In this document: one piece after another, positions 1-64,000 of the stretch | Layout: the number at the start of each line of letters is the position of its first letter | Numbering within the stretch: the first letter of the stretch is position 1 | IMG/VR virus record: IMGVR_UViG_3300020312_000068 | Span: 18,022-82,021 of that record | Length of the DNA: 64,000 nucleotides | Source: a virus | Strand: one strand, 5' to 3' | Notes under the pieces: model-generated | What the model was told of the DNA's origin: nothing | Databases searched by the model: none | The model's input: the letters and a program-made list of their open reading frames with translations, nothing else | Made by a program: the position numbers and the translations under genes

Positions 1-114
1 GACGAAACAACAAAACGATACGACAATGCGGTTGTTATTGTCCGTAGCTTCATATTTGCTACTTACCTTATCACTAATTGCTTTATTATTAGTGGTGTCA
101 TTCGGCATTGGTAG
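1..114 (+). CDS. 3' end of small membrane protein (partial)
   Basis: Open frame 1 DETTKRYDNAVVIVRSFIFATYLITNCFIISGVIRHW*, hydrophobic; its stop abuts the next ATG. Confidence 0.7.
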   Translation, partial: DETTKRYDNAVVIVRSFIFATYLITNCFIISGVIRHW

Positions 115-1068
115 ATGAGAGACACAATATTATATGGTGACTGTCGTGAAACTCTTGGTAATCTCAAAGCACAGATTCAAGTGGGTGTTGCTGAGAGACC
201 AAGGATGTGTGTCACATCTCCACCTTATTATGGTTTAAGAAACTATGGTAATGAAGAGAAGCAAATAGGTCAGGAGCAGACTCCTGAAGAATATATCCAA
301 AACTTAGTAAACGTATTCAGGGAGGTTCGAGATGTGCTCGCAGATGATGGAACTTGTTGGCTTAATATTGGCGATAGTTACTATAATTACAGACCTGGAA
401 GGGGACAAGGATTGGTCAAACAGACAGTCTCAAATTCTAAGCAAGACTTACCAGATGTGTGTGCTCGTAGAGGAAATAGACTCGACGGACTCAAAGAAAA
501 AGATTTAATAGGTATACCATGGATGCTCGCATTCGCATTGAGAGCAGACGGATGGTATTTAAGACAGGATATAATATGGCACAAGCCTAATCCTATGCCT
601 GAGTCAGTCAAGGATAGATGTACCAAATCACATGAGTATATCTTTCTATTAACCAAGAACCACAAGTATTATTATAACCATGAAGCAATTAAAGAGAAGG
701 CAGTGGGTGAACGATGGGGTGGTAACACTCCTATTAATATGGATAATACTAAGGATGTTGACAATCAGTTTAGTGGTTTAACAAGACCACGTAAGATGGT
801 GTATGAGAAGAGGAATAGAAGATCAGTGTGGAAGGTAGCTACTAAACCATTTAAAGGAGCACACTTCGCTGTGTTCCCACCTGAGTTGATTGAACCATGT
901 ATCAAGGCAGGATCAGAGGAGGGTGACATCGTACTCGATCCCTTTATGGGCAGTGGTACAACAGCACAAGTGGCACAGTCACTGGATAGACACTGGTTAG
1001 GATGTGAACTACATGAAGAGTACAGTAAAATAATAAACAAGCGAGTACCTGGCAAACTACCCCTTTAG
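115..1068 (+). CDS. beta-class amino (probably N4-C) DNA methyltransferase
   Basis: Catalytic SPPY (CVTSPPYY) lies N-terminal to SAM-binding DPFMGSGT; IIWHKPNPMP and HFAVFP are typical of the N6_N4_Mtase family. Confidence 0.93.
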   Translation: MRDTILYGDCRETLGNLKAQIQVGVAERPRMCVTSPPYYGLRNYGNEEKQIGQEQTPEEYIQNLVNVFREVRDVLADDGTCWLNIGDSYYNYRPGRGQGLVKQTVSNSKQDLPDVCARRGNRLDGLKEKDLIGIPWMLAFALRADGWYLRQDIIWHKPNPMPESVKDRCTKSHEYIFLLTKNHKYYYNHEAIKEKAVGERWGGNTPINMDNTKDVDNQFSGLTRPRKMVYEKRNRRSVWKVATKPFKGAHFAVFPPELIEPCIKAGSEEGDIVLDPFMGSGTTAQVAQSLDRHWLGCELHEEYSKIINKRVPGKLPL

Positions 1069-1126
1069 TGGACGGTTGATAAACTGTCACACTGTTCCCC
1101 CATTTAGAATAATAAGGCTATATTAT
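1068..1126 (+). promoter_or_regulatory. early promoter: palindromic box + -10
   Basis: GTGGACGGTTGATAAACTGTCACAC 1068-1092, TATTAT 1121-1126 (28 nt gap). Confidence 0.65.
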
Positions 1127-1158
1127 ACTATTATACACAACGGAGGGCTACCTTGTTA

Positions 1159-1371
1159 ATGTCACTACACTTCGGAAGACACTTCTGGTTAGATGAGGAG
1201 CATGAGTTATGCTCATGTCCTACATTTACTGATGGTACACCTGATCTAGATCAAACTGATTATGTATCTGAGTGGACTGAACTAGAGGATGTTGACCTAA
1301 GTAAACTTCTTTATGTTCATCGTCAACTTATCACTCAAGACGCAGTAACCTATTATGAGGCAAGAGCATGA
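1159..1371 (+). CDS. hypothetical acidic protein
   Basis: ORF after GGAGG; ATGA overlap with the next gene; start could be TTG 1153. Confidence 0.65.
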   Translation: MSLHFGRHFWLDEEHELCSCPTFTDGTPDLDQTDYVSEWTELEDVDLSKLLYVHRQLITQDAVTYYEARA

Positions 1372-1571
1372 GGTACGCATTAGCAGGACCATACTCATTG
1401 GATTTTAAACCAGTGAATCCACGCTCACGTGCTGGCAAGAACGGTAAACTCTTATTATGTCCACATTGTAAGGGTCTATCAAGAGTATATCATTTCTCAT
1501 GGTCTGCTCTATCATGCCAGACATGTGGCAAATCCATCAACAAATACGACTGGGAGGTCGGACACAAATGA
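1368..1571 (+). CDS. small zinc-ribbon protein
   Basis: CPHC...CQTC; ATGA-coupled on both sides. Confidence 0.7.
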   Translation: MRYALAGPYSLDFKPVNPRSRAGKNGKLLLCPHCKGLSRVYHFSWSALSCQTCGKSINKYDWEVGHK

Positions 1572-1897
1572 AACTAACTATTTCACCCCAAGGTCTAGTA
1601 AACAACAAGGAGTCATGGAACGATGATGTATCCACCCAACAACTCGTACGAACTGCTGTACATACTGTGCTGGAAGAGTTGGATCAAGAGGTTCTCGAAG
1701 AGTGGGAACTAGATGATGGTTCTATTGAAATAGAATCACATCACAACAACGTGATCTACAGAGGCACAGCAAATCCTAATGCTACTAACTCTGAGTTCGA
1801 TGGTTTCCCACCATACTATAACAAGGTCACTGAACCTGTTGAACTAGAGAACGTTACTGATGACTGGTATGATGAGGAGGGTAACTTAATCCCATGA
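1568..1897 (+). CDS. hypothetical acidic protein
   Basis: ATG 1568 after GGAGG overlaps the upstream stop; a better start than 1499. Confidence 0.7.
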   Translation: MKLTISPQGLVNNKESWNDDVSTQQLVRTAVHTVLEELDQEVLEEWELDDGSIEIESHHNNVIYRGTANPNATNSEFDGFPPYYNKVTEPVELENVTDDWYDEEGNLIP

Positions 1898-2460
1898 AAG
1901 CAGGTAGTTTCAATGCCATCACACCACCACTAGATTCACCTAGGATGAGAGATTTCCTTAACAGGTGCCTAGGATTGAAGTGGAAGGAGGGTACAGCACA
2001 TGAACATCAGGTACGTGACATACTTGATGAGATGGAGATAGTGTATGAGTACCAACCTAATGGTTCACAACAGTTCCCTGATTTCAATGTACCATCACGT
2101 TGGGGAACGATACAGTTAGAGTGTAAGAGTAGTCAGCGTGCCAATCCCACATATAATAGTGGGAGACCGCACATGGGTGGACTATACATATTCTGCTCTA
2201 AGAAATACGATCAGACTACCATATTCTATGGTGATGACGTACTCACTCTTGAGAAGAGAGCATTGTATGATGAGTACCTAGCGGAACAGAAGGCACTGTT
2301 GGAGAAGTATCAGGCACGTGCTGACTGGAAAGATGACCGTGGGTTTGACTTTTACAATAGAGAGATGTATACTCAGAGTGGTGGAGCGCAATATACTGAC
2401 TACTTTACCCATAAAGATCGTAAACTATGTGAGGACAATGTATTTCGTAGTTTCAACTAA
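1894..2460 (+). CDS. PD-(D/E)xK restriction-endonuclease-like nuclease
   Basis: QPNGSQQFPDF...IQLECKSS catalytic pattern; overlaps the downstream methyltransferase. Confidence 0.7.
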   Translation: MKAGSFNAITPPLDSPRMRDFLNRCLGLKWKEGTAHEHQVRDILDEMEIVYEYQPNGSQQFPDFNVPSRWGTIQLECKSSQRANPTYNSGRPHMGGLYIFCSKKYDQTTIFYGDDVLTLEKRALYDEYLAEQKALLEKYQARADWKDDRGFDFYNREMYTQSGGAQYTDYFTHKDRKLCEDNVFRSFN

Positions 2461-3319
2461 GTGTGAAGAGCACTTATGGGGATGGGAGGAGAATTCCTTT
2501 CATGCCTGTATCACTGACCCACCATACGGTATGGGCATGGAAGAGTGGGATCATAGTGTCCCAACAGTAGAAATATGGCAAGAAGTATACAGGACACTAA
2601 AACCTGGAGCATTCTTGTTATCATTCTGCTCACCACAGTTGTATCATCGTATGGCATGTGCGGTAGAGGACGCAGGATTTGAGATTAAAGATCAGATCAT
2701 GTGGATGACCACTACTAAGATGCCTAAAGTAAACAGATTGAAACCAGCACATGAACCTATTGTTGTGGCACAGAAACCCACAGAGGGTAGTCTCAAAGAT
2801 AACTTTGAGAAATATGGAGTGGGTTACATTAACACTGTGGATACGAGGATACCATGGGATAAGGATCCACCGAAGGGGTGGGTCGCTCAAGGTGGAAAAC
2901 GTAGAACCTTTGGTAAGGAGGGTAATACGAAAGGTGGTGGAGCTAAGTATGGTACTGTAGATGCTAATCCTGACGGTAGATACCCATCTAATATCATAGG
3001 TGAGGTACAAGAGGAGCACCAGAAGTATTTCTATGCGCCTCGTGCTACTCGTAAAGAGAAGGGAGCAGACAATGACCATCCAACAGTTAAACCAGTATCA
3101 TTGATGGAGTATCTCATCAAGATATACTGTCCACCTAAGGGTATGATATTAGATCCTTTCTGTGGTACAGGCACCACTGGTGTCGCTGCTCTACCCACTG
3201 AACGTAGTTTCTTGGGTATTGAGATGAATCCACATTATGCTGATATCGCAGAGCGACGGTGTGCGGATGCTGAACTGCCCACTGAGTTCTGGCAAGCACC
3301 TGTAGATGAGGTACAATAG
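2438..3319 (+). CDS. beta-class DNA methyltransferase (DPPY)
   Basis: ITDPPYG ... HPTVKP ... DPFCGTGT; start set to ATG 2438 after GAGGA. Confidence 0.92.
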   Translation: MYFVVSTKCEEHLWGWEENSFHACITDPPYGMGMEEWDHSVPTVEIWQEVYRTLKPGAFLLSFCSPQLYHRMACAVEDAGFEIKDQIMWMTTTKMPKVNRLKPAHEPIVVAQKPTEGSLKDNFEKYGVGYINTVDTRIPWDKDPPKGWVAQGGKRRTFGKEGNTKGGGAKYGTVDANPDGRYPSNIIGEVQEEHQKYFYAPRATRKEKGADNDHPTVKPVSLMEYLIKIYCPPKGMILDPFCGTGTTGVAALPTERSFLGIEMNPHYADIAERRCADAELPTEFWQAPVDEVQ

Positions 3320-3323
3320 GCAC

Positions 3324-3488
3324 ATGATTAAATCAAACATGGACGATCCAGTCTATTTCACTAAGACTGAGGTCAAATTCCTTAAGTTCTGCCTATCGCA
3401 GAGCATGGAGTGGGTCTACCACTCAGATAGGGTACAACAGCAAGCTATCATTGCTAAACTGGATCACCTATCGGAGGCACAAGATTAA
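3324..3488 (+). CDS. hypothetical protein
   Basis: Short ORF filling the gap after the methyltransferase; start uncertain. Confidence 0.5.
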   Translation: MIKSNMDDPVYFTKTEVKFLKFCLSQSMEWVYHSDRVQQQAIIAKLDHLSEAQD

Positions 3489-3548
3489 TATGTTGAGGAT
3501 GATGAAACTATTATTTGTAATTTCTGGAGTTTGGTTCTTACACTGGTT

Positions 3549-3998
3549 ATGTCTCATTCCATTTTCTATTCAGGCCATCATCAGCAGAAGCGCATCACAG
3601 ATGCCTTCATTGACTGGTTTGTCCACAAATATATCGGTAAACGGTATAAACTGGACTTCCATGTTGTAACCAAGGGATTAGTCAAAGAGAATCTCTATGG
3701 TGAGATGGGAGTACTGGACAGTTTATCCAGACCGAGACTATTTGAAATAGTAATCCGCTACAACTTGAGTAAGTGGGATTACCTAGTCACACTGGCACAT
3801 GAAATGATACACTGTAAGCAACGTGTATACAAGGAGTATGTGACCAGATATAATAGAAACTATTGGTACAAGTCATTTGTACCTGACTCTGTTCCGTATC
3901 TTGATGAACCATGGGAGGTTGAGGCACGGAAGTGGGAGTATTACTTAGCACATGAGTCCATAAGACAAGGGATAATTACCACAGTGACACCTGAATAA
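3549..3998 (+). CDS. HExxH zincin/SprT-like metalloprotein
   Basis: TLAHEMIHCKQ plus downstream PWEVEA. Confidence 0.75.
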   Translation: MSHSIFYSGHHQQKRITDAFIDWFVHKYIGKRYKLDFHVVTKGLVKENLYGEMGVLDSLSRPRLFEIVIRYNLSKWDYLVTLAHEMIHCKQRVYKEYVTRYNRNYWYKSFVPDSVPYLDEPWEVEARKWEYYLAHESIRQGIITTVTPE

Positions 3999-4041
3999 GT
4001 GTCCACAATACCATGATTCCTCGTTAGTTTGCCCTTATAAT
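3984..4041 (+). promoter_or_regulatory. early promoter: palindromic box + -10
   Basis: GTGACACCTGAATAAGTGTCCAC 3984-4006, TATAAT 4036-4041 (29 nt gap). Confidence 0.75.
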
Positions 4042-4063
4042 AGGGACACTAACGAGGTTTTTA

Positions 4064-5290
4064 ATGCTTTCATTACGTCCACATCAAGTAAGGACAATCA
4101 ACAGTATGAGAACTGTTGATAAGGGTACAATATACATTCCTACTGGTGGTGGTAAGACAAGGTGTATGATTGAGGATCTAAAGTTCAGACTCAGTGGTGC
4201 TACAGATAAGATCACAGTTGTGGTCGCACCACGTATCATGCTTGCTCTACAATTAGCAAATGAGTTTGACACAGCATTAAATGAGGAGCGTTACGTTATT
4301 GGTCATGTACACAGTGGTGAGACTGATGACTGGTGCTCTACAGATACAGATGAGATACGCAATTTCTTAGAGGGAGCGATCTCATTTGGTAACAATCCCA
4401 TCATATTCTCTACATATCATTCACTTCACAAGTTGGTTGAGGCAGGTGTGTATGCTGATCATGTATACTATGATGAAGCACACAATAGTACTCAGCGTAA
4501 TTTCTTCCCAACTGTAGCATCATTCAAGACTACACACGCATATTATTTCACTGCTACACCAAAGAATAGTTCTAAGCACGCACGTGGTATGAACAATGAG
4601 GATGTGTATGGACAGAATATCATCACAGTTGATGCTAATGAGTTACTAGACTGTGGAGCGATCATCCCACCAACAGTACAAGTACATACTATTGACACTG
4701 TTCGCACTAAGAAAGAGATAGCAAACATTGATGCTACCACTGTTATACGTGTTGTTGATAATGGTGACGCAGAGAAGGTGCTCGTTGCTGCCCCATCAGC
4801 ACGTATCATCAACAGAATGATAGCACATACTGATCTATTCATGGAGTTAAAAGCACGTGGATACACAGTATTACGCATCACATCTAAGCATGGAGCATTT
4901 ATTGATGCTAAGAAGGTGAATAGAAAGGAGTTCTTCAAGCAGTTACACATCATGGGTGCGGATAAGAATGCTAAATTCATCCTCTTCCACTATTCTATAC
5001 TCTCTGAGGGTATCAATGTTGCGGGACTAACTAATGTAATCCTGCTACGTAACCTAGGTGTGGTTGAAATGGCGCAGACTATTGGTCGTGTGATCCGCTT
5101 AGATAAGGAGGATTCACAGAATATAAATGATGGCACACTTAAACCACGTGCTTATCAGAACTATATCAAACCAACTGGAATTGTATCTGTACCAGTGTAT
5201 ACTAACCACAATAAGAACACTGCTACAAGAGTACAAAGAACAGTTAATACTATCTTCAATGAGGGTAAACCAGCAACAGCATGGATATAA
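4064..5290 (+). CDS. SF2 DEAH-box helicase (ResIII-like)
   Basis: LRPHQ, PTGGGKT, DEAH, TATP, LSEGINV and QTIGRVIR motifs. Confidence 0.9.
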   Translation: MLSLRPHQVRTINSMRTVDKGTIYIPTGGGKTRCMIEDLKFRLSGATDKITVVVAPRIMLALQLANEFDTALNEERYVIGHVHSGETDDWCSTDTDEIRNFLEGAISFGNNPIIFSTYHSLHKLVEAGVYADHVYYDEAHNSTQRNFFPTVASFKTTHAYYFTATPKNSSKHARGMNNEDVYGQNIITVDANELLDCGAIIPPTVQVHTIDTVRTKKEIANIDATTVIRVVDNGDAEKVLVAAPSARIINRMIAHTDLFMELKARGYTVLRITSKHGAFIDAKKVNRKEFFKQLHIMGADKNAKFILFHYSILSEGINVAGLTNVILLRNLGVVEMAQTIGRVIRLDKEDSQNINDGTLKPRAYQNYIKPTGIVSVPVYTNHNKNTATRVQRTVNTIFNEGKPATAWI

Positions 5291-5321
5291 CCCTTAGAGA
5301 CGCTTCTAGAGGTCACACAGA

Positions 5322-5903
5322 ATGATTAATACCATGTTCTCAATACCATTAATTCACTACAATGTGGATAGATGGTTGTATAAAAGAAATAAACTACTCG
5401 ATCTCATTCCCCACGATGATATGACGCTAGGGGATGAGACTGTAGTATCAAATTATCAAGGTGCTAACAATCAGTGCGCGTTGATACAAACTATACTAGA
5501 GGATGAGATTAAACTATTCAACAGACAGTTGAACTGTAACGCACAAATAGTAAGAGCATGGTTTGAACAAGCAGATAATAGTATGTTTCATCCACCCCAT
5601 ACACATGGTCATGGAGGATGGAGCGCAGTATTATTCTTAGACTATAATCCTGAGCACCATACACCCACCATATTCATCAGTCCATTCAATCATTTCATTG
5701 ATGGATCGCAATTACAATACAGACCAGAGTGTAAGGAGGGAGATCTTATACTATTTCCTAGTATGCTATTACATTACACACTACCTAACACATCAAATGT
5801 GCGTAGAACAGTGTGTTCATTCAATCTAACAGTGGATATGGATAATATCCCACTCGCATGGACACCTGAGATAGTGTCCACTGATCCACCACAAGCATCC
5901 TAA
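5322..5903 (+). CDS. 2OG-Fe(II) oxygenase-like protein
   Basis: HPPHTH, WSAVLFL, EGDLILFPSMLLH, RTVCSFN cupin pattern. Confidence 0.85.
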   Translation: MINTMFSIPLIHYNVDRWLYKRNKLLDLIPHDDMTLGDETVVSNYQGANNQCALIQTILEDEIKLFNRQLNCNAQIVRAWFEQADNSMFHPPHTHGHGGWSAVLFLDYNPEHHTPTIFISPFNHFIDGSQLQYRPECKEGDLILFPSMLLHYTLPNTSNVRRTVCSFNLTVDMDNIPLAWTPEIVSTDPPQAS

Positions 5904-5915
5904 AAGCGTTATAAT
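5859..5915 (+). promoter_or_regulatory. early promoter: palindromic box + -10
   Basis: TGGACACCTGAGATAGTGTCCAC 5859-5881, TATAAT 5910-5915 (28 nt gap). Confidence 0.75.
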
Positions 5916-5919
5916 ACAT

Positions 5920-5984
5920 GTATGGAAGGCAAGGGTGACGGATACCACACCAGAACACGTCTTTAAATCGAACCTCTTCCATAC
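5920..5984 (+). ncRNA. candidate structured 5' leader RNA (copy 1)
   Basis: 9-bp stem GTATGGAAG/CTTCCATAC near the predicted TSS, inner GGTG/CACC helix, TCGAAC before the 3' arm. Confidence 0.5.
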
Positions 5985-6005
5985 CTATTCACTTGCTATT
6001 ATCCA

Positions 6006-6137
6006 ATGAGCATCGTTAACCCAACAGTTCACCCATCATTTGTGTTCTACGCATTCAGATCATGCCAGAACGGTAATGACATCCTACAGCGTATTGATGA
6101 TTTGATTCTTGACAATGTATTTGTTGGTGCTAGATAA
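6006..6137 (+). CDS. 43-aa microprotein
   Basis: MSIVNPTVHPSFVFYAFRSCQNGNDILQRIDDLILDNVFVGAR*, first ORF after the promoter/leader; below the ORF-track cutoff. Confidence 0.6.
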   Translation: MSIVNPTVHPSFVFYAFRSCQNGNDILQRIDDLILDNVFVGAR

Positions 6138-6156
6138 CAGTAATCACTGAGGTTAA

Positions 6157-6399
6157 ATGCCCAGACAATATCCTTTCTCAAGAGGAGATTATGTTCAAGT
6201 AGATGGGGAGGAGGGATACATTAATTGTATCTCTCCCCATTACTTTACTCTCACTACGCACCAGTGGGAAGCGCCTGGTACTCTACACGGAGTAAGACAA
6301 GTCAATGTACTTATCTTCAGGCATCTTTGGCCTAACATCATTTTCATTTCTAAACATCATGTGGATTCCGATGAACACGATTCAGATCAAGGCATGTGA
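6157..6399 (+). CDS. hypothetical protein (SH3/KOW-like pattern)
   Basis: GAGG RBS; FSRGDYVQVDGEEGYI beta pattern. Confidence 0.65.
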   Translation: MPRQYPFSRGDYVQVDGEEGYINCISPHYFTLTTHQWEAPGTLHGVRQVNVLIFRHLWPNIIFISKHHVDSDEHDSDQGM

Positions 6400-6568
6400 C
6401 CAAGAGGTACACGTCGCCATAGAAAAGAAGAGAAGAGGATATTATTGGAGTTATGAACATCTAAACAAGTTCTATGGTCCATTCAAGGGCAAAGAAGATT
6501 GTTTAACTGATGCTCGCACGTATAGCAGGTATGGTACTACAAATAAACAACTCATTTCATCAACCTAG
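6371..6568 (+). CDS. hypothetical protein
   Basis: MNTIQIK...GYYWSY...YGPF; start inferred. Confidence 0.55.
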   Translation: MNTIQIKACDQEVHVAIEKKRRGYYWSYEHLNKFYGPFKGKEDCLTDARTYSRYGTTNKQLISST

Positions 6569-7124
6569 TGATGTAGAAAGAAGACTGTTAGTAATAGATC
6601 GTTTCAAGGATATAATACTACAGGAGTTCTTACCACTAACACTGGAGTTCAAAGACCTATCAACTTACCAAGATGATTACATTAACAGTAATGGTCAAGG
6701 GTATACGATAGGTCTTGAACAGTATGAAAAAGCAAAAGAACAAGACAGTGGATGGGCAATAGCACCATTATGGTATGATGATTATGAGTATACACGTAAC
6801 AGTATGCTCATGCCCAAGACAACTAAACTATTGAAGTGGATAGGACATACAACGTATGCTGGCATAACAGCATTACATCCTGATCATGGACTAGACTGGC
6901 ACCATGATGATGATCCATTTCCTAACAAGTTACAGATGAGAGTATTCTATACTCTAAAGACATGCGGAGGATCATACATTGAGGTAGAGGAGACAGAGAA
7001 GAGGATTAAGAAGAGGTACTTCAAAGAACAAGAATACATCATATTTCATAGTAAGAAGAGACACAGAGTATGGAACGAAGGTATTCTACCAAGGTATTCT
7101 CTTGTAATTGACGTTTTGAAATAA
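6531..7124 (+). CDS. Asp/Asn beta-hydroxylase-like 2OG-Fe(II) oxygenase
   Basis: WHHDD (HxD), HRVWNEG, RYSLVIDV C-terminal pattern. Confidence 0.75.
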   Translation: MVLQINNSFHQPSDVERRLLVIDRFKDIILQEFLPLTLEFKDLSTYQDDYINSNGQGYTIGLEQYEKAKEQDSGWAIAPLWYDDYEYTRNSMLMPKTTKLLKWIGHTTYAGITALHPDHGLDWHHDDDPFPNKLQMRVFYTLKTCGGSYIEVEETEKRIKKRYFKEQEYIIFHSKKRHRVWNEGILPRYSLVIDVLK

Positions 7125-7275
7125 ATGTTTAATTAAATGTGTATGGGCGTAGATACTCTTGGATAGTATCCTGAGAATAAAGGGTGCTTATTGAGAATAA
7201 ATCAGCGGAAATGCTAGTAAACATGCGGTGTCGTTGTGGTCTAAGGCCGTCGCCTACCAAAAGTCAAGCAGCCTT

Positions 7276-7333
7276 GTGATACTTTTTAAAGTGTCCACCT
7301 TTTGCCCAAAACTGAGACTTTTGGCCTTATAAT
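7276..7333 (+). promoter_or_regulatory. early promoter: palindromic box + -10
   Basis: GTGATACTTTTTAAAGTGTCCAC 7276-7298, TATAAT 7328-7333 (29 nt gap). Confidence 0.7.
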
Positions 7334-7361
7334 TAGTTTATAGTCAATCAGAGAGTTTCCA

Positions 7362-7655
7362 ATGGCAACGGCCAAAAGTGGCACAAAACCGAGAAAGCGC
7401 AGAGTTTCACCAAAAAAGGTGAAAGATGTGACTTTTGACGTTTCTGAGATTTCTACAGCTATTAACATAATAGCCATAAAAGATCAGAAAGTGTGTATAA
7501 CCTTCCAAGGTCAAGAAAAGGAGTATGTTTACAACTATTCTGACAACTTGGCAGCTTTTGTGAAAGAGTTAGAAAAGTTCACAAAAGAGCAACATCTATC
7601 ATTAGGGAAATACTTTAACGGTTTAGTTAAAGACGGCAAACTCACTCAGAGCTGA
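7362..7655 (+). CDS. basic-tailed KTSC-like protein
   Basis: Lys/Arg-rich N-tail; STAI...ITF...EYVY...SLGKYFN resembles the KTSC domain. Confidence 0.6.
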   Translation: MATAKSGTKPRKRRVSPKKVKDVTFDVSEISTAINIIAIKDQKVCITFQGQEKEYVYNYSDNLAAFVKELEKFTKEQHLSLGKYFNGLVKDGKLTQS

Positions 7656-7840
7656 TGAAAATGGCTAAAAGCTATAAGAACAGGAGAAATCCTGGAAAGC
7701 AGTCGTTTGGCCAGAAAAAGAGAGAATACTTTGAAAGTATGGATCTCATGGATTCTGGTTACATTGACAAAATGTCCAATAAAACACGTATTCAGGCAAA
7801 TTGTGACCTAGAATACGACGACCCCAACGATTACGACTAA
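7655..7840 (+). CDS. hypothetical protein
   Basis: Coupled ORF, basic N-terminus and acidic C-terminus. Confidence 0.65.
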   Translation: MKMAKSYKNRRNPGKQSFGQKKREYFESMDLMDSGYIDKMSNKTRIQANCDLEYDDPNDYD

Positions 7841-7842
7841 CC

Positions 7843-8025
7843 ATGGACTATAGCACAACCGTCACACACTACCATGCAGGACTGTTGAGTCCTGATGAAT
7901 GTGTCAAAATGATACAATTTCTTCTAGACACGGACAAACTCCTGGAATTCCCAGAATTGTTCGAGGTCTCAGATTATTATATCATGGAAGGATTGTGCTA
8001 TTATGTCCCTAGTCCAGTTGAATAA
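7843..8025 (+). CDS. hypothetical protein
   Basis: Abuts the previous ORF. Confidence 0.65.
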   Translation: MDYSTTVTHYHAGLLSPDECVKMIQFLLDTDKLLEFPELFEVSDYYIMEGLCYYVPSPVE

Positions 8026-8064
8026 TTGACCACAGTCAGCTGGATTTTTTAGATCCAGCGCGAT

Positions 8065-8238
8065 TCAGTCTTCAAATTTGAGTTCGTGCTCTGCTTCAAT
8101 GACTGATTCCCAGAGGGAGTCGAATGCGTCATCGTGAGCAGGTGGCAAGTCTAAACCTGCCAACTCGCTGAACACCTCGCACAGGAGTGCATGCTGTGCT
8201 GAGTTGAGTCTGATCGTGAAGAGGTCGTTGATTTCCAT
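8065..8238 (-). CDS. 57-aa acidic microprotein, probably leaderless
   Basis: MEINDLFTIRLNSAQHALLCEVFSELAGLDLPPAHDDAFDSLWESVIEAEHELKFED*; ATG sits 6 nt after the -10. Confidence 0.7.
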   Translation of the reverse strand: MEINDLFTIRLNSAQHALLCEVFSELAGLDLPPAHDDAFDSLWESVIEAEHELKFED

Positions 8239-8244
8239 GTCTTA

Positions 8245-8301
8245 ATAATACACGAAAATGGGGACTAGAAAGCAAAAAAGGGACAGTATCTCAACTGTCC
8301 C
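8245..8301 (-). promoter_or_regulatory. early promoter (minus strand)
   Basis: GGGACAGTATCTCAACTGTCCC 8280-8301; TATTAT 8250-8245 (29 nt gap). Confidence 0.7.
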
Positions 8302-8318
8302 TAGGCAGCTGGAATTTT

Positions 8319-8477
8319 TCATTCCAGCGTTGTTATTGTGCCCTCGCTGACGATGATTCCATCTGCATAGTAGGAATCGAAATACGATTCCAACTCTTCT
8401 TGCAGGTGTCTCCATTGTACAGACTCTTCAACAGGCACGGAGATGTCAAAGCAAACTCTGAATTTCTCTACTGACAT
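8319..8477 (-). CDS. 52-aa acidic microprotein
   Basis: MSVEKFRVCFDISVPVEESVQWRHLQEELESYFDSYY...; overlaps the upstream stop. Confidence 0.6.
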   Translation of the reverse strand: MSVEKFRVCFDISVPVEESVQWRHLQEELESYFDSYYADGIIVSEGTITTLE

Positions 8478-8614
8478 AGATCCTCAAACCTGCGAAGGAT
8501 TTCAATTTGAATGTCCTCTTGGGACATCATGGCGAGGTTGCCTGTTTCGGTTGCCTCTTGCATGACATCCTCATAAAGACTTTCAAGGATGGATTCGTGA
8601 TGAAGGGTGCTCAT
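8468..8614 (-). CDS. 48-aa acidic microprotein
   Basis: MSTLHHESILESLYEDVMQEATETGNLAMMSQEDIQIEILRRFEDLCQ*; ATGA coupling. Confidence 0.7.
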   Translation of the reverse strand: MSTLHHESILESLYEDVMQEATETGNLAMMSQEDIQIEILRRFEDLCQ

Positions 8615-8754
8615 GAATAATCGAAGGGTGAAGGTTCAGTAATTTTCTCAAAGAGGGAATGATATGCAGCGTCCTCTTCGAGGTGAGGCGGAAGACCTAA
8701 ATCTTGAATGAAAAGAATTGCATTCACGAGTGCGGTTTCTTCTGCCTCGGTCAT
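8611..8754 (-). CDS. 47-aa acidic microprotein
   Basis: MTEAEETALVNAILFIQDLGLPPHLEEDAAYHSLFEKITEPSPFDYS*; GAGGG upstream. Confidence 0.65.
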   Translation of the reverse strand: MTEAEETALVNAILFIQDLGLPPHLEEDAAYHSLFEKITEPSPFDYS

Positions 8755-8765
8755 TCGTAATTCCC

Positions 8766-9014
8766 TCACGCTGCCACCCCCTCAGGGTGGCAAAGGTCAA
8801 CGATGGTTTGCTGAGTCACTTCACGCACTGAGTCCACGTGCTTGAAATACTGATTGATGTGCTTGCTCGTAGTACGAGAGTAGTACACGTCAGTTTTGAA
8901 GTGTCCGAGGTCAAGAGAGAATCCTGCTACGGGTGTCTCATAAGAGAATAGTACAGAAGTACCATTGTTGAATGAGAGTTCAGTTTGGTTTGCACCGAGT
9001 TGTCTTAGGATCAT
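8766..9014 (-). CDS. phage hypothetical protein
   Basis: LFSYETPVAG...YSRTTSKHINQY; first gene after the minus-strand promoter. Confidence 0.75.
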   Translation of the reverse strand: MILRQLGANQTELSFNNGTSVLFSYETPVAGFSLDLGHFKTDVYYSRTTSKHINQYFKHVDSVREVTQQTIVDLCHPEGVAA

Positions 9015-9040
9015 TTTAGTCCGATTTGGTTGACTCTTTT

Positions 9041-9099
9041 AATATAGTCCATATGCAGGCAGTGCAGGGGCAAAAGTGGACACCTTGTCAACTGTCCAC
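9041..9099 (-). promoter_or_regulatory. early promoter (minus strand)
   Basis: GTGGACACCTTGTCAACTGTCCAC 9076-9099; TATATT 9046-9041 (29 nt gap). Confidence 0.75.
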
Positions 9100-9111
9100 A
9101 GGCAGCTGAGC

Positions 9112-9141
9112 AAAAAAAGAGCACCCCTGAGGGTGCTTTTT
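9112..9141. terminator. intrinsic terminator, potentially bidirectional
   Basis: A7-G-AGCACCC-CTGA-GGGTGCT-T4, directly after the stop of the minus-strand gene at 9144. Confidence 0.8.
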
Positions 9142-9143
9142 AA

Positions 9144-9452
9144 TTAGAACTTGATTCTGCCGATTACTGGCAAGAGTTCTTTGGTTAGTGCCTCAAGGTA
9201 GAGCAGAGGCAACAGGATCAAACTTAGACCGTCTCTTGGATAATCCTTGAGAGATTTCAAGTTGACCTTTGCGTCTTCGATCTTTTTGTATGATCTCTTG
9301 ACGCTTTCAGAATCTGGAGTGATGACCACTTTTGCAGGTTCTGGTTTTGCAACCGCTTTGCGAGTTCTCGCTTTTGGGGTTGCTGGTTTCCGTGTCCGTG
9401 TCTTACGTGCTGGTTTTGCTGCGGTTGACTTGGAAGCGGTTGAAGTTGGCAT
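9144..9452 (-). CDS. K/R/A/P/T-rich histone-H1-like tailed protein
   Basis: STAAKPARKTRTRKPATPKARTRKAVAKPEPAK then a hydrophobic C-terminal helix; start 9452 or 9467. Confidence 0.75.
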   Translation of the reverse strand: MPTSTASKSTAAKPARKTRTRKPATPKARTRKAVAKPEPAKVVITPDSESVKRSYKKIEDAKVNLKSLKDYPRDGLSLILLPLLYLEALTKELLPVIGRIKF

Positions 9453-9478
9453 GCAGAAGAAATGCATTTGACTCTTGC

Positions 9479-9598
9479 ATTATAGTCACAACCCGACCCC
9501 GTTTAGCAAACCCGTAACATAATGAAACAATAAAACGGCTGACTTTCTGTTTCAATATGTAACGCTTTTGTTGGTTAGGTCTCATGATCCTTTATTAT
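9479..9598. promoter_or_regulatory. back-to-back divergent promoters with inverted 16-bp boxes
   Basis: Boxes at 9514-9529 and 9548-9563, each 29 nt from a -10 (TATAAT 9484-9479 minus; TATTAT 9593-9598 plus). Confidence 0.65.
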
Positions 9599-9605
9599 AA
9601 GGTCA

Positions 9606-9652
9606 TCGGTGAGGAGGGGTTCGCGGAATGTCCCCTGTTCGACCCTCACCGA
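9606..9652 (+). ncRNA. candidate structured 5' leader RNA (copy 2)
   Basis: TCGGTGAGG/CCTCACCGA stem, inner AGGGG/CCCCT helix, GTTCGAC bulge. Confidence 0.5.
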
Positions 9653-9673
9653 GTTTTCTTCACAACTGAATCT

Positions 9674-9883
9674 ATGGCACTGTCTTCTTGGACACCGACC
9701 AACAACAAACCGAATCATCCCCACTACATGCCCAACAAGAAATGGAATTCTTACAAGCGATGGGTTGATGCAGGATTCATCTTCTTTGATCGAATGGAAT
9801 TCCATATGAGAGCATACCCGCCCATGAACTTTCGACCTAACACCAGCGGGCACAATATCATCACTCTCACCCGCCACTTCTAA
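9674..9883 (+). CDS. hypothetical protein
   Basis: MALSSWTPTNNKPNHPHY...; start moved downstream of the promoter and leader. Confidence 0.6.
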   Translation: MALSSWTPTNNKPNHPHYMPNKKWNSYKRWVDAGFIFFDRMEFHMRAYPPMNFRPNTSGHNIITLTRHF

Positions 9884-9939
9884 CCAGTTGGATTAGTGGC
9901 ACACTCGACCCCTTCTAGGGGTCTTTTTTTGTGTATACT
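9884..9939 (+). promoter_or_regulatory. early promoter
   Basis: CCAGTTGGATTAGTGGCACAC 9884-9904; TATACT 9934-9939 (29 nt gap). Confidence 0.65.
9907..9930 (+). terminator. intrinsic terminator
   Basis: GACCCCT-TCT-AGGGGTC-T7. Confidence 0.8.
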
Positions 9940-9965
9940 AAAAGAGTAAACAAACGAGATTCATT

Positions 9966-10277
9966 TTGCAGACTCATTCAATCACCCTCGGCATGAACAT
10001 CCCAAACGAGGGCAAACTCACAAACCAAATGTGGGTCGATTTTCTAAACAGCGTTTCTGATCTTATCCCATATTGCACCATACAGGATGCAGTCGGAATT
10101 TTCAAAGGCGAGGTTGAGCAAAGCAAAATCATCTCAATCACCGTGGACGAAAGAACCACAGGTGCAATGCACATGATCTCAAATCTTGAAAAGGTCGGGG
10201 ACATGTACAAAAAACAGTTCAGGCAAGAATGCATAATGTATTCTATGACCAAGGTCGATAGTCTGACCTTCGCCTAG
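9966..10277 (+). CDS. hypothetical protein
   Basis: TTG start; TIQDAVGIFKGEVEQS...YKKQFRQECI (DUF3574-like pattern, weak). Confidence 0.65.
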   Translation: MQTHSITLGMNIPNEGKLTNQMWVDFLNSVSDLIPYCTIQDAVGIFKGEVEQSKIISITVDERTTGAMHMISNLEKVGDMYKKQFRQECIMYSMTKVDSLTFA

Positions 10278-10333
10278 GACAGTCAAGAGAGTGGCACACG
10301 TTGTCACTCTCTTTCCTTTTTTCCCTCTATAAT
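10277..10333 (+). promoter_or_regulatory. early promoter overlapping a terminator-like hairpin
   Basis: GGACAGTCAAGAGAGTGGCACAC 10277-10299; TATAAT 10328-10333 (28 nt gap); hairpin AGAGAGTG/CACTCTCT 10286-10312 followed by a T-rich run. Confidence 0.65.
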
Positions 10334-10339
10334 GAATGT

Positions 10340-10519
10340 ATGAAAAACAAACTCATTCAAGGCGACGGTTTTCTTTGCTCTCCAGGTATGGAGGATTTCT
10401 GCAAAAGAATGGTCGCCCAAGAGAGACAACAAATGCAGATCGATGAAGAGATTCGTCTCGGACTAAGACCTGCCCCCAGTAGACACTTCGGATACTGGAA
10501 CATAAGCGATAGACATTAA
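10340..10519 (+). CDS. 59-aa protein, probably leaderless
   Basis: MKNKLIQGDGFLCSPG...; ATG sits 6 nt after TATAAT. Confidence 0.65.
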   Translation: MKNKLIQGDGFLCSPGMEDFCKRMVAQERQQMQIDEEIRLGLRPAPSRHFGYWNISDRH

Positions 10520-10567
10520 CGCTCTATCGCTTATAATTAAAACATCACACACAGGAGATTTCATTCT

Positions 10568-10753
10568 ATGGCATCATGGGCAGTACAACCCTCATCATGG
10601 GGTAACGAACTCAAAGCAAATGCAGAGTTTGGTTCTGACTTTGACCGCATCCAAGACATTGCTTATTCATGGGCAACTGAAATGGGTGAAGCGATGACAG
10701 TATGGAAGTGTGGGACAATCAGTGAATTTAAGTGGATGGAGGTAGATGCTTAA
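10568..10753 (+). CDS. hypothetical protein
   Basis: CAGGAG RBS; own -10 at 10532-10537. Confidence 0.75.
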   Translation: MASWAVQPSSWGNELKANAEFGSDFDRIQDIAYSWATEMGEAMTVWKCGTISEFKWMEVDA

Positions 10754-10814
10754 TGAACGCATCAACTCACGAACTCTTATCAACTGACCCTTACATCAAA
10801 TACTATTTTCTCTC

Positions 10815-10973
10815 ATGTCCCGATCAACAAGAACAGCAGTCCGTTATTGGACAAACCAGCAAAACAACCCGCGTTTACTCTGGTTCAACTCATTCCAAGA
10901 GGCAGTCGATCTTGTAGAGGGATTTCTCAAATGTGGTTACCGTGCTGAGATAGCACCGCCACATATCAGATAA
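10815..10973 (+). CDS. 52-aa microprotein
   Basis: MSRSTRTAVRYWTNQQNNPRLLWFNSFQEAVDLVEGFLKCGYRAEIAPPHIR*. Confidence 0.55.
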   Translation: MSRSTRTAVRYWTNQQNNPRLLWFNSFQEAVDLVEGFLKCGYRAEIAPPHIR

Positions 10974-11098
10974 GGACAGTCGGGGGCGTTGCGCCCCCCC
11001 TGCCCCGTTTAAAAAGAGTCCCGTTCGTCTAACCTACAAAAGTGGGTACGTGCGGGATCGTTATATAGAAAATATTTTTTCTCAGAAATTTTTGCCCT

Positions 11099-11452
11099 AT
11101 GAGCGATCCGAATAAACTTAAACCAGGAAGTTACATAGACACTCAGGGAATGGGTGGTCCTATGACTCCAGAAGATCTTGCCAAATGGAAGGCATCTCCT
11201 GAGTATAAGAAACAGACTTACAAACCCGCCATTGTAAAACCTCGAAGACTATTCACAGATACTTACTGTAAGGAGATGTCAATATTAATCAACGAGGTAC
11301 TTGACGCAAGGGAAGGTAAGATGGATTACACATCTTATTTCGATACAGAAGAATTCAAACATCCCGTAACAGAGGATGAACCACCTTACAGTAGACCTAT
11401 CACACATGACTTCGAGAAAAGAGTCCTCAGAAAAATGTTCCCCAAAGACTGA
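11099..11452 (+). CDS. hypothetical protein
   Basis: 117-aa ORF. Confidence 0.7.
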   Translation: MSDPNKLKPGSYIDTQGMGGPMTPEDLAKWKASPEYKKQTYKPAIVKPRRLFTDTYCKEMSILINEVLDAREGKMDYTSYFDTEEFKHPVTEDEPPYSRPITHDFEKRVLRKMFPKD

Positions 11453-11651
11453 GCATACATTCACCTTTACGGATGAACAATTATTATGTCTACAAGTATG
11501 CTTACAGAATGCTCCGACACCATATCATATCTCTAAGAAGAAGATAGTTGGTGATCTTGAAGGTATAATAGGTAAACCACCTGTCGTCAAGCATCCCCCC
11601 TTAAAGGTTGCTAAGTACGATCTATCAAAATATGGGATAACTGATCAATGA
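11376..11651 (+). CDS. hypothetical protein
   Basis: ATGA-coupled to purN; start uncertain (11376 or 11406). Confidence 0.6.
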   Translation: MNHLTVDLSHMTSRKESSEKCSPKTEHTFTFTDEQLLCLQVCLQNAPTPYHISKKKIVGDLEGIIGKPPVVKHPPLKVAKYDLSKYGITDQ

Positions 11652-12196
11652 GAATAGCAGTACTCTGTTCAGGTTCTGGTACTAACTTCGAGAACCTCGT
11701 AACACAATGCCCTGAGCATGACTTTGTGCTTATGATTTATAATAAAGAAGATTGTGGAGCAATAAAAAGAGCAGACCGCCTCGGAATACCCCACATACAC
11801 CTAACAAGTAGGGAAGAAAATGAGATGATAGCACTCTTGACGAACATCAATGTAGAATTAGTTGTACTCGCAGGGTGGATGAGGGTGCTATCTTCCGAAT
11901 TTATCAAAGCATTTCCAAGGCAGATCATTAATATACACCCAAGTCTCTTGCCAAAGTACAAAGGCTTACATGCTATACAGCAAGCATTAGACGCTGGAGA
12001 CAATATTACTGGTTGTACTGTTCATTATGTCACTGAAGAATTAGATTCTGGTGAAATAATAGACCAATCACATGTCCATATCTCTAAGGAAGACACTCTA
12101 GAGACTCTAACACAACGTGTACAACGTGCTGAACACCGATTGTTACCGTTAGTTGTTAAGCAAATCGAAAGAAATTATGAATTTGTGTTGAATTGA
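11648..12196 (+). CDS. purN: phosphoribosylglycinamide formyltransferase (auxiliary metabolic gene)
   Basis: IAVLCSGSGTNF, LAGWMRVL, INIHPSLLPKYKG, GCTVHYVTEELDSG. Confidence 0.96.
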   Translation: MRIAVLCSGSGTNFENLVTQCPEHDFVLMIYNKEDCGAIKRADRLGIPHIHLTSREENEMIALLTNINVELVVLAGWMRVLSSEFIKAFPRQIINIHPSLLPKYKGLHAIQQALDAGDNITGCTVHYVTEELDSGEIIDQSHVHISKEDTLETLTQRVQRAEHRLLPLVVKQIERNYEFVLN

Positions 12197-12240
12197 ACAA
12201 ATAATGTGTTATAATTACTTGTACAGACCTATACAAACGG

Positions 12241-12450
12241 ATGATTAATCTCGATGAGAAGTATCATAGTTACCTTGGAGGCAGCAAAACCTTCAAAATT
12301 GATGGTGTTAACGAACCCTTAATGGGTTATGGTTATCATTGCGACGGAAATGACATCAAAGGGTACTATGTAACCACAACAAACTACAAATTATTCTATA
12401 ATATGAATGAGCAGTTCATAAAAATGGAGGCTCTCCGTGGAAACGAATGA
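12241..12450 (+). CDS. hypothetical protein
   Basis: ORF downstream of a sigma70-like TTGAAT-16-TATAAT (12188-12215). Confidence 0.75.
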   Translation: MINLDEKYHSYLGGSKTFKIDGVNEPLMGYGYHCDGNDIKGYYVTTTNYKLFYNMNEQFIKMEALRGNE

Positions 12451-12721
12451 TACAATGCAACTTCTCCTGGCTCTAAAGAGTCAGGTAGAAGCACTTGAGA
12501 AGAGATTAAACGATATGGAGCTTCTTATGAAGCGTCCAGGTCATGAAGAGTATGAGAAATTAGTCGATGTTGTGCTAGAACACGACAAAGATCTCCATGA
12601 TCCTGTCTATTTGCATGACATGCAAGACAAATACTTTGATTGTGTAGCAGCCTGTGACCCAAATGCTCAGGAAGAATCCTGTGAAACCGTTTGTAAACCT
12701 ATTTTAGAGACACATGAGTAA
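12437..12721 (+). CDS. coiled-coil protein with C-terminal CxxxC-x8-CxxxC
   Basis: GGAGG + GTG start; YFDCVAACDPNAQEESCETVC. Confidence 0.7.
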   Translation: METNDTMQLLLALKSQVEALEKRLNDMELLMKRPGHEEYEKLVDVVLEHDKDLHDPVYLHDMQDKYFDCVAACDPNAQEESCETVCKPILETHE

Positions 12722-12899
12722 TACAGAAAAGTTCTATCACATATATTACGGGAAAAAACCAATATTTAAAGCGTTAAACGAAGAAGAATATGAATTTATC
12801 TGGGAAAAACTGATGTGGGTCTATAATGATGACATAAGTTTCGTAGAATTTGAAGAATCTAGAGATGATAAAGCAGAATTAGCGGAATCTTCGTTCTGA
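12714..12899 (+). CDS. hypothetical protein
   Basis: Overlapping coupled ORF. Confidence 0.7.
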   Translation: MSNTEKFYHIYYGKKPIFKALNEEEYEFIWEKLMWVYNDDISFVEFEESRDDKAELAESSF

Positions 12900-12936
12900 A
12901 ACCCAAAAAAATCGCGAAAAATCGCGTCGTTCGACT

Positions 12937-12943
12937 CTAAATA
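12937..12943 (+). promoter_or_regulatory. T4-type late promoter
   Basis: CTAAATA 24 nt upstream of ATG 12968. Confidence 0.55.
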
Positions 12944-12967
12944 TTTCAAAAATAGGGCGAAAATCCT

Positions 12968-13186
12968 ATGGAAGCAGAATTTCAAGCCTTAGAAGGCGAT
13001 TTTACCATAAAAATTGGTAGAGAGTTGCATAATTACTCTAAAATTTCGGATATTCCCGAAAAATTTGACCATTTGATCAAGTTTATACCAAATATTCCCG
13101 AAAGTCCTCATAGTGAAGAGGATCACGAGCACATTCACAAGTTCACTGACTTCATACATATGTTACAGAGTAGAGAACAGAAGTAA
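12968..13186 (+). CDS. hypothetical protein upstream of PAAR
   Basis: DIPEKFDHLIKFIP...PHSEEDHEH. Confidence 0.75.
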   Translation: MEAEFQALEGDFTIKIGRELHNYSKISDIPEKFDHLIKFIPNIPESPHSEEDHEHIHKFTDFIHMLQSREQK

Positions 13187-13471
13187 ATGCCTGCAGTTAC
13201 AAGAATTGGAGACGCAGATGTCTCTCATTGTTCTGGAATGACCAGAGCAGAGGGATCTCCTAACGTCTACTGTAATAATATACCAATATCTCGTCAGGGG
13301 GATGTTAATACTTCTCACCTATTACCTGCTCCTATATGTCCTTCCCATGCGGTTGCTATTACAACAGGTAGTACAACCGTATTTGTAAATGGCAAAGGAT
13401 GTGGTAGAGTAGGTGATGCTACATGTACCTCTGTTGCAGAGGGATCTGATAATGTATTTGCTGGAGGTTAA
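13187..13471 (+). CDS. PAAR-repeat spike-tip protein (T4 gp5.4-like)
   Basis: MPAVTRIGD, GSPNV, ISRQGD, GSTTVFVNGKGCGRVGD with His/Cys ligands. Confidence 0.92.
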   Translation: MPAVTRIGDADVSHCSGMTRAEGSPNVYCNNIPISRQGDVNTSHLLPAPICPSHAVAITTGSTTVFVNGKGCGRVGDATCTSVAEGSDNVFAGG

Positions 13472-13473
13472 TT

Positions 13474-13620
13474 ATGGCTAAAACAAAAGGAACTTGGATG
13501 AACACCAATACTATTGAGGCGAAACCAAAGAAAACGAGACAGGGAAACTCTAAAAATTCCAAATATAGTGCTACTGCAAGGAACCATGCCAGAAAACAAT
13601 ACAAAGGGCAAGGCAAATAG
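13474..13620 (+). CDS. 48-aa basic protein
   Basis: GGAGG RBS; MAKTKG...KPKKTRQGNSKNSKYSATARNHARKQYKGQGK*. Confidence 0.7.
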   Translation: MAKTKGTWMNTNTIEAKPKKTRQGNSKNSKYSATARNHARKQYKGQGK

Positions 13621-13757
13621 AATAATTAACGGTGTAAGGAACCATAATGTTCCCGTAGATATGGGTGATAACTTCTACGAGAACGGAAATGAGTACTGCA
13701 AGTACCTTATTACAGACCCCAGAAGCGATGTCTATCTGCGGAACTCGAAAAAAGTGT

Positions 13758-13764
13758 CTAAATA
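13758..13764 (+). promoter_or_regulatory. T4-type late promoter
   Basis: CTAAATA upstream of gp25. Confidence 0.6.
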
Positions 13765-13789
13765 GATTGAGGTCGATTAATATTAAGGA

Positions 13790-14182
13790 ATGGCAGTAAC
13801 GAGTAGCCGTACGTTCAAGGATTTTGACCTTACATTTAGGCGCAATCCTATTACGAACGACGTAAATACTCTTAAGAATGAAAACGCTATCAAAGAGTCT
13901 GTAAAGAACATTGTTCGATACAACTTTTATGAGAAGCCTTTTCTGCCGAATTATGGTGGCAACGTATATGGTGCCCTATTTGAGTTATATGATGCCCGTA
14001 GTTCAGGATTACTTGAAGCACAGATCCAGAACTGTATAAACAACTACGAACCACGAGTCGTTTGCTATAACGTCATCACAGCGTTTGATGAGGATTATAA
14101 TGACTTACGTGTGGAGATATATTATCTAATTACAGGTCTTCCTAATATAATAGACACCTTGGAGGTAATACTGAAGCGGTAA
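13790..14182 (+). CDS. gp25: baseplate wedge subunit gp25
   Basis: FKDFDLTF..NPITND, AIKESVKNI, EKPF.P.YG, NYEPRV; synteny with gp6. Confidence 0.9.
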   Translation: MAVTSSRTFKDFDLTFRRNPITNDVNTLKNENAIKESVKNIVRYNFYEKPFLPNYGGNVYGALFELYDARSSGLLEAQIQNCINNYEPRVVCYNVITAFDEDYNDLRVEIYYLITGLPNIIDTLEVILKR

Positions 14183-16053
14183 TGGCACTTACACAAGTAA
14201 ACTCGTTAGAATTTAACGAGATCAAGGCACAATTAATCGATTATTTGAAGGGTCAGAGTGAATTCTCTGATTATGACTTCGAGGGATCCTCATTGTCCAT
14301 TCTTTTAGACGTATTAGCATATAATTCTTACTATTCTGCGGTCAACGCAAACCTATTAGTCAATGAGAACTTCCTAGACACTGCTGTTTTACGTGAGAAC
14401 GTTGTAAAACTAGCTAAGTTGATAGGATATACCCCTAGAAGTGCTAGAAGTGCCCGTGCGACCTTTACAGTGAAGGTACAGACCACTTATGGTAGTGGTG
14501 CCAATGGGCGTGGGTATCCTCAGAGTGTTCAGATCAATAAAGGGATCTTCGTTTCCTTCGTAGGGACTGAAGGTAACTTCATTTTCTCCATTCCTAAAGA
14601 TTTAATTGTATCCGTTAATACATTAGACGGTGTTGCGACCTTTAATGGTGTCGTAGCATATGAAGGTGTCTTTATAACTGATACATTCAGGAAAGAGAGT
14701 AGTGAGAGACAAAGATTTATCTTAGCAAACGAAACTGCTGACACTTCTTCAATGTCAGTGGAAATTACACGTGGAACTCTAACAGATGCTTATCTACAGG
14801 GTGACGATATCACTGCTATAAACAATGTTAGCAAAGTATTCTTCTTAGAGGAGTCAGAATACAAGAGACCAGAACTTATTTTCGGTGATGGGATACTTGG
14901 AGAGGCATTAGTCAATGGAGACGTTATAGAAGCGACCTATACGACCTCTCAGGGCAATGGAGCGAACGGTTTGACCTCATATTCCTTCGCAGGTACTATT
15001 AAGGACTCTCAGAACCAACCTATTACCTCTGGAATCACTCTGACACTCGATGCTGTACCCGATGGTGGTGCTGCTAAGGAAACTATTGACTCAATTAAGT
15101 ATTCTGCGCCAAAATTCTACTCTGCTTTCGGTAGAGCAGTTACTACAAAGGATTATGAAGCTATAATTCCCCAAATTTACCCAAATGTCCAATCTATTGT
15201 TGCTTTTGGCGGGGAAGAGGCAGATCCTCCAGAATACGGTAAAGTGATTGTTGTCATTAAGCCGAAAAACGCGGATAAACTGTCTATTTCCGAAAAAGAC
15301 GCTGTTCAGAAGAAAATTCGCTCTTATTCGGTTGGAGCAGTTGAACCAAAGGTAATGGATCCGTCAATTTTGTATATTGACTTGGTTTCATTCGTTTATT
15401 TCAACCCAAACATCACTAGACGCACTCAAGAGGAAATTTCTCAAATTGTTTACCGCAATTTAGAGGCATTAAACCTTGCTGCTGAGTTTAATAAGTTTGG
15501 TGGCAAATTTAAGTATTCTAAAGTCCAGAAAATCATTGATGAGGCTGAACCAGCGATTACATCAAACATTACTAGAGTTAGAATGCGTAAAAACGTACCT
15601 GTGACGCTAAGTCAGCGTTTTAACTACAAGGTATGTTTTGGAAACAGAATTAATGCTCAATTAGAAACTCCTACGTTCGAGACTAACGGTTTTAAACGTG
15701 CTGACGGAGGAAATACAGTATTTTACCTAAATGACGATGGTTTGGGTACTGTACGTCTATTCTCGGTCAACGCAGACGGTTCTAAGTCGTATGTGGGCGG
15801 TAATTGGGGCACAGTTGATTATACGATGGGAGAAGTGACTATTAATGACCTTATTATTACTGAGGTTGTTAATTCAACTGATAATATCATTCAGTTCTCT
15901 GTTGTACCTGAATCTAATGACTTAATCTCTCTCAGAGAGACCTATTTGACAATAGGTATAGATAATCTTGTTGTTAATGTTATTGATGACGAAATTTCCA
16001 GTGGTAGCAATACGTCTGGAACAGGCATAATCCCAGAATCAAGTTATAGTTAA
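14182..16053 (+). CDS. gp6: baseplate wedge subunit gp6
   Basis: FSDYDFEGSSLSILLDVLAYN, AKLIGYTPRS, RAVTTKDYE, GGEEADPPEYGKV. Confidence 0.93.
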   Translation: MALTQVNSLEFNEIKAQLIDYLKGQSEFSDYDFEGSSLSILLDVLAYNSYYSAVNANLLVNENFLDTAVLRENVVKLAKLIGYTPRSARSARATFTVKVQTTYGSGANGRGYPQSVQINKGIFVSFVGTEGNFIFSIPKDLIVSVNTLDGVATFNGVVAYEGVFITDTFRKESSERQRFILANETADTSSMSVEITRGTLTDAYLQGDDITAINNVSKVFFLEESEYKRPELIFGDGILGEALVNGDVIEATYTTSQGNGANGLTSYSFAGTIKDSQNQPITSGITLTLDAVPDGGAAKETIDSIKYSAPKFYSAFGRAVTTKDYEAIIPQIYPNVQSIVAFGGEEADPPEYGKVIVVIKPKNADKLSISEKDAVQKKIRSYSVGAVEPKVMDPSILYIDLVSFVYFNPNITRRTQEEISQIVYRNLEALNLAAEFNKFGGKFKYSKVQKIIDEAEPAITSNITRVRMRKNVPVTLSQRFNYKVCFGNRINAQLETPTFETNGFKRADGGNTVFYLNDDGLGTVRLFSVNADGSKSYVGGNWGTVDYTMGEVTINDLIITEVVNSTDNIIQFSVVPESNDLISLRETYLTIGIDNLVVNVIDDEISSGSNTSGTGIIPESSYS

Positions 16054-16056
16054 TCC

Positions 16057-19000
16057 ATGCCAGTAGAGCAATCCTCGTGGAAGGTAGCGTCGTGGGTCAC
16101 CCCCTCAACTCAGGTAACAGGTGACCTAATTGACTCTACCGTATCACCAGAAAGTAGATCTAGAATTTCCGATAGAATTGAGGAACAGATTCCTCAGTTT
16201 ATCAGAGAAGATTATGGTGACTTTGTTACCTTCCTTAAGTATTACTATAAGGGATTAGAGTTAAAGGGCAATCCAGTTGATATTGTCCAGAATATAGATG
16301 AATACTACAATATAGACAAGTTAAATGAACTTGTAGAGAAGACTACATCGTCATCTGGGATAACTTCTACTACAACTACCATTGACGTTGCTAATACTAG
16401 GGACTTCCCGTCTGAAGGATTGGTAATGATCGATGATGAGATCATATACTACTCAAGTAAGTCTCAGACCCAGTTAAAGGGGTGTACAAGAGGGTTTCAC
16501 GCAACAACTAAGGTAGGTACCCTTAAGGAATTTACATTCACTTCATCTATAGCAGCATCACATGACTTTGGTGCTGATGTAATCAACCTAAACAACCTAT
16601 TACCTCTATTTTTACTCCAAAGGTTCAGAGATCAGTTTTCTGCGTCTTTCCCATCGAAGTTTGCCGAAGGAATACAGCAATCTTCCGTTACTAAGCGTCT
16701 TAAGGACTTCTATGCTGCTAAAGGTACTTCTCGTTCCTTTAAGTATCTCATTAGAGTGCTATTTGGCGTAGAGTCAACTATACAGTATCCAAAAGAGAGA
16801 ATTTTTAAGCCATCTGACGCATTCTACACTGTCAGAGAGGTTATTCGTGCTACAGCAATATCTGGTAACCCAGTAGAGCTAACTGGAGAGGTTTTATACC
16901 AAGCAAACGATCCAAATGACCCAAATGTCAACGATGCGCGGATTTATGTTAAATCTGTAGTTGAAGTCTTCACCGAAGATGGAAAAATCTACGAATTGGA
17001 CGTAGATACGGAAAATGGTGCTGGAACGTTCACTACTCCGTACAAATCAATCCTTACTGAAGATGTAAGCTCCAATTTAGACGAAGATGTCATTTCTGTT
17101 GACTCTACTATCGGTTGGCCTGAGAAAAACAGTAGTTTCCGTGTTAATAACGAGATTATTGAATATACTGACAAAACAGTTACTCAATTCCTTGGTTGTA
17201 CCCGTGCTAGACAGAATACGACCAATGCTCCTCATATTGCGGGTTCTGAAGTCAGTTCATCCTTTGAAATTTACGGATATTCCAATAGAGACCAAACTAA
17301 GATCAGTTTGAAGGTTTATGGCGGTACTAGAGGTGTTGAACTTGTTTCTGGCGGTAGATATTACCTTCAAGACTCAAAAGTCACTACTCCTGCTGCTCCA
17401 GGCTTCGATTCACTCGATCCCCTCTGGGATAGCTTCGTTTATAACGTTAAGAAGCTTGTAAACGCAACTGGGGCGGTTTTAGACGCTCCTAACAACGATG
17501 GAAGCGTTGTAGTTACAATAAGTACGGATCAAGACCATTTCTTCAAGCGTGACGACATAGTTACGATTTTAAACGCTCCAGAAGACGTATATAACTCACA
17601 ATTCCGAGTTTTGGGTGTTGGTAGCAATCAAAGCTTCCAAATCCTACTTCCTTCGACTCCAATCGCAGGAGTTAACCAAACTTTCCTCTGTGCGCGAGAA
17701 TTTGCGAAATCTACGTCTTCAGACACTTCAATTCGCACAAAAGTCGAAAATACGCCTTCTGACGTTCAAAATGTCTATAGATCTTCTGAAAACGCGATTA
17801 TTGCGTCTCCAGGAATTCCTGGACACGAAATCGGTCCATTTGGAGCTGGAGATCTAGATCCAGGCAATCAACGCTATTTGAAGCGAATTCCGCTTACTAC
17901 AATCACAAAATCGATAAAAACGGCAACTCCAGTCGGTCAAGTCGGAATTGGCGTTAATGGAGTTCCATTTTTCTCATATAAGTCGGAAAACACGAAATTA
18001 TACGGTGGAGTCAAATCTATTACCGTTATTAACCCAGGTGACGGATATGACATCACAAATCCACCAATAGTTGAATTTGAACCTATATGGCGTGCTGGAA
18101 CCAATTTTAACCTTAATCAAAGAATTAGAAACAGTTTAGGATACAGATATAAGAATATCGGTAGTGGAAAGAGTGCTGAACTTGGTAGTGAGCCAACTCA
18201 TACAAATGCTAACTTAGTACAAGATGGTTCTTGTATATGGCAATATGAGGGTATATCTGCTGAGGCAACTGTTAGTGTGTCTGGTCGTGTATATGCTATC
18301 AACGTAACTAACGGTGGTTCTGGATATACATCTGTACCTACAGTGTCTATTACAGGTGGTGGTGGGACTACACAGGCATCTGCTACTGCTACGGTTACTA
18401 ATGGTGTCGTTAATGCCATCTCAGTGACTGCTGAAGGTACTGGGTATACATCTGCCCCCACAGTCACTATTACTGGTGGTGGAGGCATCGATGCGACTGC
18501 TACAGCAGTTGTTCGTGGTGGATTGACCGCTGAGGGTATTACAATAACAAATCCTGGATCTAACTATGATACTAGACCATTTGTTACTCTAATATCAGGT
18601 AGTGGTGCTGTTGCTTATCCATCTATTGTTAATGGTAGAATTGTTTCTATCATCCTGACATTTGGTGGTAGTAACTACTATGGTCCTCCTGACGTTGTTA
18701 TTACTGGTGATGGTGTTGGTGCTGTTGCTTTTGCGACTATTGATGGAAGTACCCAGACAGTTACCTCTGTTACTGTCACTAATGGTGGTATTGGATATAC
18801 TGCTGGTAAAACATTTGTAAATATCGTTTATCCAGGATCTGGTGCTACTTTCCAGGTTGAACTTCCAATATTAACCGAAAATACTGCTGCTACTCCAGAA
18901 GAACTTGGTGTAACTACAAATGAACTTGTAGCACCTAAAACAGCTGACCTTAATAATGGAGTTTCCATTAAAGGTGCTAACTACGGAATTTATGGTGGGG

Positions 19001-22000
19001 AATATGGATATCTTTATAACCCAAGAAGGTTACGTTTCCTTTTAGGAGATAACGTTAGTGATAATGCCACTAACTCAGAATTAAACCCAACTAGACATTC
19101 TCCTATTCTTGGATGGGCATTTGACGGTCATCCAATATACGGTCCTTATGCTTATGTTGATAGAGAGAATAAGAATCCATATAATCAGCTAACTCAGATG
19201 AGAAGCTCTTATAGGGTAAAATCTAGTAGAGATGCTTTGATTACTGGTCTAACTGACCAAATGGGTAAGTATATTGAAGATTATGAGTATATCGAAGGAT
19301 CAGGTGATCTTGATCAATATAATGGAAGATATTGCGTAACCCCAGAATACCCTGGTGGTGTATATGCTTATTTCTGTACACTAGATGGTTCTACAGGTAA
19401 TCCTAAGTTCCCATACTTTGTTGGTCCTGAGTTCTATTCACAGGCAGATAGTATTAACTGGAAGGGTAATGGACTACAGAGGAACTTCACAGAAGATGCT
19501 TCAAGATATAAGCGTCCCTACATCTATACTGATACATCTATTGTTAGGAGAAAGGAATTAGGCGATCCTGTTGAATATGTTCTTGCTATGGAGGATGCTA
19601 CAACTCCTTTAGTGCTAGAGAGTGATGATGGTGATGGAACAGATATTGAGTTTATTGGATTTGTTGATATTGGTATTGGTTACTATGACTACTTCCCAAC
19701 TATTAAAGGTGGTGCTGTAGATTCATTATTTGTTTCTGCTACTAATAGGTATTTCTCATCTGGTTTAGATACTTATCTTATCGAAGGTGCTGGATTTAAC
19801 TATAAAGTCAATGATAGACTTATATTTGATGAAACAGGTACTGGTGGATCAGGTATATCTGCTAGAATCTCACGTATTACTGGTGCTGCTGTTAATACCT
19901 TATCATATTCAGTGGATTCTACTACTGATGTCATAACTGGAACTATGGGAACAGCAGATGCCCATTATATCAAACCAGGTGAAGGTATAGACATCTCTAT
20001 TGGTAATAACTTAATTACAAGAGATATCAAGACTAAGGTTATTACAACCAATAATGTTGATGTATATCACTTTAAGTATTTTGATTTAACAAACTTCTAC
20101 ATCAGTTCTCCAGGTAGAATAGTACAAGCTAATTTAACCATTACTGGTGGTGAGAGTTATACTAATGGTACATATAATGGTGTCATCCTAACTGGTGGTA
20201 GTGGAACAAATGCTTCTGCCAATATTACAGTTAGTGGTAATGAAGTCACAGCAGTCTCTATACAGAATCAAGGTAAGAATTATGTAGATGGAGATGAGTT
20301 AACATGTGCTGCCACTGCTATAGGTGGTACTGGTAAAAACTTTAAAGTTGATATAGGTAACGTACTTAAGACAGGTGGTATATCACAAGGATACTGGACA
20401 TTCTTTGCTGGTAGTGGTGGAGTACCTGGTACATACACTAAAGTACCTCTTAAGAACGCTTCTACGTCCTCTGGAGAGGGTGCTGAGTTCACTATAGTCG
20501 TTGCTGCTGGTGGTGGAGTAGAATCCGTAACAGTAACTAAGGAAGGTAGTGGATATTACCCTGGTGAGCAATTAGATCCTGTAGATTCTGATATTGGTGG
20601 ATGTACTGGATTCTATCTAACACCTAATGCTGTTAATCAAGAATTTACTGGTAGAGGAAGTGCTTCTCACCAGTTGAGTGTTGGTGATGAGATTGTTGTC
20701 ACAGGAACTAACCCATCTGACTATGATGGAACTCATATTGTATCTGGATATACGACTGAAAGAAGATTCCAGTTTAAGAAACCAGTAGGAATCATTACAG
20801 ATACTGCTATAGCAACGACTACTGAAGTTTTCGTCAAAGAAGCGAAATTAGATCTTATTAATGGTCATCAATACAGGTTTGATACCACAGATGCTTCTAA
20901 TGCTGGTAAGAGACTTGAATTTACCTTTGATAAAGAGAATACTAATGTATTCACATATAAGAATGTAACTGATGTTGAAAATGACCCTCAAACTGGTCAA
21001 CAACAGTCTATCACTATATCTCTAGATGATGTTCCAGGAACATTATTCTATTTTGATATTAATGGTATTAATGGTGGAGCAGGTAGTTACCTCAGTGTAG
21101 TAAATGACCCATATTTGGGATCTAATACTATTGTAACTACTCCTAGTACTACATCAATGACATTTACCCTGGCAAGAGAACCAGAAGGTAATTACAACAC
21201 AACTAATACACTATCATACGCAACTAACTCAATATTCCCTGCTGGTGGTATTGCTGCTATTAACATTGGTGACCCAGGCAGAAACTACTCTACTATTCCT
21301 AAATTTACTGGGGTAGAACGTGCTGGTGCTGGTGCTACTGCTCAATGTACAATATCAGGTGTAGTTGAGGATATCGCTGTACTTGAAGCAGGAGTTGACT
21401 ATAATGGAAGTAACCCACCTGTCATTGTTTGTTCAATGCCAGATTTCCTTGATCTAACTCTAGAACAGGTCTTTGGTACCTTTACTGTTGGTGATATTGT
21501 TATATCTCAAACTACTCTTGGTACTGATACTGCTCGTGGTAGGGTTATCTCATGGGATGCTAATACCTCTACATTAAGAGTACAACCACTTCGCAACAAT
21601 TTACAAGGTACAGCAAATCGTGGTTTCATTATGTTTACCACAGGTAATGCTAATACTAATAAGATTTTCTCTAGTTCAAACCAAGCTGTAATTGCTGCTA
21701 TAGGTGGTACCCAGGCGCAGGTTGCTGCTGTTGTTCCTTCAACTGGTCCTGAAACTGGACAGATACAGACTATTGCTGTTAACAACGGTGGAAGTAACTA
21801 TAGGACTGCTCCAACTGTTTATATTGATGATCCTTGGTATGGTGGTGTACTTACTGTAAGTATTAACAGTCAGAATACATCTGCTAACTTTACTCCTGGT
21901 ACATACACTGGTGTAACACAAGAATCTGTTGCTCCTACTGGTGGAGATAACTCTGAATTTACTATTGTTATTGATAGCAACCAAGATGTAGCATCAGCAA

Positions 22001-25000
22001 CTGTAACTACTGGTGGTAATGCTTATGCTCTTGGTGATTTAATCACTATTAATGGTGAGAAGATCACTGGTGGTGGATCTGCTGATGACTTTGTACTTAA
22101 AGTAGAGTCATTGACATTTGTTAGAAAGGCAGTTACATCTACTACTATTAATGCTTCTATTGATGAGGTAATTGTAACTAACTCTGGTTCAGGTTATCTA
22201 TCTGCTCCTGAAGTTGAGATATCTGGTGGTACTGGAATTAATGCTTCTCTGAGAGCAGAGATCATTGATGAGACTGTTAAGAAAGTTATTATAGAAAATG
22301 CTGGAACTAAATTCCAAAATCCACCTATCATAACCATTAAACAAAATTTAGGAACAGGTGCTTCTATCCTATTGAAGTCTACTGATTTGGGTAAGGTTAT
22401 CAATTTGGGTGGTGATAATATTACTTACAACTACTCACATGATAGAACCCTCAAACCTGCCGTTAACACGACTTATAACTTACAACTCACAAGAACTCAA
22501 ATCGTTGACTTCTTCACTGTTACGGATGGAGGATTCTCCTTCGTTACTAAGCCAACCATCGAGCTCGTTGGTGGAGGTGGAAGCGGTGCAGTTCTGGATG
22601 CTGTTATTGATAACGAAGTTATTCAGGGTATTGAGGTAATCAATCCAGGTAAGGGATATTCATCTACTCCTGCTGTACAGGCAAAGATGACTCATTCCTT
22701 TGTACCTTTACAGTCTAATAGTACTCTTAACTTCCCATATAACACTAAGATTCCTACAGGAACAAAAGTTAAGTTAGTTGAGGTAGATGGTGGTTTACCA
22801 GCTCCTTTACTAGAGAATACTACTTATTATGCTGTTGCTCAAACTATTGCTAATGGTTTAGCAGATAACCAGATTAAGTTGGCATCTACCTTTAGTGATT
22901 CACAAGGTGTTAACCCAACTACTATTACAATCTCTGGTGTACCTACCATTGGACCAGGTGGAACATCCACATTTAATTTAACTACAACTGACCTAGGTGA
23001 TAGTATAACTGTTACCATGAAACCAGCAACATTCTCTGTTGGTGAGAAACTATATCAAGGTACTTCTACCGATTCATTCTCTGCTGTAGGTACAGTCAAG
23101 AACTGGGATTCTAAAGGTAGGATTCTCTCTGTTGAAATTGAGCAAGGTGAGTTCTTAGCAGGACAACCTGTATTTGGTTTACAGACTAAAGCATTTGGTG
23201 AAATCCATGAATTTGATAGAGCATTAGCGAACTTTACAGTATCTCCTATTGCTACTGCTACTGCTGAGTTCAAGAGAACCACTGGTATTCTTGATCTTAA
23301 TGAACAGCGTTTATATGACTCTGATAGGTATCAGGAGTTCTCATATGTTGTTAATTCACCTGTTAATGTTAAAGAGTGGAAGAATCAGTTTAAGACATCT
23401 GCTCACCCAGCTGGATTTAAGGTATTAGGTACTCAAATAATTTCACAATCTACCTTTAAGAGGTATCGTAGGAAGTCTTATCTGAACTTATCTAACCCAG
23501 ACCTAGCAGGTTGGTGGGAACCAAGAGAGGGTGATGAGGATCAGTCATTCAATGGTACAACATACTTTACTCCGAAGCCATCTGCTTCTAACTCTGGTAA
23601 GTTGTCTAGAATTGAGAACTTCTTCTTAGGTAAACCAGATTATACTGCTCTTGTTCCAACTAATGTTCAGATTAGTGGTAAGCAGCTATTGGATGTTAGA
23701 AAGATTCTAAGTGCTGTTGTAGATAAGTTTGATAAGATACAAGATAGAACAGTTACCTTCGATGGGTCTAGTTCTTCTATAGTTTCGACAGCTAATAACC
23801 AGTTTACTATAACCAACCATGGTTTCATTACTGGTCAAAAGATTAATTATAGTGTACTCTCTGATAGGTATCAGGATGCTAGAAATCTAATAGTTGCTAA
23901 TATTGATTATATTGTAGATACCACTTCTGATTGGTTAGAAGCACAATATCCTGCTTTAACAGATGGTACTAAACCAGATTATGACAAGGCTAAGTGTTCT
24001 AGAGATATTAGGTTCTGTGTTGTTAACTGGACTAATGACTTACGTTATGGTGGTAACTCATTCTCATGGGATGTTGTAGATCAGTATATTGGCGGTGTTG
24101 GTGTATTAGGTAATAAGTATGCTGATGCTAAGTTCCTTATCCTTAAGAATAAGCAATTAATTGCTGAGGAAGCACTAGGTATGATGAAGGTGGATTACCC
24201 TGCTTTCAGTGTACATAATGGTTCTGATCAAGATTGTTACGATGATATCATCGATGTATTAGAAGCAATCTGCTATAACATGACATATGGTGGTAACAGT
24301 GAAGTATATGATGGTGCCAAGTATTATGTTGATGGTAACCATGTTGATTCTGTAGAAACTGAAGTTAACGTCTGTTTCAACCATGCTAGAGACCTTGCTA
24401 TCAAGGTAATGCAGAACTATCCTCTGACACTAGCACATTCTACTCAGCAGCAGTTCTTTGACAGTACAATAACATTTGATACTGATGGTTTTATTGATAA
24501 TAAGGTTGCTGATGCTAGAACTTTAATCCTTGCTAATAAGAATCAGATTGCTGAGACTGCTGTAGACAGGATGGAGACACAATATCCTTCTCATGCTGTT
24601 ACTGGTGGTAGGATTGAGTGTGAATATGATATTAGAGACTTTATCGACGTAATGGTCGAGAACCTTGCTCGTGGTGGTAATGATGGTGTCTGGGATGCTG
24701 CAAACTACTATGTAACAGGTGGATTTGTTATTGGCGAAGAAGCTGAATCAGCATATGCCTTTGAACAAGCAAAATTAATCACACATCTTGTTTTACAGAA
24801 TAAGACAGTATCTGATATGACAGGTCAGGTAATTGATAATAGTATTACTGTTGATCCTCCTGATGATAAGTGTACTGCTGTACAGGCAACTGTAACTACT
24901 TTATATGATATCGTTATTAATGCTATTACTACACCTCTGGATCATCAGAATGTAACTAGGACTGCTAAGACTGGTGGTAATAGAGGAGCATGTTCTTTAG

Positions 25001-28000
25001 TTGAGTCTGCTCTTACTACTCAAATGGCAATCATTACTACTGCCATAGCAAATGACAATATGAATCATGTTGTTAGGACTGAACCAGCAAATGCCATATA
25101 TCATATTGCTGGAGAGGAGACTGAGACTATTGCTGCTATTCAGTATGCTAGAGATCTATGTAAACAGGCAGTACAGAATCTACTTCCTAACGCAGATTCA
25201 ACAATTACTGAAGATACTACACCTAAGTGTACTGATGTACAGGCTTCTATTGATACTCTTGCTGAGATTATATGGAAAGGTATTGATAATCCATCAAGTA
25301 TACCTGAAAGAAACGTTGGAACATATCCTAATGTAAGAACTGGTGCTCCCGTTGCTGGTTATACCATACATGGTGCTACTAATGCTGTTTATCTACCTGC
25401 TTCGGGTCTATTCACTGTAACTGTAGCAAATCATGGATTTGAATTAGGTGAGTACGTACAGTTTGAAGATGAAACCTTCATACTTACATGTGCTTATGAT
25501 AATCATGCTACAGAGCATAAGTATCCAAGATCAACTGACCCTGCTAGTGGTAAGTGGTTGGAAATTCTTCAGATTACTAAGAATACATTCACAGTTAACG
25601 TTGGTATAAGCACCGATACATCTGTTCATAAGTATGTTTCTGCTACAGGTGTCCACACCTTTGTAAGTGGTGTCACAAATGCTATATCAGATGGTACTAG
25701 CCAGTATACGGCTGCCTCTGGTACTACCTATGATCCCGCAACTGGAGATATGGTCATCAATATTGGTGCTCATAGTCTTACAACTGCTAATACCATTACC
25801 ATTGCTAATAGTGGAATAGTATTCACTTGTGATAAGGACAATCATGCTACTAACCATGCTTATCCTCGTGCTACTGACCCTGTAAGTGGTAAGACTCTTA
25901 ATATCAGTGCTGTTGCTGCGAATACAATTACTGTTAATGTAACTCCTGCTACTAAGGTTAGAAAACAGATTCAAGATTCTGACAATTACTATGTAATTAA
26001 GGTTGATGATAATAATATTAAACTTGCTCAGTCTAAAGCATATGCTTCTGCTGGATATCCAGTAGAGTTAACTGGTCTATCCACTTCTAATCAGCATAAA
26101 CTCAGACTTAGATTTGATGGTGAGACTACTGACTTCCAGACCAGATATAGGGATGCTGCGGTATCACCAATTAATAAGAATATGCTTATGGTTTCTATTA
26201 ATGGTATTATCCAGAACCCTGAGTCATATAGTTTGAGTGGTAGTACAATTACATTCAGTGAAGCTCCTAAAGAGGATTCTGAGTGTATCATAATGTACTA
26301 TAAGAGAAATGATATTTCTACAAACTTCCAGTTAGATCAGTTTGGTGATGTTATTGCTACTCTTGATACAGCAGATGGTCTTTATCAAGGTTCAGGATAT
26401 ACTCCTGGTACATATAGCGGTGTATCTTTAATCAATAAGAGAGGTAACACTGGTACTGGAGCAACTGGTAATATTACAGTCACGAATGTTCTTGAGGGTG
26501 CTACTCACAACGTCAATAACCAGTATGCTGATGCTCGTGTATTGATCAATAATAATGCTGAGATAATTGCTGATATTGCTGTTGGTCTACTTAACAAGTA
26601 TGGTACTCCTACTGATAATAGAGTAGCAGATGGGGCAAACCTAATTCTCATGAACAAGGATTTCATTGCTAAGGAAGCAGTGGAGAGAATGCATAATGAT
26701 ATACCTTACACTATACCTTCAAGTAGAGAGTTAGATGCTTACAACTTACTACAAGGAAATAGAGAGTTTCTAGCATGGGAAGCATATCATTTATTCAGTA
26801 CTATTGATTATCCTGGATATACTCATGCTCAAGGATATACACCTCAAGATTGTGTAGATGATGTTCTTGATATCATAGATGCTGTATCATTTAACTTAGT
26901 ACATGGTGCTAATAACAAGGTATATGATGCTGCTTATTTCTACACTGGTGCTTATGAGAGTGGTAGTGTTATTGCTGGTGAGGAGCAACAAACTCTTGCT
27001 GTTATAGGTCAGTTAAGGAACTTGATGTATAAGGTTGTGACTAATGAGTTAGTTACAGTTGGTGGAAGTCATGGATATACTCAGTATACAGAAGATACTA
27101 CTTATATCTTTGATGGTTGTGTCACAGTTAAGAACACTATTAACACCTTATTGACTATCATCGAGACTGCTATTAATACTGACTTAATGGTACATGTCAC
27201 TAAGACAGAACCTACTCTATTTGTTGAACCAACAGGAGATAGTCAGGACTGTGTAGATGATGTCGTTGACTGCTTAGAAGCTATTGCTATTAACATGAAG
27301 TTTGGTGGTAATAGTGAGGTATATGATGCTGCTAAGTATTACGTTGATGGTGCTCACGTTGCTGGTGAAGAGATTCATACCATCTATGCTTTCCGTGAAG
27401 CAAATAAGATAGCACAAGAAGTCATTAAGCAAAATGCTGTTACTGTACAAGGTACACATGGTCTTACTCAGAAATATGATGGTGGTTTAACAAGACTATC
27501 TGGTAATCCTTGTGCTACTGTATGTTCTACAGTTGATACTCTTTGGAATATCATTGAAGTAGCAGTTAATACTAATTCTATGAGTACGTTCACTAGAACT
27601 GCTCCTACTGGATTTACTGTTCCTGGTCTTGGTCCTAGCCAATGTAAGGCAGATACTGTTGATGTTCTACAAGCAGTTGGTGTCAATATAGCATTCGGTG
27701 GAAACCACATATTATACGATACTATCAATATGTACTTCGTTGGAAACCATGTTTCTGGTGAAGAGACAGAGACTAAGTACGTATTTGAAGAAGCACGTCA
27801 AATGGTGCTTAAAGCAATTAATAATGAATCTTTCGATACATATGACCATCTAAATCTTACCGATAAGCAACAGTTTAAGGATACTTCTATTACAGCGTAT
27901 TCTACAACTCAGACTGCTTCATTCACTCCTACAGCAGCAACTTATACACAAGCTAATGGTCTACTAGAATTAACCATTGGATCACACACTTTAACGGTTG

Positions 28001-31000
28001 GTAGTCGCATACAGATTGCTGATGGTTCATTGAAGTTTAAGTGTGCTATGGATGATAGCATAACTCATCATGCTTATCCTAGATCTACTGATTTCGCATT
28101 CGGTAAATCTATTCCTATTACAGCAGTAACAGGTACAACAATTACTGTTAACGTAGGAAGTACACCTCAGGTTCTTTTCAACGTCACTGACGGGTCATAT
28201 GACCCCACTACAGGTCATTTAGACCTACAGATAGTAAATACCAGTTTCACTCCAACTGCGGGTAGTTACGTTCCTTCTACAGGACTAATGACCCTTAATA
28301 TTGGTTCTCATAGTTTGATAAAAGGTGAGCATGTATTACTCGCTCCTGGTTCACAGATATTTACCTGTGATATGGATGAGGATTCTACTGATCATGCCTA
28401 TCCTAGACTTACAGATCCAGTTTATAACAAACCAATTAAGATTGAGGATGTATCTGGTAATAACATAGTATTGGATGTAGGTAAATCACCTCAGGTTACT
28501 CATGATGTAACTAATGCCCAGTATACTCCTAATACTGGTATCATGAACTTGACTATTGGTAACCATTTACTCAAAGTAGGTCAAACTGTAAAACTTAGTG
28601 GATTAACATTCCAGTGTAATCAGGATCAGTATAGTGGTGATCATGTATATCCTAGATCTACTATTGAAACACATACAGCTACCAATGCTTCCTTTAATAC
28701 ACAAACAGGTATTGTTACTATAACCGTCAATTTCCATGGAATGAGAGATGGTGATTGGGTTAAGTTAGATGATGGTGCTCTCACATTTACATGTACACAA
28801 GGTGGTGGTACACATGCTTATCCTCGTCCTTCAGATCCTATATCTGGCAAGTGGGTACAAGTATCTAATACAACCGCAACTACATTTGATATTCAGTGCT
28901 TAGAGAACGTTCCATGTACTAATGCTACTGTTCATTCATTCCACACAGCAGCTACTGATGGAATTAAACAGAAGAAGGATAGGGCATATAACAATGCTGT
29001 AGAAATTCTAGCAGTTACTGATACAACTATAAACGTTAATGTCGGTATCTCTTCTAACACCACAACTCATAGATGGAAGCCTGGATTTACTGCTACTGCT
29101 GGTGTTATTAGTGGTGGTGATCATACTCATACTTGGAAGTCTTCTAAGGCAAATTCAGTCATATTACCTCATGGATTTAGACCTCAGAGAATACTAACTG
29201 TAGAGACTGCTGCTTATAATCCTACTACAGGTATTATGACATTGACTGTACCTGATCATAATCTAACTTCTACTGATGAGATTAAGATTAAGGATGATTC
29301 ATTATCATTTACATGTACTCATGGTGCTGGTACTAAGACATATCCTAGGGCATCTGATCCAGTAAGTCAGAAGTGGATTACTGTAGGAAATATCACTAGA
29401 GATACATTTACAGTACAGGTTTTAGATTCTACACCTTCTACTAACGTAACTGCTCATACATTCGTATCTGCTCTTGCTGATGGTATCACTGTTAAAGGAC
29501 AGACTATCAAACTTGCTGATGGTTCTATCACAATGACTTGTGATATGGATGATCACTTTACTGACCATGCTTATCCAAGAACAGGAACTATAACACATAC
29601 AGTTACTGATGCTAGTTACAATCCAACAACAGGTATATTAACATCTACTATTAATGATCATGGAATGGTTTCTGGAGACTTCGTTAAGTTCGCAGATGAT
29701 TCATTAACCTTTACTTGTACTGAAGGTGCTGGTAATCATACGTATCCAAGATCAACAGACCCTGTAAGTGGTGCTTGGTTAGAGATAAGTAACGTCACTT
29801 CTAATACATTTGATGTACAGGTTCTTGATGCTCTACCTTCAACTAATACTACAGTCCATACATTCGTAAGTGCCACTTCAGGTGGTGTCACACAAAAGAT
29901 TGACAGAGCATATGATACAGCACTTCAGATTGTTGAAGCAACTCCTGATCGTATTACTCTTGATGTAGGTAAGACCCCAACGGTTACTCATACTCCAACA
30001 GCTGCTACTTACAATGCTGCTGCTGGTACTATGGAAGTCACCATTGGTGCTCATAAGTTAAGAACTGGTACTACAGTTAAGATGCTAGAAGGTGCTGTTA
30101 CCTTCACATGTGATGAGGATGCTGATGCTTCTAACCATGCTTATCCTAGATCTATCGTTGATGGACACCAGGCAAGTGCTGTTGCTTATAACCCAACAAC
30201 AGGTGTAATGAGTGTAACCAGCAATGGACATGGATTACGCAATGGTGATTGGATCAAGTTAGCTAAGGATAGCTTCAAGTTTACATGTACTCATGGTGAT
30301 TCTGGTAATCACACATACCCTAGAGTAACTGATCCATTCTATGATAAGTGGATTCAGGTAAGTAATGCTTCTAATAACGCATTTGATGTACAAGTTCTAG
30401 CAACTCAACCATCTACGAATACTACAACTCATACTTGGGTATCTCCTACAGGAATGACACCTACTGATGCTTCTTATAGTGGCACAACAGGTATTATGAC
30501 CTTGACTGTTTCTGGTCATGGTATGGAAAATGGTGATATGGTTAAACTTGACGATGGTGCTATAACATTCAAGTGTGACTATGGATCAGGTGTTCATACA
30601 TGGCAAGGTGGTGTTGCTAACAACGCTGTAAGTGATAACTTAGGGCAACAATATAACGTAAGTAATGCTGATTACAATCCAACTCTCGGTACATTAGTAT
30701 TGACTATTGGTAGTCACTCACTGACAACTTCCAATACTGTACAGATCGTTTCTGGATCATTAACATTCAGTTGTGACGCAGACTCTCATGCTACTAACCA
30801 CACATATCCAAGAGCAACAGACCCTGCTAATGGTGCTACACTCGCTATTACTGATGTAGATGTAACAACAATTACAGTTAATGTTGGATTAGCAGAGGGA
30901 TCTGGTACTGCTTATCCTAGAGGAACTAGAGCAGAATATACTGCTGCTGGTGGATCTACATACGATCCTGCTACAGGTTTAATGGTTGTTACAACAACTG

Positions 31001-33804
31001 TCAACCATGCTATTAATGTTGGTGATGAGGTTTTATTTGACGACGGTGCTATAACATTCAGTTGTAACTTTGGTGGTGCTTCAGGTGCTGCTGCTCAGAA
31101 GTCATACCCACGTAATACTGACTATGCTAGTGGTAAGTGGTTAAAGGTTCATGCTAAGACTGCTAATACATTTACTGTACAGGTATTAGATACAATACCT
31201 TCTACTAACACTGATGCTCATACATTTGTATCTGGTGTTACTAATGCTATCAATGTAAGAGACCCTCTAAGTGGTAGATTCGTTGAGATCTTTAATGTAA
31301 CACAACATACTTTCGATATTCAAGTCTTAGATACTATTCCTTCTAGCATATCTTCTAATCATACATTTGCTTCTGCTGTATCTAACTCTATTCAGAGAGC
31401 AGAAATTAGAGCGAAGCGTGACAGATCATTCGATCATGCTGTTAATATTTCAGCGGTGTCTGCTACTACTATTACATTAGATGTTGGTATATCTTCTCAT
31501 GTATCTCCACATCAGTTTGTATCTGCTCTAGCTGATAGTATCATTACTGGTGGAAACCATGCTCATAAGTTTAAGAGTGCTTCAGCAGGTGCTGTAATAA
31601 CAGGTGGATCATATAACCACACATTCTTAAGTGCTGATTCTGGTGCTGTCTTGAATGGACAGTGGGGATGTACTCATGTACAGGCTTCTGTAGATACTTT
31701 GATGGATCTAGCATATACCGCTATACATCAGGGTAACTTCAGTGGAATTACAAGAACGGTAGGTCAGTGTGGTGACGGTTATGAAACTGCACCAACTATA
31801 TCTGTAAGTGGTGGTACACCTACTACTGCTGGTACTCTTGTTCCAATATTATCTGACGAAGGATATATCAAGAAGATTGATCTTATCGCAACAGGAGCTG
31901 GATACAACAATGTACCTACTGTAAAGATTACATCTAATACTGGTTCAGGTGCTACTGCCACTGCTGCTGTTGCTGCTGGTGCTCTTACTGGTATTACCGT
32001 AACTGAGGCTGGATTTGGATATGATGATGTAACAGTTGAAATCATTAAGAACGCTGCTGATACTATTACAACTACAGCTACTGCTTTTGCTACTGTTGGA
32101 AGATACTTAGAAAGGATTGATGTACAAACTACAGGTAAAGGATATAATTCTGCCCCTGCTGTATCAATTAGTGGTGGTACACCTGCTACTGCTGCTAGTG
32201 GTGGTCTTAGCAGACTAACTGGAGCAGTAACAGATGTTGCTCTCGTTTCTGGTGGAGATGGATATCAAGATACTGATGTATTAGGTGCTAATGCTGCTGA
32301 TATTGGTGGTACAGTCACAAATTCCTTCCAGGTTGAAGTTGACACAGTAACCTTTAATGGAGTTACTACACAGTTTGCTGCTACTGTTGGTGGTACTGGA
32401 TATAACCTACCTGCTAATGATAGATTCTTATTATTCTTGAACTCTACTATACAGAAGGTTTCTACTTCTTACACATATACAGGCACACCATCTACTATTA
32501 CCTTCTTGGAAGCTCCTAAGGGTAATATGGACTTCTACTGCTTCTATGTTGGACAGTTACAGGATATGGATGATCTTTCACCATACTTTAATGGAACTAG
32601 AAAGACATTTATCCTTAAGAAGAATGATCAACCATTCTCACTTGAATCTGATTCAACAGAAGTTGTAACAGCAAATAATATTGTTATGTTCTTGAATGGA
32701 ATATATCAGGAACCTGAAGTTGCCTTTACTCTTAATGGTTCTATCCTTGAGTTTAGTGAGGCACCTAGATCAGGTACTGACGTATCAATTCTAATCTATA
32801 CTGGATCTAATCTTGATATAGTAACTGAAGATACTTACAACTGTATTGACCCTGGTGATTTACTACAGATTGAGTCCGAGGGAGACATACGTACACTTGC
32901 TACTGTTGCTAGTTCCTCCTCATTAGATACATATGAGTATACAGGACTACGACCAACTGTTGCTGAGTTTACTGCTGTAATTTCTGGTGGTAAGGTCGTT
33001 GACGTGATTATCACTAATCCAGGTTCTAATTATGAAGTTGCTCCATACCTACTATTCAATGGTGGTGGTGGAACTGGTGCTTTCGCACAGACTGAAATAT
33101 CTGTAGGTAGTGGTCAAGTTATAGCGGTAACCAATCTAGAGGGTGGATCCGATTATAATACTGTTCCTTCTGCTACAGCATATCATCCTATAGCACTTGA
33201 AAGAACACAGAGGGATAGGGCAATATCTAATGTCAACTTCTTGTATACAACTCATTTGGATGCTTCTTTAACAGCAACTGATACTACAGTTAATGTTCTT
33301 AATGCTTATTATAATGCTGGAATTGGATTCCCATCCCAGGGTGAGATATTAATTCCATATTGGAATGCTGTTGAATCTGTATGGGGTGCTGAAAGAATCC
33401 TATATGGTTCTGTTGATTACTCAACTAACCAGTTTACAGTTACTACCAATGGTAGAGGACATCAAGATACGGGTCCATCGTTAGGTGTTGGACACGTTAT
33501 CAATGTTGAAACTGGAACTTATTCCTCTGTGATTAAGAGTGGTGATGCTTGGACTAATGGTATCCAGACTTCCTATAAAATGAGTGAGGTTACTGCTACT
33601 ATGGCTGCTAACCACAATCGTGAAACTGGTGAGGAAGTATACATTCAATTCTTATCTGGTACTGTTTCTGGTACAGATTTAGATGGAACTTATAAGATAA
33701 AGAAAACGGGAGCAACGACCTTCACGGTTGAGATCCCAGTAGCACTAGCTGTTAGTGGACAGAATCTACAGATTCTTCCAACAGTTCGTGTCTACACCGT
33801 ATAA
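16057..33804 (+). CDS. gp7: giant baseplate wedge initiator gp7 (5915 aa) with inserted YHYH-like, globin/phycobiliprotein-like and beta-repeat domains
   Basis: [57 protein letters not shown]; lies between gp6 and gp8. Confidence 0.88.
23866..27840 (+). repeat. helical repeat domains (DA.xLI..N...C.xD...GGN...GEE...C..V), 6 copies in gp7
   Basis: Clusters at 23866-25290 and 26521-27840; the last closing helix is at about 31663-31740. Confidence 0.85.
25370..31660 (+). repeat. beta repeat (Y.P.TG...HG...TFTC..H..YPR.TDP...HTFVSA), 14 YPR copies in gp7
   Basis: Counted from the translation. Confidence 0.88.
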
Positions 33805-33807
33805 ATA
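33800..33807 (+). promoter_or_regulatory. T4 late promoter
   Basis: TATAAATA upstream of gp8. Confidence 0.75.
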
Positions 33808-33827
33808 ACCTATAAAGCCCTTGTCTG

Positions 33828-35351
33828 ATGGCACTTGTAACCGACAAATTTAGAATTTACGCAGCCGAGGCGTTTAGAAACACTCTCGGTAGCACTGGTT
33901 CGGACGCAAACAAAGTTTATTTGTTTGTTGGTCGTCCGAAAGCTTGGGGTAATCCTGATTCCCCACCTACTAATGAGCCTATTGACTCATTCACATATCA
34001 TAGACAGACGTATGGTGATTCGGTTGCTTTTAAGCGAGTAGATATTACTGATACTTCTCTCGTTGTACCTAGAGTAGATTGGATTGATCCCACTGAAACA
34101 ACTGGTGGTACTGGACGTACATATTCTATGTACAAACCAGATTACAGTCCTGCTAAGACTACTGCCAATGGTGCTACTCGTCTATATGATTCAAACTTCT
34201 ATGTGATGAACTCTGACTTCAACGTGTACAAATGCTTGTACAATGGTCAGTCTCCCACATACCCTAGAGGAAGACCCTCACTGATTCAACCAACAGGAAC
34301 ATCAACCACAGTTATTGAAACCAACGACTCATCTGAGTATAAGTATCGTTGGAAGTATATGTATACTATTGACGCTGATAATATTCTAAAATTCGTTACT
34401 ACAGAGTTTATTCCTGTAATTGAGAATTCTCTAGTACAAGCTGCTGCTGGTGCTGGATCTATTGATACTGTTGTTATTGAAAATGCTGGTCAGGGTTATA
34501 ACAATGATACCTACACTAACGTACCTATTCGTGGTGACTGGTCAATCAATGGTGGAACTCAAGCATATGCTTCTGTTACGGTAGAGTCTGGATCTGTAAC
34601 TAACGTTACTGTTACTAACTCTGGATCTAAGTATAGTTTCGGTACTATTGATGTTGGATTAATCCCTAACATTGGAGCTGGTGGATCGGGTGCTGACCTT
34701 GATGTCATTATCCCTCCTAATGGTGGACATGGTGCAGATGTTATCAGAGAGATTGGTGCTTACCGTCTTATGTTTGCTTCCAAACTAGAGACATCTACTG
34801 CTTTCGTTGACTTCCCAACTGACCTTACATTCCGTAGAGTTGGTTTGGTACTTAATCCATATGATTATAAAACTACTACAATATCTGATCAGAATACAAG
34901 ATCTGCTATTAAAGCAATGATCTTCCCTCAGTCTGGTACTGGTATGCCTAGTGGAACCTTTACTGCTGGTACTACTATCACACAGAATACCACAAATGCT
35001 AAGGGATATATTGTTTCTTATGATTCGACTACGAAAGTATTGCGTTATTATCAAGATTCAACTGATGGATTAACTTCTGGAAATATTGTTGAGTTCAGTG
35101 GTAACTATGAGATTACCTCATCAAACCTTATAACTGCTACTCCTAACCAGACATTTGGTACATCACAAAACCCAGTTACACAGATCACTATTGGTGTATC
35201 TGTATACGAACTAGGTCTTTCATTTGTTGAAGGATATGCTAACGGAGAGGTTGAAATCAACTCTGGAGAAATCCTCTACATAGACAATAGGAACCCAATA
35301 ACCCGATCTGCGGATCAGAACGAAGAGCTCAAAGTAGTAATTGAATTCTAA
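33828..35351 (+). CDS. gp8: baseplate wedge subunit gp8
   Basis: YLFVGRP.AW, VVPRVDW, FYVMNSDFNVYKCLYN, YRWKYMYTI, SGEILYIDNR.PITRS.DQ.E..K.VIEF. Confidence 0.92.
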   Translation: MALVTDKFRIYAAEAFRNTLGSTGSDANKVYLFVGRPKAWGNPDSPPTNEPIDSFTYHRQTYGDSVAFKRVDITDTSLVVPRVDWIDPTETTGGTGRTYSMYKPDYSPAKTTANGATRLYDSNFYVMNSDFNVYKCLYNGQSPTYPRGRPSLIQPTGTSTTVIETNDSSEYKYRWKYMYTIDADNILKFVTTEFIPVIENSLVQAAAGAGSIDTVVIENAGQGYNNDTYTNVPIRGDWSINGGTQAYASVTVESGSVTNVTVTNSGSKYSFGTIDVGLIPNIGAGGSGADLDVIIPPNGGHGADVIREIGAYRLMFASKLETSTAFVDFPTDLTFRRVGLVLNPYDYKTTTISDQNTRSAIKAMIFPQSGTGMPSGTFTAGTTITQNTTNAKGYIVSYDSTTKVLRYYQDSTDGLTSGNIVEFSGNYEITSSNLITATPNQTFGTSQNPVTQITIGVSVYELGLSFVEGYANGEVEINSGEILYIDNRNPITRSADQNEELKVVIEF

Positions 35352-38300
35352 ATGGCACAGAATACGAATCTAAACATATCTCCCTATTTTGACGACTTTG
35401 ATGACGACAAAGGGTTTTTAAAGGTATTGTTTAAGCCTGGATTTCCAGTACAGGCAAGAGAACTAACTACACTCCAATCACTCCTACAGAACCAGATAGA
35501 CACGTTTGGTCAAGGTGTGTATAAAGAGGGTAGTATGGTGGTACCTGGTGGTACTACACTTAATAGGAATTATCCTGTTGTTTTAGTTCAGAATAACTAT
35601 CTGAACCTACCTTTAGAATTGTATAGAGATTCACTTAACGGCAAGGTTGTGAAGGGTGCCACTTCAAACATCCGTGCTAGAGTTAATTTTTCAATCAGTT
35701 CTACAGAGTCAACTCGTGGATATGTTTCATTCTATATTACCTATCTAACTAAAGCAGATGATAATGTAACCAGTGTATTCCAAGCTGGTGAGATATTAAC
35801 TTGTGAGGAAGATATTACTTATAGTACCTCTACTATTGTTGCTGGTACTCCCCTTGCTCAACTATTAAACTCTAATAGTACTGCTGTTGGTTCTACTGCC
35901 AACATTGGTAAAGGTGTTTACTTTGTTCGTGGATACTTTGTACCTGTAGCAGAGCAGACTTTAATACTTGATCAATATTCTAATACTCCATCTTATAAGG
36001 TTGGACTTAAGGTAGAAGAGAGAATTATAACTGCTGATGAGGATGCTACCCTATATGACAATGCTATAGGTAGCACAAACTTCTCAGCACCAGGTGCAGA
36101 TAGATTTAAAATCAACCTAACCCTAGTTAAGAAAGCACTTGCTGATCCTAACTCTGCTGACTTTATTGAACTCTTACGTACTAACGTTGGTAAGATTGAG
36201 AAGAAAGTTGAGCGTAGTGATCTTGGGTTTATTAATGATATACTTGCCACTAGAACTAAAGAAGAGTCTGGTGACTATTATGTCAAGAGATTTAGTGTTG
36301 ACGTAAGGGAGAACCTTAACGACGCATTTAATAATGGGGTCTTTACCAGTGATCAGACCACACAGGATGGTGCTACACCTACTGAGGATAAGCTTGCTGT
36401 ACAAGTCTCTCCAGGTACTGCTTATGTTTCTGGTTATAGAACAGAGAAACTAGCAAATACATTTAAGGATTCGGACAAGCCCCGCACATTTACTGCTGCT
36501 GATTCACAGTCTATTACTTCAGACTTTGGTAACTATGTTCTGATTAGTAATCTGTTCGGTGGTGTTCAATTATATGATACTGTTAGTTTACATAATGAGA
36601 AGATTGCTACTGGTGGTAACGCAAATGGTGACACCATAGGACAAGCAAGAGTTTTTGGATTCTCATTTGAGAGTGGTGCTAGAGATACTACTGCTACAAA
36701 ATATCAACTTGCTTTAGCAGATGTTGATCTGTTTACAACTGTTACTATTGGTAGTACTGCTATAGTAGGAGATAAGAAGTATGTTGGTATGACATCTGGT
36801 GCTACTGGATATTCTAGGACCAATGGTACTGTTACTTCTGTTACCTTTGAACAGGTGACTGGTAACTTCGCAGTTAATGAGACTATTGCTTTAGAAGAGA
36901 ATCCTACTGCCAGTATTGCTACTATCAGTGCTGTTACTTCTTATCAGTTTACTGACTGTAAGTCATTCTATAAGGCTGGATTTACTGCTGATATAGATTT
37001 AGATCTTAGATCAACTGTAGCTGCTAATGCTCCTGTATTAAGCAGTACATCTGGTAACGCAACTGCTACTTTAACTGCTAGTCTATCTAATTTCTCAGCA
37101 CAGTTGAGGAAGAATGATGTACTTGCTATCAGTAACAATAACTTGTCACATCAGGTTAGAGTCACTAGCATAACAAATGCTGGTGAGATCGCTATTGAAA
37201 GGATCACCTCAAATAATTTAAACGATGGAGCAATCAGTGGAAACATCACATTACTCAGACCACAAATTAGGGAAGCTCAAAAGAGAACACTTATATCGGC
37301 AATTCCGAAAGCTGCCGTTAAGTCTACTTCCACTAACAGCTCTGGTAGTTCTGTTGCCCCTCTCGGATACTTCAGAAAGTCCTATTCAGTATCCGTTACT
37401 GGAGGAGCATTCTCCCTCTCTGCAGGATCTAATCTTACCTTCAGAGATCCCACAGATGGAGATGACTTCCAAGTCATTGCCACTGCTGGAACCAATGCGG
37501 GTACCTCTTACACCGTAGGTAATGGTATAGCAACCACTTCTAACCCAGGTGATGCTAGTGCTTCTATCACTGGATTAAATGCTGGTACTTCAGCTGCTAT
37601 TGTTATAGCAACTGTATACTCAAGTAATAGAACTGCGAAAGCAAAGACTACTGAGCGTATGAAGGTGCTTAGAGTCGATCATACTTATGGTGCTAGTGCT
37701 AATGGTTTAACACAAACTACTGCTGGTTATGGACATAGATTAGAAGATAAGTTTATATCTCTTGGATGTGCTGATGTATTCTCACTGAAGGCTGTATATG
37801 AGTCATCTAATTCTGATGATCCTGTAATACCTAACTGTGGTTATAGTAACCTTATAGGTAATTTTGCGATAGGTGATATATTAACAGGTGCTGAATCTGG
37901 TGCTAAAGCACAGATCGTATCATTTGATAGTACCACAGTGTACTATGTAATGTTGAATAAGAATGCTTTCTCTGGAGAGGAAGGTATATCTACTCCTGAT
38001 GCTAGTGGTAAGATTACTCTTGGAACCATTAAAACTGGTAGTGCTAATATCACATCATCGTTTGACTTAGATAATGGTCAAAGAGAACAGTATTATGATT
38101 ATTCTAGACTTGTAAGGAAGTCTGGTTATGCTGCTCCTACACGTAGAATCTTAGTTATCTTCGATAGATTCTCCACAACTTCTGGAGATGGATTCTATAG
38201 TGTTGATTCCTATTCTTCTGATGATTATAAAGAAATACCTACCTTTGGTACAATTCCATTAAGAAACGGTTTAGACTTCCGTCCAATGGTTCCTGCTGCC

Positions 38301-41300
38301 ATCTCAGGGTCAGGTACAAGGCTATCACCATTCTTACATTCTTCTAATGATTATTTTGGTTTCAGTACTAGAGCATTCACTGGTAACCTTGTAGGTCTAC
38401 CAGGACAGGCAGATACCACTATTCTTTCCTATGAGTATTACCTAGGTAGAATAGACAAACTTAGCATGAATAAAGATAATAAGATTATCATTGCTAAGGG
38501 TGAACCATCTGAGACTCCTGTCGAACCATCTGATCCAGAAGACGCTATGCTTCTGGCAACTATTACTATTCAACCTTATGTCTTTGATATTGATGAAGAT
38601 GTCACTATCACACAGACAAACTTTAAGAGATATACATTTAGAGATATTCAACAGCTTGAGCACAGAATCAAGACTCTTGAATACTATACACAGTTATCAC
38701 TACTAGAAGCTGAGACTGCTACCTTTGCTGTTAGAGATAGCAATGGTATGGATAGATTTAAGAATGGATTTATCGTTGATAACTTTGCGTCACTAGCAAC
38801 CAGTGATACATTCCACCCTGACTATAGAGTATCAGTTGACTTTGATGAGGGTCATTTACGTCCTTCCCACTATACAACTAACCTTCCTCTGATTGTTAGT
38901 TCCACCTCTACTAATATTCAACAAACAGGTGATCTAGTAACACTACCATATACTGACTTAGTATTGGTTGATCAACCTTATGCTTCTGCTTTAGAGAATG
39001 TAAACCCATTCAACGTCTTTACTTTCATTGGAGATATTAAATTAACTCCAGAAACTGATGACTGGGTAGACACTAAGACACTCGCTGCTATCCAAGGACC
39101 AGTTGTAGAAGGTAACTACATGACAACTGTTAGAGAGTTTGGTGCTGATCAGAATGGTCTAACACCTATTCAGTGGGGTTCATGGCAGACAACATGGTCT
39201 GGTACTGTATGGCAGACACGTCAAGTCACAACAGGTAAAGGTAAGAACAGACGTACCAGAACTGAGAGATTCTCAAGAGTTAGAACAGATCAGTCAAGAA
39301 CTGGTATTCGCCATAGTATTACACCTATTATTGAACAACAGAGTCTTGGTAACAGGATTGTATCTGTTGAGCATATTCAAAATATGCGTTCTAGGAACAT
39401 TGAATTTAAGGGTGAGAAACTCAAGCCAAGGACACGTTTCTATGCTTTCTTTGATGGTGTAGATGTTAAGGCATATATCACTCCTAAACTTCTTGAGGTA
39501 ACTAAGAATCCTAATGATGATTCTGATACTAACTCAACTCCTTTCCAGGTTGGTGAGACAGTTAAAGGTCTTACATCTGGATGTACACTAAGAATTTTGG
39601 AACCTAACCATGAGCACAATACAAACCCATACACAGGTACAAGTATTTCCTCAGTTTCAGATTACACTGCCAACCTGGCATGGATTAATCTTGACACTAA
39701 CGCTCTCGCTGCTCAAGCTCTCGGAGCTTATTCTGGCAACCCAATCCCTAATGAGATCTTGGTTGGACAGTCTTCAGGTGCTCGTGCGAAAGTTAAAGAG
39801 AGAAGATTAATTACAGATGGTGCTGGATTCCTGAAGGGAACATTCTTTATACCAGAACCTAACGTATCTACTAATCCTAAGTTTAAGACTGGTACACGTA
39901 TCTTCCGTCTATCTGATACAACTAATGATTCACAAGTACAAGGTGAATCAGAGTCTAGTGCTCAGACAGAATACTCTGCTACTGGTATTCTCCAGACTCA
40001 GCAGGAAACTATTATTTCTGTACGTAATGCTCAAGTTGATGAGCAGAGATTTACACAGAACAGAACCTTATGGTCTGACCCTCTTGCTCAAACATTCTTG
40101 ATTCAAGATGAGGACTTAGAAGGTGGTGTATTCTTAACTAAGATCGATCTATTCTTCCAACAGAAGGATTCTGAGATCCCAGTTGCTATTGATATTCGTA
40201 CCGTAGAAAATGGTACCCCAACACAGGTAATCGTTCCATTCTCTAAGGTAATCAAGAAGGCAGCTGACGTAGTTACATCAGCAGATGCTTCTACACCAAC
40301 AACATTTGTATTTGAGTCTCCAGTATTCATAGGACATCAACAGGAACATGCTATTGTTGTCACATCTGACTCAAACCAATATAAAGTATTCATCTCACTT
40401 CTAGGTGAAGATGCTATTGATGCTGCTCACGCAGGAGAGAAGATCTCTGAGCAGCCATATATCGGTGTTCTATTCAAATCACAGAACGCTTCTACTTGGA
40501 CACCATCTCAGTTTGAAGACTTGATGTTCAAGATCTATAGAGCAGACTTTACTCTACCTACTACTCTTGCTCAGTCTAAGTTGATTCTTAACAACGCAAC
40601 ACTGGAAGAGAATAATGGTGGATTTGTAAGTGCTCTACCAAACGCCTTTGCCACAACTGATGATCAGGCATATGTTGATGTCTTCCATAGCAATCATGGT
40701 ATGCAATCATCTGCTAACTATGTTGTTGTAGATGGTGTTAAATCTGAAGTTGGTGATACCACACTTAAAGTTGCTCTTGCTGCTTCAGGTGTATCACAGA
40801 TAACAGTACAGAATGCTGCTAACTTCCATCTTTGTATAGGTGGTAACGCAACACAAGCTGCTAGTTTAAATTCAGGAAATACTGGACCAGGTAATGCTGC
40901 TCCTGCTGTTTCCAATACAAACCCAGGCTTTGTTAAGATCGGTGATGAAATTATAGCTTATGAGCATATCAATACAGGTTCTCCTGATTGGATTATTGAT
41001 ATCTTAGGACATAATGCTGCTTCTGTAAGTGGTAGAAATTGGGATCCTGTTACTAATTCAGGTTCTGCTACAGGTACTGCTCATCTTATAGAGGCTACCG
41101 TAGAGTGTTATAACCTTGCTGGTATACCTCTGACAAAGATTAACGGTACACATCATACATCTACATTTGGTGGTCTGACTTCTTTAAATAGTCCACACAA
41201 ATATAGACTAAACATTACTGGAGTTAAAGCACATAAAACAATCAGTGCTGGAGGGGATGGTGTAACCATTTCCCAAAACATACCTTGGGATGTGCTAACT

Positions 41301-42017
41301 CCACAAATACAAACTCAGACACAACCTGGCTGTAGCATTAGTGCTAGAGCATTGGGTACAAGTGGAACCTCATGTGGTCCATTCCCATCAGGATATACTG
41401 CTGAGACATCATTCGTTAAGGATACAACATTCAGAGATATTACTTTGAATGATATCAATTACTTCCTTGCTACTAAGGTCATTGCTTCTAAGCAAAATGA
41501 AATTAGCAATATGTCTGGAGGTAAATCACTTGACGTAGAATTAAACTTCTTCTCTGACGCAAGTCACTTATCACCTGTTGTTGATACTCAGAGAATGAGT
41601 GTCACTACCACTGCTAACCTCATCAACAACTGGACTCCTTCTGCTGGAGTAGGTGATGAGAATGCTGCTATATACATCACTAGACTCGCTAGACTTGATA
41701 ACTCAGCTACGGGTGTTAAGGTTGCGTTGGCAGCAAACAACTTTGAATTCTCTAATCTCTGCTTAATGTATAAGTTAGTACCTGTAGGTTACACTGGAGA
41801 TACTGATGATTTGAATTTTGAATATTTCAATACTACTGGTATACCTGACAGTGGAGACATGGTTCCTCAAAATGATCCATTTGTCTGGACAGATTATGAG
41901 TTTACCGTTGAAGATGCTCCTGCTTATGATGGATTCCAACTTAAAATCGTACTTAGAAATTACAATCAACCGTACATCCCAAGAGTCAAAGATTTAAGAA
42001 TCATTGCATTGGCATAA
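35352..42017 (+). CDS. large virion structural protein (VrlC/DUF4815-like)
   Basis: NLNISPYFDDF, LFKPGFPVQARELTTLQS, APGADR, RTKEESGDY, DPLAQTF. Confidence 0.88.
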   Translation: MAQNTNLNISPYFDDFDDDKGFLKVLFKPGFPVQARELTTLQSLLQNQIDTFGQGVYKEGSMVVPGGTTLNRNYPVVLVQNNYLNLPLELYRDSLNGKVVKGATSNIRARVNFSISSTESTRGYVSFYITYLTKADDNVTSVFQAGEILTCEEDITYSTSTIVAGTPLAQLLNSNSTAVGSTANIGKGVYFVRGYFVPVAEQTLILDQYSNTPSYKVGLKVEERIITADEDATLYDNAIGSTNFSAPGADRFKINLTLVKKALADPNSADFIELLRTNVGKIEKKVERSDLGFINDILATRTKEESGDYYVKRFSVDVRENLNDAFNNGVFTSDQTTQDGATPTEDKLAVQVSPGTAYVSGYRTEKLANTFKDSDKPRTFTAADSQSITSDFGNYVLISNLFGGVQLYDTVSLHNEKIATGGNANGDTIGQARVFGFSFESGARDTTATKYQLALADVDLFTTVTIGSTAIVGDKKYVGMTSGATGYSRTNGTVTSVTFEQVTGNFAVNETIALEENPTASIATISAVTSYQFTDCKSFYKAGFTADIDLDLRSTVAANAPVLSSTSGNATATLTASLSNFSAQLRKNDVLAISNNNLSHQVRVTSITNAGEIAIERITSNNLNDGAISGNITLLRPQIREAQKRTLISAIPKAAVKSTSTNSSGSSVAPLGYFRKSYSVSVTGGAFSLSAGSNLTFRDPTDGDDFQVIATAGTNAGTSYTVGNGIATTSNPGDASASITGLNAGTSAAIVIATVYSSNRTAKAKTTERMKVLRVDHTYGASANGLTQTTAGYGHRLEDKFISLGCADVFSLKAVYESSNSDDPVIPNCGYSNLIGNFAIGDILTGAESGAKAQIVSFDSTTVYYVMLNKNAFSGEEGISTPDASGKITLGTIKTGSANITSSFDLDNGQREQYYDYSRLVRKSGYAAPTRRILVIFDRFSTTSGDGFYSVDSYSSDDYKEIPTFGTIPLRNGLDFRPMVPAAISGSGTRLSPFLHSSNDYFGFSTRAFTGNLVGLPGQADTTILSYEYYLGRIDKLSMNKDNKIIIAKGEPSETPVEPSDPEDAMLLATITIQPYVFDIDEDVTITQTNFKRYTFRDIQQLEHRIKTLEYYTQLSLLEAETATFAVRDSNGMDRFKNGFIVDNFASLATSDTFHPDYRVSVDFDEGHLRPSHYTTNLPLIVSSTSTNIQQTGDLVTLPYTDLVLVDQPYASALENVNPFNVFTFIGDIKLTPETDDWVDTKTLAAIQGPVVEGNYMTTVREFGADQNGLTPIQWGSWQTTWSGTVWQTRQVTTGKGKNRRTRTERFSRVRTDQSRTGIRHSITPIIEQQSLGNRIVSVEHIQNMRSRNIEFKGEKLKPRTRFYAFFDGVDVKAYITPKLLEVTKNPNDDSDTNSTPFQVGETVKGLTSGCTLRILEPNHEHNTNPYTGTSISSVSDYTANLAWINLDTNALAAQALGAYSGNPIPNEILVGQSSGARAKVKERRLITDGAGFLKGTFFIPEPNVSTNPKFKTGTRIFRLSDTTNDSQVQGESESSAQTEYSATGILQTQQETIISVRNAQVDEQRFTQNRTLWSDPLAQTFLIQDEDLEGGVFLTKIDLFFQQKDSEIPVAIDIRTVENGTPTQVIVPFSKVIKKAADVVTSADASTPTTFVFESPVFIGHQQEHAIVVTSDSNQYKVFISLLGEDAIDAAHAGEKISEQPYIGVLFKSQNASTWTPSQFEDLMFKIYRADFTLPTTLAQSKLILNNATLEENNGGFVSALPNAFATTDDQAYVDVFHSNHGMQSSANYVVVDGVKSEVGDTTLKVALAASGVSQITVQNAANFHLCIGGNATQAASLNSGNTGPGNAAPAVSNTNPGFVKIGDEIIAYEHINTGSPDWIIDILGHNAASVSGRNWDPVTNSGSATGTAHLIEATVECYNLAGIPLTKINGTHHTSTFGGLTSLNSPHKYRLNITGVKAHKTISAGGDGVTISQNIPWDVLTPQIQTQTQPGCSISARALGTSGTSCGPFPSGYTAETSFVKDTTFRDITLNDINYFLATKVIASKQNEISNMSGGKSLDVELNFFSDASHLSPVVDTQRMSVTTTANLINNWTPSAGVGDENAAIYITRLARLDNSATGVKVALAANNFEFSNLCLMYKLVPVGYTGDTDDLNFEYFNTTGIPDSGDMVPQNDPFVWTDYEFTVEDAPAYDGFQLKIVLRNYNQPYIPRVKDLRIIALA

Positions 42018-42316
42018 TGGAAGATTTTGAAGCATACGCAAGGTCACGAGAGAAGGAAATTCTCACAAAGAAGGATGATAGGGGTGAAATAGACCCTCGT
42101 GACGAGAAAGGTTTAATTAAAGTAGAGGATCATAAGAATCTAGGAAGAGATCCAAATTCCAACGCTATCATTAATACTGATAGTGCTGGTTATCTTGCTT
42201 ATGTAAAAGCAAGGGAACGAGCTCGCTTAAAAGATAAGTCTGTTATGGACCTGAAGGACGAGATTACGGAACTCAAGGATATGCTTAAGGTTCTAGTAGA
42301 AAACAGTAATAAATAA
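42017..42316 (+). CDS. small coiled-coil protein
   Basis: IKVEDHKNLGRDPNSNAIIN..LKDEITELKDML. Confidence 0.8.
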   Translation: MEDFEAYARSREKEILTKKDDRGEIDPRDEKGLIKVEDHKNLGRDPNSNAIINTDSAGYLAYVKARERARLKDKSVMDLKDEITELKDMLKVLVENSNK

Positions 42317-42322
42317 CATTGA

Positions 42323-42330
42323 GATAAATA
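42323..42330 (+). promoter_or_regulatory. T4-type late promoter
   Basis: GATAAATA (a second ATAAATA at 42309-42315). Confidence 0.65.
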
Positions 42331-42353
42331 CTCTTTAGGGAAAATTCTAGAGC

Positions 42354-42692
42354 ATGGCATCAGCTGTATCCAATCTATTGATTTACCAAGGTGCCGATTT
42401 CAACATCGACTTCTCAGTCGAGAACGATAACGGTACTGAATTTGATATGACGGGGTACTCAGCAGCGTGTAAGATCAAGAAGCATTACACAAGTAGTACT
42501 TCTACAACAGTTTCAACTGCTATCTTAACACCTGTTACCGCTGGACGCATCCAACTTTCTCTATCAGCTGCTCAGACTACCGCTATGAAGTCAGGCAGAT
42601 ATGTTTATGATGTTGTTATAACAGCAGCTTCTGGGTTAAAGACCAGAGTGCTTGAAGGTACAGTTAGTGTTCTGGAGGGGGTCACACTCTAA
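42354..42692 (+). CDS. virion structural protein (BppU-N-like Ig fold)
   Basis: IYQGADF...GRIQLSLSAAQT...GRYVYDV...RVLEGTV. Confidence 0.8.
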   Translation: MASAVSNLLIYQGADFNIDFSVENDNGTEFDMTGYSAACKIKKHYTSSTSTTVSTAILTPVTAGRIQLSLSAAQTTAMKSGRYVYDVVITAASGLKTRVLEGTVSVLEGVTL

Positions 42693-42913
42693 TGGCAAGA
42701 TTAAGATTTGGAGATCAATCAGTTCCAAGAGTTACACGAGTCGCCACTGGTGGTGGCGGTGGAACAGTTGGTGCTTTGGCCGACGTTGACCTGACAGATA
42801 CAAGTGAAGGCGGTTTACAGAATGGTGGAGTATTGGTATACAACTCCTCAAAAGCAAAATTTATACCAACAAATGTGCTAAACAACATCACAGTTAATGG
42901 GGGAACATTCTGA
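42692..42913 (+). CDS. small fibre-associated protein
   Basis: LADVD...NGGVLVYNSS...INGGTF-type end. Confidence 0.75.
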   Translation: MARLRFGDQSVPRVTRVATGGGGGTVGALADVDLTDTSEGGLQNGGVLVYNSSKAKFIPTNVLNNITVNGGTF

Positions 42914-44592
42914 TGGCATCAAAGTTACTGGTAAAACGTAGTACGGGGACAGCTGCTCCAGGTACCGTTGATTTCGGTGAATTAGCCTTAACGGTTGGGA
43001 CAGGTACCCAAGCGAACCTCGGAGACAGACTGTTTGTTGGAGACAATAATAGTGCTGCTCAAGTGGTTGGTGGTAAATATTTCACCGACATGCTGGATCA
43101 AGTACACGGTGTAACAACCGCTGCTAGTGCTCTGATCGTAGACAGCAATAAGAAACTTGATGATTTCTATGTTGATGATGTTCAAATCAACGCTAATGAA
43201 GTCACAACAAGTACAACAGATTCTGACCTAATCATATCTGCCAATGGAACTGGTAAGGTTGTTTTACAAGATGGTCAGGAATTAGAATTTGGTACTACTG
43301 GCGATATAGAGTTTGTATGGAATGACTCTGACGCTGATGTACAAATAAGAAGATCAAGTGGTGGTAACGCTGCTGCTGCATTACTAATCCAAGACGACAT
43401 CCCCCTGAAGTTTGGATCTGGTAATGACGCACGTGTTTATTACGACGAAACAACACTAGACAAACTACGTTGGGCTGGTGCTGATCAAGAATTCGATTCA
43501 GGTGTTCAGGTTAAGTTTGCCGATAACACTACTGCTTCCAATACCACAACTGCTGCCGTAGTAATTACAGGTGGTTTAGGTGTTGGTGCTAAGGCATGGA
43601 TCAAAGATTTGAATGTAGATGATGACGCAACTATAGGTACTGCTGCTGGTGATACCTTAACAGTTAACTCAACAACTACCTTTAATAACGGTGTAACCTT
43701 CAGTGGTACACAAACCGTTTCTGGTACCATCAACCAGACTGGTGAGTTTACAATCGACCAGTTAAAGTTGGATGGTAATATCCTCTCTACCACTTCTGGT
43801 ACTGAGATGATTATCGACCCTTACCCTGCTGGTAATGATTCAGAGGGTTTGGTTATTATTAAAGGTGACTTACAGATTGATGGTACGACTACTACAGTCA
43901 ACAGTGCTTCAATGTCTGTTAATGATCCTACTATTGAATTAGGTGATCCTACAGTTACATTATCACTTACTACTGCTGCTACTTCTGGTGATACAGTTCT
44001 TACTGTTGACCGTGTTGTAGGACTTAATGTTGGTGATGACATCACTGGAACAAATATAGCAAACTCAACAAATATTCAATCTATCAATACTGGTCTTAAG
44101 CAAATTACTTTAGATCAGGCAATCACAGGAAACATCGATAGCGGTGGATCAATCGTCGCAACACGCGATGCTTCTGATGGCCTAGATAGAGGTGTGAAGG
44201 TACACTATCATGACGGTACTAATGCTAAGTTTGGTTTCTTCGGTTATGACCGTACAGGTGGTGCTGATGGAAATGGTGCTTGGACATTCATCGAGAATGC
44301 TACAGATACCAATACAGTATTTGGAGTAACAGGTAACCGTGGTACAGTTGTACTTGGTGATCTAGAACTCGATACCGATCTTGAAGTTCAATATGGTGGT
44401 ACAGGTGTTTCAACCTTTACCCAATATGGCGTTCCTTATGGTAACGGTGCCTCTGCTATGCAGGTAACAGCTGCTGCTAATATGGCATCACCTGGTACTG
44501 GTGATGATGCCACAACCTCCTATCAAGTTTTAACAGTCACCGCTGCTGGTGTTCCTGTTTGGACTAATACCGTCGATGGGGGTACGTTCTGA
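42913..44592 (+). CDS. tail fibre-like structural protein
   Basis: KRSTGTAAP...GELA N-terminus; GDLQIDGTTTTVNS; C-terminal DGGTF. Confidence 0.82.
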   Translation: MASKLLVKRSTGTAAPGTVDFGELALTVGTGTQANLGDRLFVGDNNSAAQVVGGKYFTDMLDQVHGVTTAASALIVDSNKKLDDFYVDDVQINANEVTTSTTDSDLIISANGTGKVVLQDGQELEFGTTGDIEFVWNDSDADVQIRRSSGGNAAAALLIQDDIPLKFGSGNDARVYYDETTLDKLRWAGADQEFDSGVQVKFADNTTASNTTTAAVVITGGLGVGAKAWIKDLNVDDDATIGTAAGDTLTVNSTTTFNNGVTFSGTQTVSGTINQTGEFTIDQLKLDGNILSTTSGTEMIIDPYPAGNDSEGLVIIKGDLQIDGTTTTVNSASMSVNDPTIELGDPTVTLSLTTAATSGDTVLTVDRVVGLNVGDDITGTNIANSTNIQSINTGLKQITLDQAITGNIDSGGSIVATRDASDGLDRGVKVHYHDGTNAKFGFFGYDRTGGADGNGAWTFIENATDTNTVFGVTGNRGTVVLGDLELDTDLEVQYGGTGVSTFTQYGVPYGNGASAMQVTAAANMASPGTGDDATTSYQVLTVTAAGVPVWTNTVDGGTF

Positions 44593-44606
44593 CGTTCTTT
44601 TAAATC

Positions 44607-44813
44607 ATGGATGTAAACATCATTATTTCTACATTACAACGTAAAGTTGGTGAACTGACTCTCGCTAATACTATGCTTGAGGCAAAAGTCATAGATTTAA
44701 CAAACCAGTTAAATACTATAAACCAACAACAATCATCAGAGAATGCTATAAATGGCAACGAGGATCAAACTCAAAAGCTCGACGACGGCAAGCGCAACAC
44801 CGACGACTTCTGA
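44607..44813 (+). CDS. small coiled-coil (possible fibre chaperone)
   Basis: LQRKVGELTLANTMLEAKVIDL heptads; overlaps the next gene. Confidence 0.6.
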   Translation: MDVNIIISTLQRKVGELTLANTMLEAKVIDLTNQLNTINQQQSSENAINGNEDQTQKLDDGKRNTDDF

Positions 44814-47800
44814 TTTAGTCGATAAGGAAGTTGCTCTTAATATAGCGGATAAGAAGCTTTTTGTTAACAATAACGGAACAGTAGAGGAAATAGCAAATGC
44901 CGTACCGAACACGGCAAGTGTTACTGCCTCAATGTTTGCTGCGGATATAACTAATGGTCCAAATAATACATACTTTGTTGCTAAATCAGGTTCAGATTCT
45001 TCAAGTTTGTCAGGTGGTGCTGATAGAGGTAAGAGTACAACTACCCCATTTTTAACTGTTGCTAAAGCTTTAACAGTTGCTACAGCAGGTGATATAATTC
45101 ATATTGCTGCTGGTGAGTATACTGAAGCTGCTCCTCTAAACATACCTGATGGCGTAACTATTAAGGGTGCTGGTCTTAGGGCTACCCAATTAAAGCCGAC
45201 TGGTGGTACCAATGATGTGGACTTTATGGTCCTTGCTGGTGACACAACAGTCTCAGATTTAACTGTAAAAGATATAATTTATAATTCTGGTAATGATACT
45301 GGTTACGCATTTGTATGTGCTAACAACTGGGATTCAGATAGAAGTGCTTATATAAACCGAGTTACCGTTCTTAATAAGGGATCAACTACATCAGCATCCG
45401 ACCCTTATGGATTTGATGCTGGAGATGCTGGACGTGGTGCTAAATTAGATGGTGCTATATCCAACTCAAACTCATTAGAGACTGCTGTACTATTCAACGA
45501 AGTAACCTTCTTTGTACCTAATTCTGTTGGTGTATACTTAACTAATGGTATTCGTTGTGAGTGGCAAAACTCCTTTATATACCTTGCTAACGAAGGTATT
45601 AAGGGTGTACAGGGTGCTACAGGTAAGCATGGTACTGGACAGACAAGATTAAAATTATCTGGTACTTCTGGTACGTTTGCTACTAACGAAAAGATTTATC
45701 AGTTAGAGAATCAGTTTAAGTCAGGTACTTATGCTGTAAGTAGTAATGTCGTAACTGTTACACGTACTGCTCATGGTCTTGTCACTAACGATAGAGTTTA
45801 TGCTGACTTCATCACTGGTACTGCTACTGATGGTTATTATCAAGTAACAGGTGCCCCAACTGCTGATACCTTTACCTTTGCTCTTACCACTGGAAACACA
45901 AGTGGTAATGTAACTTATAAGAAAGCAGAAGGTTATGGTAACATTGCTAATAATGATGGAACATATATTTTCCTAACAGGAAAAGGTGAGGGGCAATTTA
46001 CTACTCCACTTGAGGTAGGTAAGACTCTTACACCTAATGCTGACGCTTCTCTTAATACAACTACACCTAAGTTTGGAACTGCTTCACTAGCACTTGATGG
46101 TACTGGTGACTTTGTTAGTATAGAGACTCAGGAAGACTTTGGTTTTGGTACTGCTAACTTCTGTATAGAAGCATGGGTATATCCAACCTCAGTTTCTGGT
46201 GTTAATAGTATTCTTGACTTCCGTACTGGTGCTACTTCAGATGGTGGTCCATATCTATGGCATGATGGTGGTACAGTTAAGTTTGGATCTGCTGCTGCCA
46301 CACATATTACTGGTGGTACAATAAGCGTTGACACATGGGCTCACATTGCTGTTGCTCGATATAACGGTTCTACAAAGTTATTCATTAATGGTACTCAATC
46401 AGGTAGTACATATACAGATAGTAATAATTACGGAAACACAAAAACTCTTAACATAGGTTCTGCTACTGGTACTGGATCTGACTACTTCACAGGTAAATTA
46501 GATGAAGTAAGGGTCAGTCTTGGAACCGCAAGATTTACAGGTAACTTCACTGCTCCTTCAAGTGAGTATGGAACTGACATTTATACATCTTTATTATTAC
46601 ACTTCAATGGAGATTCAGGATCATCCTCATTTACTGATGCTGGATATGTAAAAGATATTCGTTCTGATGGTGGTGATAGTGCTACTGGTATTTCACTTGT
46701 AGACTATGGTGACTTTGGATGTGAGTTCAAAGCATTAGCATCATCTAACATCTATGGTAATAAAGGTGCTGTTGCTGATGGTAATGGTTGTAAGTTAAAT
46801 CTTACTGCCCACAACTTCATGTATATTGGTGCTGGTAAGGACTTGACGAACGATGGTTCGTTAGCACAGCAAGCCAATGAAGCAGTAGAACTTAATGGTG
46901 GTAGAGTATTCTATTCATCTACTGACCAGAGAGGTGACTTCAGAGTTGGTGAAGTATTCTTAGTTGACCAAGAGACAGGTAATGTTAACTTCCAGTCAAC
47001 ATCATCATCACAGCAAGCAACCAGTATTGGTCTATCTGACTCCACTGGTACAACAAACATTTATCCAGCATACATTGAGACTGGTAATATTCGTCTCGCT
47101 GGTAACACAATATCCACTACAAGTGGTGACTTATTAATTGACCCTGCTGGCAACCAAGACACTACCTTCAATGGTGAGGTTGTTTTCGCAGAGAACGCAT
47201 ACTTTGACCAGTATAAGATTGGTAGTTTCAACTCTGACCAGATAGGTTCTATTGATGTCTACCTGGGTCCTGTCCAAAAGAGGGGTGGATTCAATGCTTA
47301 TGGTCTACAATCTGACACTAACTTATTACTATCTTCAGATGGTGTTGCTAGTGTAACAGTACAGAATGCTGGTACAGGATATCAAGGTGGTTCAACTAAC
47401 CTTGACATGGATACCGACCCTGCTGTGGTCGCTACTGCTACTGCTTCTCTTGACACACAAGATGGTGCTGTAAAAGATATTACATTAACGAATCCTGGTA
47501 CTCTTTATACAACTCCTCCAGCAGTAACATTCAGTGCTTCTCAGAATGCTGGTACTGCTCCTGATGCTAGTGCTGTTCTAGAGACATATGGTGTTCTTAA
47601 TAGAATTGATATTGCTGATGGTGGTGCTGGTTTTACTTCTGCTCCAACTTTAACGATTGAAGCACCAGAAGAATTTACATTTGATACAGAAACAGGTATA
47701 TCTGGTAATACGATAACCATTCAAAATCATCCATTTACAAATAATTTAAGAATAGTTTATTATAATAATGGTGGTTCTGAGACTCCTGGTCTTACAGACG

Positions 47801-50800
47801 GTACCACTTATTATGTTATCAATGCTTCTGGAGATACTTTCCAAGTATCTACCTCTCAAGGTGGTGGTGCTGTATCACTAACTGCTTCTGCTAGTGCTGC
47901 TGGAGAGAGTCATAGTTTTAAAGGTGTTAATGCTACTGCTACTTGTACGATCAGTGGTGATGCTGTTAACTCTATTACTATTACAGAGCAAGGTACTCTG
48001 TACAATGGTTCAACAACTCCAACTATTACACAGTCATCTGCTGGCCAGACTACAGATGCATCCTTCACAGTATTCAATGGTAGGTCTATAGGTAGTGTAT
48101 CCGTTAATGGAAGAGGATCTGGATTTACCTCAGCACCTACTGTAACAATTACTACAGATGGTACAGACACCACAGGATCTGGTGGTACTGCTACTTGTAC
48201 TATTGGTTTCCCAATAGGAACAGTTACTCTCACAAACCAAGGATCTGGTTATAACTTCGCACCAACAGTTCAGTTAACAGGTGGTAACGCTGTTAGTGAA
48301 GCTGACCTCACACCAGTCTTTAGTAAGAAGAGTGCTAGATTAACAGAATTAACTATCACCGCCCCAGGTGTTTGTTATGATACTGCTCCAACCATTGCTT
48401 TAGAAGGTGGTGCTGGTCATGACGCTAAGATTACATGTAATATACAATCATTAACTGGTACAATAACCAATGCTGGATCAGGATATACCCCTGGTACCTA
48501 TACTGGAGTATCATTTACTTGGGTAAGCGGTGCTACAGAACCACAGAGTGCTGCTACAGCGGACTTTAGATGTCCAGGTTGGGAAGGTACTATAACCAAT
48601 GCTGGTTCAGGATATACTGATGGTGAGTATACAGGTGTTACTGCCTTTAACGTACCTGCTCAAACATTCGCAGTAACTGTTATTACCAACCCTGGTGCTT
48701 CACCCCCAGATAACGTATTTGTTATAGATGGTAGCACACAGGCTGCTATCAATATGACCGAAGGTAATACTTACCGTTTCGATCAATCAGATGCTTCCAA
48801 CGTTGGTCATACTCTCATCGCAGGTAGAGAAGATGGTGGTACTCTCAGTCAGGATATAGTTACTGTTGTTAATGGTACTGCTGGATCAGCAGGTGCTTGG
48901 ACTGATATTGTTGTACGTCCTGGTACTGCTGGAGAGACCGCAGACTATGTTTGCCAGAACCATGCTAATATGGGTGCTAGTATAACCATTGCTGCTGGTG
49001 CTGCTGGAAACTATGGTGATGGATTAACATTAGATGCTGTTGTAGAAGGTGGTGTATTCACTTCTATTAAGTCCACTTCATCACAGGGTCAGAACTATGC
49101 TGCTAATGACACCTTATCATTTGCTGCTGCAGATGTTGGTGGTGCTGGTTCTGGAGTAATATTCCGATTAGACCAACAAGATTTAACACTATCAGAAGTA
49201 ACAAACATCAGTTTAACTGGTGGTCCTTACGCTGTTAGTGATGTTCTATCTGTAGATCCTGCCAACGCAGGTGGTACAGGTTCTGGATTCCAATACACTG
49301 TAAGTAAAGTAGGTTTCATTAGAGACGTTACTGTAGCGGAACCTGGCTATGGATATAACCCAACACAAAGACTTAAGCCAAGAATTCCTCCCACAACAAC
49401 AGGAGATACATTCTTATTAGATGTTACTACTACAGTAACAAGTGAGACTTTTGAAGTAACTCATGATGGTGCTATTAATAATAGCCACTTCAAGATTGCT
49501 GGTAAGAAAGATCCTGCCCTGTCACAGGGTACATTAACTGTAGGTTCTGGTACTGGTAAATTCCAGGTTATAGGTGAGACTGGTAATAGTACACAGGCTG
49601 GTAATGCTGTTATTGATGGTGATCTAACCGTTAAAGGTAACCTAGCGTTTGGTGATGAGGCAACTGACACCTTAACTATCACAGGTGCTACCACAACAAC
49701 AGGTGACACAACACAGACAGGTAACCTTACATTAACAGGTGACATAACTCAGACAGTTGGTGATGTTGCTCTTACAAATGTAACTGCTCAACTTGCTGAT
49801 GGTACTGCTGCTGCTCCTACTCTCAATCTAGTCAACTCTGCTACTACTGGTTTATTCAGAAGTGATGCTGACACTATTGGTGTTGCCATTGCTGGTGTAG
49901 AGAAAGGTAAGTGGGGTGCTACTCTTGCTATAGGTAATGATTTCCAAGTTGGTGCTACAACAGTTACTGCTAGCCCAGTTCTTTCTGTTGACGTTACTAA
50001 CAGTGTTGTAAAAACAGGTACTGCTGCTGCTGGACTTCAGATTAATAACGATGCTTCTATTGAGGCTATCGGTACAGATGCTGATGTTTCTCTCAGATTC
50101 CAACCAAAAGGAAATGGTGGAATAACCTTTACAGGTGGTCCTGATAGAGACTTCATAACAAATGATGGTACTAATGAAACCTTTAAATTGGAGATGGATA
50201 AGGGTGACCTTTCCACCAAGGGATTCATTCAAGCCAATGAAAGATTAAAGATTACTGATAGTGAGATCTCCAACGTTTCCCAAGGAGTATCCACATCATT
50301 CGGGCAGTTAGTAACATTAGACACTTCAGGAACTGGTACAACATTCACTGATGGTACGTTTACTAACGTTGCTATTACTTCCACAGTAACTGGAAAGGGT
50401 TCTGGTGGTACTGTTGATGTAACAGTTGTAAGTAGTTCTATTACAACAGTAACAGTAAACACTGGTGGTAAAGATTATGTTAAGGGTGATGAGATCACTC
50501 TTGATTCAGGAGTCATTGGTACTGATTCTGTACAAAAGGTTCTTATTAGTGATGTTGCTGGTACTGGACTCAGTTTAAAACCAAGTGTTGCGAGAAACAT
50601 TCTTTGTGATACTACTGGTTCACTGATTGTTCCTGTAGGTGATACAAACTCAAGACCTCCTGCTGATGACACCTACCTTGGTGGTATCAGATACAATACT
50701 TCAACATCACAGTTTGAAGGTTACAACGGTATCGACTACGTATCACTTGGTGGTGTACGTGACGTTGACCAAGATACTTACATATTAACTGAGGTAACTC

Positions 50801-51873
50801 CTGGATCTGACGAAGATACATTTGAGTTTTATAACGCAGGATTTAACTCATTATCTCTAAACAAAGATAAGTGGACAATTAGAACTGCGAAGCTTGTCGA
50901 GATAGAAGGAACATATACTCTTAACGGTACATTAGGTTTAGATACGTTAGATGTTCAACGTAAAGGAACATCAATTACTAAGGTTAGAAGTAGTAAGGAT
51001 TTTGAAGTTACTGGTGGTTTATTCCTTAAACATCAGTTAGTTGCTGGTACTATCGCATCGTTCACTGATGGCACCCTAGGAGCGAACCCAGGCACCTTTA
51101 ACGCCACTGCTGCAGCATATGACCCATCAGCAACATTTACAGCAACAGCTGGTGTTTCTGAGTTTGCTGGAACTGGTGCTACATTTGATATTGTTACCGA
51201 CGCTAATGGTACTATCACATCTATCACTATCAACTCTGGTGGTGTTAACTTTGAGGCAGGTGAAATTGTTACTATTGGTGGTGGTTTACTTGGTGGTGGT
51301 GCTGGTACTGATGTAACCTTCACGGTTGCTACGTTAAGTAATGCTGACGTAGCACATGGTAAGATCAGTTCTTTACAGGGTGAACTTCGCTTCAATATGA
51401 ATAGTGACAAGCAGTTCTTGTCATTAGATTCAACTGGAGCAAAAGCAGCATTCAAGGTAAATAGAAATTATGAAGCAGGTGGAAATACTTCATACTTAAC
51501 TCTATTTGATTCTACAGCATCATTTGTTGAACTTGATTCAGCTAGAGTAGAAGGTGGATCTATACCTTCCTATTCTACTACTGTTACCTTTACGGCATTC
51601 GATAAGACTTTATATAAGGGTTCTAAGACTTTAATTACTCTAGAGAGTAATGATTCTAAGGTTCATATGTTCGAGGTCACTGCTGTATGCTCTGCTTCAG
51701 GTACAGAAGCGTTTGCTACAGTCACTAACTCTATTACATCAGATAATGATCTAATGGATTGTACAGTTAGTGTCAGTTCAAATGACGTTCAGATTACGTT
51801 AGCGAAATCCACTGCTGCTTCTAGTTCCACATCCTTTACTGGAAGGTACACTACCACTAAGGTCAAGGTATAA
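44752..51873 (+). CDS. large tail fibre/adhesin (beta-helix, LamG-like and cupredoxin-like domains)
   Basis: PFLTVAKAL..IHIAAGEY (beta-helix entry); FCIEAWVYP..WAHIAVAR..GKLDEVRVS (LamG); GGVRDVDQDTYI. Confidence 0.85.
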   Translation: MATRIKLKSSTTASATPTTSDLVDKEVALNIADKKLFVNNNGTVEEIANAVPNTASVTASMFAADITNGPNNTYFVAKSGSDSSSLSGGADRGKSTTTPFLTVAKALTVATAGDIIHIAAGEYTEAAPLNIPDGVTIKGAGLRATQLKPTGGTNDVDFMVLAGDTTVSDLTVKDIIYNSGNDTGYAFVCANNWDSDRSAYINRVTVLNKGSTTSASDPYGFDAGDAGRGAKLDGAISNSNSLETAVLFNEVTFFVPNSVGVYLTNGIRCEWQNSFIYLANEGIKGVQGATGKHGTGQTRLKLSGTSGTFATNEKIYQLENQFKSGTYAVSSNVVTVTRTAHGLVTNDRVYADFITGTATDGYYQVTGAPTADTFTFALTTGNTSGNVTYKKAEGYGNIANNDGTYIFLTGKGEGQFTTPLEVGKTLTPNADASLNTTTPKFGTASLALDGTGDFVSIETQEDFGFGTANFCIEAWVYPTSVSGVNSILDFRTGATSDGGPYLWHDGGTVKFGSAAATHITGGTISVDTWAHIAVARYNGSTKLFINGTQSGSTYTDSNNYGNTKTLNIGSATGTGSDYFTGKLDEVRVSLGTARFTGNFTAPSSEYGTDIYTSLLLHFNGDSGSSSFTDAGYVKDIRSDGGDSATGISLVDYGDFGCEFKALASSNIYGNKGAVADGNGCKLNLTAHNFMYIGAGKDLTNDGSLAQQANEAVELNGGRVFYSSTDQRGDFRVGEVFLVDQETGNVNFQSTSSSQQATSIGLSDSTGTTNIYPAYIETGNIRLAGNTISTTSGDLLIDPAGNQDTTFNGEVVFAENAYFDQYKIGSFNSDQIGSIDVYLGPVQKRGGFNAYGLQSDTNLLLSSDGVASVTVQNAGTGYQGGSTNLDMDTDPAVVATATASLDTQDGAVKDITLTNPGTLYTTPPAVTFSASQNAGTAPDASAVLETYGVLNRIDIADGGAGFTSAPTLTIEAPEEFTFDTETGISGNTITIQNHPFTNNLRIVYYNNGGSETPGLTDGTTYYVINASGDTFQVSTSQGGGAVSLTASASAAGESHSFKGVNATATCTISGDAVNSITITEQGTLYNGSTTPTITQSSAGQTTDASFTVFNGRSIGSVSVNGRGSGFTSAPTVTITTDGTDTTGSGGTATCTIGFPIGTVTLTNQGSGYNFAPTVQLTGGNAVSEADLTPVFSKKSARLTELTITAPGVCYDTAPTIALEGGAGHDAKITCNIQSLTGTITNAGSGYTPGTYTGVSFTWVSGATEPQSAATADFRCPGWEGTITNAGSGYTDGEYTGVTAFNVPAQTFAVTVITNPGASPPDNVFVIDGSTQAAINMTEGNTYRFDQSDASNVGHTLIAGREDGGTLSQDIVTVVNGTAGSAGAWTDIVVRPGTAGETADYVCQNHANMGASITIAAGAAGNYGDGLTLDAVVEGGVFTSIKSTSSQGQNYAANDTLSFAAADVGGAGSGVIFRLDQQDLTLSEVTNISLTGGPYAVSDVLSVDPANAGGTGSGFQYTVSKVGFIRDVTVAEPGYGYNPTQRLKPRIPPTTTGDTFLLDVTTTVTSETFEVTHDGAINNSHFKIAGKKDPALSQGTLTVGSGTGKFQVIGETGNSTQAGNAVIDGDLTVKGNLAFGDEATDTLTITGATTTTGDTTQTGNLTLTGDITQTVGDVALTNVTAQLADGTAAAPTLNLVNSATTGLFRSDADTIGVAIAGVEKGKWGATLAIGNDFQVGATTVTASPVLSVDVTNSVVKTGTAAAGLQINNDASIEAIGTDADVSLRFQPKGNGGITFTGGPDRDFITNDGTNETFKLEMDKGDLSTKGFIQANERLKITDSEISNVSQGVSTSFGQLVTLDTSGTGTTFTDGTFTNVAITSTVTGKGSGGTVDVTVVSSSITTVTVNTGGKDYVKGDEITLDSGVIGTDSVQKVLISDVAGTGLSLKPSVARNILCDTTGSLIVPVGDTNSRPPADDTYLGGIRYNTSTSQFEGYNGIDYVSLGGVRDVDQDTYILTEVTPGSDEDTFEFYNAGFNSLSLNKDKWTIRTAKLVEIEGTYTLNGTLGLDTLDVQRKGTSITKVRSSKDFEVTGGLFLKHQLVAGTIASFTDGTLGANPGTFNATAAAYDPSATFTATAGVSEFAGTGATFDIVTDANGTITSITINSGGVNFEAGEIVTIGGGLLGGGAGTDVTFTVATLSNADVAHGKISSLQGELRFNMNSDKQFLSLDSTGAKAAFKVNRNYEAGGNTSYLTLFDSTASFVELDSARVEGGSIPSYSTTVTFTAFDKTLYKGSKTLITLESNDSKVHMFEVTAVCSASGTEAFATVTNSITSDNDLMDCTVSVSSNDVQITLAKSTAASSSTSFTGRYTTTKVKV

Positions 51874-51876
51874 ATA
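51869..51876 (+). promoter_or_regulatory. T4 late promoter
   Basis: TATAAATA. Confidence 0.75.
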
Positions 51877-51896
51877 ATCTGAGGTAACCGTATAAC

Positions 51897-52436
51897 ATGG
51901 CGACGAAGAATTTCAGTTCAATAGGCGGATTTGCCGTAGGCTCAACTGAGGTGTTAAATACACATTATGAGCTTAAAAATATATCAGCAATTCACATGGT
52001 TGCTGATGATTTTACTGATGCATCAAATGACCTATACATAGCAAAGAGAACCACAACTCCTACTGATAATTTACTTCGTTTAAGTTTTGATGGCAGTACC
52101 AACATTGCTACTAATAGCCCAGCACTAGGACATAATAGTGTTGCCTTTGTGAAGGCAAAGGTATTTGGGCAAGAGACTAGCAACAATATATACTGTCTAG
52201 CTTCGATGTTTGATTGTGTGGTTACAGTAGACACTAATGGTGTTCCTACTCTACAAGGTCAGTATGAGCAGGTCATACATGAGCATCTTCCAGGAATTGA
52301 GTCCTGGTCTATATCACCCGTTGCTTTTCAGATTGGTAGCAACGCATATTTTAGTTTTGATGTTGAGTCAGTTTCGACTACCTCAACCGTGAAGTGGATT
52401 GGTATTATTGATATTACTAAAGTAACAACAGCATAA
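51897..52436 (+). CDS. virion structural protein
   Basis: GAGG RBS, late promoter, NFSSIGGFAVG start. Confidence 0.8.
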   Translation: MATKNFSSIGGFAVGSTEVLNTHYELKNISAIHMVADDFTDASNDLYIAKRTTTPTDNLLRLSFDGSTNIATNSPALGHNSVAFVKAKVFGQETSNNIYCLASMFDCVVTVDTNGVPTLQGQYEQVIHEHLPGIESWSISPVAFQIGSNAYFSFDVESVSTTSTVKWIGIIDITKVTTA

Positions 52437-52451
52437 CTGGAGTACAAGTAG

Positions 52452-55400
52452 ATGACGTTTAGGCTGAGTTCATCACAACAAAGAATTGAGGGCACTGGGT
52501 CAGTTCCGCAGGGACCGTGGACAAGTGCCACTTATGGTCGTGCCAACGGTATAGTCACCGTTACGTCGATTGCTCATCGACTTAATACGAACGAAAGGTT
52601 GTATGTCAAACCTGGTTCTGATAATTTGCTGAGAACTTTTGATGAAGGTCAATATACAATAACGGTTGTAGACGAAGATACATTTACTATATCAGGTACT
52701 GGTCAGAACTTCATTGAAGCTGCCACTACTATATCATACAGATCTGTAAGATCTTTAGTCATTAATGCTTCAGATAGAATGGAGCTTAGTGTTGGTTCTG
52801 GTGCCAACGAAGATGACGCTGTATTCATAACGAAGAGTGATACTGGTAATATTCGTGTAGGTATTAATAATACAAATCCTGAGTTTGACTTAGACGTTGA
52901 AGGTCAGATAAGAACCACAAGGTCTATCATCTCAGACACTGCTCAAATTCGTAACCTAGACGTTCAAAACGAATTTGTAACTAAGGGACTAGACCTAAGA
53001 GGTCCCAACTTAATTAACTTTGAAGAAACAGATCCAACAGCAAACGACTTCGGTACGATCTATTATCCTACCGCTGATAACCCACCGAGGCAGACTCAGA
53101 ACAACCGAGTTGCTACAACCAAATTCGTTTATGACGTTGCTACTGCTGACAATGGTGGTCGTGTCTACGTATCCTCTGTCGCTGGTATTGGTGACGATGC
53201 TAACGATGGTAGGTCTGCTGCCAAGCCAGTTCGTACAATTAAGAAAGCTGCTCAGATCGCTTATAGTCTTCAGCAAGACACTCAGACACCTGAGTACGTA
53301 TCTATTATTGTATCTGGTGGTGACTATCTAGAAGATAACCCAATATCTCTACCATATAACTGCTCTCTAATTGGTGATAACTTAAGAAGAGTTATCTTAC
53401 GTCCATTGAATATGGACAGGCACATGATTAAAGCGTCTAATGAGACGTATTGTGCTGGTGTTGTATTCAGGGATCACTTAGACGCTAGTGGACTGCCTGA
53501 CTGGACATGGAAGTATGCTTATGTGTTTGACGATAAGCAACGTCTCATGTATGAGCCAGACCTTGCTCCATTTGAATTCTCTCCAGGTTTAGAAAACAAA
53601 GGTAGAAACATCTTTGCTATTACCTTTGAGAACCACACAGGTGACAATACTACATTACTTGTTGGATACGCTGTAGAAGGTGGATCATCTTCTGCTAGAG
53701 CGATCATTGAACAAGTAACCTTCACGGGTCCACAAGCATCTCCATATTCATCTGGTACTATTATCGTACTGATGGATGATGATGAATCAACCTTCCAGCT
53801 CGCTGAAAGATTATACTATGCTGATGTTTATGCTAACATTGTTAAGACAGGTGCTTCCCCATCTGACTCACTTGACGTTGCTGATAGAGAATCACAAAGA
53901 CCTGAAACTGAGGTTATCAAACACCAGAGGTACCAGTGGGTAATTAACTCTGAGGAAGAGAAGCTTCGCTTCGATGGTAGTAGTGATACTATAGTTGATG
54001 CTACTAATAATGAAATTACTATACCTTTCCACAGATTAGAAACTGGTTGGAAGGTATTCTATACAGTAGAAAACGAAGGTGGAACAGCTCCACAAGGTTT
54101 AGTTAAGAATACTACATATTTCGTTCGTAAGATAGACGATAATAAAATTGCTCTATATGATACTGCTGCCAATGCTTTAAACATCCAGGTAACTACTGGT
54201 GTTAGAGACTTGGGAGATCCTGGTTCAGGTGATGAGCATACTTTGTATCATTCTAGAATATTCACTAGAGATAATACAATTTACTTCCCCAAGCATGGTC
54301 TCTTTACTGGAAATGGTGTTTACTACCGTCCATCTAAAGCAGCAAATATTGGTGGACTTGTAACTAATAGTTTAATCTATGTTTACAAGATAGATGATAA
54401 CTATTTCCAAGTATGTAATACACAGGCAGATGCTACCTCTAAAGATATAGGTGGTAATGATACTCCTGTTGTTTTACCTTTAACTGATACAGGTAAGGGT
54501 TATCAAAGATTTGAGAAAGCAATTAACGTTGTTGACGTTGCTACTGTAACTACTGATCTTGCTACTCAGCAAACATATAATGGTATTAAGTTAACTGTAA
54601 CAGGTGCTTCTAGAACTATTGAAGGTATTCCTTTTGTAGGTCATGACTACGAAGTAGGTCAAGAAGTACAGATTTATGGTTTACCATATACTGCTATTGA
54701 CTTTGGTACAAGTGCTACAACCACTTATACGCAATCTACTGATACTATAACAATTACGATTGCTAACACAGATCCTTCTAAGATGAATGCTCTGTGGCCA
54801 AACCTAACAACTATTGGTGGTGCTGCTGGTAAAGGTGTTGGTATCCATTGTACATTTGATGCTGGTGGACATCAATCTAAGTCTTTCCATATTGCTCAGT
54901 ATGCTAATGGTACACTTGCCCAGACACAAAGTGATTTTGCCACAGTCTTAGGTGGTAGTTCTAACCTAGGTGCTGGTGTTGCTAGATATAATTCATCAAC
55001 AAACGAAGTATACTTTGTAATCAGAGCATCAGATTCTGCTACTAGATCTGGTAACTGTGCTGTCTTAGATAACTTAGGTGACTTTAATGGACGTAAATAT
55101 GTTACTCATCGTATTGAACGTGCTGATGGTTACTCACTAAACTTCTGTACAAGAGGTTCTTGCTCTAAGTTTGCTACAGACTTTGACCCAGCTGGTGACC
55201 AGCAGGTTTGTTCTGCTACAAACTATGCCTTGATGTCATTAAGGAACTCTCCTTACGCATTTGAAAAGGTTGAGTTTGGATCAAGCATCCAGGAAATGGC
55301 GAAGAGCAGAGATGCTGCTGAGACTCTTAATAATAACGTAGACTTCATTGCTATTGAGTCATACGCTCACGTCAAGAAATTATATAACGCTGGTACTTCT

Positions 55401-58400
55401 ACTAGCTTCACTAGATCAGGTTCATACACATGTTCTGGTAAGGTGATGACCGTTGTATGTGGAAGAGGTCATGGAGCATTTGCTAAGAATTCCTATAGTA
55501 TGGTATTCAGTGGTGCTACACCTGATGGTGCTTACATCATTGATGACACTGCTGATCATAGAACATTTACTATCCTATTAAGTACTGCTAGTACAGACAG
55601 TGGTACTGTAACAGTTACTATTCCTGCTCCTTGGCAGACACCTAACTCAGTTCCACCTGTAGATAGATCTGCTGATGGTTCATCCTTAATCCTTGCTAAC
55701 AAGCAGTTTATCGCTCAGGAAGCGGTAGCAAGAATGCTTGCTAACAATCCAGGATATAATGTTCCTACTGGTTCACAAGCATGTATAGATGATGCTGTAG
55801 ATTATATCGAAGCATTTACTTACAACCTAGCATACGGTGGTAACGACCAAGTTTGGGATGGTGCCAAGTACTATGTTGATGGATCACACGTTGTAGGTGA
55901 AGAGAATGAATCTGTAGAAGTCTTTAATTTAGTTAGAGATCTTGCTATACAGGTTACACGTAATGAGCCTATCACAGTTCAAGGTGGTCATGGTCTAACC
56001 CAGGTAAGAGATTATACTATTACTCCTGATGCTGCTGGTTCAGGTCAAGGTAACAAGCACGCTGATGCTCGTAACTTAATATGGGCTAACAAAGAATTTA
56101 TTGCTGACATTGCTGTCGGTAGAATGAATGCTGACTTCGGATACGAAGTACACAGCAATAAGCATGTTGACGCACATGATCTACTGATTGCTAATAAGGA
56201 CTTCATTGCTGCTGAGGCATATGCTTGGGAACTTGCTGAAGATCCTACACTACACGTTCCTACAGGAAACGGACAAGATTGTATTGATGATATTGCTGAT
56301 GTTGTAAACGCTGTTGCTTTCAACGTACAACACGGTGGTAACAACAAGGTTTGGGATGCTGCTAGTTACTATGTTGGTACACCTCACCTAGATGACGAGG
56401 AGTTCCAGTCAGTACGTTGCTTTGAACATGCTAGAGAGATCTGTAAGCTAGTTCTTGCTAACAATACTGTTGTAGTACGTGGAGATCACGTAAAGACACA
56501 GACCTTCGATACTACTATCACTCATGATAGCTCTGCTTCTTCAGGAGATTATACATCTGCTGATTGTACTGACGTAAGAGCAACTGTTGATACTCTGTTT
56601 GAAATCATTCACAGTGCTATCCTCAATGATAGTCTCAAGTCTATTAAGAAGGTTACACCTAGACCATATAAGGTACCTGCTGTTAATAAGTTAACTGCTA
56701 GTGGTGCTGAGTATAATCCTGCTACAGGTGTCATGACTCTAAGAGTCGGTACTGACACTAAGGATGTTTCTGCTGCTACCTTTGCTCCTGCTAGTGGTAA
56801 TTTAGAATTAAATATCGGTGCTCATAGTTTAACAACTTCCGATAAGATAAGAATTAATACAGGTTCATTAACCTTCCGTTGTGATCTTGATGGACAGTCA
56901 TCTGATCATGCGTATCCACGCACCAATATTGATTACTCAACTGCTGCTAGTGGTACTACTTACAATCCTACAACTGGTGTATTATCTGTTACTACAACTG
57001 TTGGTCATGGATTACAGAACGGTGACTGGGTTAAGTTTGCTGATGATTCTATAGTATTTGAGTGTGCTCAAGACGCAGGTAAGAATCATTCATATCCACG
57101 TCAAACAGATCCTATCTCTGGTAGATGGGTTGAGGTATCCAATGTCGGTGGATTGACATTTGATGTACAGGTTCTAGCAACTCAACCATCAACTAATACT
57201 ACAGTTCATACATTCGTTAGCGCAACTGCTAATGGTATATGGAAGAAGAGAGATAGAGCATACGAGCAAGATCTACCTATCACAGCAGTATCTTCTACTA
57301 CTATCACAGTTAATGTTGGTATTTCTAGTGATACTTCTACTCATGTATTCCAGTCAGCAACTGCTGGTGCTGTTATCCTAAGTCACGGTCTTACTACTTC
57401 TCAGTACATTAAGCTTGCTAATGACTCTCTGACATTTACTTGTGGTCAGAATAATGGTCAGACCAATATGACTTATCCTAAGTCATCTTCTACTGCTAAT
57501 CAGGAAGGATGGTCTGCTATCACTGCTGTAACAGTTGACACTGTTGACATCAACATTGGTACTACAACTGTTGAAGGATTTGAAGCTAAGAATGCTACAT
57601 ACAATGCTTCTAATGGTGAGATGGTTGTTACCATCGGAGCTAATAACTTCAAGGTTGGTCAGACAATCAATCTAGCACCTAGATCAATAAACTTTACTTG
57701 CGAGCAGGATGATAACCAAACTGTTCACGCATATCCAAGAGAGACAGATCCATATTACAGTCAACCAGTAGCCATCAGTGCTATAGGTAACTCAACCTCT
57801 TCAGTAACTGATGCTACATTTGATCCTGCTGAAGGTAAGTTGACACTTACTATTCCTGATCATGGATTGAGACAGGATAGTCAGATTAAGATTGCTGATG
57901 GATCACTAACATTTACATGTGCTCACGATAGTCATGCTACAGATCATGCTTATCCAAGAGCAGAACAGAAAGCTATTACTGCTACAGATGCTGCCTATAA
58001 TACAGCAACTGGTATAGTTACAGTCACACAGACTGGACATGGACTTAAGGTTGGTGAGTATATCAAAGTTAAAGATAATGCTCTAACCTTTAGTTGTACT
58101 CATGGTGGTGGTGGACAGTCTTCTTATCCACGTCCATCTGATCCTATTAGTGGAAAGTGGATCCCAGTTACTGCTGTCTCTGGTGACACATTCTCATTCA
58201 AGTGTTTAACCACTGTACCTTCTACTAATACTGACACTCATACATTCGTATCTGCTACTACTGGTGGTATCATTAAGAGAGATCCAGATAGTGATCAGTG
58301 GAGACATGTACAGGTTGTCGATAAGGATACAGTTAACGTTTGTATTGCTACATCTTCTAACGAAACAGTACACGCATTCAAATCAGCAACTGCTAATAAT

Positions 58401-61400
58401 ATAACTCATAAAGATTCTACGATTACATTAAACGTAGGACCAACTGCTGCTGTAGACTATACACCAACAGGTGCTACTTATGATCCTACAACTGGTGATA
58501 TGGTTCTTACCATAAACCAGCACCCTGACATTGTTGGAGCAACTCCACATGTCGCAACAGGAGCTAGTTATGATGCTGTTACTGGTCTCATGGAGATCCA
58601 GATTGCTGGTGAGAATGAATTTAATGAAGGTCAGTTTGTAAGAATCCCAAGAGATTCATTCAACTTCACATGTGACATGGATGGTAATACATCCACGAAG
58701 TCATATCCTAGAGCAACAGATGATGCTGCTGATTGGTGGCTTCCTATTAAATCTGTAGGTAAGACAGCTACAGGACAGTATATTAATGTAGAAGTAGGTA
58801 AGTCTCCTGCTAAGAATTTCACAGTATCTGATGCTACCTATAATCCTACCTCTGGTGACATGGAACTCACCTTGGGTACTCATAGATTGCAAGCTGGTAC
58901 AGCTATTAGGTTAGGAAAAGATTCATTAATCTTTACTTGTGACTTTAATAGTGACGGTAATACAACTCAAAAGACATATCCTAGAGCAACTGGATCTTCA
59001 GCTGCTGGTGGTAAGGACTACGCATATGATACAGCACTGAATATTACTGCTGTAGGACATGCTAAGAGTACATCAACTGATGCTGCTTACAACCCAACTA
59101 CAGGTGTAATGACCTTAACGGTTCCTAACCATGGATTCGTTAATGGTGATAGAGTTAGAATCGCTGATGATTCATTAACCTTTACTTGTACTGAAGGTGC
59201 TGGTAATCACTCTTATCCTAGAGCATCTAAGTCTACTCACACAGCAGGTAACGGTACAACATATAATCCTAATACAGGTGTATTGGTTGTTGACACTGGT
59301 AGTGCTCACAACATGGTTAATGGTGATTGGGTTAAGTTCAACGATAATTCATTAACATTCACATGTACTCATGGTGGTGGTAATCACACTTATCCTCGTG
59401 CTACTGATCCTATGAGTGGTAAGTGGGTACAGATCGAAAGTGTATCCTCTACATCATTCACTGTAGCTGGTAATAAGATTCTAGATGCAATCCCATCAAC
59501 TAACACTACTGCTCATACATTCGTAAGTGGTGCTACAGATGGTATCGTACATAAGGATCCTGCTAGTGGTAACTTCCTAACAGTTTCAAATGTAACTCAG
59601 AATACATTTGATGTTCAGGTATTAACCTCTGCTCCATCTACAAATACTACAGTACATACCTACGTTTCATCTACTGCTAATAACATTGAGTTAGAGAACT
59701 CAACTATTACAGTTAATGTTAACGGTGGTCAGGGTGCTATTACAGATACTACAGTACATAACTTCGTAGCTTCTCCTAAGTTACAACCAACTGATGCTTC
59801 TTACAACCCAACAACGGGTGTAATGTCAGTGACCATAGTTGGTCATGGAATGGACAATGGAGAGTATGTTAAGTTTGACGATAATACATTTACATTCAAG
59901 TGTGCTCATGATAGCAATGCTACAGATCACACATATCCAAGACCTCAAGATCCTGCTAGTGGATCATGGTTAAAGGTTTCTAACGTTACTGCTGATACAT
60001 TTGAAGTAACTGTTCTTACAAAGATTCCTTCAACTAACGAAACAGTACACGCATTCCAGTCAGCAACTGCTGGTGTTACTAGAAGCCAAGTACGTTCAGG
60101 TGGTGCCTATGCTCATACTTACGTAGCTCCAACTGATCTAACACCTACTGGTGCTGTTTACAATCCAACAACAGGTATAATGACTCTTACAATTCCTAAC
60201 CATGGAATTGCTGATAAAGAGTACGTTAAACTTGCTGACGGTGCTGTAACATTCACTTGTACTGAAGGTGCTGGTAATCATTCATATCCTCGTGCTACTG
60301 ACCCTGCTAGTGGTAAGTGGTTACAGACAACTTATGTTGATGCTAATAGTTTCAGCGTACAAGTTCTTGCTAAGATTCCATCTACTAACACTACAACTCA
60401 CACTTATGTAAGTGCTGCTGCTAATAGTGTTAAGAGATCTCAGTTTATCAGATCAAAACAATCAATCAGATTGGCTGATAGTGCTGTCACATTTGAATGT
60501 GATCTCAACGCAAGAGCAACTCAACACTCATATCCACGTGCTGCTCTAACTCAGTACACAGCAACTAACGCAACCTATGATGCCAATGATGGTGTCATGG
60601 AACTCACTGTTCCTGGTCATGGAATGAATGAGGGTGATTGGGTTACACTTGCTAATGATTCTATTTCATTCAAGTGCCCTTACGGTACTGGAACACCTCA
60701 TACATGGGCTGGTGGAACATCATATAATGCTATAACAGTAACTGCTGGTAGCGTTAAGAAAGATGTAACTACTGCTACATTTGATCCTGCTAATGGTCTT
60801 ATAGAATTGACCATTGGTGCTCACTCATTCACAACTAGCGATACAATAACTATTGCTCCTGATGCTATTAAGTTCACATGTAATGCTGACTATCATCAGA
60901 CAGTTCATAGTTATCCTCGTTCAACAGACCCATCATACAATACAGCAATAGCGATAACTGCTGTAACTGCTACTACTATAACTGCTAATGTTGGTGCTGT
61001 ATCTGGAAACGTAGCGAAATCTTATCCACGTGCTTCAGATCCTATCTCTGGTAATTACGTAAGAATCTTTAACGTAACTCCAGACACATTCGCTATACAA
61101 GTTTTAGATGATATCCCATCTACCCAAACACAAGTACATACATTTGTTTCAGCTGTAACTAATGGTATAACTCATAAGCGTGATCCATATCGTGCTTCTG
61201 CTATACCTGTAGCTGAGGTTGGAGAGTCCATGAGGTCTGTTTCCAACGCAGTATATAATGAGAATACTGGTGTAATGACTGTTACCGTTACTGGTCATGG
61301 ATTAACGACTGGTAATCGTATTAAGTTCGATAAAGAGTCATTGACCTTCACCTGTGCTAAGGATACTAATGCTACTCAGCATTCTTATCCACGAGTAACT

Positions 61401-64000
61401 GATCCTTATTATGATAAGTGGCTTCAGATAACTCAAATTGACGTTGATAACTTTACAGTTCAAGTCGGCACAGGAGGTCCAAATGATCGTTTCGCCCACA
61501 CGTTTGTCTCTGCAACCCCTGGTGGTATTAAGCTCCAAGATGGAACAATCAGGATCAATGTCGGAAAGTCAACTGACACTACTGCTCACTACTTTGTTAG
61601 TGCTCTTAGTAATTCCGTTAAAACAGGAGGGCCATACAACCATACCTTTGTTCCTACTCCAGGAATAACTCCAACAGGAGCAGACTACAATCCAACAACA
61701 GGTTGGATGAGAATCACAGCTGCGGATCATGGTTTAAGAAATGGTGACTTTATAACCGTTACTGAAAATGGTTTAACTTTCCGTTGCGATCATGATAGTC
61801 AGCAGACAGATCACAAATATCCTAGAAAGAGTGATCCACTATATCATAACTACGTAGAAGTTCGTGAGTGTACTCAGAACACATTCGACTTTAACGTATT
61901 ACAGGGTACAACCCCAACAAATACTACTACTCACGTATTCAAGACAGCAGTTACTGGATGTATCAGAAGAGCTGCTATTAAGAGTGGTGGTAATTATCCT
62001 CATAGATTTGTTTCAGCATCCGCTAATGGTGTTGAGGTATCAGGTGACAACCAAGATTGTAAGGATGACGTAATTGATATCCTACAGGTTGTTTCTTGGA
62101 ACCTTGCTATGGGTGGTAATGACTTCACCTATGATGCTGCTGAACTATACGTTACAGGCAACCATCTACAAGGTGAGGAACATCATTCCATCTATGCTTT
62201 ACGTCAGGCACAAGCGATTGCTATAGAATGTTTCCAGAATGAGACCGTAACAACTGGTGGACATACTACCAGATCACAGGTTAAGGATCTAACGATTACT
62301 CAGGATACAGGTCTACCAATCTGTAACACTGTAATCAGTTCCTTGACTACCTTAATGAATATCATTGAGGTTGCTATCGATACAGATAGTCTCTCTGGAA
62401 TAACAAGAACTGCATCACATACAACTCGTTGTGCTGACGTTGCTTCTACGATTACAACGTTAACACTTATACTTACCAATGCTATTGGTACAACTGGATC
62501 TCCAGGTAACTTAACTGGAGTAGCTAGAACATATCCAACATCCGATGAGCAATGTATTGATGACATCAGACACGTAATTCGTGCTTGGATGTATGACCTC
62601 AGATATGGTGGTAACTCACAAACAATACTATCTGCTGGTAAGTACATCAATGGTACAAATATTATTAATGTAAACAATGAGGTAGCTCAGACACGTCAGG
62701 TTTACGAGAAAGCTAAGGATATGTGTGTCCTTGCTATACGTAACCAGTTACCTGAAGCTAAGTTTACAGACATAACTCCATTCAGTAATGCTTCTACTAC
62801 TGTAGATCAGACTAAACCTGAATGTAACGCAATGATCACTAACTTGACAGCGTTACATACAATTTTAGACAACGCTCTTAACACCCCAACATCACTTGCT
62901 GGTGTAACTAATACTCCTCCAAGCACAATGCTTAAGGATGACAATGGTCTTAAGGTCGTTCCTATGTTGGGTGATCTATTAGATCTACCTGTTATCGAGG
63001 CATCTCCTTATATTCAGAACTCTTCACTTATATCCTTCCTTGGTGCTTCTGGTGCTGAGATTGATGGTGCCAAAGTTGCTACACCTAACGTTCCACGTCC
63101 AGGTGTCTACGCAGATGCTAACGGTGTTGAGAGACCAACGTGGCCTCATCAGGGTAAATCGATGGTTGCCAACGCATTCACTATCATATCGATTGGTGGT
63201 GGTGTTGGTTATAACATCCTCAATGATGGATATACACAGCTTGTATCTGTGTTCGTTATCTTCGGTGGAGACGGTGTTATCGTACAGTCAGGTGGATATG
63301 CTTCACTGACTAACTCTGCTTCTAACTTTGGTACTCGTTCACTTAAGGCAACAGGTTACAGATCTGAGGCATATGAATTTGATATTGGTACAATTACTAA
63401 TATCATCAACCAGACTGATAACAATGGTGCTCAAACTGGTCGTCAGATCATTGAAGTTGGTGGTACAACTCTAACTAACTTCCCAGTTGAAGATTACATC
63501 ATCAAGATTGATGGGTACACTAACACTGACCCTGCTAAGGAATACTTCATTCTTGGTGTAGAGAAACTATCTGGTTCTATCGGTACTCAAGTTACTGCTA
63601 ACGTTACTACTAACGATGGATTAGGATTAGACCTTGTAAGAACTTCTGATGGTCAGCAGATCGCTTATAGTCAGGGTAACTTAACTCCTGAACTTGTAGG
63701 TAAGACAATAAGATTCCACAGACCATCCATCTGTAACTCATCTGCCCATACGTGGGAATATGTAGGTGCTGGTGATACTTACTTAGCACTACCACAAAAC
63801 GGTGGTGTTGGTATCCCTGCTAACGAAGCTGTCGAAGAGAAGTATGGTCAGGTTTATACCTCAGGTACTAACGAATTCGGTGACTTCAAGGTTGGTGACT
63901 TCGTTACCATCTTTAACAGAACTGGTAGTATCAGCTTCGTTGGTACTGTTAGTATCTCTGAACTATCATCTATTAAGATTGTTGGTGGATCCATTACTAT
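52452..64000 (+). CDS. giant virion structural/fibre protein, >3849 aa, truncated by the window end
   Basis: GGAG RBS then ATG 52452 (MTFRLSSSQQRIEG...); the same frame reads open wherever checked (55311, 55671, 62040, 63000); the ORF track lists no closed ORF in this frame. Confidence 0.9.
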   Translation, partial: MTFRLSSSQQRIEGTGSVPQGPWTSATYGRANGIVTVTSIAHRLNTNERLYVKPGSDNLLRTFDEGQYTITVVDEDTFTISGTGQNFIEAATTISYRSVRSLVINASDRMELSVGSGANEDDAVFITKSDTGNIRVGINNTNPEFDLDVEGQIRTTRSIISDTAQIRNLDVQNEFVTKGLDLRGPNLINFEETDPTANDFGTIYYPTADNPPRQTQNNRVATTKFVYDVATADNGGRVYVSSVAGIGDDANDGRSAAKPVRTIKKAAQIAYSLQQDTQTPEYVSIIVSGGDYLEDNPISLPYNCSLIGDNLRRVILRPLNMDRHMIKASNETYCAGVVFRDHLDASGLPDWTWKYAYVFDDKQRLMYEPDLAPFEFSPGLENKGRNIFAITFENHTGDNTTLLVGYAVEGGSSSARAIIEQVTFTGPQASPYSSGTIIVLMDDDESTFQLAERLYYADVYANIVKTGASPSDSLDVADRESQRPETEVIKHQRYQWVINSEEEKLRFDGSSDTIVDATNNEITIPFHRLETGWKVFYTVENEGGTAPQGLVKNTTYFVRKIDDNKIALYDTAANALNIQVTTGVRDLGDPGSGDEHTLYHSRIFTRDNTIYFPKHGLFTGNGVYYRPSKAANIGGLVTNSLIYVYKIDDNYFQVCNTQADATSKDIGGNDTPVVLPLTDTGKGYQRFEKAINVVDVATVTTDLATQQTYNGIKLTVTGASRTIEGIPFVGHDYEVGQEVQIYGLPYTAIDFGTSATTTYTQSTDTITITIANTDPSKMNALWPNLTTIGGAAGKGVGIHCTFDAGGHQSKSFHIAQYANGTLAQTQSDFATVLGGSSNLGAGVARYNSSTNEVYFVIRASDSATRSGNCAVLDNLGDFNGRKYVTHRIERADGYSLNFCTRGSCSKFATDFDPAGDQQVCSATNYALMSLRNSPYAFEKVEFGSSIQEMAKSRDAAETLNNNVDFIAIESYAHVKKLYNAGTSTSFTRSGSYTCSGKVMTVVCGRGHGAFAKNSYSMVFSGATPDGAYIIDDTADHRTFTILLSTASTDSGTVTVTIPAPWQTPNSVPPVDRSADGSSLILANKQFIAQEAVARMLANNPGYNVPTGSQACIDDAVDYIEAFTYNLAYGGNDQVWDGAKYYVDGSHVVGEENESVEVFNLVRDLAIQVTRNEPITVQGGHGLTQVRDYTITPDAAGSGQGNKHADARNLIWANKEFIADIAVGRMNADFGYEVHSNKHVDAHDLLIANKDFIAAEAYAWELAEDPTLHVPTGNGQDCIDDIADVVNAVAFNVQHGGNNKVWDAASYYVGTPHLDDEEFQSVRCFEHAREICKLVLANNTVVVRGDHVKTQTFDTTITHDSSASSGDYTSADCTDVRATVDTLFEIIHSAILNDSLKSIKKVTPRPYKVPAVNKLTASGAEYNPATGVMTLRVGTDTKDVSAATFAPASGNLELNIGAHSLTTSDKIRINTGSLTFRCDLDGQSSDHAYPRTNIDYSTAASGTTYNPTTGVLSVTTTVGHGLQNGDWVKFADDSIVFECAQDAGKNHSYPRQTDPISGRWVEVSNVGGLTFDVQVLATQPSTNTTVHTFVSATANGIWKKRDRAYEQDLPITAVSSTTITVNVGISSDTSTHVFQSATAGAVILSHGLTTSQYIKLANDSLTFTCGQNNGQTNMTYPKSSSTANQEGWSAITAVTVDTVDINIGTTTVEGFEAKNATYNASNGEMVVTIGANNFKVGQTINLAPRSINFTCEQDDNQTVHAYPRETDPYYSQPVAISAIGNSTSSVTDATFDPAEGKLTLTIPDHGLRQDSQIKIADGSLTFTCAHDSHATDHAYPRAEQKAITATDAAYNTATGIVTVTQTGHGLKVGEYIKVKDNALTFSCTHGGGGQSSYPRPSDPISGKWIPVTAVSGDTFSFKCLTTVPSTNTDTHTFVSATTGGIIKRDPDSDQWRHVQVVDKDTVNVCIATSSNETVHAFKSATANNITHKDSTITLNVGPTAAVDYTPTGATYDPTTGDMVLTINQHPDIVGATPHVATGASYDAVTGLMEIQIAGENEFNEGQFVRIPRDSFNFTCDMDGNTSTKSYPRATDDAADWWLPIKSVGKTATGQYINVEVGKSPAKNFTVSDATYNPTSGDMELTLGTHRLQAGTAIRLGKDSLIFTCDFNSDGNTTQKTYPRATGSSAAGGKDYAYDTALNITAVGHAKSTSTDAAYNPTTGVMTLTVPNHGFVNGDRVRIADDSLTFTCTEGAGNHSYPRASKSTHTAGNGTTYNPNTGVLVVDTGSAHNMVNGDWVKFNDNSLTFTCTHGGGNHTYPRATDPMSGKWVQIESVSSTSFTVAGNKILDAIPSTNTTAHTFVSGATDGIVHKDPASGNFLTVSNVTQNTFDVQVLTSAPSTNTTVHTYVSSTANNIELENSTITVNVNGGQGAITDTTVHNFVASPKLQPTDASYNPTTGVMSVTIVGHGMDNGEYVKFDDNTFTFKCAHDSNATDHTYPRPQDPASGSWLKVSNVTADTFEVTVLTKIPSTNETVHAFQSATAGVTRSQVRSGGAYAHTYVAPTDLTPTGAVYNPTTGIMTLTIPNHGIADKEYVKLADGAVTFTCTEGAGNHSYPRATDPASGKWLQTTYVDANSFSVQVLAKIPSTNTTTHTYVSAAANSVKRSQFIRSKQSIRLADSAVTFECDLNARATQHSYPRAALTQYTATNATYDANDGVMELTVPGHGMNEGDWVTLANDSISFKCPYGTGTPHTWAGGTSYNAITVTAGSVKKDVTTATFDPANGLIELTIGAHSFTTSDTITIAPDAIKFTCNADYHQTVHSYPRSTDPSYNTAIAITAVTATTITANVGAVSGNVAKSYPRASDPISGNYVRIFNVTPDTFAIQVLDDIPSTQTQVHTFVSAVTNGITHKRDPYRASAIPVAEVGESMRSVSNAVYNENTGVMTVTVTGHGLTTGNRIKFDKESLTFTCAKDTNATQHSYPRVTDPYYDKWLQITQIDVDNFTVQVGTGGPNDRFAHTFVSATPGGIKLQDGTIRINVGKSTDTTAHYFVSALSNSVKTGGPYNHTFVPTPGITPTGADYNPTTGWMRITAADHGLRNGDFITVTENGLTFRCDHDSQQTDHKYPRKSDPLYHNYVEVRECTQNTFDFNVLQGTTPTNTTTHVFKTAVTGCIRRAAIKSGGNYPHRFVSASANGVEVSGDNQDCKDDVIDILQVVSWNLAMGGNDFTYDAAELYVTGNHLQGEEHHSIYALRQAQAIAIECFQNETVTTGGHTTRSQVKDLTITQDTGLPICNTVISSLTTLMNIIEVAIDTDSLSGITRTASHTTRCADVASTITTLTLILTNAIGTTGSPGNLTGVARTYPTSDEQCIDDIRHVIRAWMYDLRYGGNSQTILSAGKYINGTNIINVNNEVAQTRQVYEKAKDMCVLAIRNQLPEAKFTDITPFSNASTTVDQTKPECNAMITNLTALHTILDNALNTPTSLAGVTNTPPSTMLKDDNGLKVVPMLGDLLDLPVIEASPYIQNSSLISFLGASGAEIDGAKVATPNVPRPGVYADANGVERPTWPHQGKSMVANAFTIISIGGGVGYNILNDGYTQLVSVFVIFGGDGVIVQSGGYASLTNSASNFGTRSLKATGYRSEAYEFDIGTITNIINQTDNNGAQTGRQIIEVGGTTLTNFPVEDYIIKIDGYTNTDPAKEYFILGVEKLSGSIGTQVTANVTTNDGLGLDLVRTSDGQQIAYSQGNLTPELVGKTIRFHRPSICNSSAHTWEYVGAGDTYLALPQNGGVGIPANEAVEEKYGQVYTSGTNEFGDFKVGDFVTIFNRTGSISFVGTVSISELSSIKIVGGSIT
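56690..62030 (+). repeat. beta repeat shared with gp7, about 17 YP(R/K) copies
   Basis: Same TFTC..H..YPR.TDP / HTFVSA motif in the frame of the 52452 ORF. Confidence 0.85.

Follow-up and report, generated by a model that had tools for sequence, protein, structure and literature searches.

Host-facing modules have been added to phage baseplates before: in the 'evolved Dit' of lactococcal and related siphophages, carbohydrate-binding modules are inserted in the Dit and Tal baseplate proteins. As in the protein described here, modules are gained there by loop insertion, leaving the core fold seated in the baseplate, but each insertion is a single-level one of an unrelated module, with no recursive self-insertion. 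Recursive insertion of one domain type has been documented by structures in Si3 of the cyanobacterial RNA polymerase β' subunit (RpoC2), in which, according to the accessible portions of two accounts (PMC13114784, PMC10895346), sandwich-barrel hybrid motifs occupy loops of their own kind down to six levels, some copies being continuous and others assembled from distant parts of the chain. The phage protein gp7 resembles Si3 in both respects. Si3, however, is an all-beta motif in the trigger loop of an enzyme, whereas gp7 is a virion protein with a helical globin-like module and a beta unit; its two module types host each other, its depth differs between close relatives, and its nested region extends up to ~1750 residues in one domain tree. 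No sequence relation between the gp7 modules and Si3 was seen with Pfam. With six-level recursive insertion already known from Si3, gp7 is a second natural case of deep recursive self-insertion.

The window that we analysed comprises 64,000 nucleotides of a viral record, and all features given below lie on its plus strand. A single uninterrupted ORF of 5915 residues (16057-33804) contains the whole nested stretch. The ORF matches phrog_2885, 'baseplate wedge subunit', at E = 0, and Pfam PF23786 only in two sub-threshold pieces (21.6 and 17.7 bits; cut-off 27). Its place among the baseplate genes, after gp6 and before gp8, is that of a gp7-type gene, and the ORFs at 14182-16053, 16057-33804, 33828-35351 and 35352-42017 correspond in order and size to gp6, gp7, gp8 and VrlC of phage P-HM1. 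The product is the gp7-like baseplate wedge subunit of a T4-like cyanomyophage, and the nested stretch is its hypervariable middle, made up of two recurring modules, a five-helix domain of ~165 residues and a beta unit of ~100 residues. The same modules occur at the same gene position in gp7 of the Prochlorococcus phages P-HM1, P-HM2 and MED4-213 and in p091, the giant 'tail fiber' protein of Synechococcus phage S-PM2, at a best identity to the window protein below 40%. In P-HM1, helical and beta modules are both present, as in the window, but both helical copies found are contiguous, whereas the window protein has split copies as well; S-PM2 p091 stacks three first helices ahead of a complete copy, which three remainders follow. 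Database entries label these proteins 'baseplate wedge subunit', 'tail fiber protein' or 'hypothetical protein', without domain architecture.

A helical-domain HMM of 168 positions, built from 94 unique contiguous copies, was searched against the single 5915-residue protein, and the E-values below refer to that search. It yielded 11 fragments, five in a first cluster and six in a second. The preliminary description of this DNA had placed the first helices of cluster 1 at nt 23866/23875, 24124 and 24511 and those of cluster 2 from 26521, and we found them there, along with every sequence motif that it listed. Cluster 1 reads A[3-81] B[3-130] C[3-167] B'[132-167] A'[80-157], the bracketed numbers being HMM positions. 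The N-part of domain A (23860-24102, aa 2602-2682; E = 4.8e-24) carries the first helices and the first invariant cysteine. Inside A opens the N-part of B (24109-24486, aa 2685-2810; E = 8e-44), and inside B lies C, complete and contiguous (24496-24972, aa 2814-2972; E = 3e-61). The C-part of B follows (24985-25089, aa 2977-3011; E = 3e-7) with the last helix and the second cysteine, and then the C-part of A (25099-25305, aa 3015-3083; E = 1.2e-21). The HMM ranges of the host halves are thus complementary, 3-81 with 80-157 for A and 3-130 with 132-167 for B, and the cluster closes in reverse order, as had been proposed. Across 17 orthologues, mean pairwise identity declines from the outer to the inner domain (0.70/0.69 for the halves of A, 0.59/0.56 for those of B and 0.55 for C); the two halves of one domain evolve at an equal rate.

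In cluster 2, three first helices are stacked, and the last helix of the outermost domain comes 1250 residues beyond the rest of it, after the beta repeats, again as first described. The first helix of domain a (26512-26595, aa 3486-3513, HMM 2-29) is weak, at 7.6 bits and E = 2e-4 in the one-protein search, and was missed at E ≤ 0.001 in an independent profile search with alignment A4 that recovered all other gp7 fragments; equivalent pieces are present in orthologues. The first helix of b (26611-26706, aa 3519-3550, HMM 2-33; E = 6.8e-9) was found by both searches. Domain c is complete (26719-27216, aa 3555-3720, HMM 3-167; E = 2e-57), and in the relative L002 it is split by a beta unit. The remainder of b (27220-27609, aa 3722-3851, HMM 35-167; E = 1.5e-41) and the middle of a, without its last helix (27604-27912, aa 3850-3952, HMM 32-133; E = 5.4e-26), follow. 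The last helix of a, with the second invariant cysteine, lies at 31663-31758 (aa 5203-5234, HMM 132-164; E = 1.7e-5; G000 49678-49779 in the independent search), in agreement with the 12-letter peptide noted earlier at 31670. The ranges are complementary here too (2-29, 32-133 and 132-164 for a; 2-33 and 35-167 for b), with c complete within b and b within a, the latter two having equal break points, such that either opener matches either closer in sequence. All six helical domains of gp7 hold exactly one copy of each helix, the linkers between fragments measure 0-5 residues, and the translation retains 12 of 12 invariant cysteines and six of six C-x-x-D motifs, in split and unsplit copies alike.

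The beta units are nested as well, which bears out the earlier reading, and the split always falls after a YPR motif. A pair of units, one complete (aa 3106-3201) and one without its last strand (aa 3219-3297), occupies 25372-25947 and is missing from the equivalent place in six relatives (L009, L012, L015 and L027-L029). A tree of beta units recognised by the beta HMM (27922-31542) is placed ahead of the last helix of domain a. Within it, a unit split into 28504-28662 [2-56] and 28972-29091 [55-97] encloses 28672-28968; a unit split into 29494-29586 [26-56] and 29899-29991 [56-90] encloses 29596-29892; and a unit split into 29989-30153 [1-55] and 31420-31542 [57-100] encloses 30166-30453 together with a further split unit, 30454-30588 [1-45] and 31258-31395 [56-101], the latter with 30655-30897 and 30946-31254 inside it. 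In this two-level nest the break points are equal and leave the pairing of opener and closer undecidable from sequence. For the closing-strand motif H-x-[FWY]-x-[ST]-[AGPS] we counted 13 occurrences, where 500 shuffles gave an expectation of 0.6. The piled-up strands HQFVSA, HKFKSA and HTFLSA were located at nt 31510, 31564 and 31618, where the preliminary description had them; the last two (31564-31635, aa 5170 and 5188) follow the final split unit, were identified by motif search and are too short for HMM significance. A similar orphan strand lies at 29128-29145. These extra closing strands probably belong to beta units that stop short of their last strand. Some units lack that strand with no closer in sight, and one beta piece (aa 4042-4065) scores just 0.4 bits.

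The next giant ORF (52452-63998, with an open 3' end) shows the nesting too, which helical and beta HMMs trace over 55662-62921: [4-131] [2-32] [2-166], ~1800 residues of beta units, then [35-166] [131-166] [39-166]. We compared 114 proteins with 71 distinct architectures. Of their 115 continuation fragments, 106 match the most recently opened domain and nine do not; where two or more open domains differ in break point, 40 of 43 cases are compatible with last-in-first-out and 6 of 43 with first-in-first-out. These counts take in many orthologues and are inflated by shared ancestry. Equal break points, found in cluster 2 and in relatives with stacked [2-128] or [2-40] arrays, might instead go with crosswise pairing of openers and closers, and the chain would then be interlocked and not a tree. 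HMM coordinates leave such nests undecided, and a mirror-tree test did not favour last-in-first-out, ranking it 8th of 24, 1st of 6, 4th of 6 and 2nd of 6. Crossed pairing is nevertheless highly improbable in view of the order kept wherever break points differ, and the very short linkers would make crossed topologies sterically hard. Interrupted ends, for their part, fall within HMM 28-46, 75-88 or 106-135 in 205 of 218 cases; of the others, one is in 47-74 and 12 are in 136-149, with none in 1-27 or 89-105. Break points avoid helices.

Comparison of relatives shows one and the same outer domain at different depths of insertion. The flanks align well at the site of cluster 1. In L017 and L027-L029 domain A is uninterrupted there (depth 1), its N-part running on into its C-part; in L015 and L060 it encloses one domain (depth 2), and in the window and no fewer than 16 relatives it encloses two (depth 3). 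Over 316 aligned columns, L015 shares 84% identity with the depth-3 L014, and its insert is mosaic relative to L014; recombination among paralogous helical copies clearly happens. In L002, whose cluster 1 shares 78% identity with that of the window, domain c has a complete beta unit of ~106 residues placed exactly in the loop ahead of its last helix; in the window this loop is closed. Guest domains are thus present or absent as whole units while the host halves are unchanged.

Two further explanations bear on these data. The fragments could be decayed partial duplications left by unequal recombination of tandem repeats, serving as mere linkers in an incidental bracket pattern; the paralogue recombination seen in the L015 mosaic and the beta units without a visible closer would fit this. 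Yet each domain has one of each helix, every fragment keeps its invariant Cys and Asp, fragments are conserved like whole copies and match in rate within a domain, and break points lie outside helices in a last-in-first-out order (40 of 43 informative fragments), so that we regard decay as very unlikely. Alternatively, half-domains might pair with halves of neighbouring gp7 chains by intermolecular complementation or 3-D domain swapping. In T4, each virion contains several copies of its baseplate wedge proteins, and pairing within or between chains looks the same in sequence data. Linkers of 0-5 residues and strict last-in-first-out order are, however, predicted by insertion within one chain and not required by swapping, and entire guests are gained and lost between relatives with host halves unaltered; we consider pairing between chains quite unlikely.

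Growth by recursive loop insertion rather than tandem addition, as the preliminary description had inferred, is therefore well supported by the complementary model coordinates, the last-in-first-out order, the three restricted break zones, the orthologues of depth 1, 2 and 3 and the L002 insertion. By the A1-B1-C-B2-A2 definition of nested domain insertion (PMC13114784), each host is interrupted in sequence, its two parts adding up to one complete domain, and each guest lies wholly within the gap, complete and able to host another. New copies would enter surface loops of existing ones, cutting the host into an N-part and a C-part on either side of the guest, which may then become a host itself. 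Helical trees in the window are three levels deep; relatives, and a count that includes the beta tree, reach four to six levels. We think it likely, from these sequence comparisons, that the middle of gp7 is a nested tree in which the halves of every host pack into one fold as the base of a branch, the guest jutting out from it, and which serves modular remodelling of the host-facing surface. Outward-facing modules could then be gained or lost while both chain ends stay fixed in the baseplate, and the innermost, fastest-evolving modules may form exposed tips, probably in contact with the host.

The helical module itself is phycobiliprotein-like, a distant relation of the globin-like core in those proteins. 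Against PDB sequences, its profile A4 matched beta chains of phycocyanin and phycoerythrin, at best with E = 5.9e-7, and among the 60 matches listed all were phycobiliprotein chains except one named 'bacterial fluorescent protein beta'. Both invariant cysteines align with bilin-attachment cysteines: in phycocyanin beta, C42 and D45 of A4 fall on C-I-R-D, which represents the bilin site C-x-R-D, and C126 falls on the G-D-C-S cysteine (beta Cys-153), in the latter case only in a weak, collinear second stretch. The insertion hot spot at HMM 28-46 aligns with the loop ahead of the helix bearing the first bilin-site cysteine. A phycobiliprotein domain carrying a loop insertion occurs in ApcE, the core-membrane linker. 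Alignments and module alike begin at beta residue 33-36, the N-terminal X/Y helices, from which the alpha-beta monomer is built, being absent, and in gp7 the domain belongs to a virion protein. The suggestion that nesting would hide these domains from linear HMM searches stands in part: the shortest pieces (30-residue first helices, last strands) score near noise, but local HMMs recover fragments easily. Pfam is silent on the window's helical copies through divergence, since even contiguous copy C has no match to the phycobiliprotein family PF00502 at E ≤ 1. The best PF00502 match in the phage's own record reaches 14.9 bits, below the gathering threshold of 22.2; six of 18 diverse copies match at E ≤ 1, and two of five scored copies, both from relatives, pass the threshold (27.4 and 23.8 bits).

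All 342 phage records matching the helical module are cyanophages. Adsorption is described as light-dependent for P-HM1, P-HM2 and S-PM2, and P-SSM2 as adsorbing in the dark, in the available portion of one report (PMC6628666); module matches number 6 in P-HM1, 13 in S-PM2 and 0 in P-SSM2, an anecdote of three phages. Such nested modules might conceivably form a bilin-carrying pigment array on baseplate and fibres, a light sensor for light-dependent adsorption, which we judge unlikely. Phage-encoded HO1, PebS or PcyA would supply the bilins, and a lyase, possibly the phage CpeT-like protein, would join them to the two invariant cysteines; the record of the window also encodes one, and in hosts CpeT-type lyases act on the beta Cys-153/155 site. 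The array would account for the light-dependent adsorption of P-HM1, P-HM2 and S-PM2, which does not rely on host photosynthesis. The module lacks seven pocket residues preceding the cysteine helix, which counts against a pigment, and a literature search for coloured virions found no record.

In conclusion, the giant structural proteins that marine cyanomyophages encode, unannotated as they are, are to be read as trees of a few mutually inserted modules and not as beads on a string, and domain callers that assume contiguous domains will miss or mis-split them. Since nesting depth shifts between close relatives, insertion is probably a route by which these phages remodel their host-facing surface. 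Furthermore, a phycobiliprotein-like helical module that appears to retain both pigment-binding cysteines would tie virion structure to two old cyanophage puzzles: why phages carry bilin-synthesis and lyase-like genes, a role called a mystery in the available part of one report (PMC3037559), and why some require light for adsorption.

The helical clusters lie within a single open reading frame of 5915 aa on the + strand (16057-33804), the strand that carries 16 of the 16 window ORFs of at least 150 aa. The order of ORFs here, 623 aa, the 5915-aa giant, 507 aa and 2221 aa, matches that in Prochlorococcus phage P-HM1, where gp6, gp7 (about 4446 aa), gp8 and VrlC follow one another, and in PHROGs the giant ORF, hereafter gp7, matches phrog_2885, 'baseplate wedge subunit' (E=0). 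When we searched the phage collection with translated sequence, 342 records matched, every one at less than 60% identity. All are cyanophages by name (Synechococcus 274, Cyanophage 57, Prochlorococcus 10, Marine 1), with gp7 from P-HM1, P-HM2 and MED4-213 ranking highest. At the DNA level, megablast with the region found nothing in the phage collection, where relatives are present at the protein level only. The virus record containing the window is 82 kb long; across cluster 1 the window shares 100% identity with two metagenome contigs, L036 and L049.

Two sub-threshold pieces of the Pfam baseplate-wedge family PF23786 were seen in gp7, one at aa 192-249 (window 16630-16803, profile 164-221) and the other at aa 2417-2457 (window 23305-23427, profile 234-278). 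Their profile ranges are complementary and about 2170 aa separate them, a hint that a giant insertion may split the core gp7 fold itself. A YHYH domain (PF14240, E 1.5e-26) occupies aa 981-1110 (window 18997-19386), among runs of GGSGY-type repeats.

The preliminary description had read the clusters as domains inserted inside one another rather than in tandem, and the coordinates and motifs that it quoted are all present in the window sequence. We modeled the helical module, a five-helix domain of about 165 aa, with an HMM first made from two contiguous copies and then improved to 168 positions with 94 unique contiguous copies from 115 loci. The improved model recognized 11 fragments in gp7. 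Those of cluster 1 (domains A, B and C) cover, in order, model positions 3-81, 3-130, 3-167, 132-167 and 80-157; those of cluster 2 (domains a, b and c) cover 2-29, 2-33, 3-167, 35-167, 32-133 and then 132-164, the last located 1250 aa beyond the preceding helical fragment. The ranges are complementary and compose six domains, each containing every helix exactly once; the nesting described for the clusters is confirmed. Neighboring fragments are spaced by at most 5 residues. In cluster 2 the outermost domain opens with the weakest fragment, a first helix at 7.6 bits; an independent tool used with another alignment (A4, 18 diverse contiguous copies) returned the same gp7 fragments minus this helix. 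Helical modules map to window positions 23860-27912, 31663-31758 and 55662-62921. The next giant ORF (52452-63998) repeats this pattern and reads 4-131, 2-32 and 2-166, followed by about 1800 aa of beta units and then by 35-166, 131-166 and 39-166.

The beta units, modules of about 100 aa, were modeled with HMMs of 95 and then 102 positions. Some gp7 beta units are complete, and others are split at position 54-56, directly after an invariant Y-P-R, around complete units. Nesting had been claimed for these repeats as well, and the HMM parse of gp7 bears it out in three cases of split units. One nest has two levels: a unit opened by positions 1-55 and closed by 57-100 encloses a complete unit and a further split unit (1-45 and 56-101), which itself holds two units. 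The closing-strand motif occurs 13 times in gp7 against 0.6 expected, and four of the 13 are orphans that follow units ending short of the last strand. Last-in-first-out assignment of these orphans, by which closers come in the reverse order of openers, appears to work, on strands too short for a statistical test. A very short piece at gp7 aa 4042-4065 (0.4 bits) might be the missing start of the beta unit at aa 4480-4510. The profile search of the PDB with the beta unit gave one match, iota-carbonic anhydrase (E 0.0025), with no stretch significant by itself, and the Pfam search gave none below E 0.006; neither offered a convincing known relative.

To the window we added IMG/VR contigs, metagenome contigs, P-HM1 and S-PM2, 114 proteins altogether, and parsed their fragments with a stack. 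Of 115 continuation fragments, 106 extended the domain opened last. Last-in-first-out order held for 40 of the 43 fragments that came while two or more domains with different break points were open, versus 6 of 43 for first-in-first-out. These counts are not independent, because many of the 114 proteins are orthologues. Single-linkage BLAST clustering merges 101 of them, as paralogous modules cross-match; by eye, at least six different architectures are represented. Nesting reaches a maximum depth of 5 or 6 in several contigs, L103 among them. Among the metagenome contigs, L055, L056, L057, L053, L103 and L112 carry stacks far deeper than those of the window. One consists of four openers (2-128), a complete copy and then four or five successive last helices; another has five levels with differing break points, every closure being last-in-first-out. 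The parse of L103 reads 13-112, 4-78, 3-38, 3-40, 3-166, 32-84, 80-159, 41-156, 75-156 and 120-156.

Interruptions are unevenly distributed over the module. Among 218 interrupted ends, 205 fall within model positions 28-46, 75-88 or 106-135, zones that together span 63 of the model's initial 149 positions; of the others, 12 lie in 136-149 and one in 47-74, and positions 1-27 and 89-105 are free of them. Where nested domains share a break point, we compared opener distances with closer distances in a mirror-tree approach, in which last-in-first-out ranked 8 of 24 in L055, 1 of 6 in L056, 4 of 6 in L057 and 2 of 6 in S-PM2 p091.

Loci with well-aligned upstream and downstream flanks provided a series of nesting depths at the cluster-1 position. 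Domain A is unbroken (depth 1) in L017 and L027-L029, and contains one complete guest (depth 2) in L015 and L060. A holds B and B holds C (depth 3) in the window and in another 16 unique relatives, whose identity is 44-85%. L089 and L090 were excluded as non-orthologous, since their flanks fail to align. L015 (depth 2) and L014 (depth 3) are 84% identical over 316 aligned columns, and L015 is without the length of one domain. The insert of L015 is mosaic beyond the first cysteine, where it diverges abruptly from L014 while the outer domain stays nearly identical, a pattern suggesting that nested paralogous copies recombine.

Beta units likewise come and go. L002, 78% identical to the window across cluster 1 and sharing one contig with L007, carries an extra block of about 106 aa (aa about 2086-2191 in the locus frame). 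The block is a complete beta unit placed exactly in the loop that leads into the final helix of domain c, which lies innermost in cluster 2, with few differences in the aligned flanks; in the window and L001 this loop is uninterrupted. Downstream of cluster 1, two beta units are found in the window and none in L009, L012, L015 and L027-L029. Over 17 orthologues, mean identity is 0.70 and 0.69 for the two halves of A, 0.59 and 0.56 for those of B and 0.55 for C, making the innermost domain of cluster 1 the most variable.

The sequence fragments and the orthologue comparison thus support well the part of the preliminary description that held the modules to be arranged by recursive loop insertion. 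If both ends of the protein are fixed in the baseplate, a tree of modules would add outward-facing domains without shifting either end. Every guest domain would project from its host, and the inner, faster-evolving modules would form the exposed tips.

Domain insertion is common and nesting already documented, so the kind of architecture is known: a 2026 survey describes hybrid-motif domains inserted recursively to six levels in cyanobacterial RpoC2 (PMC13114784), and according to the crystal structure paper four of the eight motifs are each assembled from widely separated stretches of the protein (PMC10895346). New are the setting in a virion protein, the modules themselves, with globin-like helical domains and beta units hosting one another, the scale, and the turnover of depth visible between close relatives. 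Our literature search, in main texts largely from outside the subscription journals, found no description of the nested architecture or of phycobiliprotein-like structural domains in cyanophages.

Pfam gave no match on long segments of the region. The A4 profile, with invariant N14, C42, D45, G60, N62, Y72, E81, N102 and C126, matched phycobiliproteins in the PDB, best phycocyanin beta (6jpr_B, E 5.9e-7; 1ha7_B, 1.3e-6) and phycoerythrin beta (7t89_B, 2.7e-6). Among the 60 PDB matches listed, all are phycobiliprotein chains except one, a 'bacterial fluorescent protein beta'. Positions 3-62 of A4 align to phycobiliprotein beta residues 35-101, which places the invariant Cys and Asp at the C-I-R-D bilin site of phycocyanin beta; through a weak, collinear second stretch, the second invariant Cys aligns to the G-D-C-S cysteine of the beta chain. 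By these alignments the helical module is phycobiliprotein-like. Unlike phycobiliproteins, it is without seven residues ahead of the cysteine helix and without the N-terminal X/Y helices. The Pfam family PF00502 was matched at E<=1 by 6 of the 18 A4 copies. Among five of these six, two exceeded its threshold (27.4 and 23.8 bits), both from relatives; the window's own helical copies lie below it. Searching small proteins with A4 yielded 27, chiefly short-contig fragments, one with a precomputed PF00502 label and none named phycobiliprotein. Among phage records the helical module was found in cyanophages only (342 of 342 matching records).

Outside the window, which begins at 18022, the phage's own virus record contains a gene for a CpeT-like protein at G000:C1:6968-7156 (PF06206, E 2.2e-10, its 36.5 bits exceeding the cut-off); the complete relative behind L030 likewise has one. 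One account tabulates a CpeT-like gene for most of the 16 cyanomyophages and describes what bilin-synthesis genes do in phages as a mystery (PMC3037559). Another reports that dark adsorption is absent in P-HM1 and P-HM2 and present in P-SSM2, that the light-dependent adsorption of S-PM2 is independent of host photosynthesis, and that light-sensitive tail fibres might contribute (PMC6628666). We counted 6 helical-module matches in P-HM1 (NC_015280), 13 in S-PM2 (NC_006820) and 0 in P-SSM2 (NC_006883). Presence of the module parallels light-dependent versus dark adsorption as reported, in three phages, which makes the parallel an anecdote. For this reason, and because part of the pigment pocket is absent, we regard binding of pigment by the helical modules as improbable. 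The identity of the helical module adds an unexpected link to light.

What the first reader, a model, noticed from the sequence alone, without database searches (positions are those of the whole stretch)
55308..62880. Four more phycobiliprotein-like domains in a second giant virion protein missing from the ORF track
Seen in the 52452 frame: ADGSSLILANKQFIAQEAVARMLANNPGYNVPTGSQACIDDAVDYIEAFTYNLAYGGNDQVWD (Cys at nt 55782), VDAHDLLIANKDFIAAEAY...QDCIDDIADVVNAVAFNVQHGGNN...ADCTDVRATVDTLFEII, QDCKDDVIDILQVVSWNLAMGGN and EQCIDDIRHVIRAWMYDLRYGGN...PECNAMITNL. All 10 copies across the two genes keep C-x-x-D despite clear divergence elsewhere, and ten Cys-led closing helices are present. This points to selection on these residues. 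With the baseplate's six-fold symmetry, a virion could carry dozens of such sites (inference).
Basis: partly seen in the sequence, partly recalled or inferred. Interest (0 to 1): 0.85.

Follow-up and report, generated by a model that had tools for sequence, protein, structure and literature searches.

The report
Phycobiliprotein-fold modules in cyanophage tail fibre
A giant tail-fibre gene of a marine cyanobacterial virus holds four modules that are true but distant relatives of the host's light-harvesting pigment proteins and keep the pigment-attachment cysteine, so it can now be tested whether virus particles carry pigment and sense light; pigment binding itself is not shown.

Summary
ORF 52452-63998 (+) is open for 3849 codons and is cut by the contig end. 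It is the ortholog of the P-HM2 tail-fibre protein PHM2_096. A near-identical full-length relative has 5421 aa.

The ORF holds four ~165-aa helical modules; six more lie in the gp7-like ORF. All ten keep C-x-x-D.

The modules are homologous to phycobiliproteins:
- profile against PDB, best E 5e-4, nearly all hits phycobiliproteins
- hhalign probability 93%
- AlphaFold model with pLDDT 90, whose best structural matches are phycobiliproteins (Z up to 15.7)

The invariant Cys aligns with bilin site Cys84. A second Cys, in 3 of the 4 modules, aligns with the beta-155 site.

In 1175 module copies from metagenomes, Cys is kept in 98% and Asp in 99%. The module was found only in cyanophages.

It co-occurs with the phage bilin lyase gene cpeT in 23 of 24 module-bearing complete genomes, and 6 of 6 genomes without modules lack cpeT. 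That amounts to only 3 independent contrasts.

A complex prediction places the phage's own CpeT on the second-Cys loop (0.65 against best control 0.16).

Bilin attachment is inferred, not shown. This phage's modules lack the Arg86 equivalent.

The scan found the same kind of module before on at least eight other genomes. I found no paper describing it.

The parts
52452..63998 (+). Giant tail-fibre ORF, 3849 codons, no stop, cut by the contig end. Ortholog of P-HM2 PHM2_096. A near-identical full-length relative (P0173) has 5421 aa.
   Evidence: (phrog_5342 tail fiber)
52452..55637 (+). N-terminal region (aa 1-1062). 49% identical to the P-HM2 PHM2_096 N-terminus. No Pfam family.
55638..56153 (+). 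Module 1 (aa 1063-1234). Cys84-like Cys at nt 55782 in CIDD. Closed by a Cys-free 'ADARNLIWANKEFI' helix.
   Evidence: Pfam PF00502 partial hit aa 1079-1132
56136..56666 (+). Module 2 (aa 1229-1405). Cys84-like Cys at nt 56280 (CIDD). Beta-155-like Cys at nt 56565 leads the closing helix. This is the module that was folded.
56667..62018 (+). About 1780-aa beta-rich insertion with 17 [YW]P[RK] repeats (TF.C..D....H.YPR type). It lies between the closing helix of module 2 and the Cys helix of module 3.
62019..62426 (+). Module 3 core (aa ~3190-3325). It has no B-like helix of its own. Cys84-like Cys at nt 62058 (CKDD). Closing-helix Cys at nt 62322.
62430..62501 (+). Extra Cys-led helix (aa 3327-3350). 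In the alignment it takes the place of helix B of module 4.
62412..62930 (+). Module 4 (aa 3321-3493). Cys84-like Cys at nt 62553 (CIDD). Closing-helix Cys at nt 62823.
62931..63998 (+). C-terminal region present in the window (aa 3494-3849). 54% identical to P-HM2 PHM2_096 from its aa 1558 on. About 1570 aa are missing beyond the contig end.
23851..28020 (+). Six paralogous modules inside the gp7-like ORF 16057-33804. These are the other six of the ten copies.

Best explanation
SHOWN. The ORF encodes the large tail-fibre or baseplate-fibre protein of a P-HM2-like T4-type cyanomyovirus. Four ~165-aa helical modules in it are diverged homologues of phycobiliproteins and have the phycobiliprotein (globin-like) fold. 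They run from helix B to helix H. Their invariant Cys and Asp sit on bilin site Cys84 and on Asp87. In 3 of the 4 modules a second Cys leads the last helix, as beta-Cys155 does. The modules lie in two pairs on either side of a ~1780-aa beta-rich insertion.

INFERRED, and my preferred mechanism. In the infected cell the modules are chromophorylated with host- or phage-made bilin. The phage's own T-type lyase CpeT serves the beta-155-like Cys. The Cys84-like Cys is served by a host S/U-type lyase or autocatalytically. The assembled fibre would then carry covalently bound bilin on the virion.

What the pigment does there, for example light sensing for adsorption, is speculation beyond this statement.
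For: Homology and fold
- The profile of the 10 window copies against PDB gave 57 sequences at E <= 10. Of these, 55 are named phycobiliproteins, one is a 'bacterial fluorescent protein' and one is a SusD-like protein. Best hit is 7ap5 at E 5e-4. Query positions 14-68 align to chain positions 41-101, with Cys on Cys84.
- The 33-row profile gave 128 sequences at E <= 1. Some alignments run from query 4-6 to 145 against chain 32-34 to 176.
- Pfam PF00502 scores 19.9 bits on this ORF, below the 22.2 cut-off, but 61.2 bits on relative P0004. By my count, 78 of 120 listed relatives carry a precomputed PF00502 hit.
- hhalign of 384 modules against 10 phycobiliproteins of a marine Synechococcus genome: probability 93.3%, E 2.7e-7, 96 columns. 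Against beta subunits only: 135 columns, 81.5%, with the closing helices aligned.
- AlphaFold2 model, no templates: pLDDT 90, pTM 0.87.
- Foldseek against PDB: every listed row is a phycobiliprotein-family chain, TM 0.52-0.65.
- VIA-align against 48,161 chains: the top 8 rows are phycobiliprotein family, Z 12.3-15.7. Sensor globins follow at Z 9-11.

Constraint
- In 1175 module copies, Cys is kept in 98%, Arg at +2 in 92%, Asp at +3 in 99% and Gly at +5 in 76%. That gives the K-C-x-R-D-x-G motif of phycobiliproteins.

Range
- tblastn of two module types against 50,697 phage records found 350 and 334 records. All carry Synechococcus, Cyanophage or Prochlorococcus names, apart from one 'Marine'.
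- BFVD gave 22 hits at E <= 1e-3. The named ones are cyanophage or uncultured-phage tail or structural proteins.

Link to CpeT
- This contig encodes CpeT (PF06206, 53.8 bits).
- In 19 complete genomes chosen without regard to either trait, 13 have both, 6 have neither and none is discordant. Fisher p 3.7e-5, not corrected for kinship.
- In 11 further genomes picked through a hit of one partner, 10 have both.
- In S-CAM1, cpeT lies about 1 kb upstream of the module-bearing tail gene.
- Complex prediction of module 2 with this contig's CpeT: the model supports binding but does not show it. Score 0.65, best of 3 controls 0.16. That mark was reached by 58 of 80 solved complexes and 2 of 110 mismatched pairs; the counts hold only roughly because my own alignment was used. 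The runs agree in at least 86% of contacts and the partner's pLDDT is at least 85. The interface on the module is residues 63-64, 67-69 (GGN), 138-144 (loop with the beta-155-like Cys144) and 146-160. I recall no solved T-type lyase-phycobiliprotein complex, but I did not check.
Against: - No tool here can show a chromophore.
- All 4 modules of this ORF, and 9 of 10 in the phage, have Asp or another residue where phycobiliproteins have the propionate-binding Arg86. Across the family the position is Arg in 92%.
- The co-occurrence rests on only 3 independent contrasts on a gp6 tree. cpeT goes the same way in 2-3 of them and the opposite way in none. The sign test gives p 0.25-0.5.
- S-SKS1 has a module but no CpeT match.
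- P-SSM2 and S-SSM7 carry pebS and ho1 (Sullivan 2010, Table 3) but have no module. So the phage bilin-synthesis genes do not track the modules.
- Cluster-C cyanophages are reported to carry an S-type lyase (PMC10665884) yet have no module.
- This 82-kb contig shows no bilin reductase and no haem oxygenase, but it is only about 45% complete.
- The second Cys is present in only 127 of 498 modules that have a closing helix.
- The match on this ORF to PF00502 is below Pfam's cut-off.
Confidence: 0.45

Rival explanations
1. Apo structural module. The phycobiliprotein fold was captured long ago and now serves only as a rigid helical spacer or hinge in baseplate and fibre proteins, with no chromophore. 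The conserved Cys, Asp and GGN have a structural or assembly role.
For: - Up to 34 module stretches occur per protein in giant proteins, which suits a fibre building block.
- In tandem copies, the closing helix of one module aligns where helix B of the next should be. That suggests a continuous rod.
- The Arg86 equivalent is lost in 9 of 10 copies of this phage.
- S-SKS1 has a module without CpeT.
- The co-occurrence with cpeT rests on 3 independent contrasts only.
Against: - A ligand-free fold would not be expected to keep exactly the bilin triad (Cys 98%, Arg 92%, Asp 99%) through copies that share about 20-45% identity.
- cpeT never occurs without modules in the 30 genomes tested.
- The complex prediction places CpeT on the second-Cys loop.
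Confidence: 0.4
2. The conserved cysteines serve another chemistry: disulfide bonds, metal binding or another covalent cross-link that stabilises the extracellular fibre.
For: - Virions are extracellular.
- Two conserved Cys per module occur in the type that dominates in this phage: 30 of 31 C-x-D-D modules have the second Cys.
- An acidic D-D follows the Cys in this phage.
Against: - In the phycobiliprotein fold the Cys84 and Cys155 positions lie far apart. This is inference from the aligned helices: Cys49 starts helix E, while the interface around Cys144 touches the other end of helix E at residues 63-69.
- Most family members (371 of 498) have no second Cys.
- The K-C-x-R-D-x-G motif matches a bilin site, not a known metal site. 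That comparison is from my own knowledge.
Confidence: 0.1
3. Chance or convergent likeness: an unrelated helical bundle that happens to share a C-x-x-D...GG motif.
For: - Single-module Pfam hits are weak: 3 of 10 members match, best E 0.013.
- The Pfam score for this ORF is below the cut-off.
Against: - hhalign probability 93%, E 2.7e-7.
- The model's top structural matches are all phycobiliproteins over about 150-165 residues.
- PF00502 scores 61 bits on a relative.
- Alignments reach from helix B to helix H.
Confidence: 0.02

Closest known systems
Phycobiliprotein subunits (Pfam PF00502; CpeB/MpeB, CpcB and CpcA/CpeA of the host)
   Same: - Same fold from helix B to helix H.
- Cys on Cys84 and Asp on Asp87.
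- GG at the end of helix E at identical spacing.
- Across the family, the motif K-C-x-R-D-x-G.
- A second Cys leads the last helix, as the beta-155 Cys does in beta subunits (compare 'GDC[AS][AS]L' in the Synechococcus beta subunits).

   Different: - About 15-20% identity.
- The profile alignments start only at phycobiliprotein columns ~25-36, so the N-terminal X helix has no counterpart.
- Embedded as tandem or nested modules in virion proteins of 3,000 to 6,000 aa rather than free 160-180-aa subunits.
- This phage's copies have Asp instead of Arg86.
- No evidence of alpha-beta pairing, trimers or a chromophore.
Bilin-binding domain of the phycobilisome core-membrane linker ApcE
   Same: - A phycobiliprotein-fold domain built into a large multidomain protein.
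- Close structural match: 4xxi_A, Z 13.9, rmsd 2.0 over 117 residues.
- From recall, not tested: ApcE carries a loop insertion between helices B and E and attaches its bilin autocatalytically. That is a precedent for a large insertion at that place and for lyase-free attachment.
   Different: ApcE is a cellular antenna protein with one such domain plus linker repeats. Here there are 4-10 modules per virion protein, inside a phage tail-fibre context.
P-HM2 PHM2_096 'tail fiber protein' (phrog_5342) and the cyanophage gp7-like giant baseplate proteins
   Same: - Ortholog: 49% identity over 1016 aa at the N-terminus and 54% over 662 aa from module 3 onward.
- Same gene order: gp7, gp8, VrlC-like, ..., second gp7-like, 179-aa protein, fibre.

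   Different: - The window's copy has a much longer beta-rich insertion. Module 3 starts at aa 3193 here and at aa 1558 in P-HM2.
- The database annotations say nothing about phycobiliprotein-like modules.
Sensor globins and the RsbR N-domain (globin-coupled sensors)
   Same: Globin-like fold used as a sensory module inside larger proteins (Z 8.6-11.2).
   Different: - They score lower than phycobiliproteins.
- There is no sequence-profile match.
- They bind haem or nothing, not bilin through Cys.

Membership tests
Phycobiliprotein family (Pfam PF00502) | Phycobiliprotein (globin-like) fold, helices B-E-F-G-H | tested here: met
   - AF2 model: pLDDT 90.
- Foldseek: all listed PDB rows are phycobiliprotein family.
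- VIA-align: top 8 rows at Z 12.3-15.7.
Phycobiliprotein family (Pfam PF00502) | Sequence match to the family profile above the curated cut-off | tested here: not met
   This ORF scores 19.9 bits against a cut-off of 22.2. Relatives pass: P0004 at 61.2 bits, and 78 of 120 listed relatives carry a precomputed PF00502 hit. hhalign gives 93.3%. Homology is therefore supported although this ORF alone fails the cut-off.
Phycobiliprotein family (Pfam PF00502) | Bilin-attachment Cys84 and Asp87 | tested here: met
   C49 and D52 are invariant in 10 of 10 copies. They align to C-x-R-D of phycobiliproteins.
Phycobiliprotein family (Pfam PF00502) | Arg86 (propionate contact) two residues after the Cys | tested here: not met
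   The modules of this ORF read CIDD, CIDD, CKDD, CIDD. Only 1 of 10 copies in the phage has Arg. Across the family it is Arg in 92%.
Phycobiliprotein family (Pfam PF00502) | N-terminal X-Y helices that mediate alpha-beta pairing | tested here: inconclusive
   Profile alignments begin at phycobiliprotein columns 25-36. VIA ranges reach chain residue 5 in one hit. Pairing was not modelled.
Phycobiliprotein family (Pfam PF00502) | Covalently bound bilin chromophore | not testable with these tools
   No bilin ligand is offered by any tool. This needs spectroscopy or mass spectrometry.
Substrate of a T-type bilin lyase (CpcT/CpeT) | Cys at the beta-153/155 position, in front of the last helix | tested here: met
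   Present in modules 2, 3 and 4 (aa 1372, 3291, 3458) and absent in module 1. It aligns with 'GDC' of the beta subunits.
Substrate of a T-type bilin lyase (CpcT/CpeT) | A T-type lyase gene in the same genome | tested here: met
   PF06206 scores 53.8 bits on the ORF at G000:C1 about 6743-7168. Co-occurrence holds in 23 of 24 module-bearing complete genomes.
Substrate of a T-type bilin lyase (CpcT/CpeT) | Physical recognition and bilin transfer | tested here: inconclusive
   The complex prediction supports binding: 0.65 against best control 0.16, a mark reached by 58 of 80 solved and 2 of 110 mismatched pairs, with the interface on the Cys144 loop. That is a model, not a measurement. Transfer is untested.
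T4-like cyanophage tail-fibre protein (phrog_5342; P-HM2 PHM2_096) | Full-length similarity and conserved gene order | tested here: met
   - phrog_5342: 1949.5 bits.
- BLASTP: 49% and 54% identity over the two ends.
- Same gene order as P-HM2.

The most novel reading that the evidence does not exclude
The virion itself is a pigment-bearing photoreceptor. Bilins attached by phage CpeT, and by host lyases, to the phycobiliprotein-fold modules of the baseplate and tail-fibre proteins would make the fibres change state in light. That would be the mechanism of the long-known light-dependent adsorption of cyanomyoviruses.

It would also give the 'unresolved' phage cpeT gene a substrate: the phage's own particle.

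The pattern so far fits. P-HM1, P-HM2 and S-PM2 adsorb only in light and carry 6, 6 and 13 modules plus cpeT. P-SSM2 adsorbs in the dark and has neither.
Probability: 0.2. Interest if true: 0.95.

Novelty: new variant of a known kind. Interest (0 to 1): 0.8.

Why it matters
Two questions in cyanophage biology have stood open since 2005-2010.

1. Why do cyanomyoviruses carry a bilin lyase gene (cpeT) without the rest of the host operon? Sullivan 2010 (PMC3037559; passages) calls the role 'unresolved' and calls the role of the phage bilin-synthesis genes 'a mystery'.

2. How can adsorption of some cyanophages depend on light but not on host photosynthesis? [quoted passage not shown]

Phycobiliprotein-fold modules in the fibre and baseplate proteins keep the attachment residues, occur only in cyanophages and go together with cpeT. 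They give both questions one concrete, cheap test: spectra, Zn-fluorescence gels and mass spectrometry of purified virions.

If pigment is found, it would be the first virus particle known to carry a light-absorbing cofactor for its own use. If it is not found, the modules remain a clear case of a host antenna protein turned into a virion building block.

I found no paper describing either. Automatic Pfam hits to PF00502 do exist on many relatives in public collections.

Tried and rejected
Things tried that led nowhere, or that count against a tempting reading:

- The search for related loci with alignments A1 and A2 failed because no stretch was conserved enough. I built the narrower alignment A3 and scanned genome contigs with the single pattern KCKRD[IL][GR][YF][FV]. 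Of 12 pattern hits, 1 was confirmed: a 194-kb contig in a Synechococcus MAG, probably a co-binned phage. This is a narrow test. It does not show that the module is absent from cellular genomes.
- An IMG/VR scan with a gp6 alignment, meant to enlarge the co-occurrence sample, returned 80 loci on contigs of at most 95 kb. That is too short to hold both cpeT and the fibre genes, so I dropped it.
- A link between the modules and the bilin-synthesis genes pebS, ho1 and pcyA is rejected. P-SSM2 and S-SSM7 have pebS and ho1 but no module. This contig shows none of these genes, but it is incomplete.
- A link to any bilin lyase type is also rejected. Cluster-C phages are reported with an S-type lyase and have no module.
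- The independent-pairs test gave too few contrasts (3) to reach significance.
- The literature searches found nothing on such domains.
- Gasper 2017 (phage CpeT) and Jia 2010 (light-dependent adsorption) are not held. What I say of them is recalled, or taken from papers that cite them. Supplementary tables are closed; virion proteomes there could bear on whether the fibre protein is in particles.
- Coordinates of the model are not available, so pocket geometry and the Cys-Cys distance could not be measured.
Full report
What the window is.
The window is bases 18022-82021 of an 82-kb IMG/VR virus record, estimated about 45% complete. Gene order and similarity match the T4-like cyanomyovirus P-HM2. 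The order is gp6, a 5915-aa gp7-like protein, gp8, a 2221-aa VrlC-like protein, a 559-aa protein, a second gp7-like protein of 2373 aa, a 179-aa structural protein, then the ORF in question. On a gp6 tree the window groups with P-HM1 and P-HM2 (100/100 support).

The observation.
Frame 52452-63998 (+) is open for 3849 codons and ends only because the contig ends. That is why an ORF track missed it.
- It matches phrog_5342 'tail fiber protein' at 1949.5 bits.
- It is the ortholog of P-HM2 PHM2_096, annotated as tail fiber protein: 49% identity over 1016 aa at the N-terminus and 54% over 662 aa from aa 3193.
- A 98.1%-identical relative from a 119-kb contig is 5421 aa long. It has the same four modules and no others. 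So about 1570 aa are missing here and the module count of four is complete.

Six more copies lie in the gp7-like ORF. In the 10-copy alignment P37, C49, D52, G67, N69 and Y79 are invariant at 38% mean column identity.

I count 4 Cys-led helices in this ORF and 5 in the other, 9 rather than 10. Module 1 here is closed by a Cys-free helix.

Anatomy.
A full module has these parts in order:
- a B-like helix (ADARNLI.ANK.FIA.EA)
- a loop ending in P.G
- the Cys helix (C-x-x-D ... GGN)
- a short helix (WDAA.YY)
- a helix starting at GEE
- a long loop (T.QG.HG.TQ..D.TIT.D)
- a closing helix, often led by Cys

In tandem copies the closing helix of one module aligns where the B helix of the next should be. 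In this ORF, modules 1-2 (aa 1063-1405) and 3-4 (aa ~3190-3493) are separated by about 1780 aa of beta-rich sequence with 17 [YW]P[RK] repeats. Module 3 has no B helix of its own. I infer that the beta array is an insertion in the loop before the Cys helix of module 3.

Is it phycobiliprotein-like? Four independent lines say yes.
1. Sequence profile.
 - The 10-copy profile finds 57 PDB sequences at E <= 10. Of these, 55 are named phycobiliproteins, one is a 'bacterial fluorescent protein' and one is a SusD-like protein at E 1.9. The best is phycoerythrin alpha at E 5e-4. The module Cys aligns with Cys84, and the preceding helix with helix B.
 - A 33-row profile (9 window copies plus 24 metagenome modules) finds 128 sequences at E <= 1. 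The 60 shown are all of that family, and some alignments run to the C-terminus of beta subunits.
2. Pfam.
 - PF00502 scores 19.9 bits on this ORF, below the 22.2 cut-off.
 - It scores 61.2 bits on relative P0004.
 - By my count, 78 of 120 listed relatives carry a precomputed PF00502 hit.
3. Profile-profile comparison.
 - I took ten phycobiliproteins from a marine Synechococcus genome.
 - hhalign of 384 modules against them gives probability 93.3%, E 2.7e-7 over 96 columns.
 - Against the three beta subunits alone it gives 135 columns at 81.5%, with the closing helices aligned.
4. Fold.
 - AlphaFold2 without templates gives pLDDT 90 and pTM 0.87 for module 2.
 - Foldseek against PDB lists only phycobiliprotein-family chains. 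Best E is 4.8e-4 and TM is 0.52-0.65 over about 165 columns.
 - VIA-align against 48,161 representative chains puts eight phycobiliprotein-family chains on top: PE beta at Z 15.7, rmsd 2.9 and 149 aligned; the ApcE bilin domain at Z 13.9, rmsd 2.0. Sensor globins follow at Z 9-11.

How wide and how constrained is the family?
- The profile finds 1152 representatives (50% clusters) at E <= 1e-3. The top 150 are mostly giant proteins with up to 34 stretches.
- In 1175 module copies from these, Cys is kept in 98%, Arg at +2 in 92%, Asp at +3 in 99%, Gly at +5 in 76%, Asp63 in 96% and Tyr79 in 93%.
- The family consensus K-C-x-R-D-x-G is the phycobiliprotein bilin-site motif. Compare KCARDIGYY in the Synechococcus phycocyanin alpha.
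- The window's copies are a subtype with C-x-D-D. Only 1 of 10 keeps Arg.
- This subtype nearly always has the second Cys: 30 of 31, against 92 of 448 in the Arg type and 127 of 498 overall.
- In beta subunits the second bilin Cys likewise leads the last helix (GDC[AS][AS]L).

Host range.
- tblastn of a window module and of an Arg-type module against 50,697 phage records finds 350 and 334 records. All carry Synechococcus, Cyanophage or Prochlorococcus names, apart from one 'Marine'.
- BFVD gives 22 structural matches at E <= 1e-3. Those with names are cyanophage or uncultured-phage tail or structural proteins.
- A narrow pattern scan of 185,579 species genomes confirmed only one locus, on a 194-kb contig of a Synechococcus MAG.

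Link to the phage bilin lyase.
- The contig encodes CpeT (PF06206, 53.8 bits) about 11 kb upstream of the window. A 2OG-Fe(II) oxygenase ORF overlaps its start.
- I scored module presence (A2 profile, six frames) and CpeT (PF06206) in complete genomes.
- Set 1 was the 16 cyanomyoviruses of Sullivan 2010 plus three cluster-C phages, chosen without regard to either trait.
 - Thirteen have both: P-HM1, P-HM2, S-PM2, P-SSM4, S-ShM2, S-SM1, P-RSM4, Syn33, Syn19, Syn1, S-SSM5, P-SSM7 and Syn9.
 - Six have neither: P-SSM2, S-SM2, S-SSM7, S-CREM2, S-H34 and S-CRM01.
 - None is discordant. Fisher p is 3.7e-5, uncorrected for kinship.
- Set 2 was 11 genomes picked because one partner had hit by tblastn. 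Ten have both. S-SKS1 has one module and no CpeT.
- On a gp6 tree of 31 rows each trait needs 3 changes. There are 3 independent contrasts. cpeT goes the same way in 2-3 of them and never the other way, and the sign test cannot reach significance (p 0.25-0.5). The association is striking but rests on few events.
- In S-CAM1, cpeT lies about 1 kb upstream of the 3693-aa module-bearing tail gene. The hit coordinates of S-CAM3, S-CAM4, ACG-2014h and S-RIM44 suggest the same neighbourhood.
- The bilin-synthesis genes do not track the modules (see evidence against).

Predicted complex.
Module 2 (with alignment A2) and this contig's CpeT gave a verdict that the model supports binding but does not show it.
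- Score 0.65, best of 3 controls 0.16.
- That mark was reached by 58 of 80 solved complexes and 2 of 110 mismatched pairs. The counts hold only roughly because my own alignment was used.
- The runs agree in at least 86% of contacts, and the partner's pLDDT is at least 85.
- The confident interface on the module is residues 63-64, 67-69 (the invariant GGN), 138-144 (the loop ending in the second Cys, C144 = aa 1372) and 146-160 (the closing helix).
- T-type lyases are described as serving Cys-153 of beta subunits (PMC10452541; passage), so the placement fits.
- I recall no solved T-type lyase-phycobiliprotein complex that the model could have memorised. I did not check this.

Light.
Liu et al. 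2019 (PMC6628666; passages) report the following:
- P-HM2 and P-HM1 do not adsorb in the dark.
- P-SSM2 does adsorb in the dark.
- The light-dependent adsorption of S-PM2 does not depend on photosynthesis.

The module and cpeT pattern fits: P-HM2, P-HM1 and S-PM2 have 6, 6 and 13 modules, and P-SSM2 has 0. That is four phages, two of them near-identical. It is an anecdote, not a test.

Verdict.
- Bilin attachment is my preferred mechanism at about 0.45. The chief rival is an apo structural module, at about 0.4.
- Against bilin in this phage specifically stands the loss of the Arg86 equivalent.
- The same kind of module was reported by this scan on at least eight other genomes, with the same reading, and on the gp7-like ORF of this window. 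Those are AI notes, not independent evidence. I saw the eight after my own tests were done.
- I found no paper on it in 10 searches, 8 of which aimed at such a description. Two key papers, Gasper 2017 and Jia 2010, and all supplements could not be read.

Noticed in passing
window 56667-62018 (aa 1406-3189 of the ORF): A beta-rich array of about 1780 aa with 17 [YW]P[RK] repeats of the type 'L.F.C..D....H.YPR'. Pfam finds nothing here at E <= 0.1, but many relatives carry precomputed PF14240 and PF23786. The array is much longer than in P-HM2, where the matching module starts at aa 1558 rather than 3193.
   Followed up: partly
L001:752-1701 (G000:C1 about 6219-7168, upstream of the window): A 2OG-Fe(II) oxygenase ORF (PF13640, 33.4 bits) overlaps the start of cpeT by 7 bases. 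In S-CAM1 a 2OG-Fe(II) oxygenase gene lies between cpeT and the module-bearing tail gene. It may be a conserved trio; I did not test this.
   Followed up: partly
L003 (JBJBBP010000001.1, 193,981-base contig of a Synechococcus MAG): This contig has the length of a cyanomyovirus genome and encodes a module-bearing protein (28% identity, E 4e-14). It is probably a phage genome binned with its host.
   Followed up: no
NC_020851.1 (S-SKS1), 17274-17792 minus strand: S-SKS1 is classed outside Kyanoviridae (Llyrvirus). It has one module in a 928-aa ORF and a gp6 homologue that nests beside S-CAM7 and P-SSM2, but no CpeT match. It is the only module-only genome among the 30 tested.
   Followed up: partly
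Family-wide (top 150 representatives): The modules fall into subtypes. The C-x-D-D type has a second Cys in 30 of 31 copies. The Arg type mostly lacks it (92 of 448 have it). Some proteins hold up to 34 module stretches.
   Followed up: partly
window 51897-52436: A 179-aa ORF directly upstream of the fibre gene matches phrog_5449 'virion structural protein' (E 2e-39) but no Pfam family. It is conserved in the same position in P-HM2 as PHM2_095.
   Followed up: no
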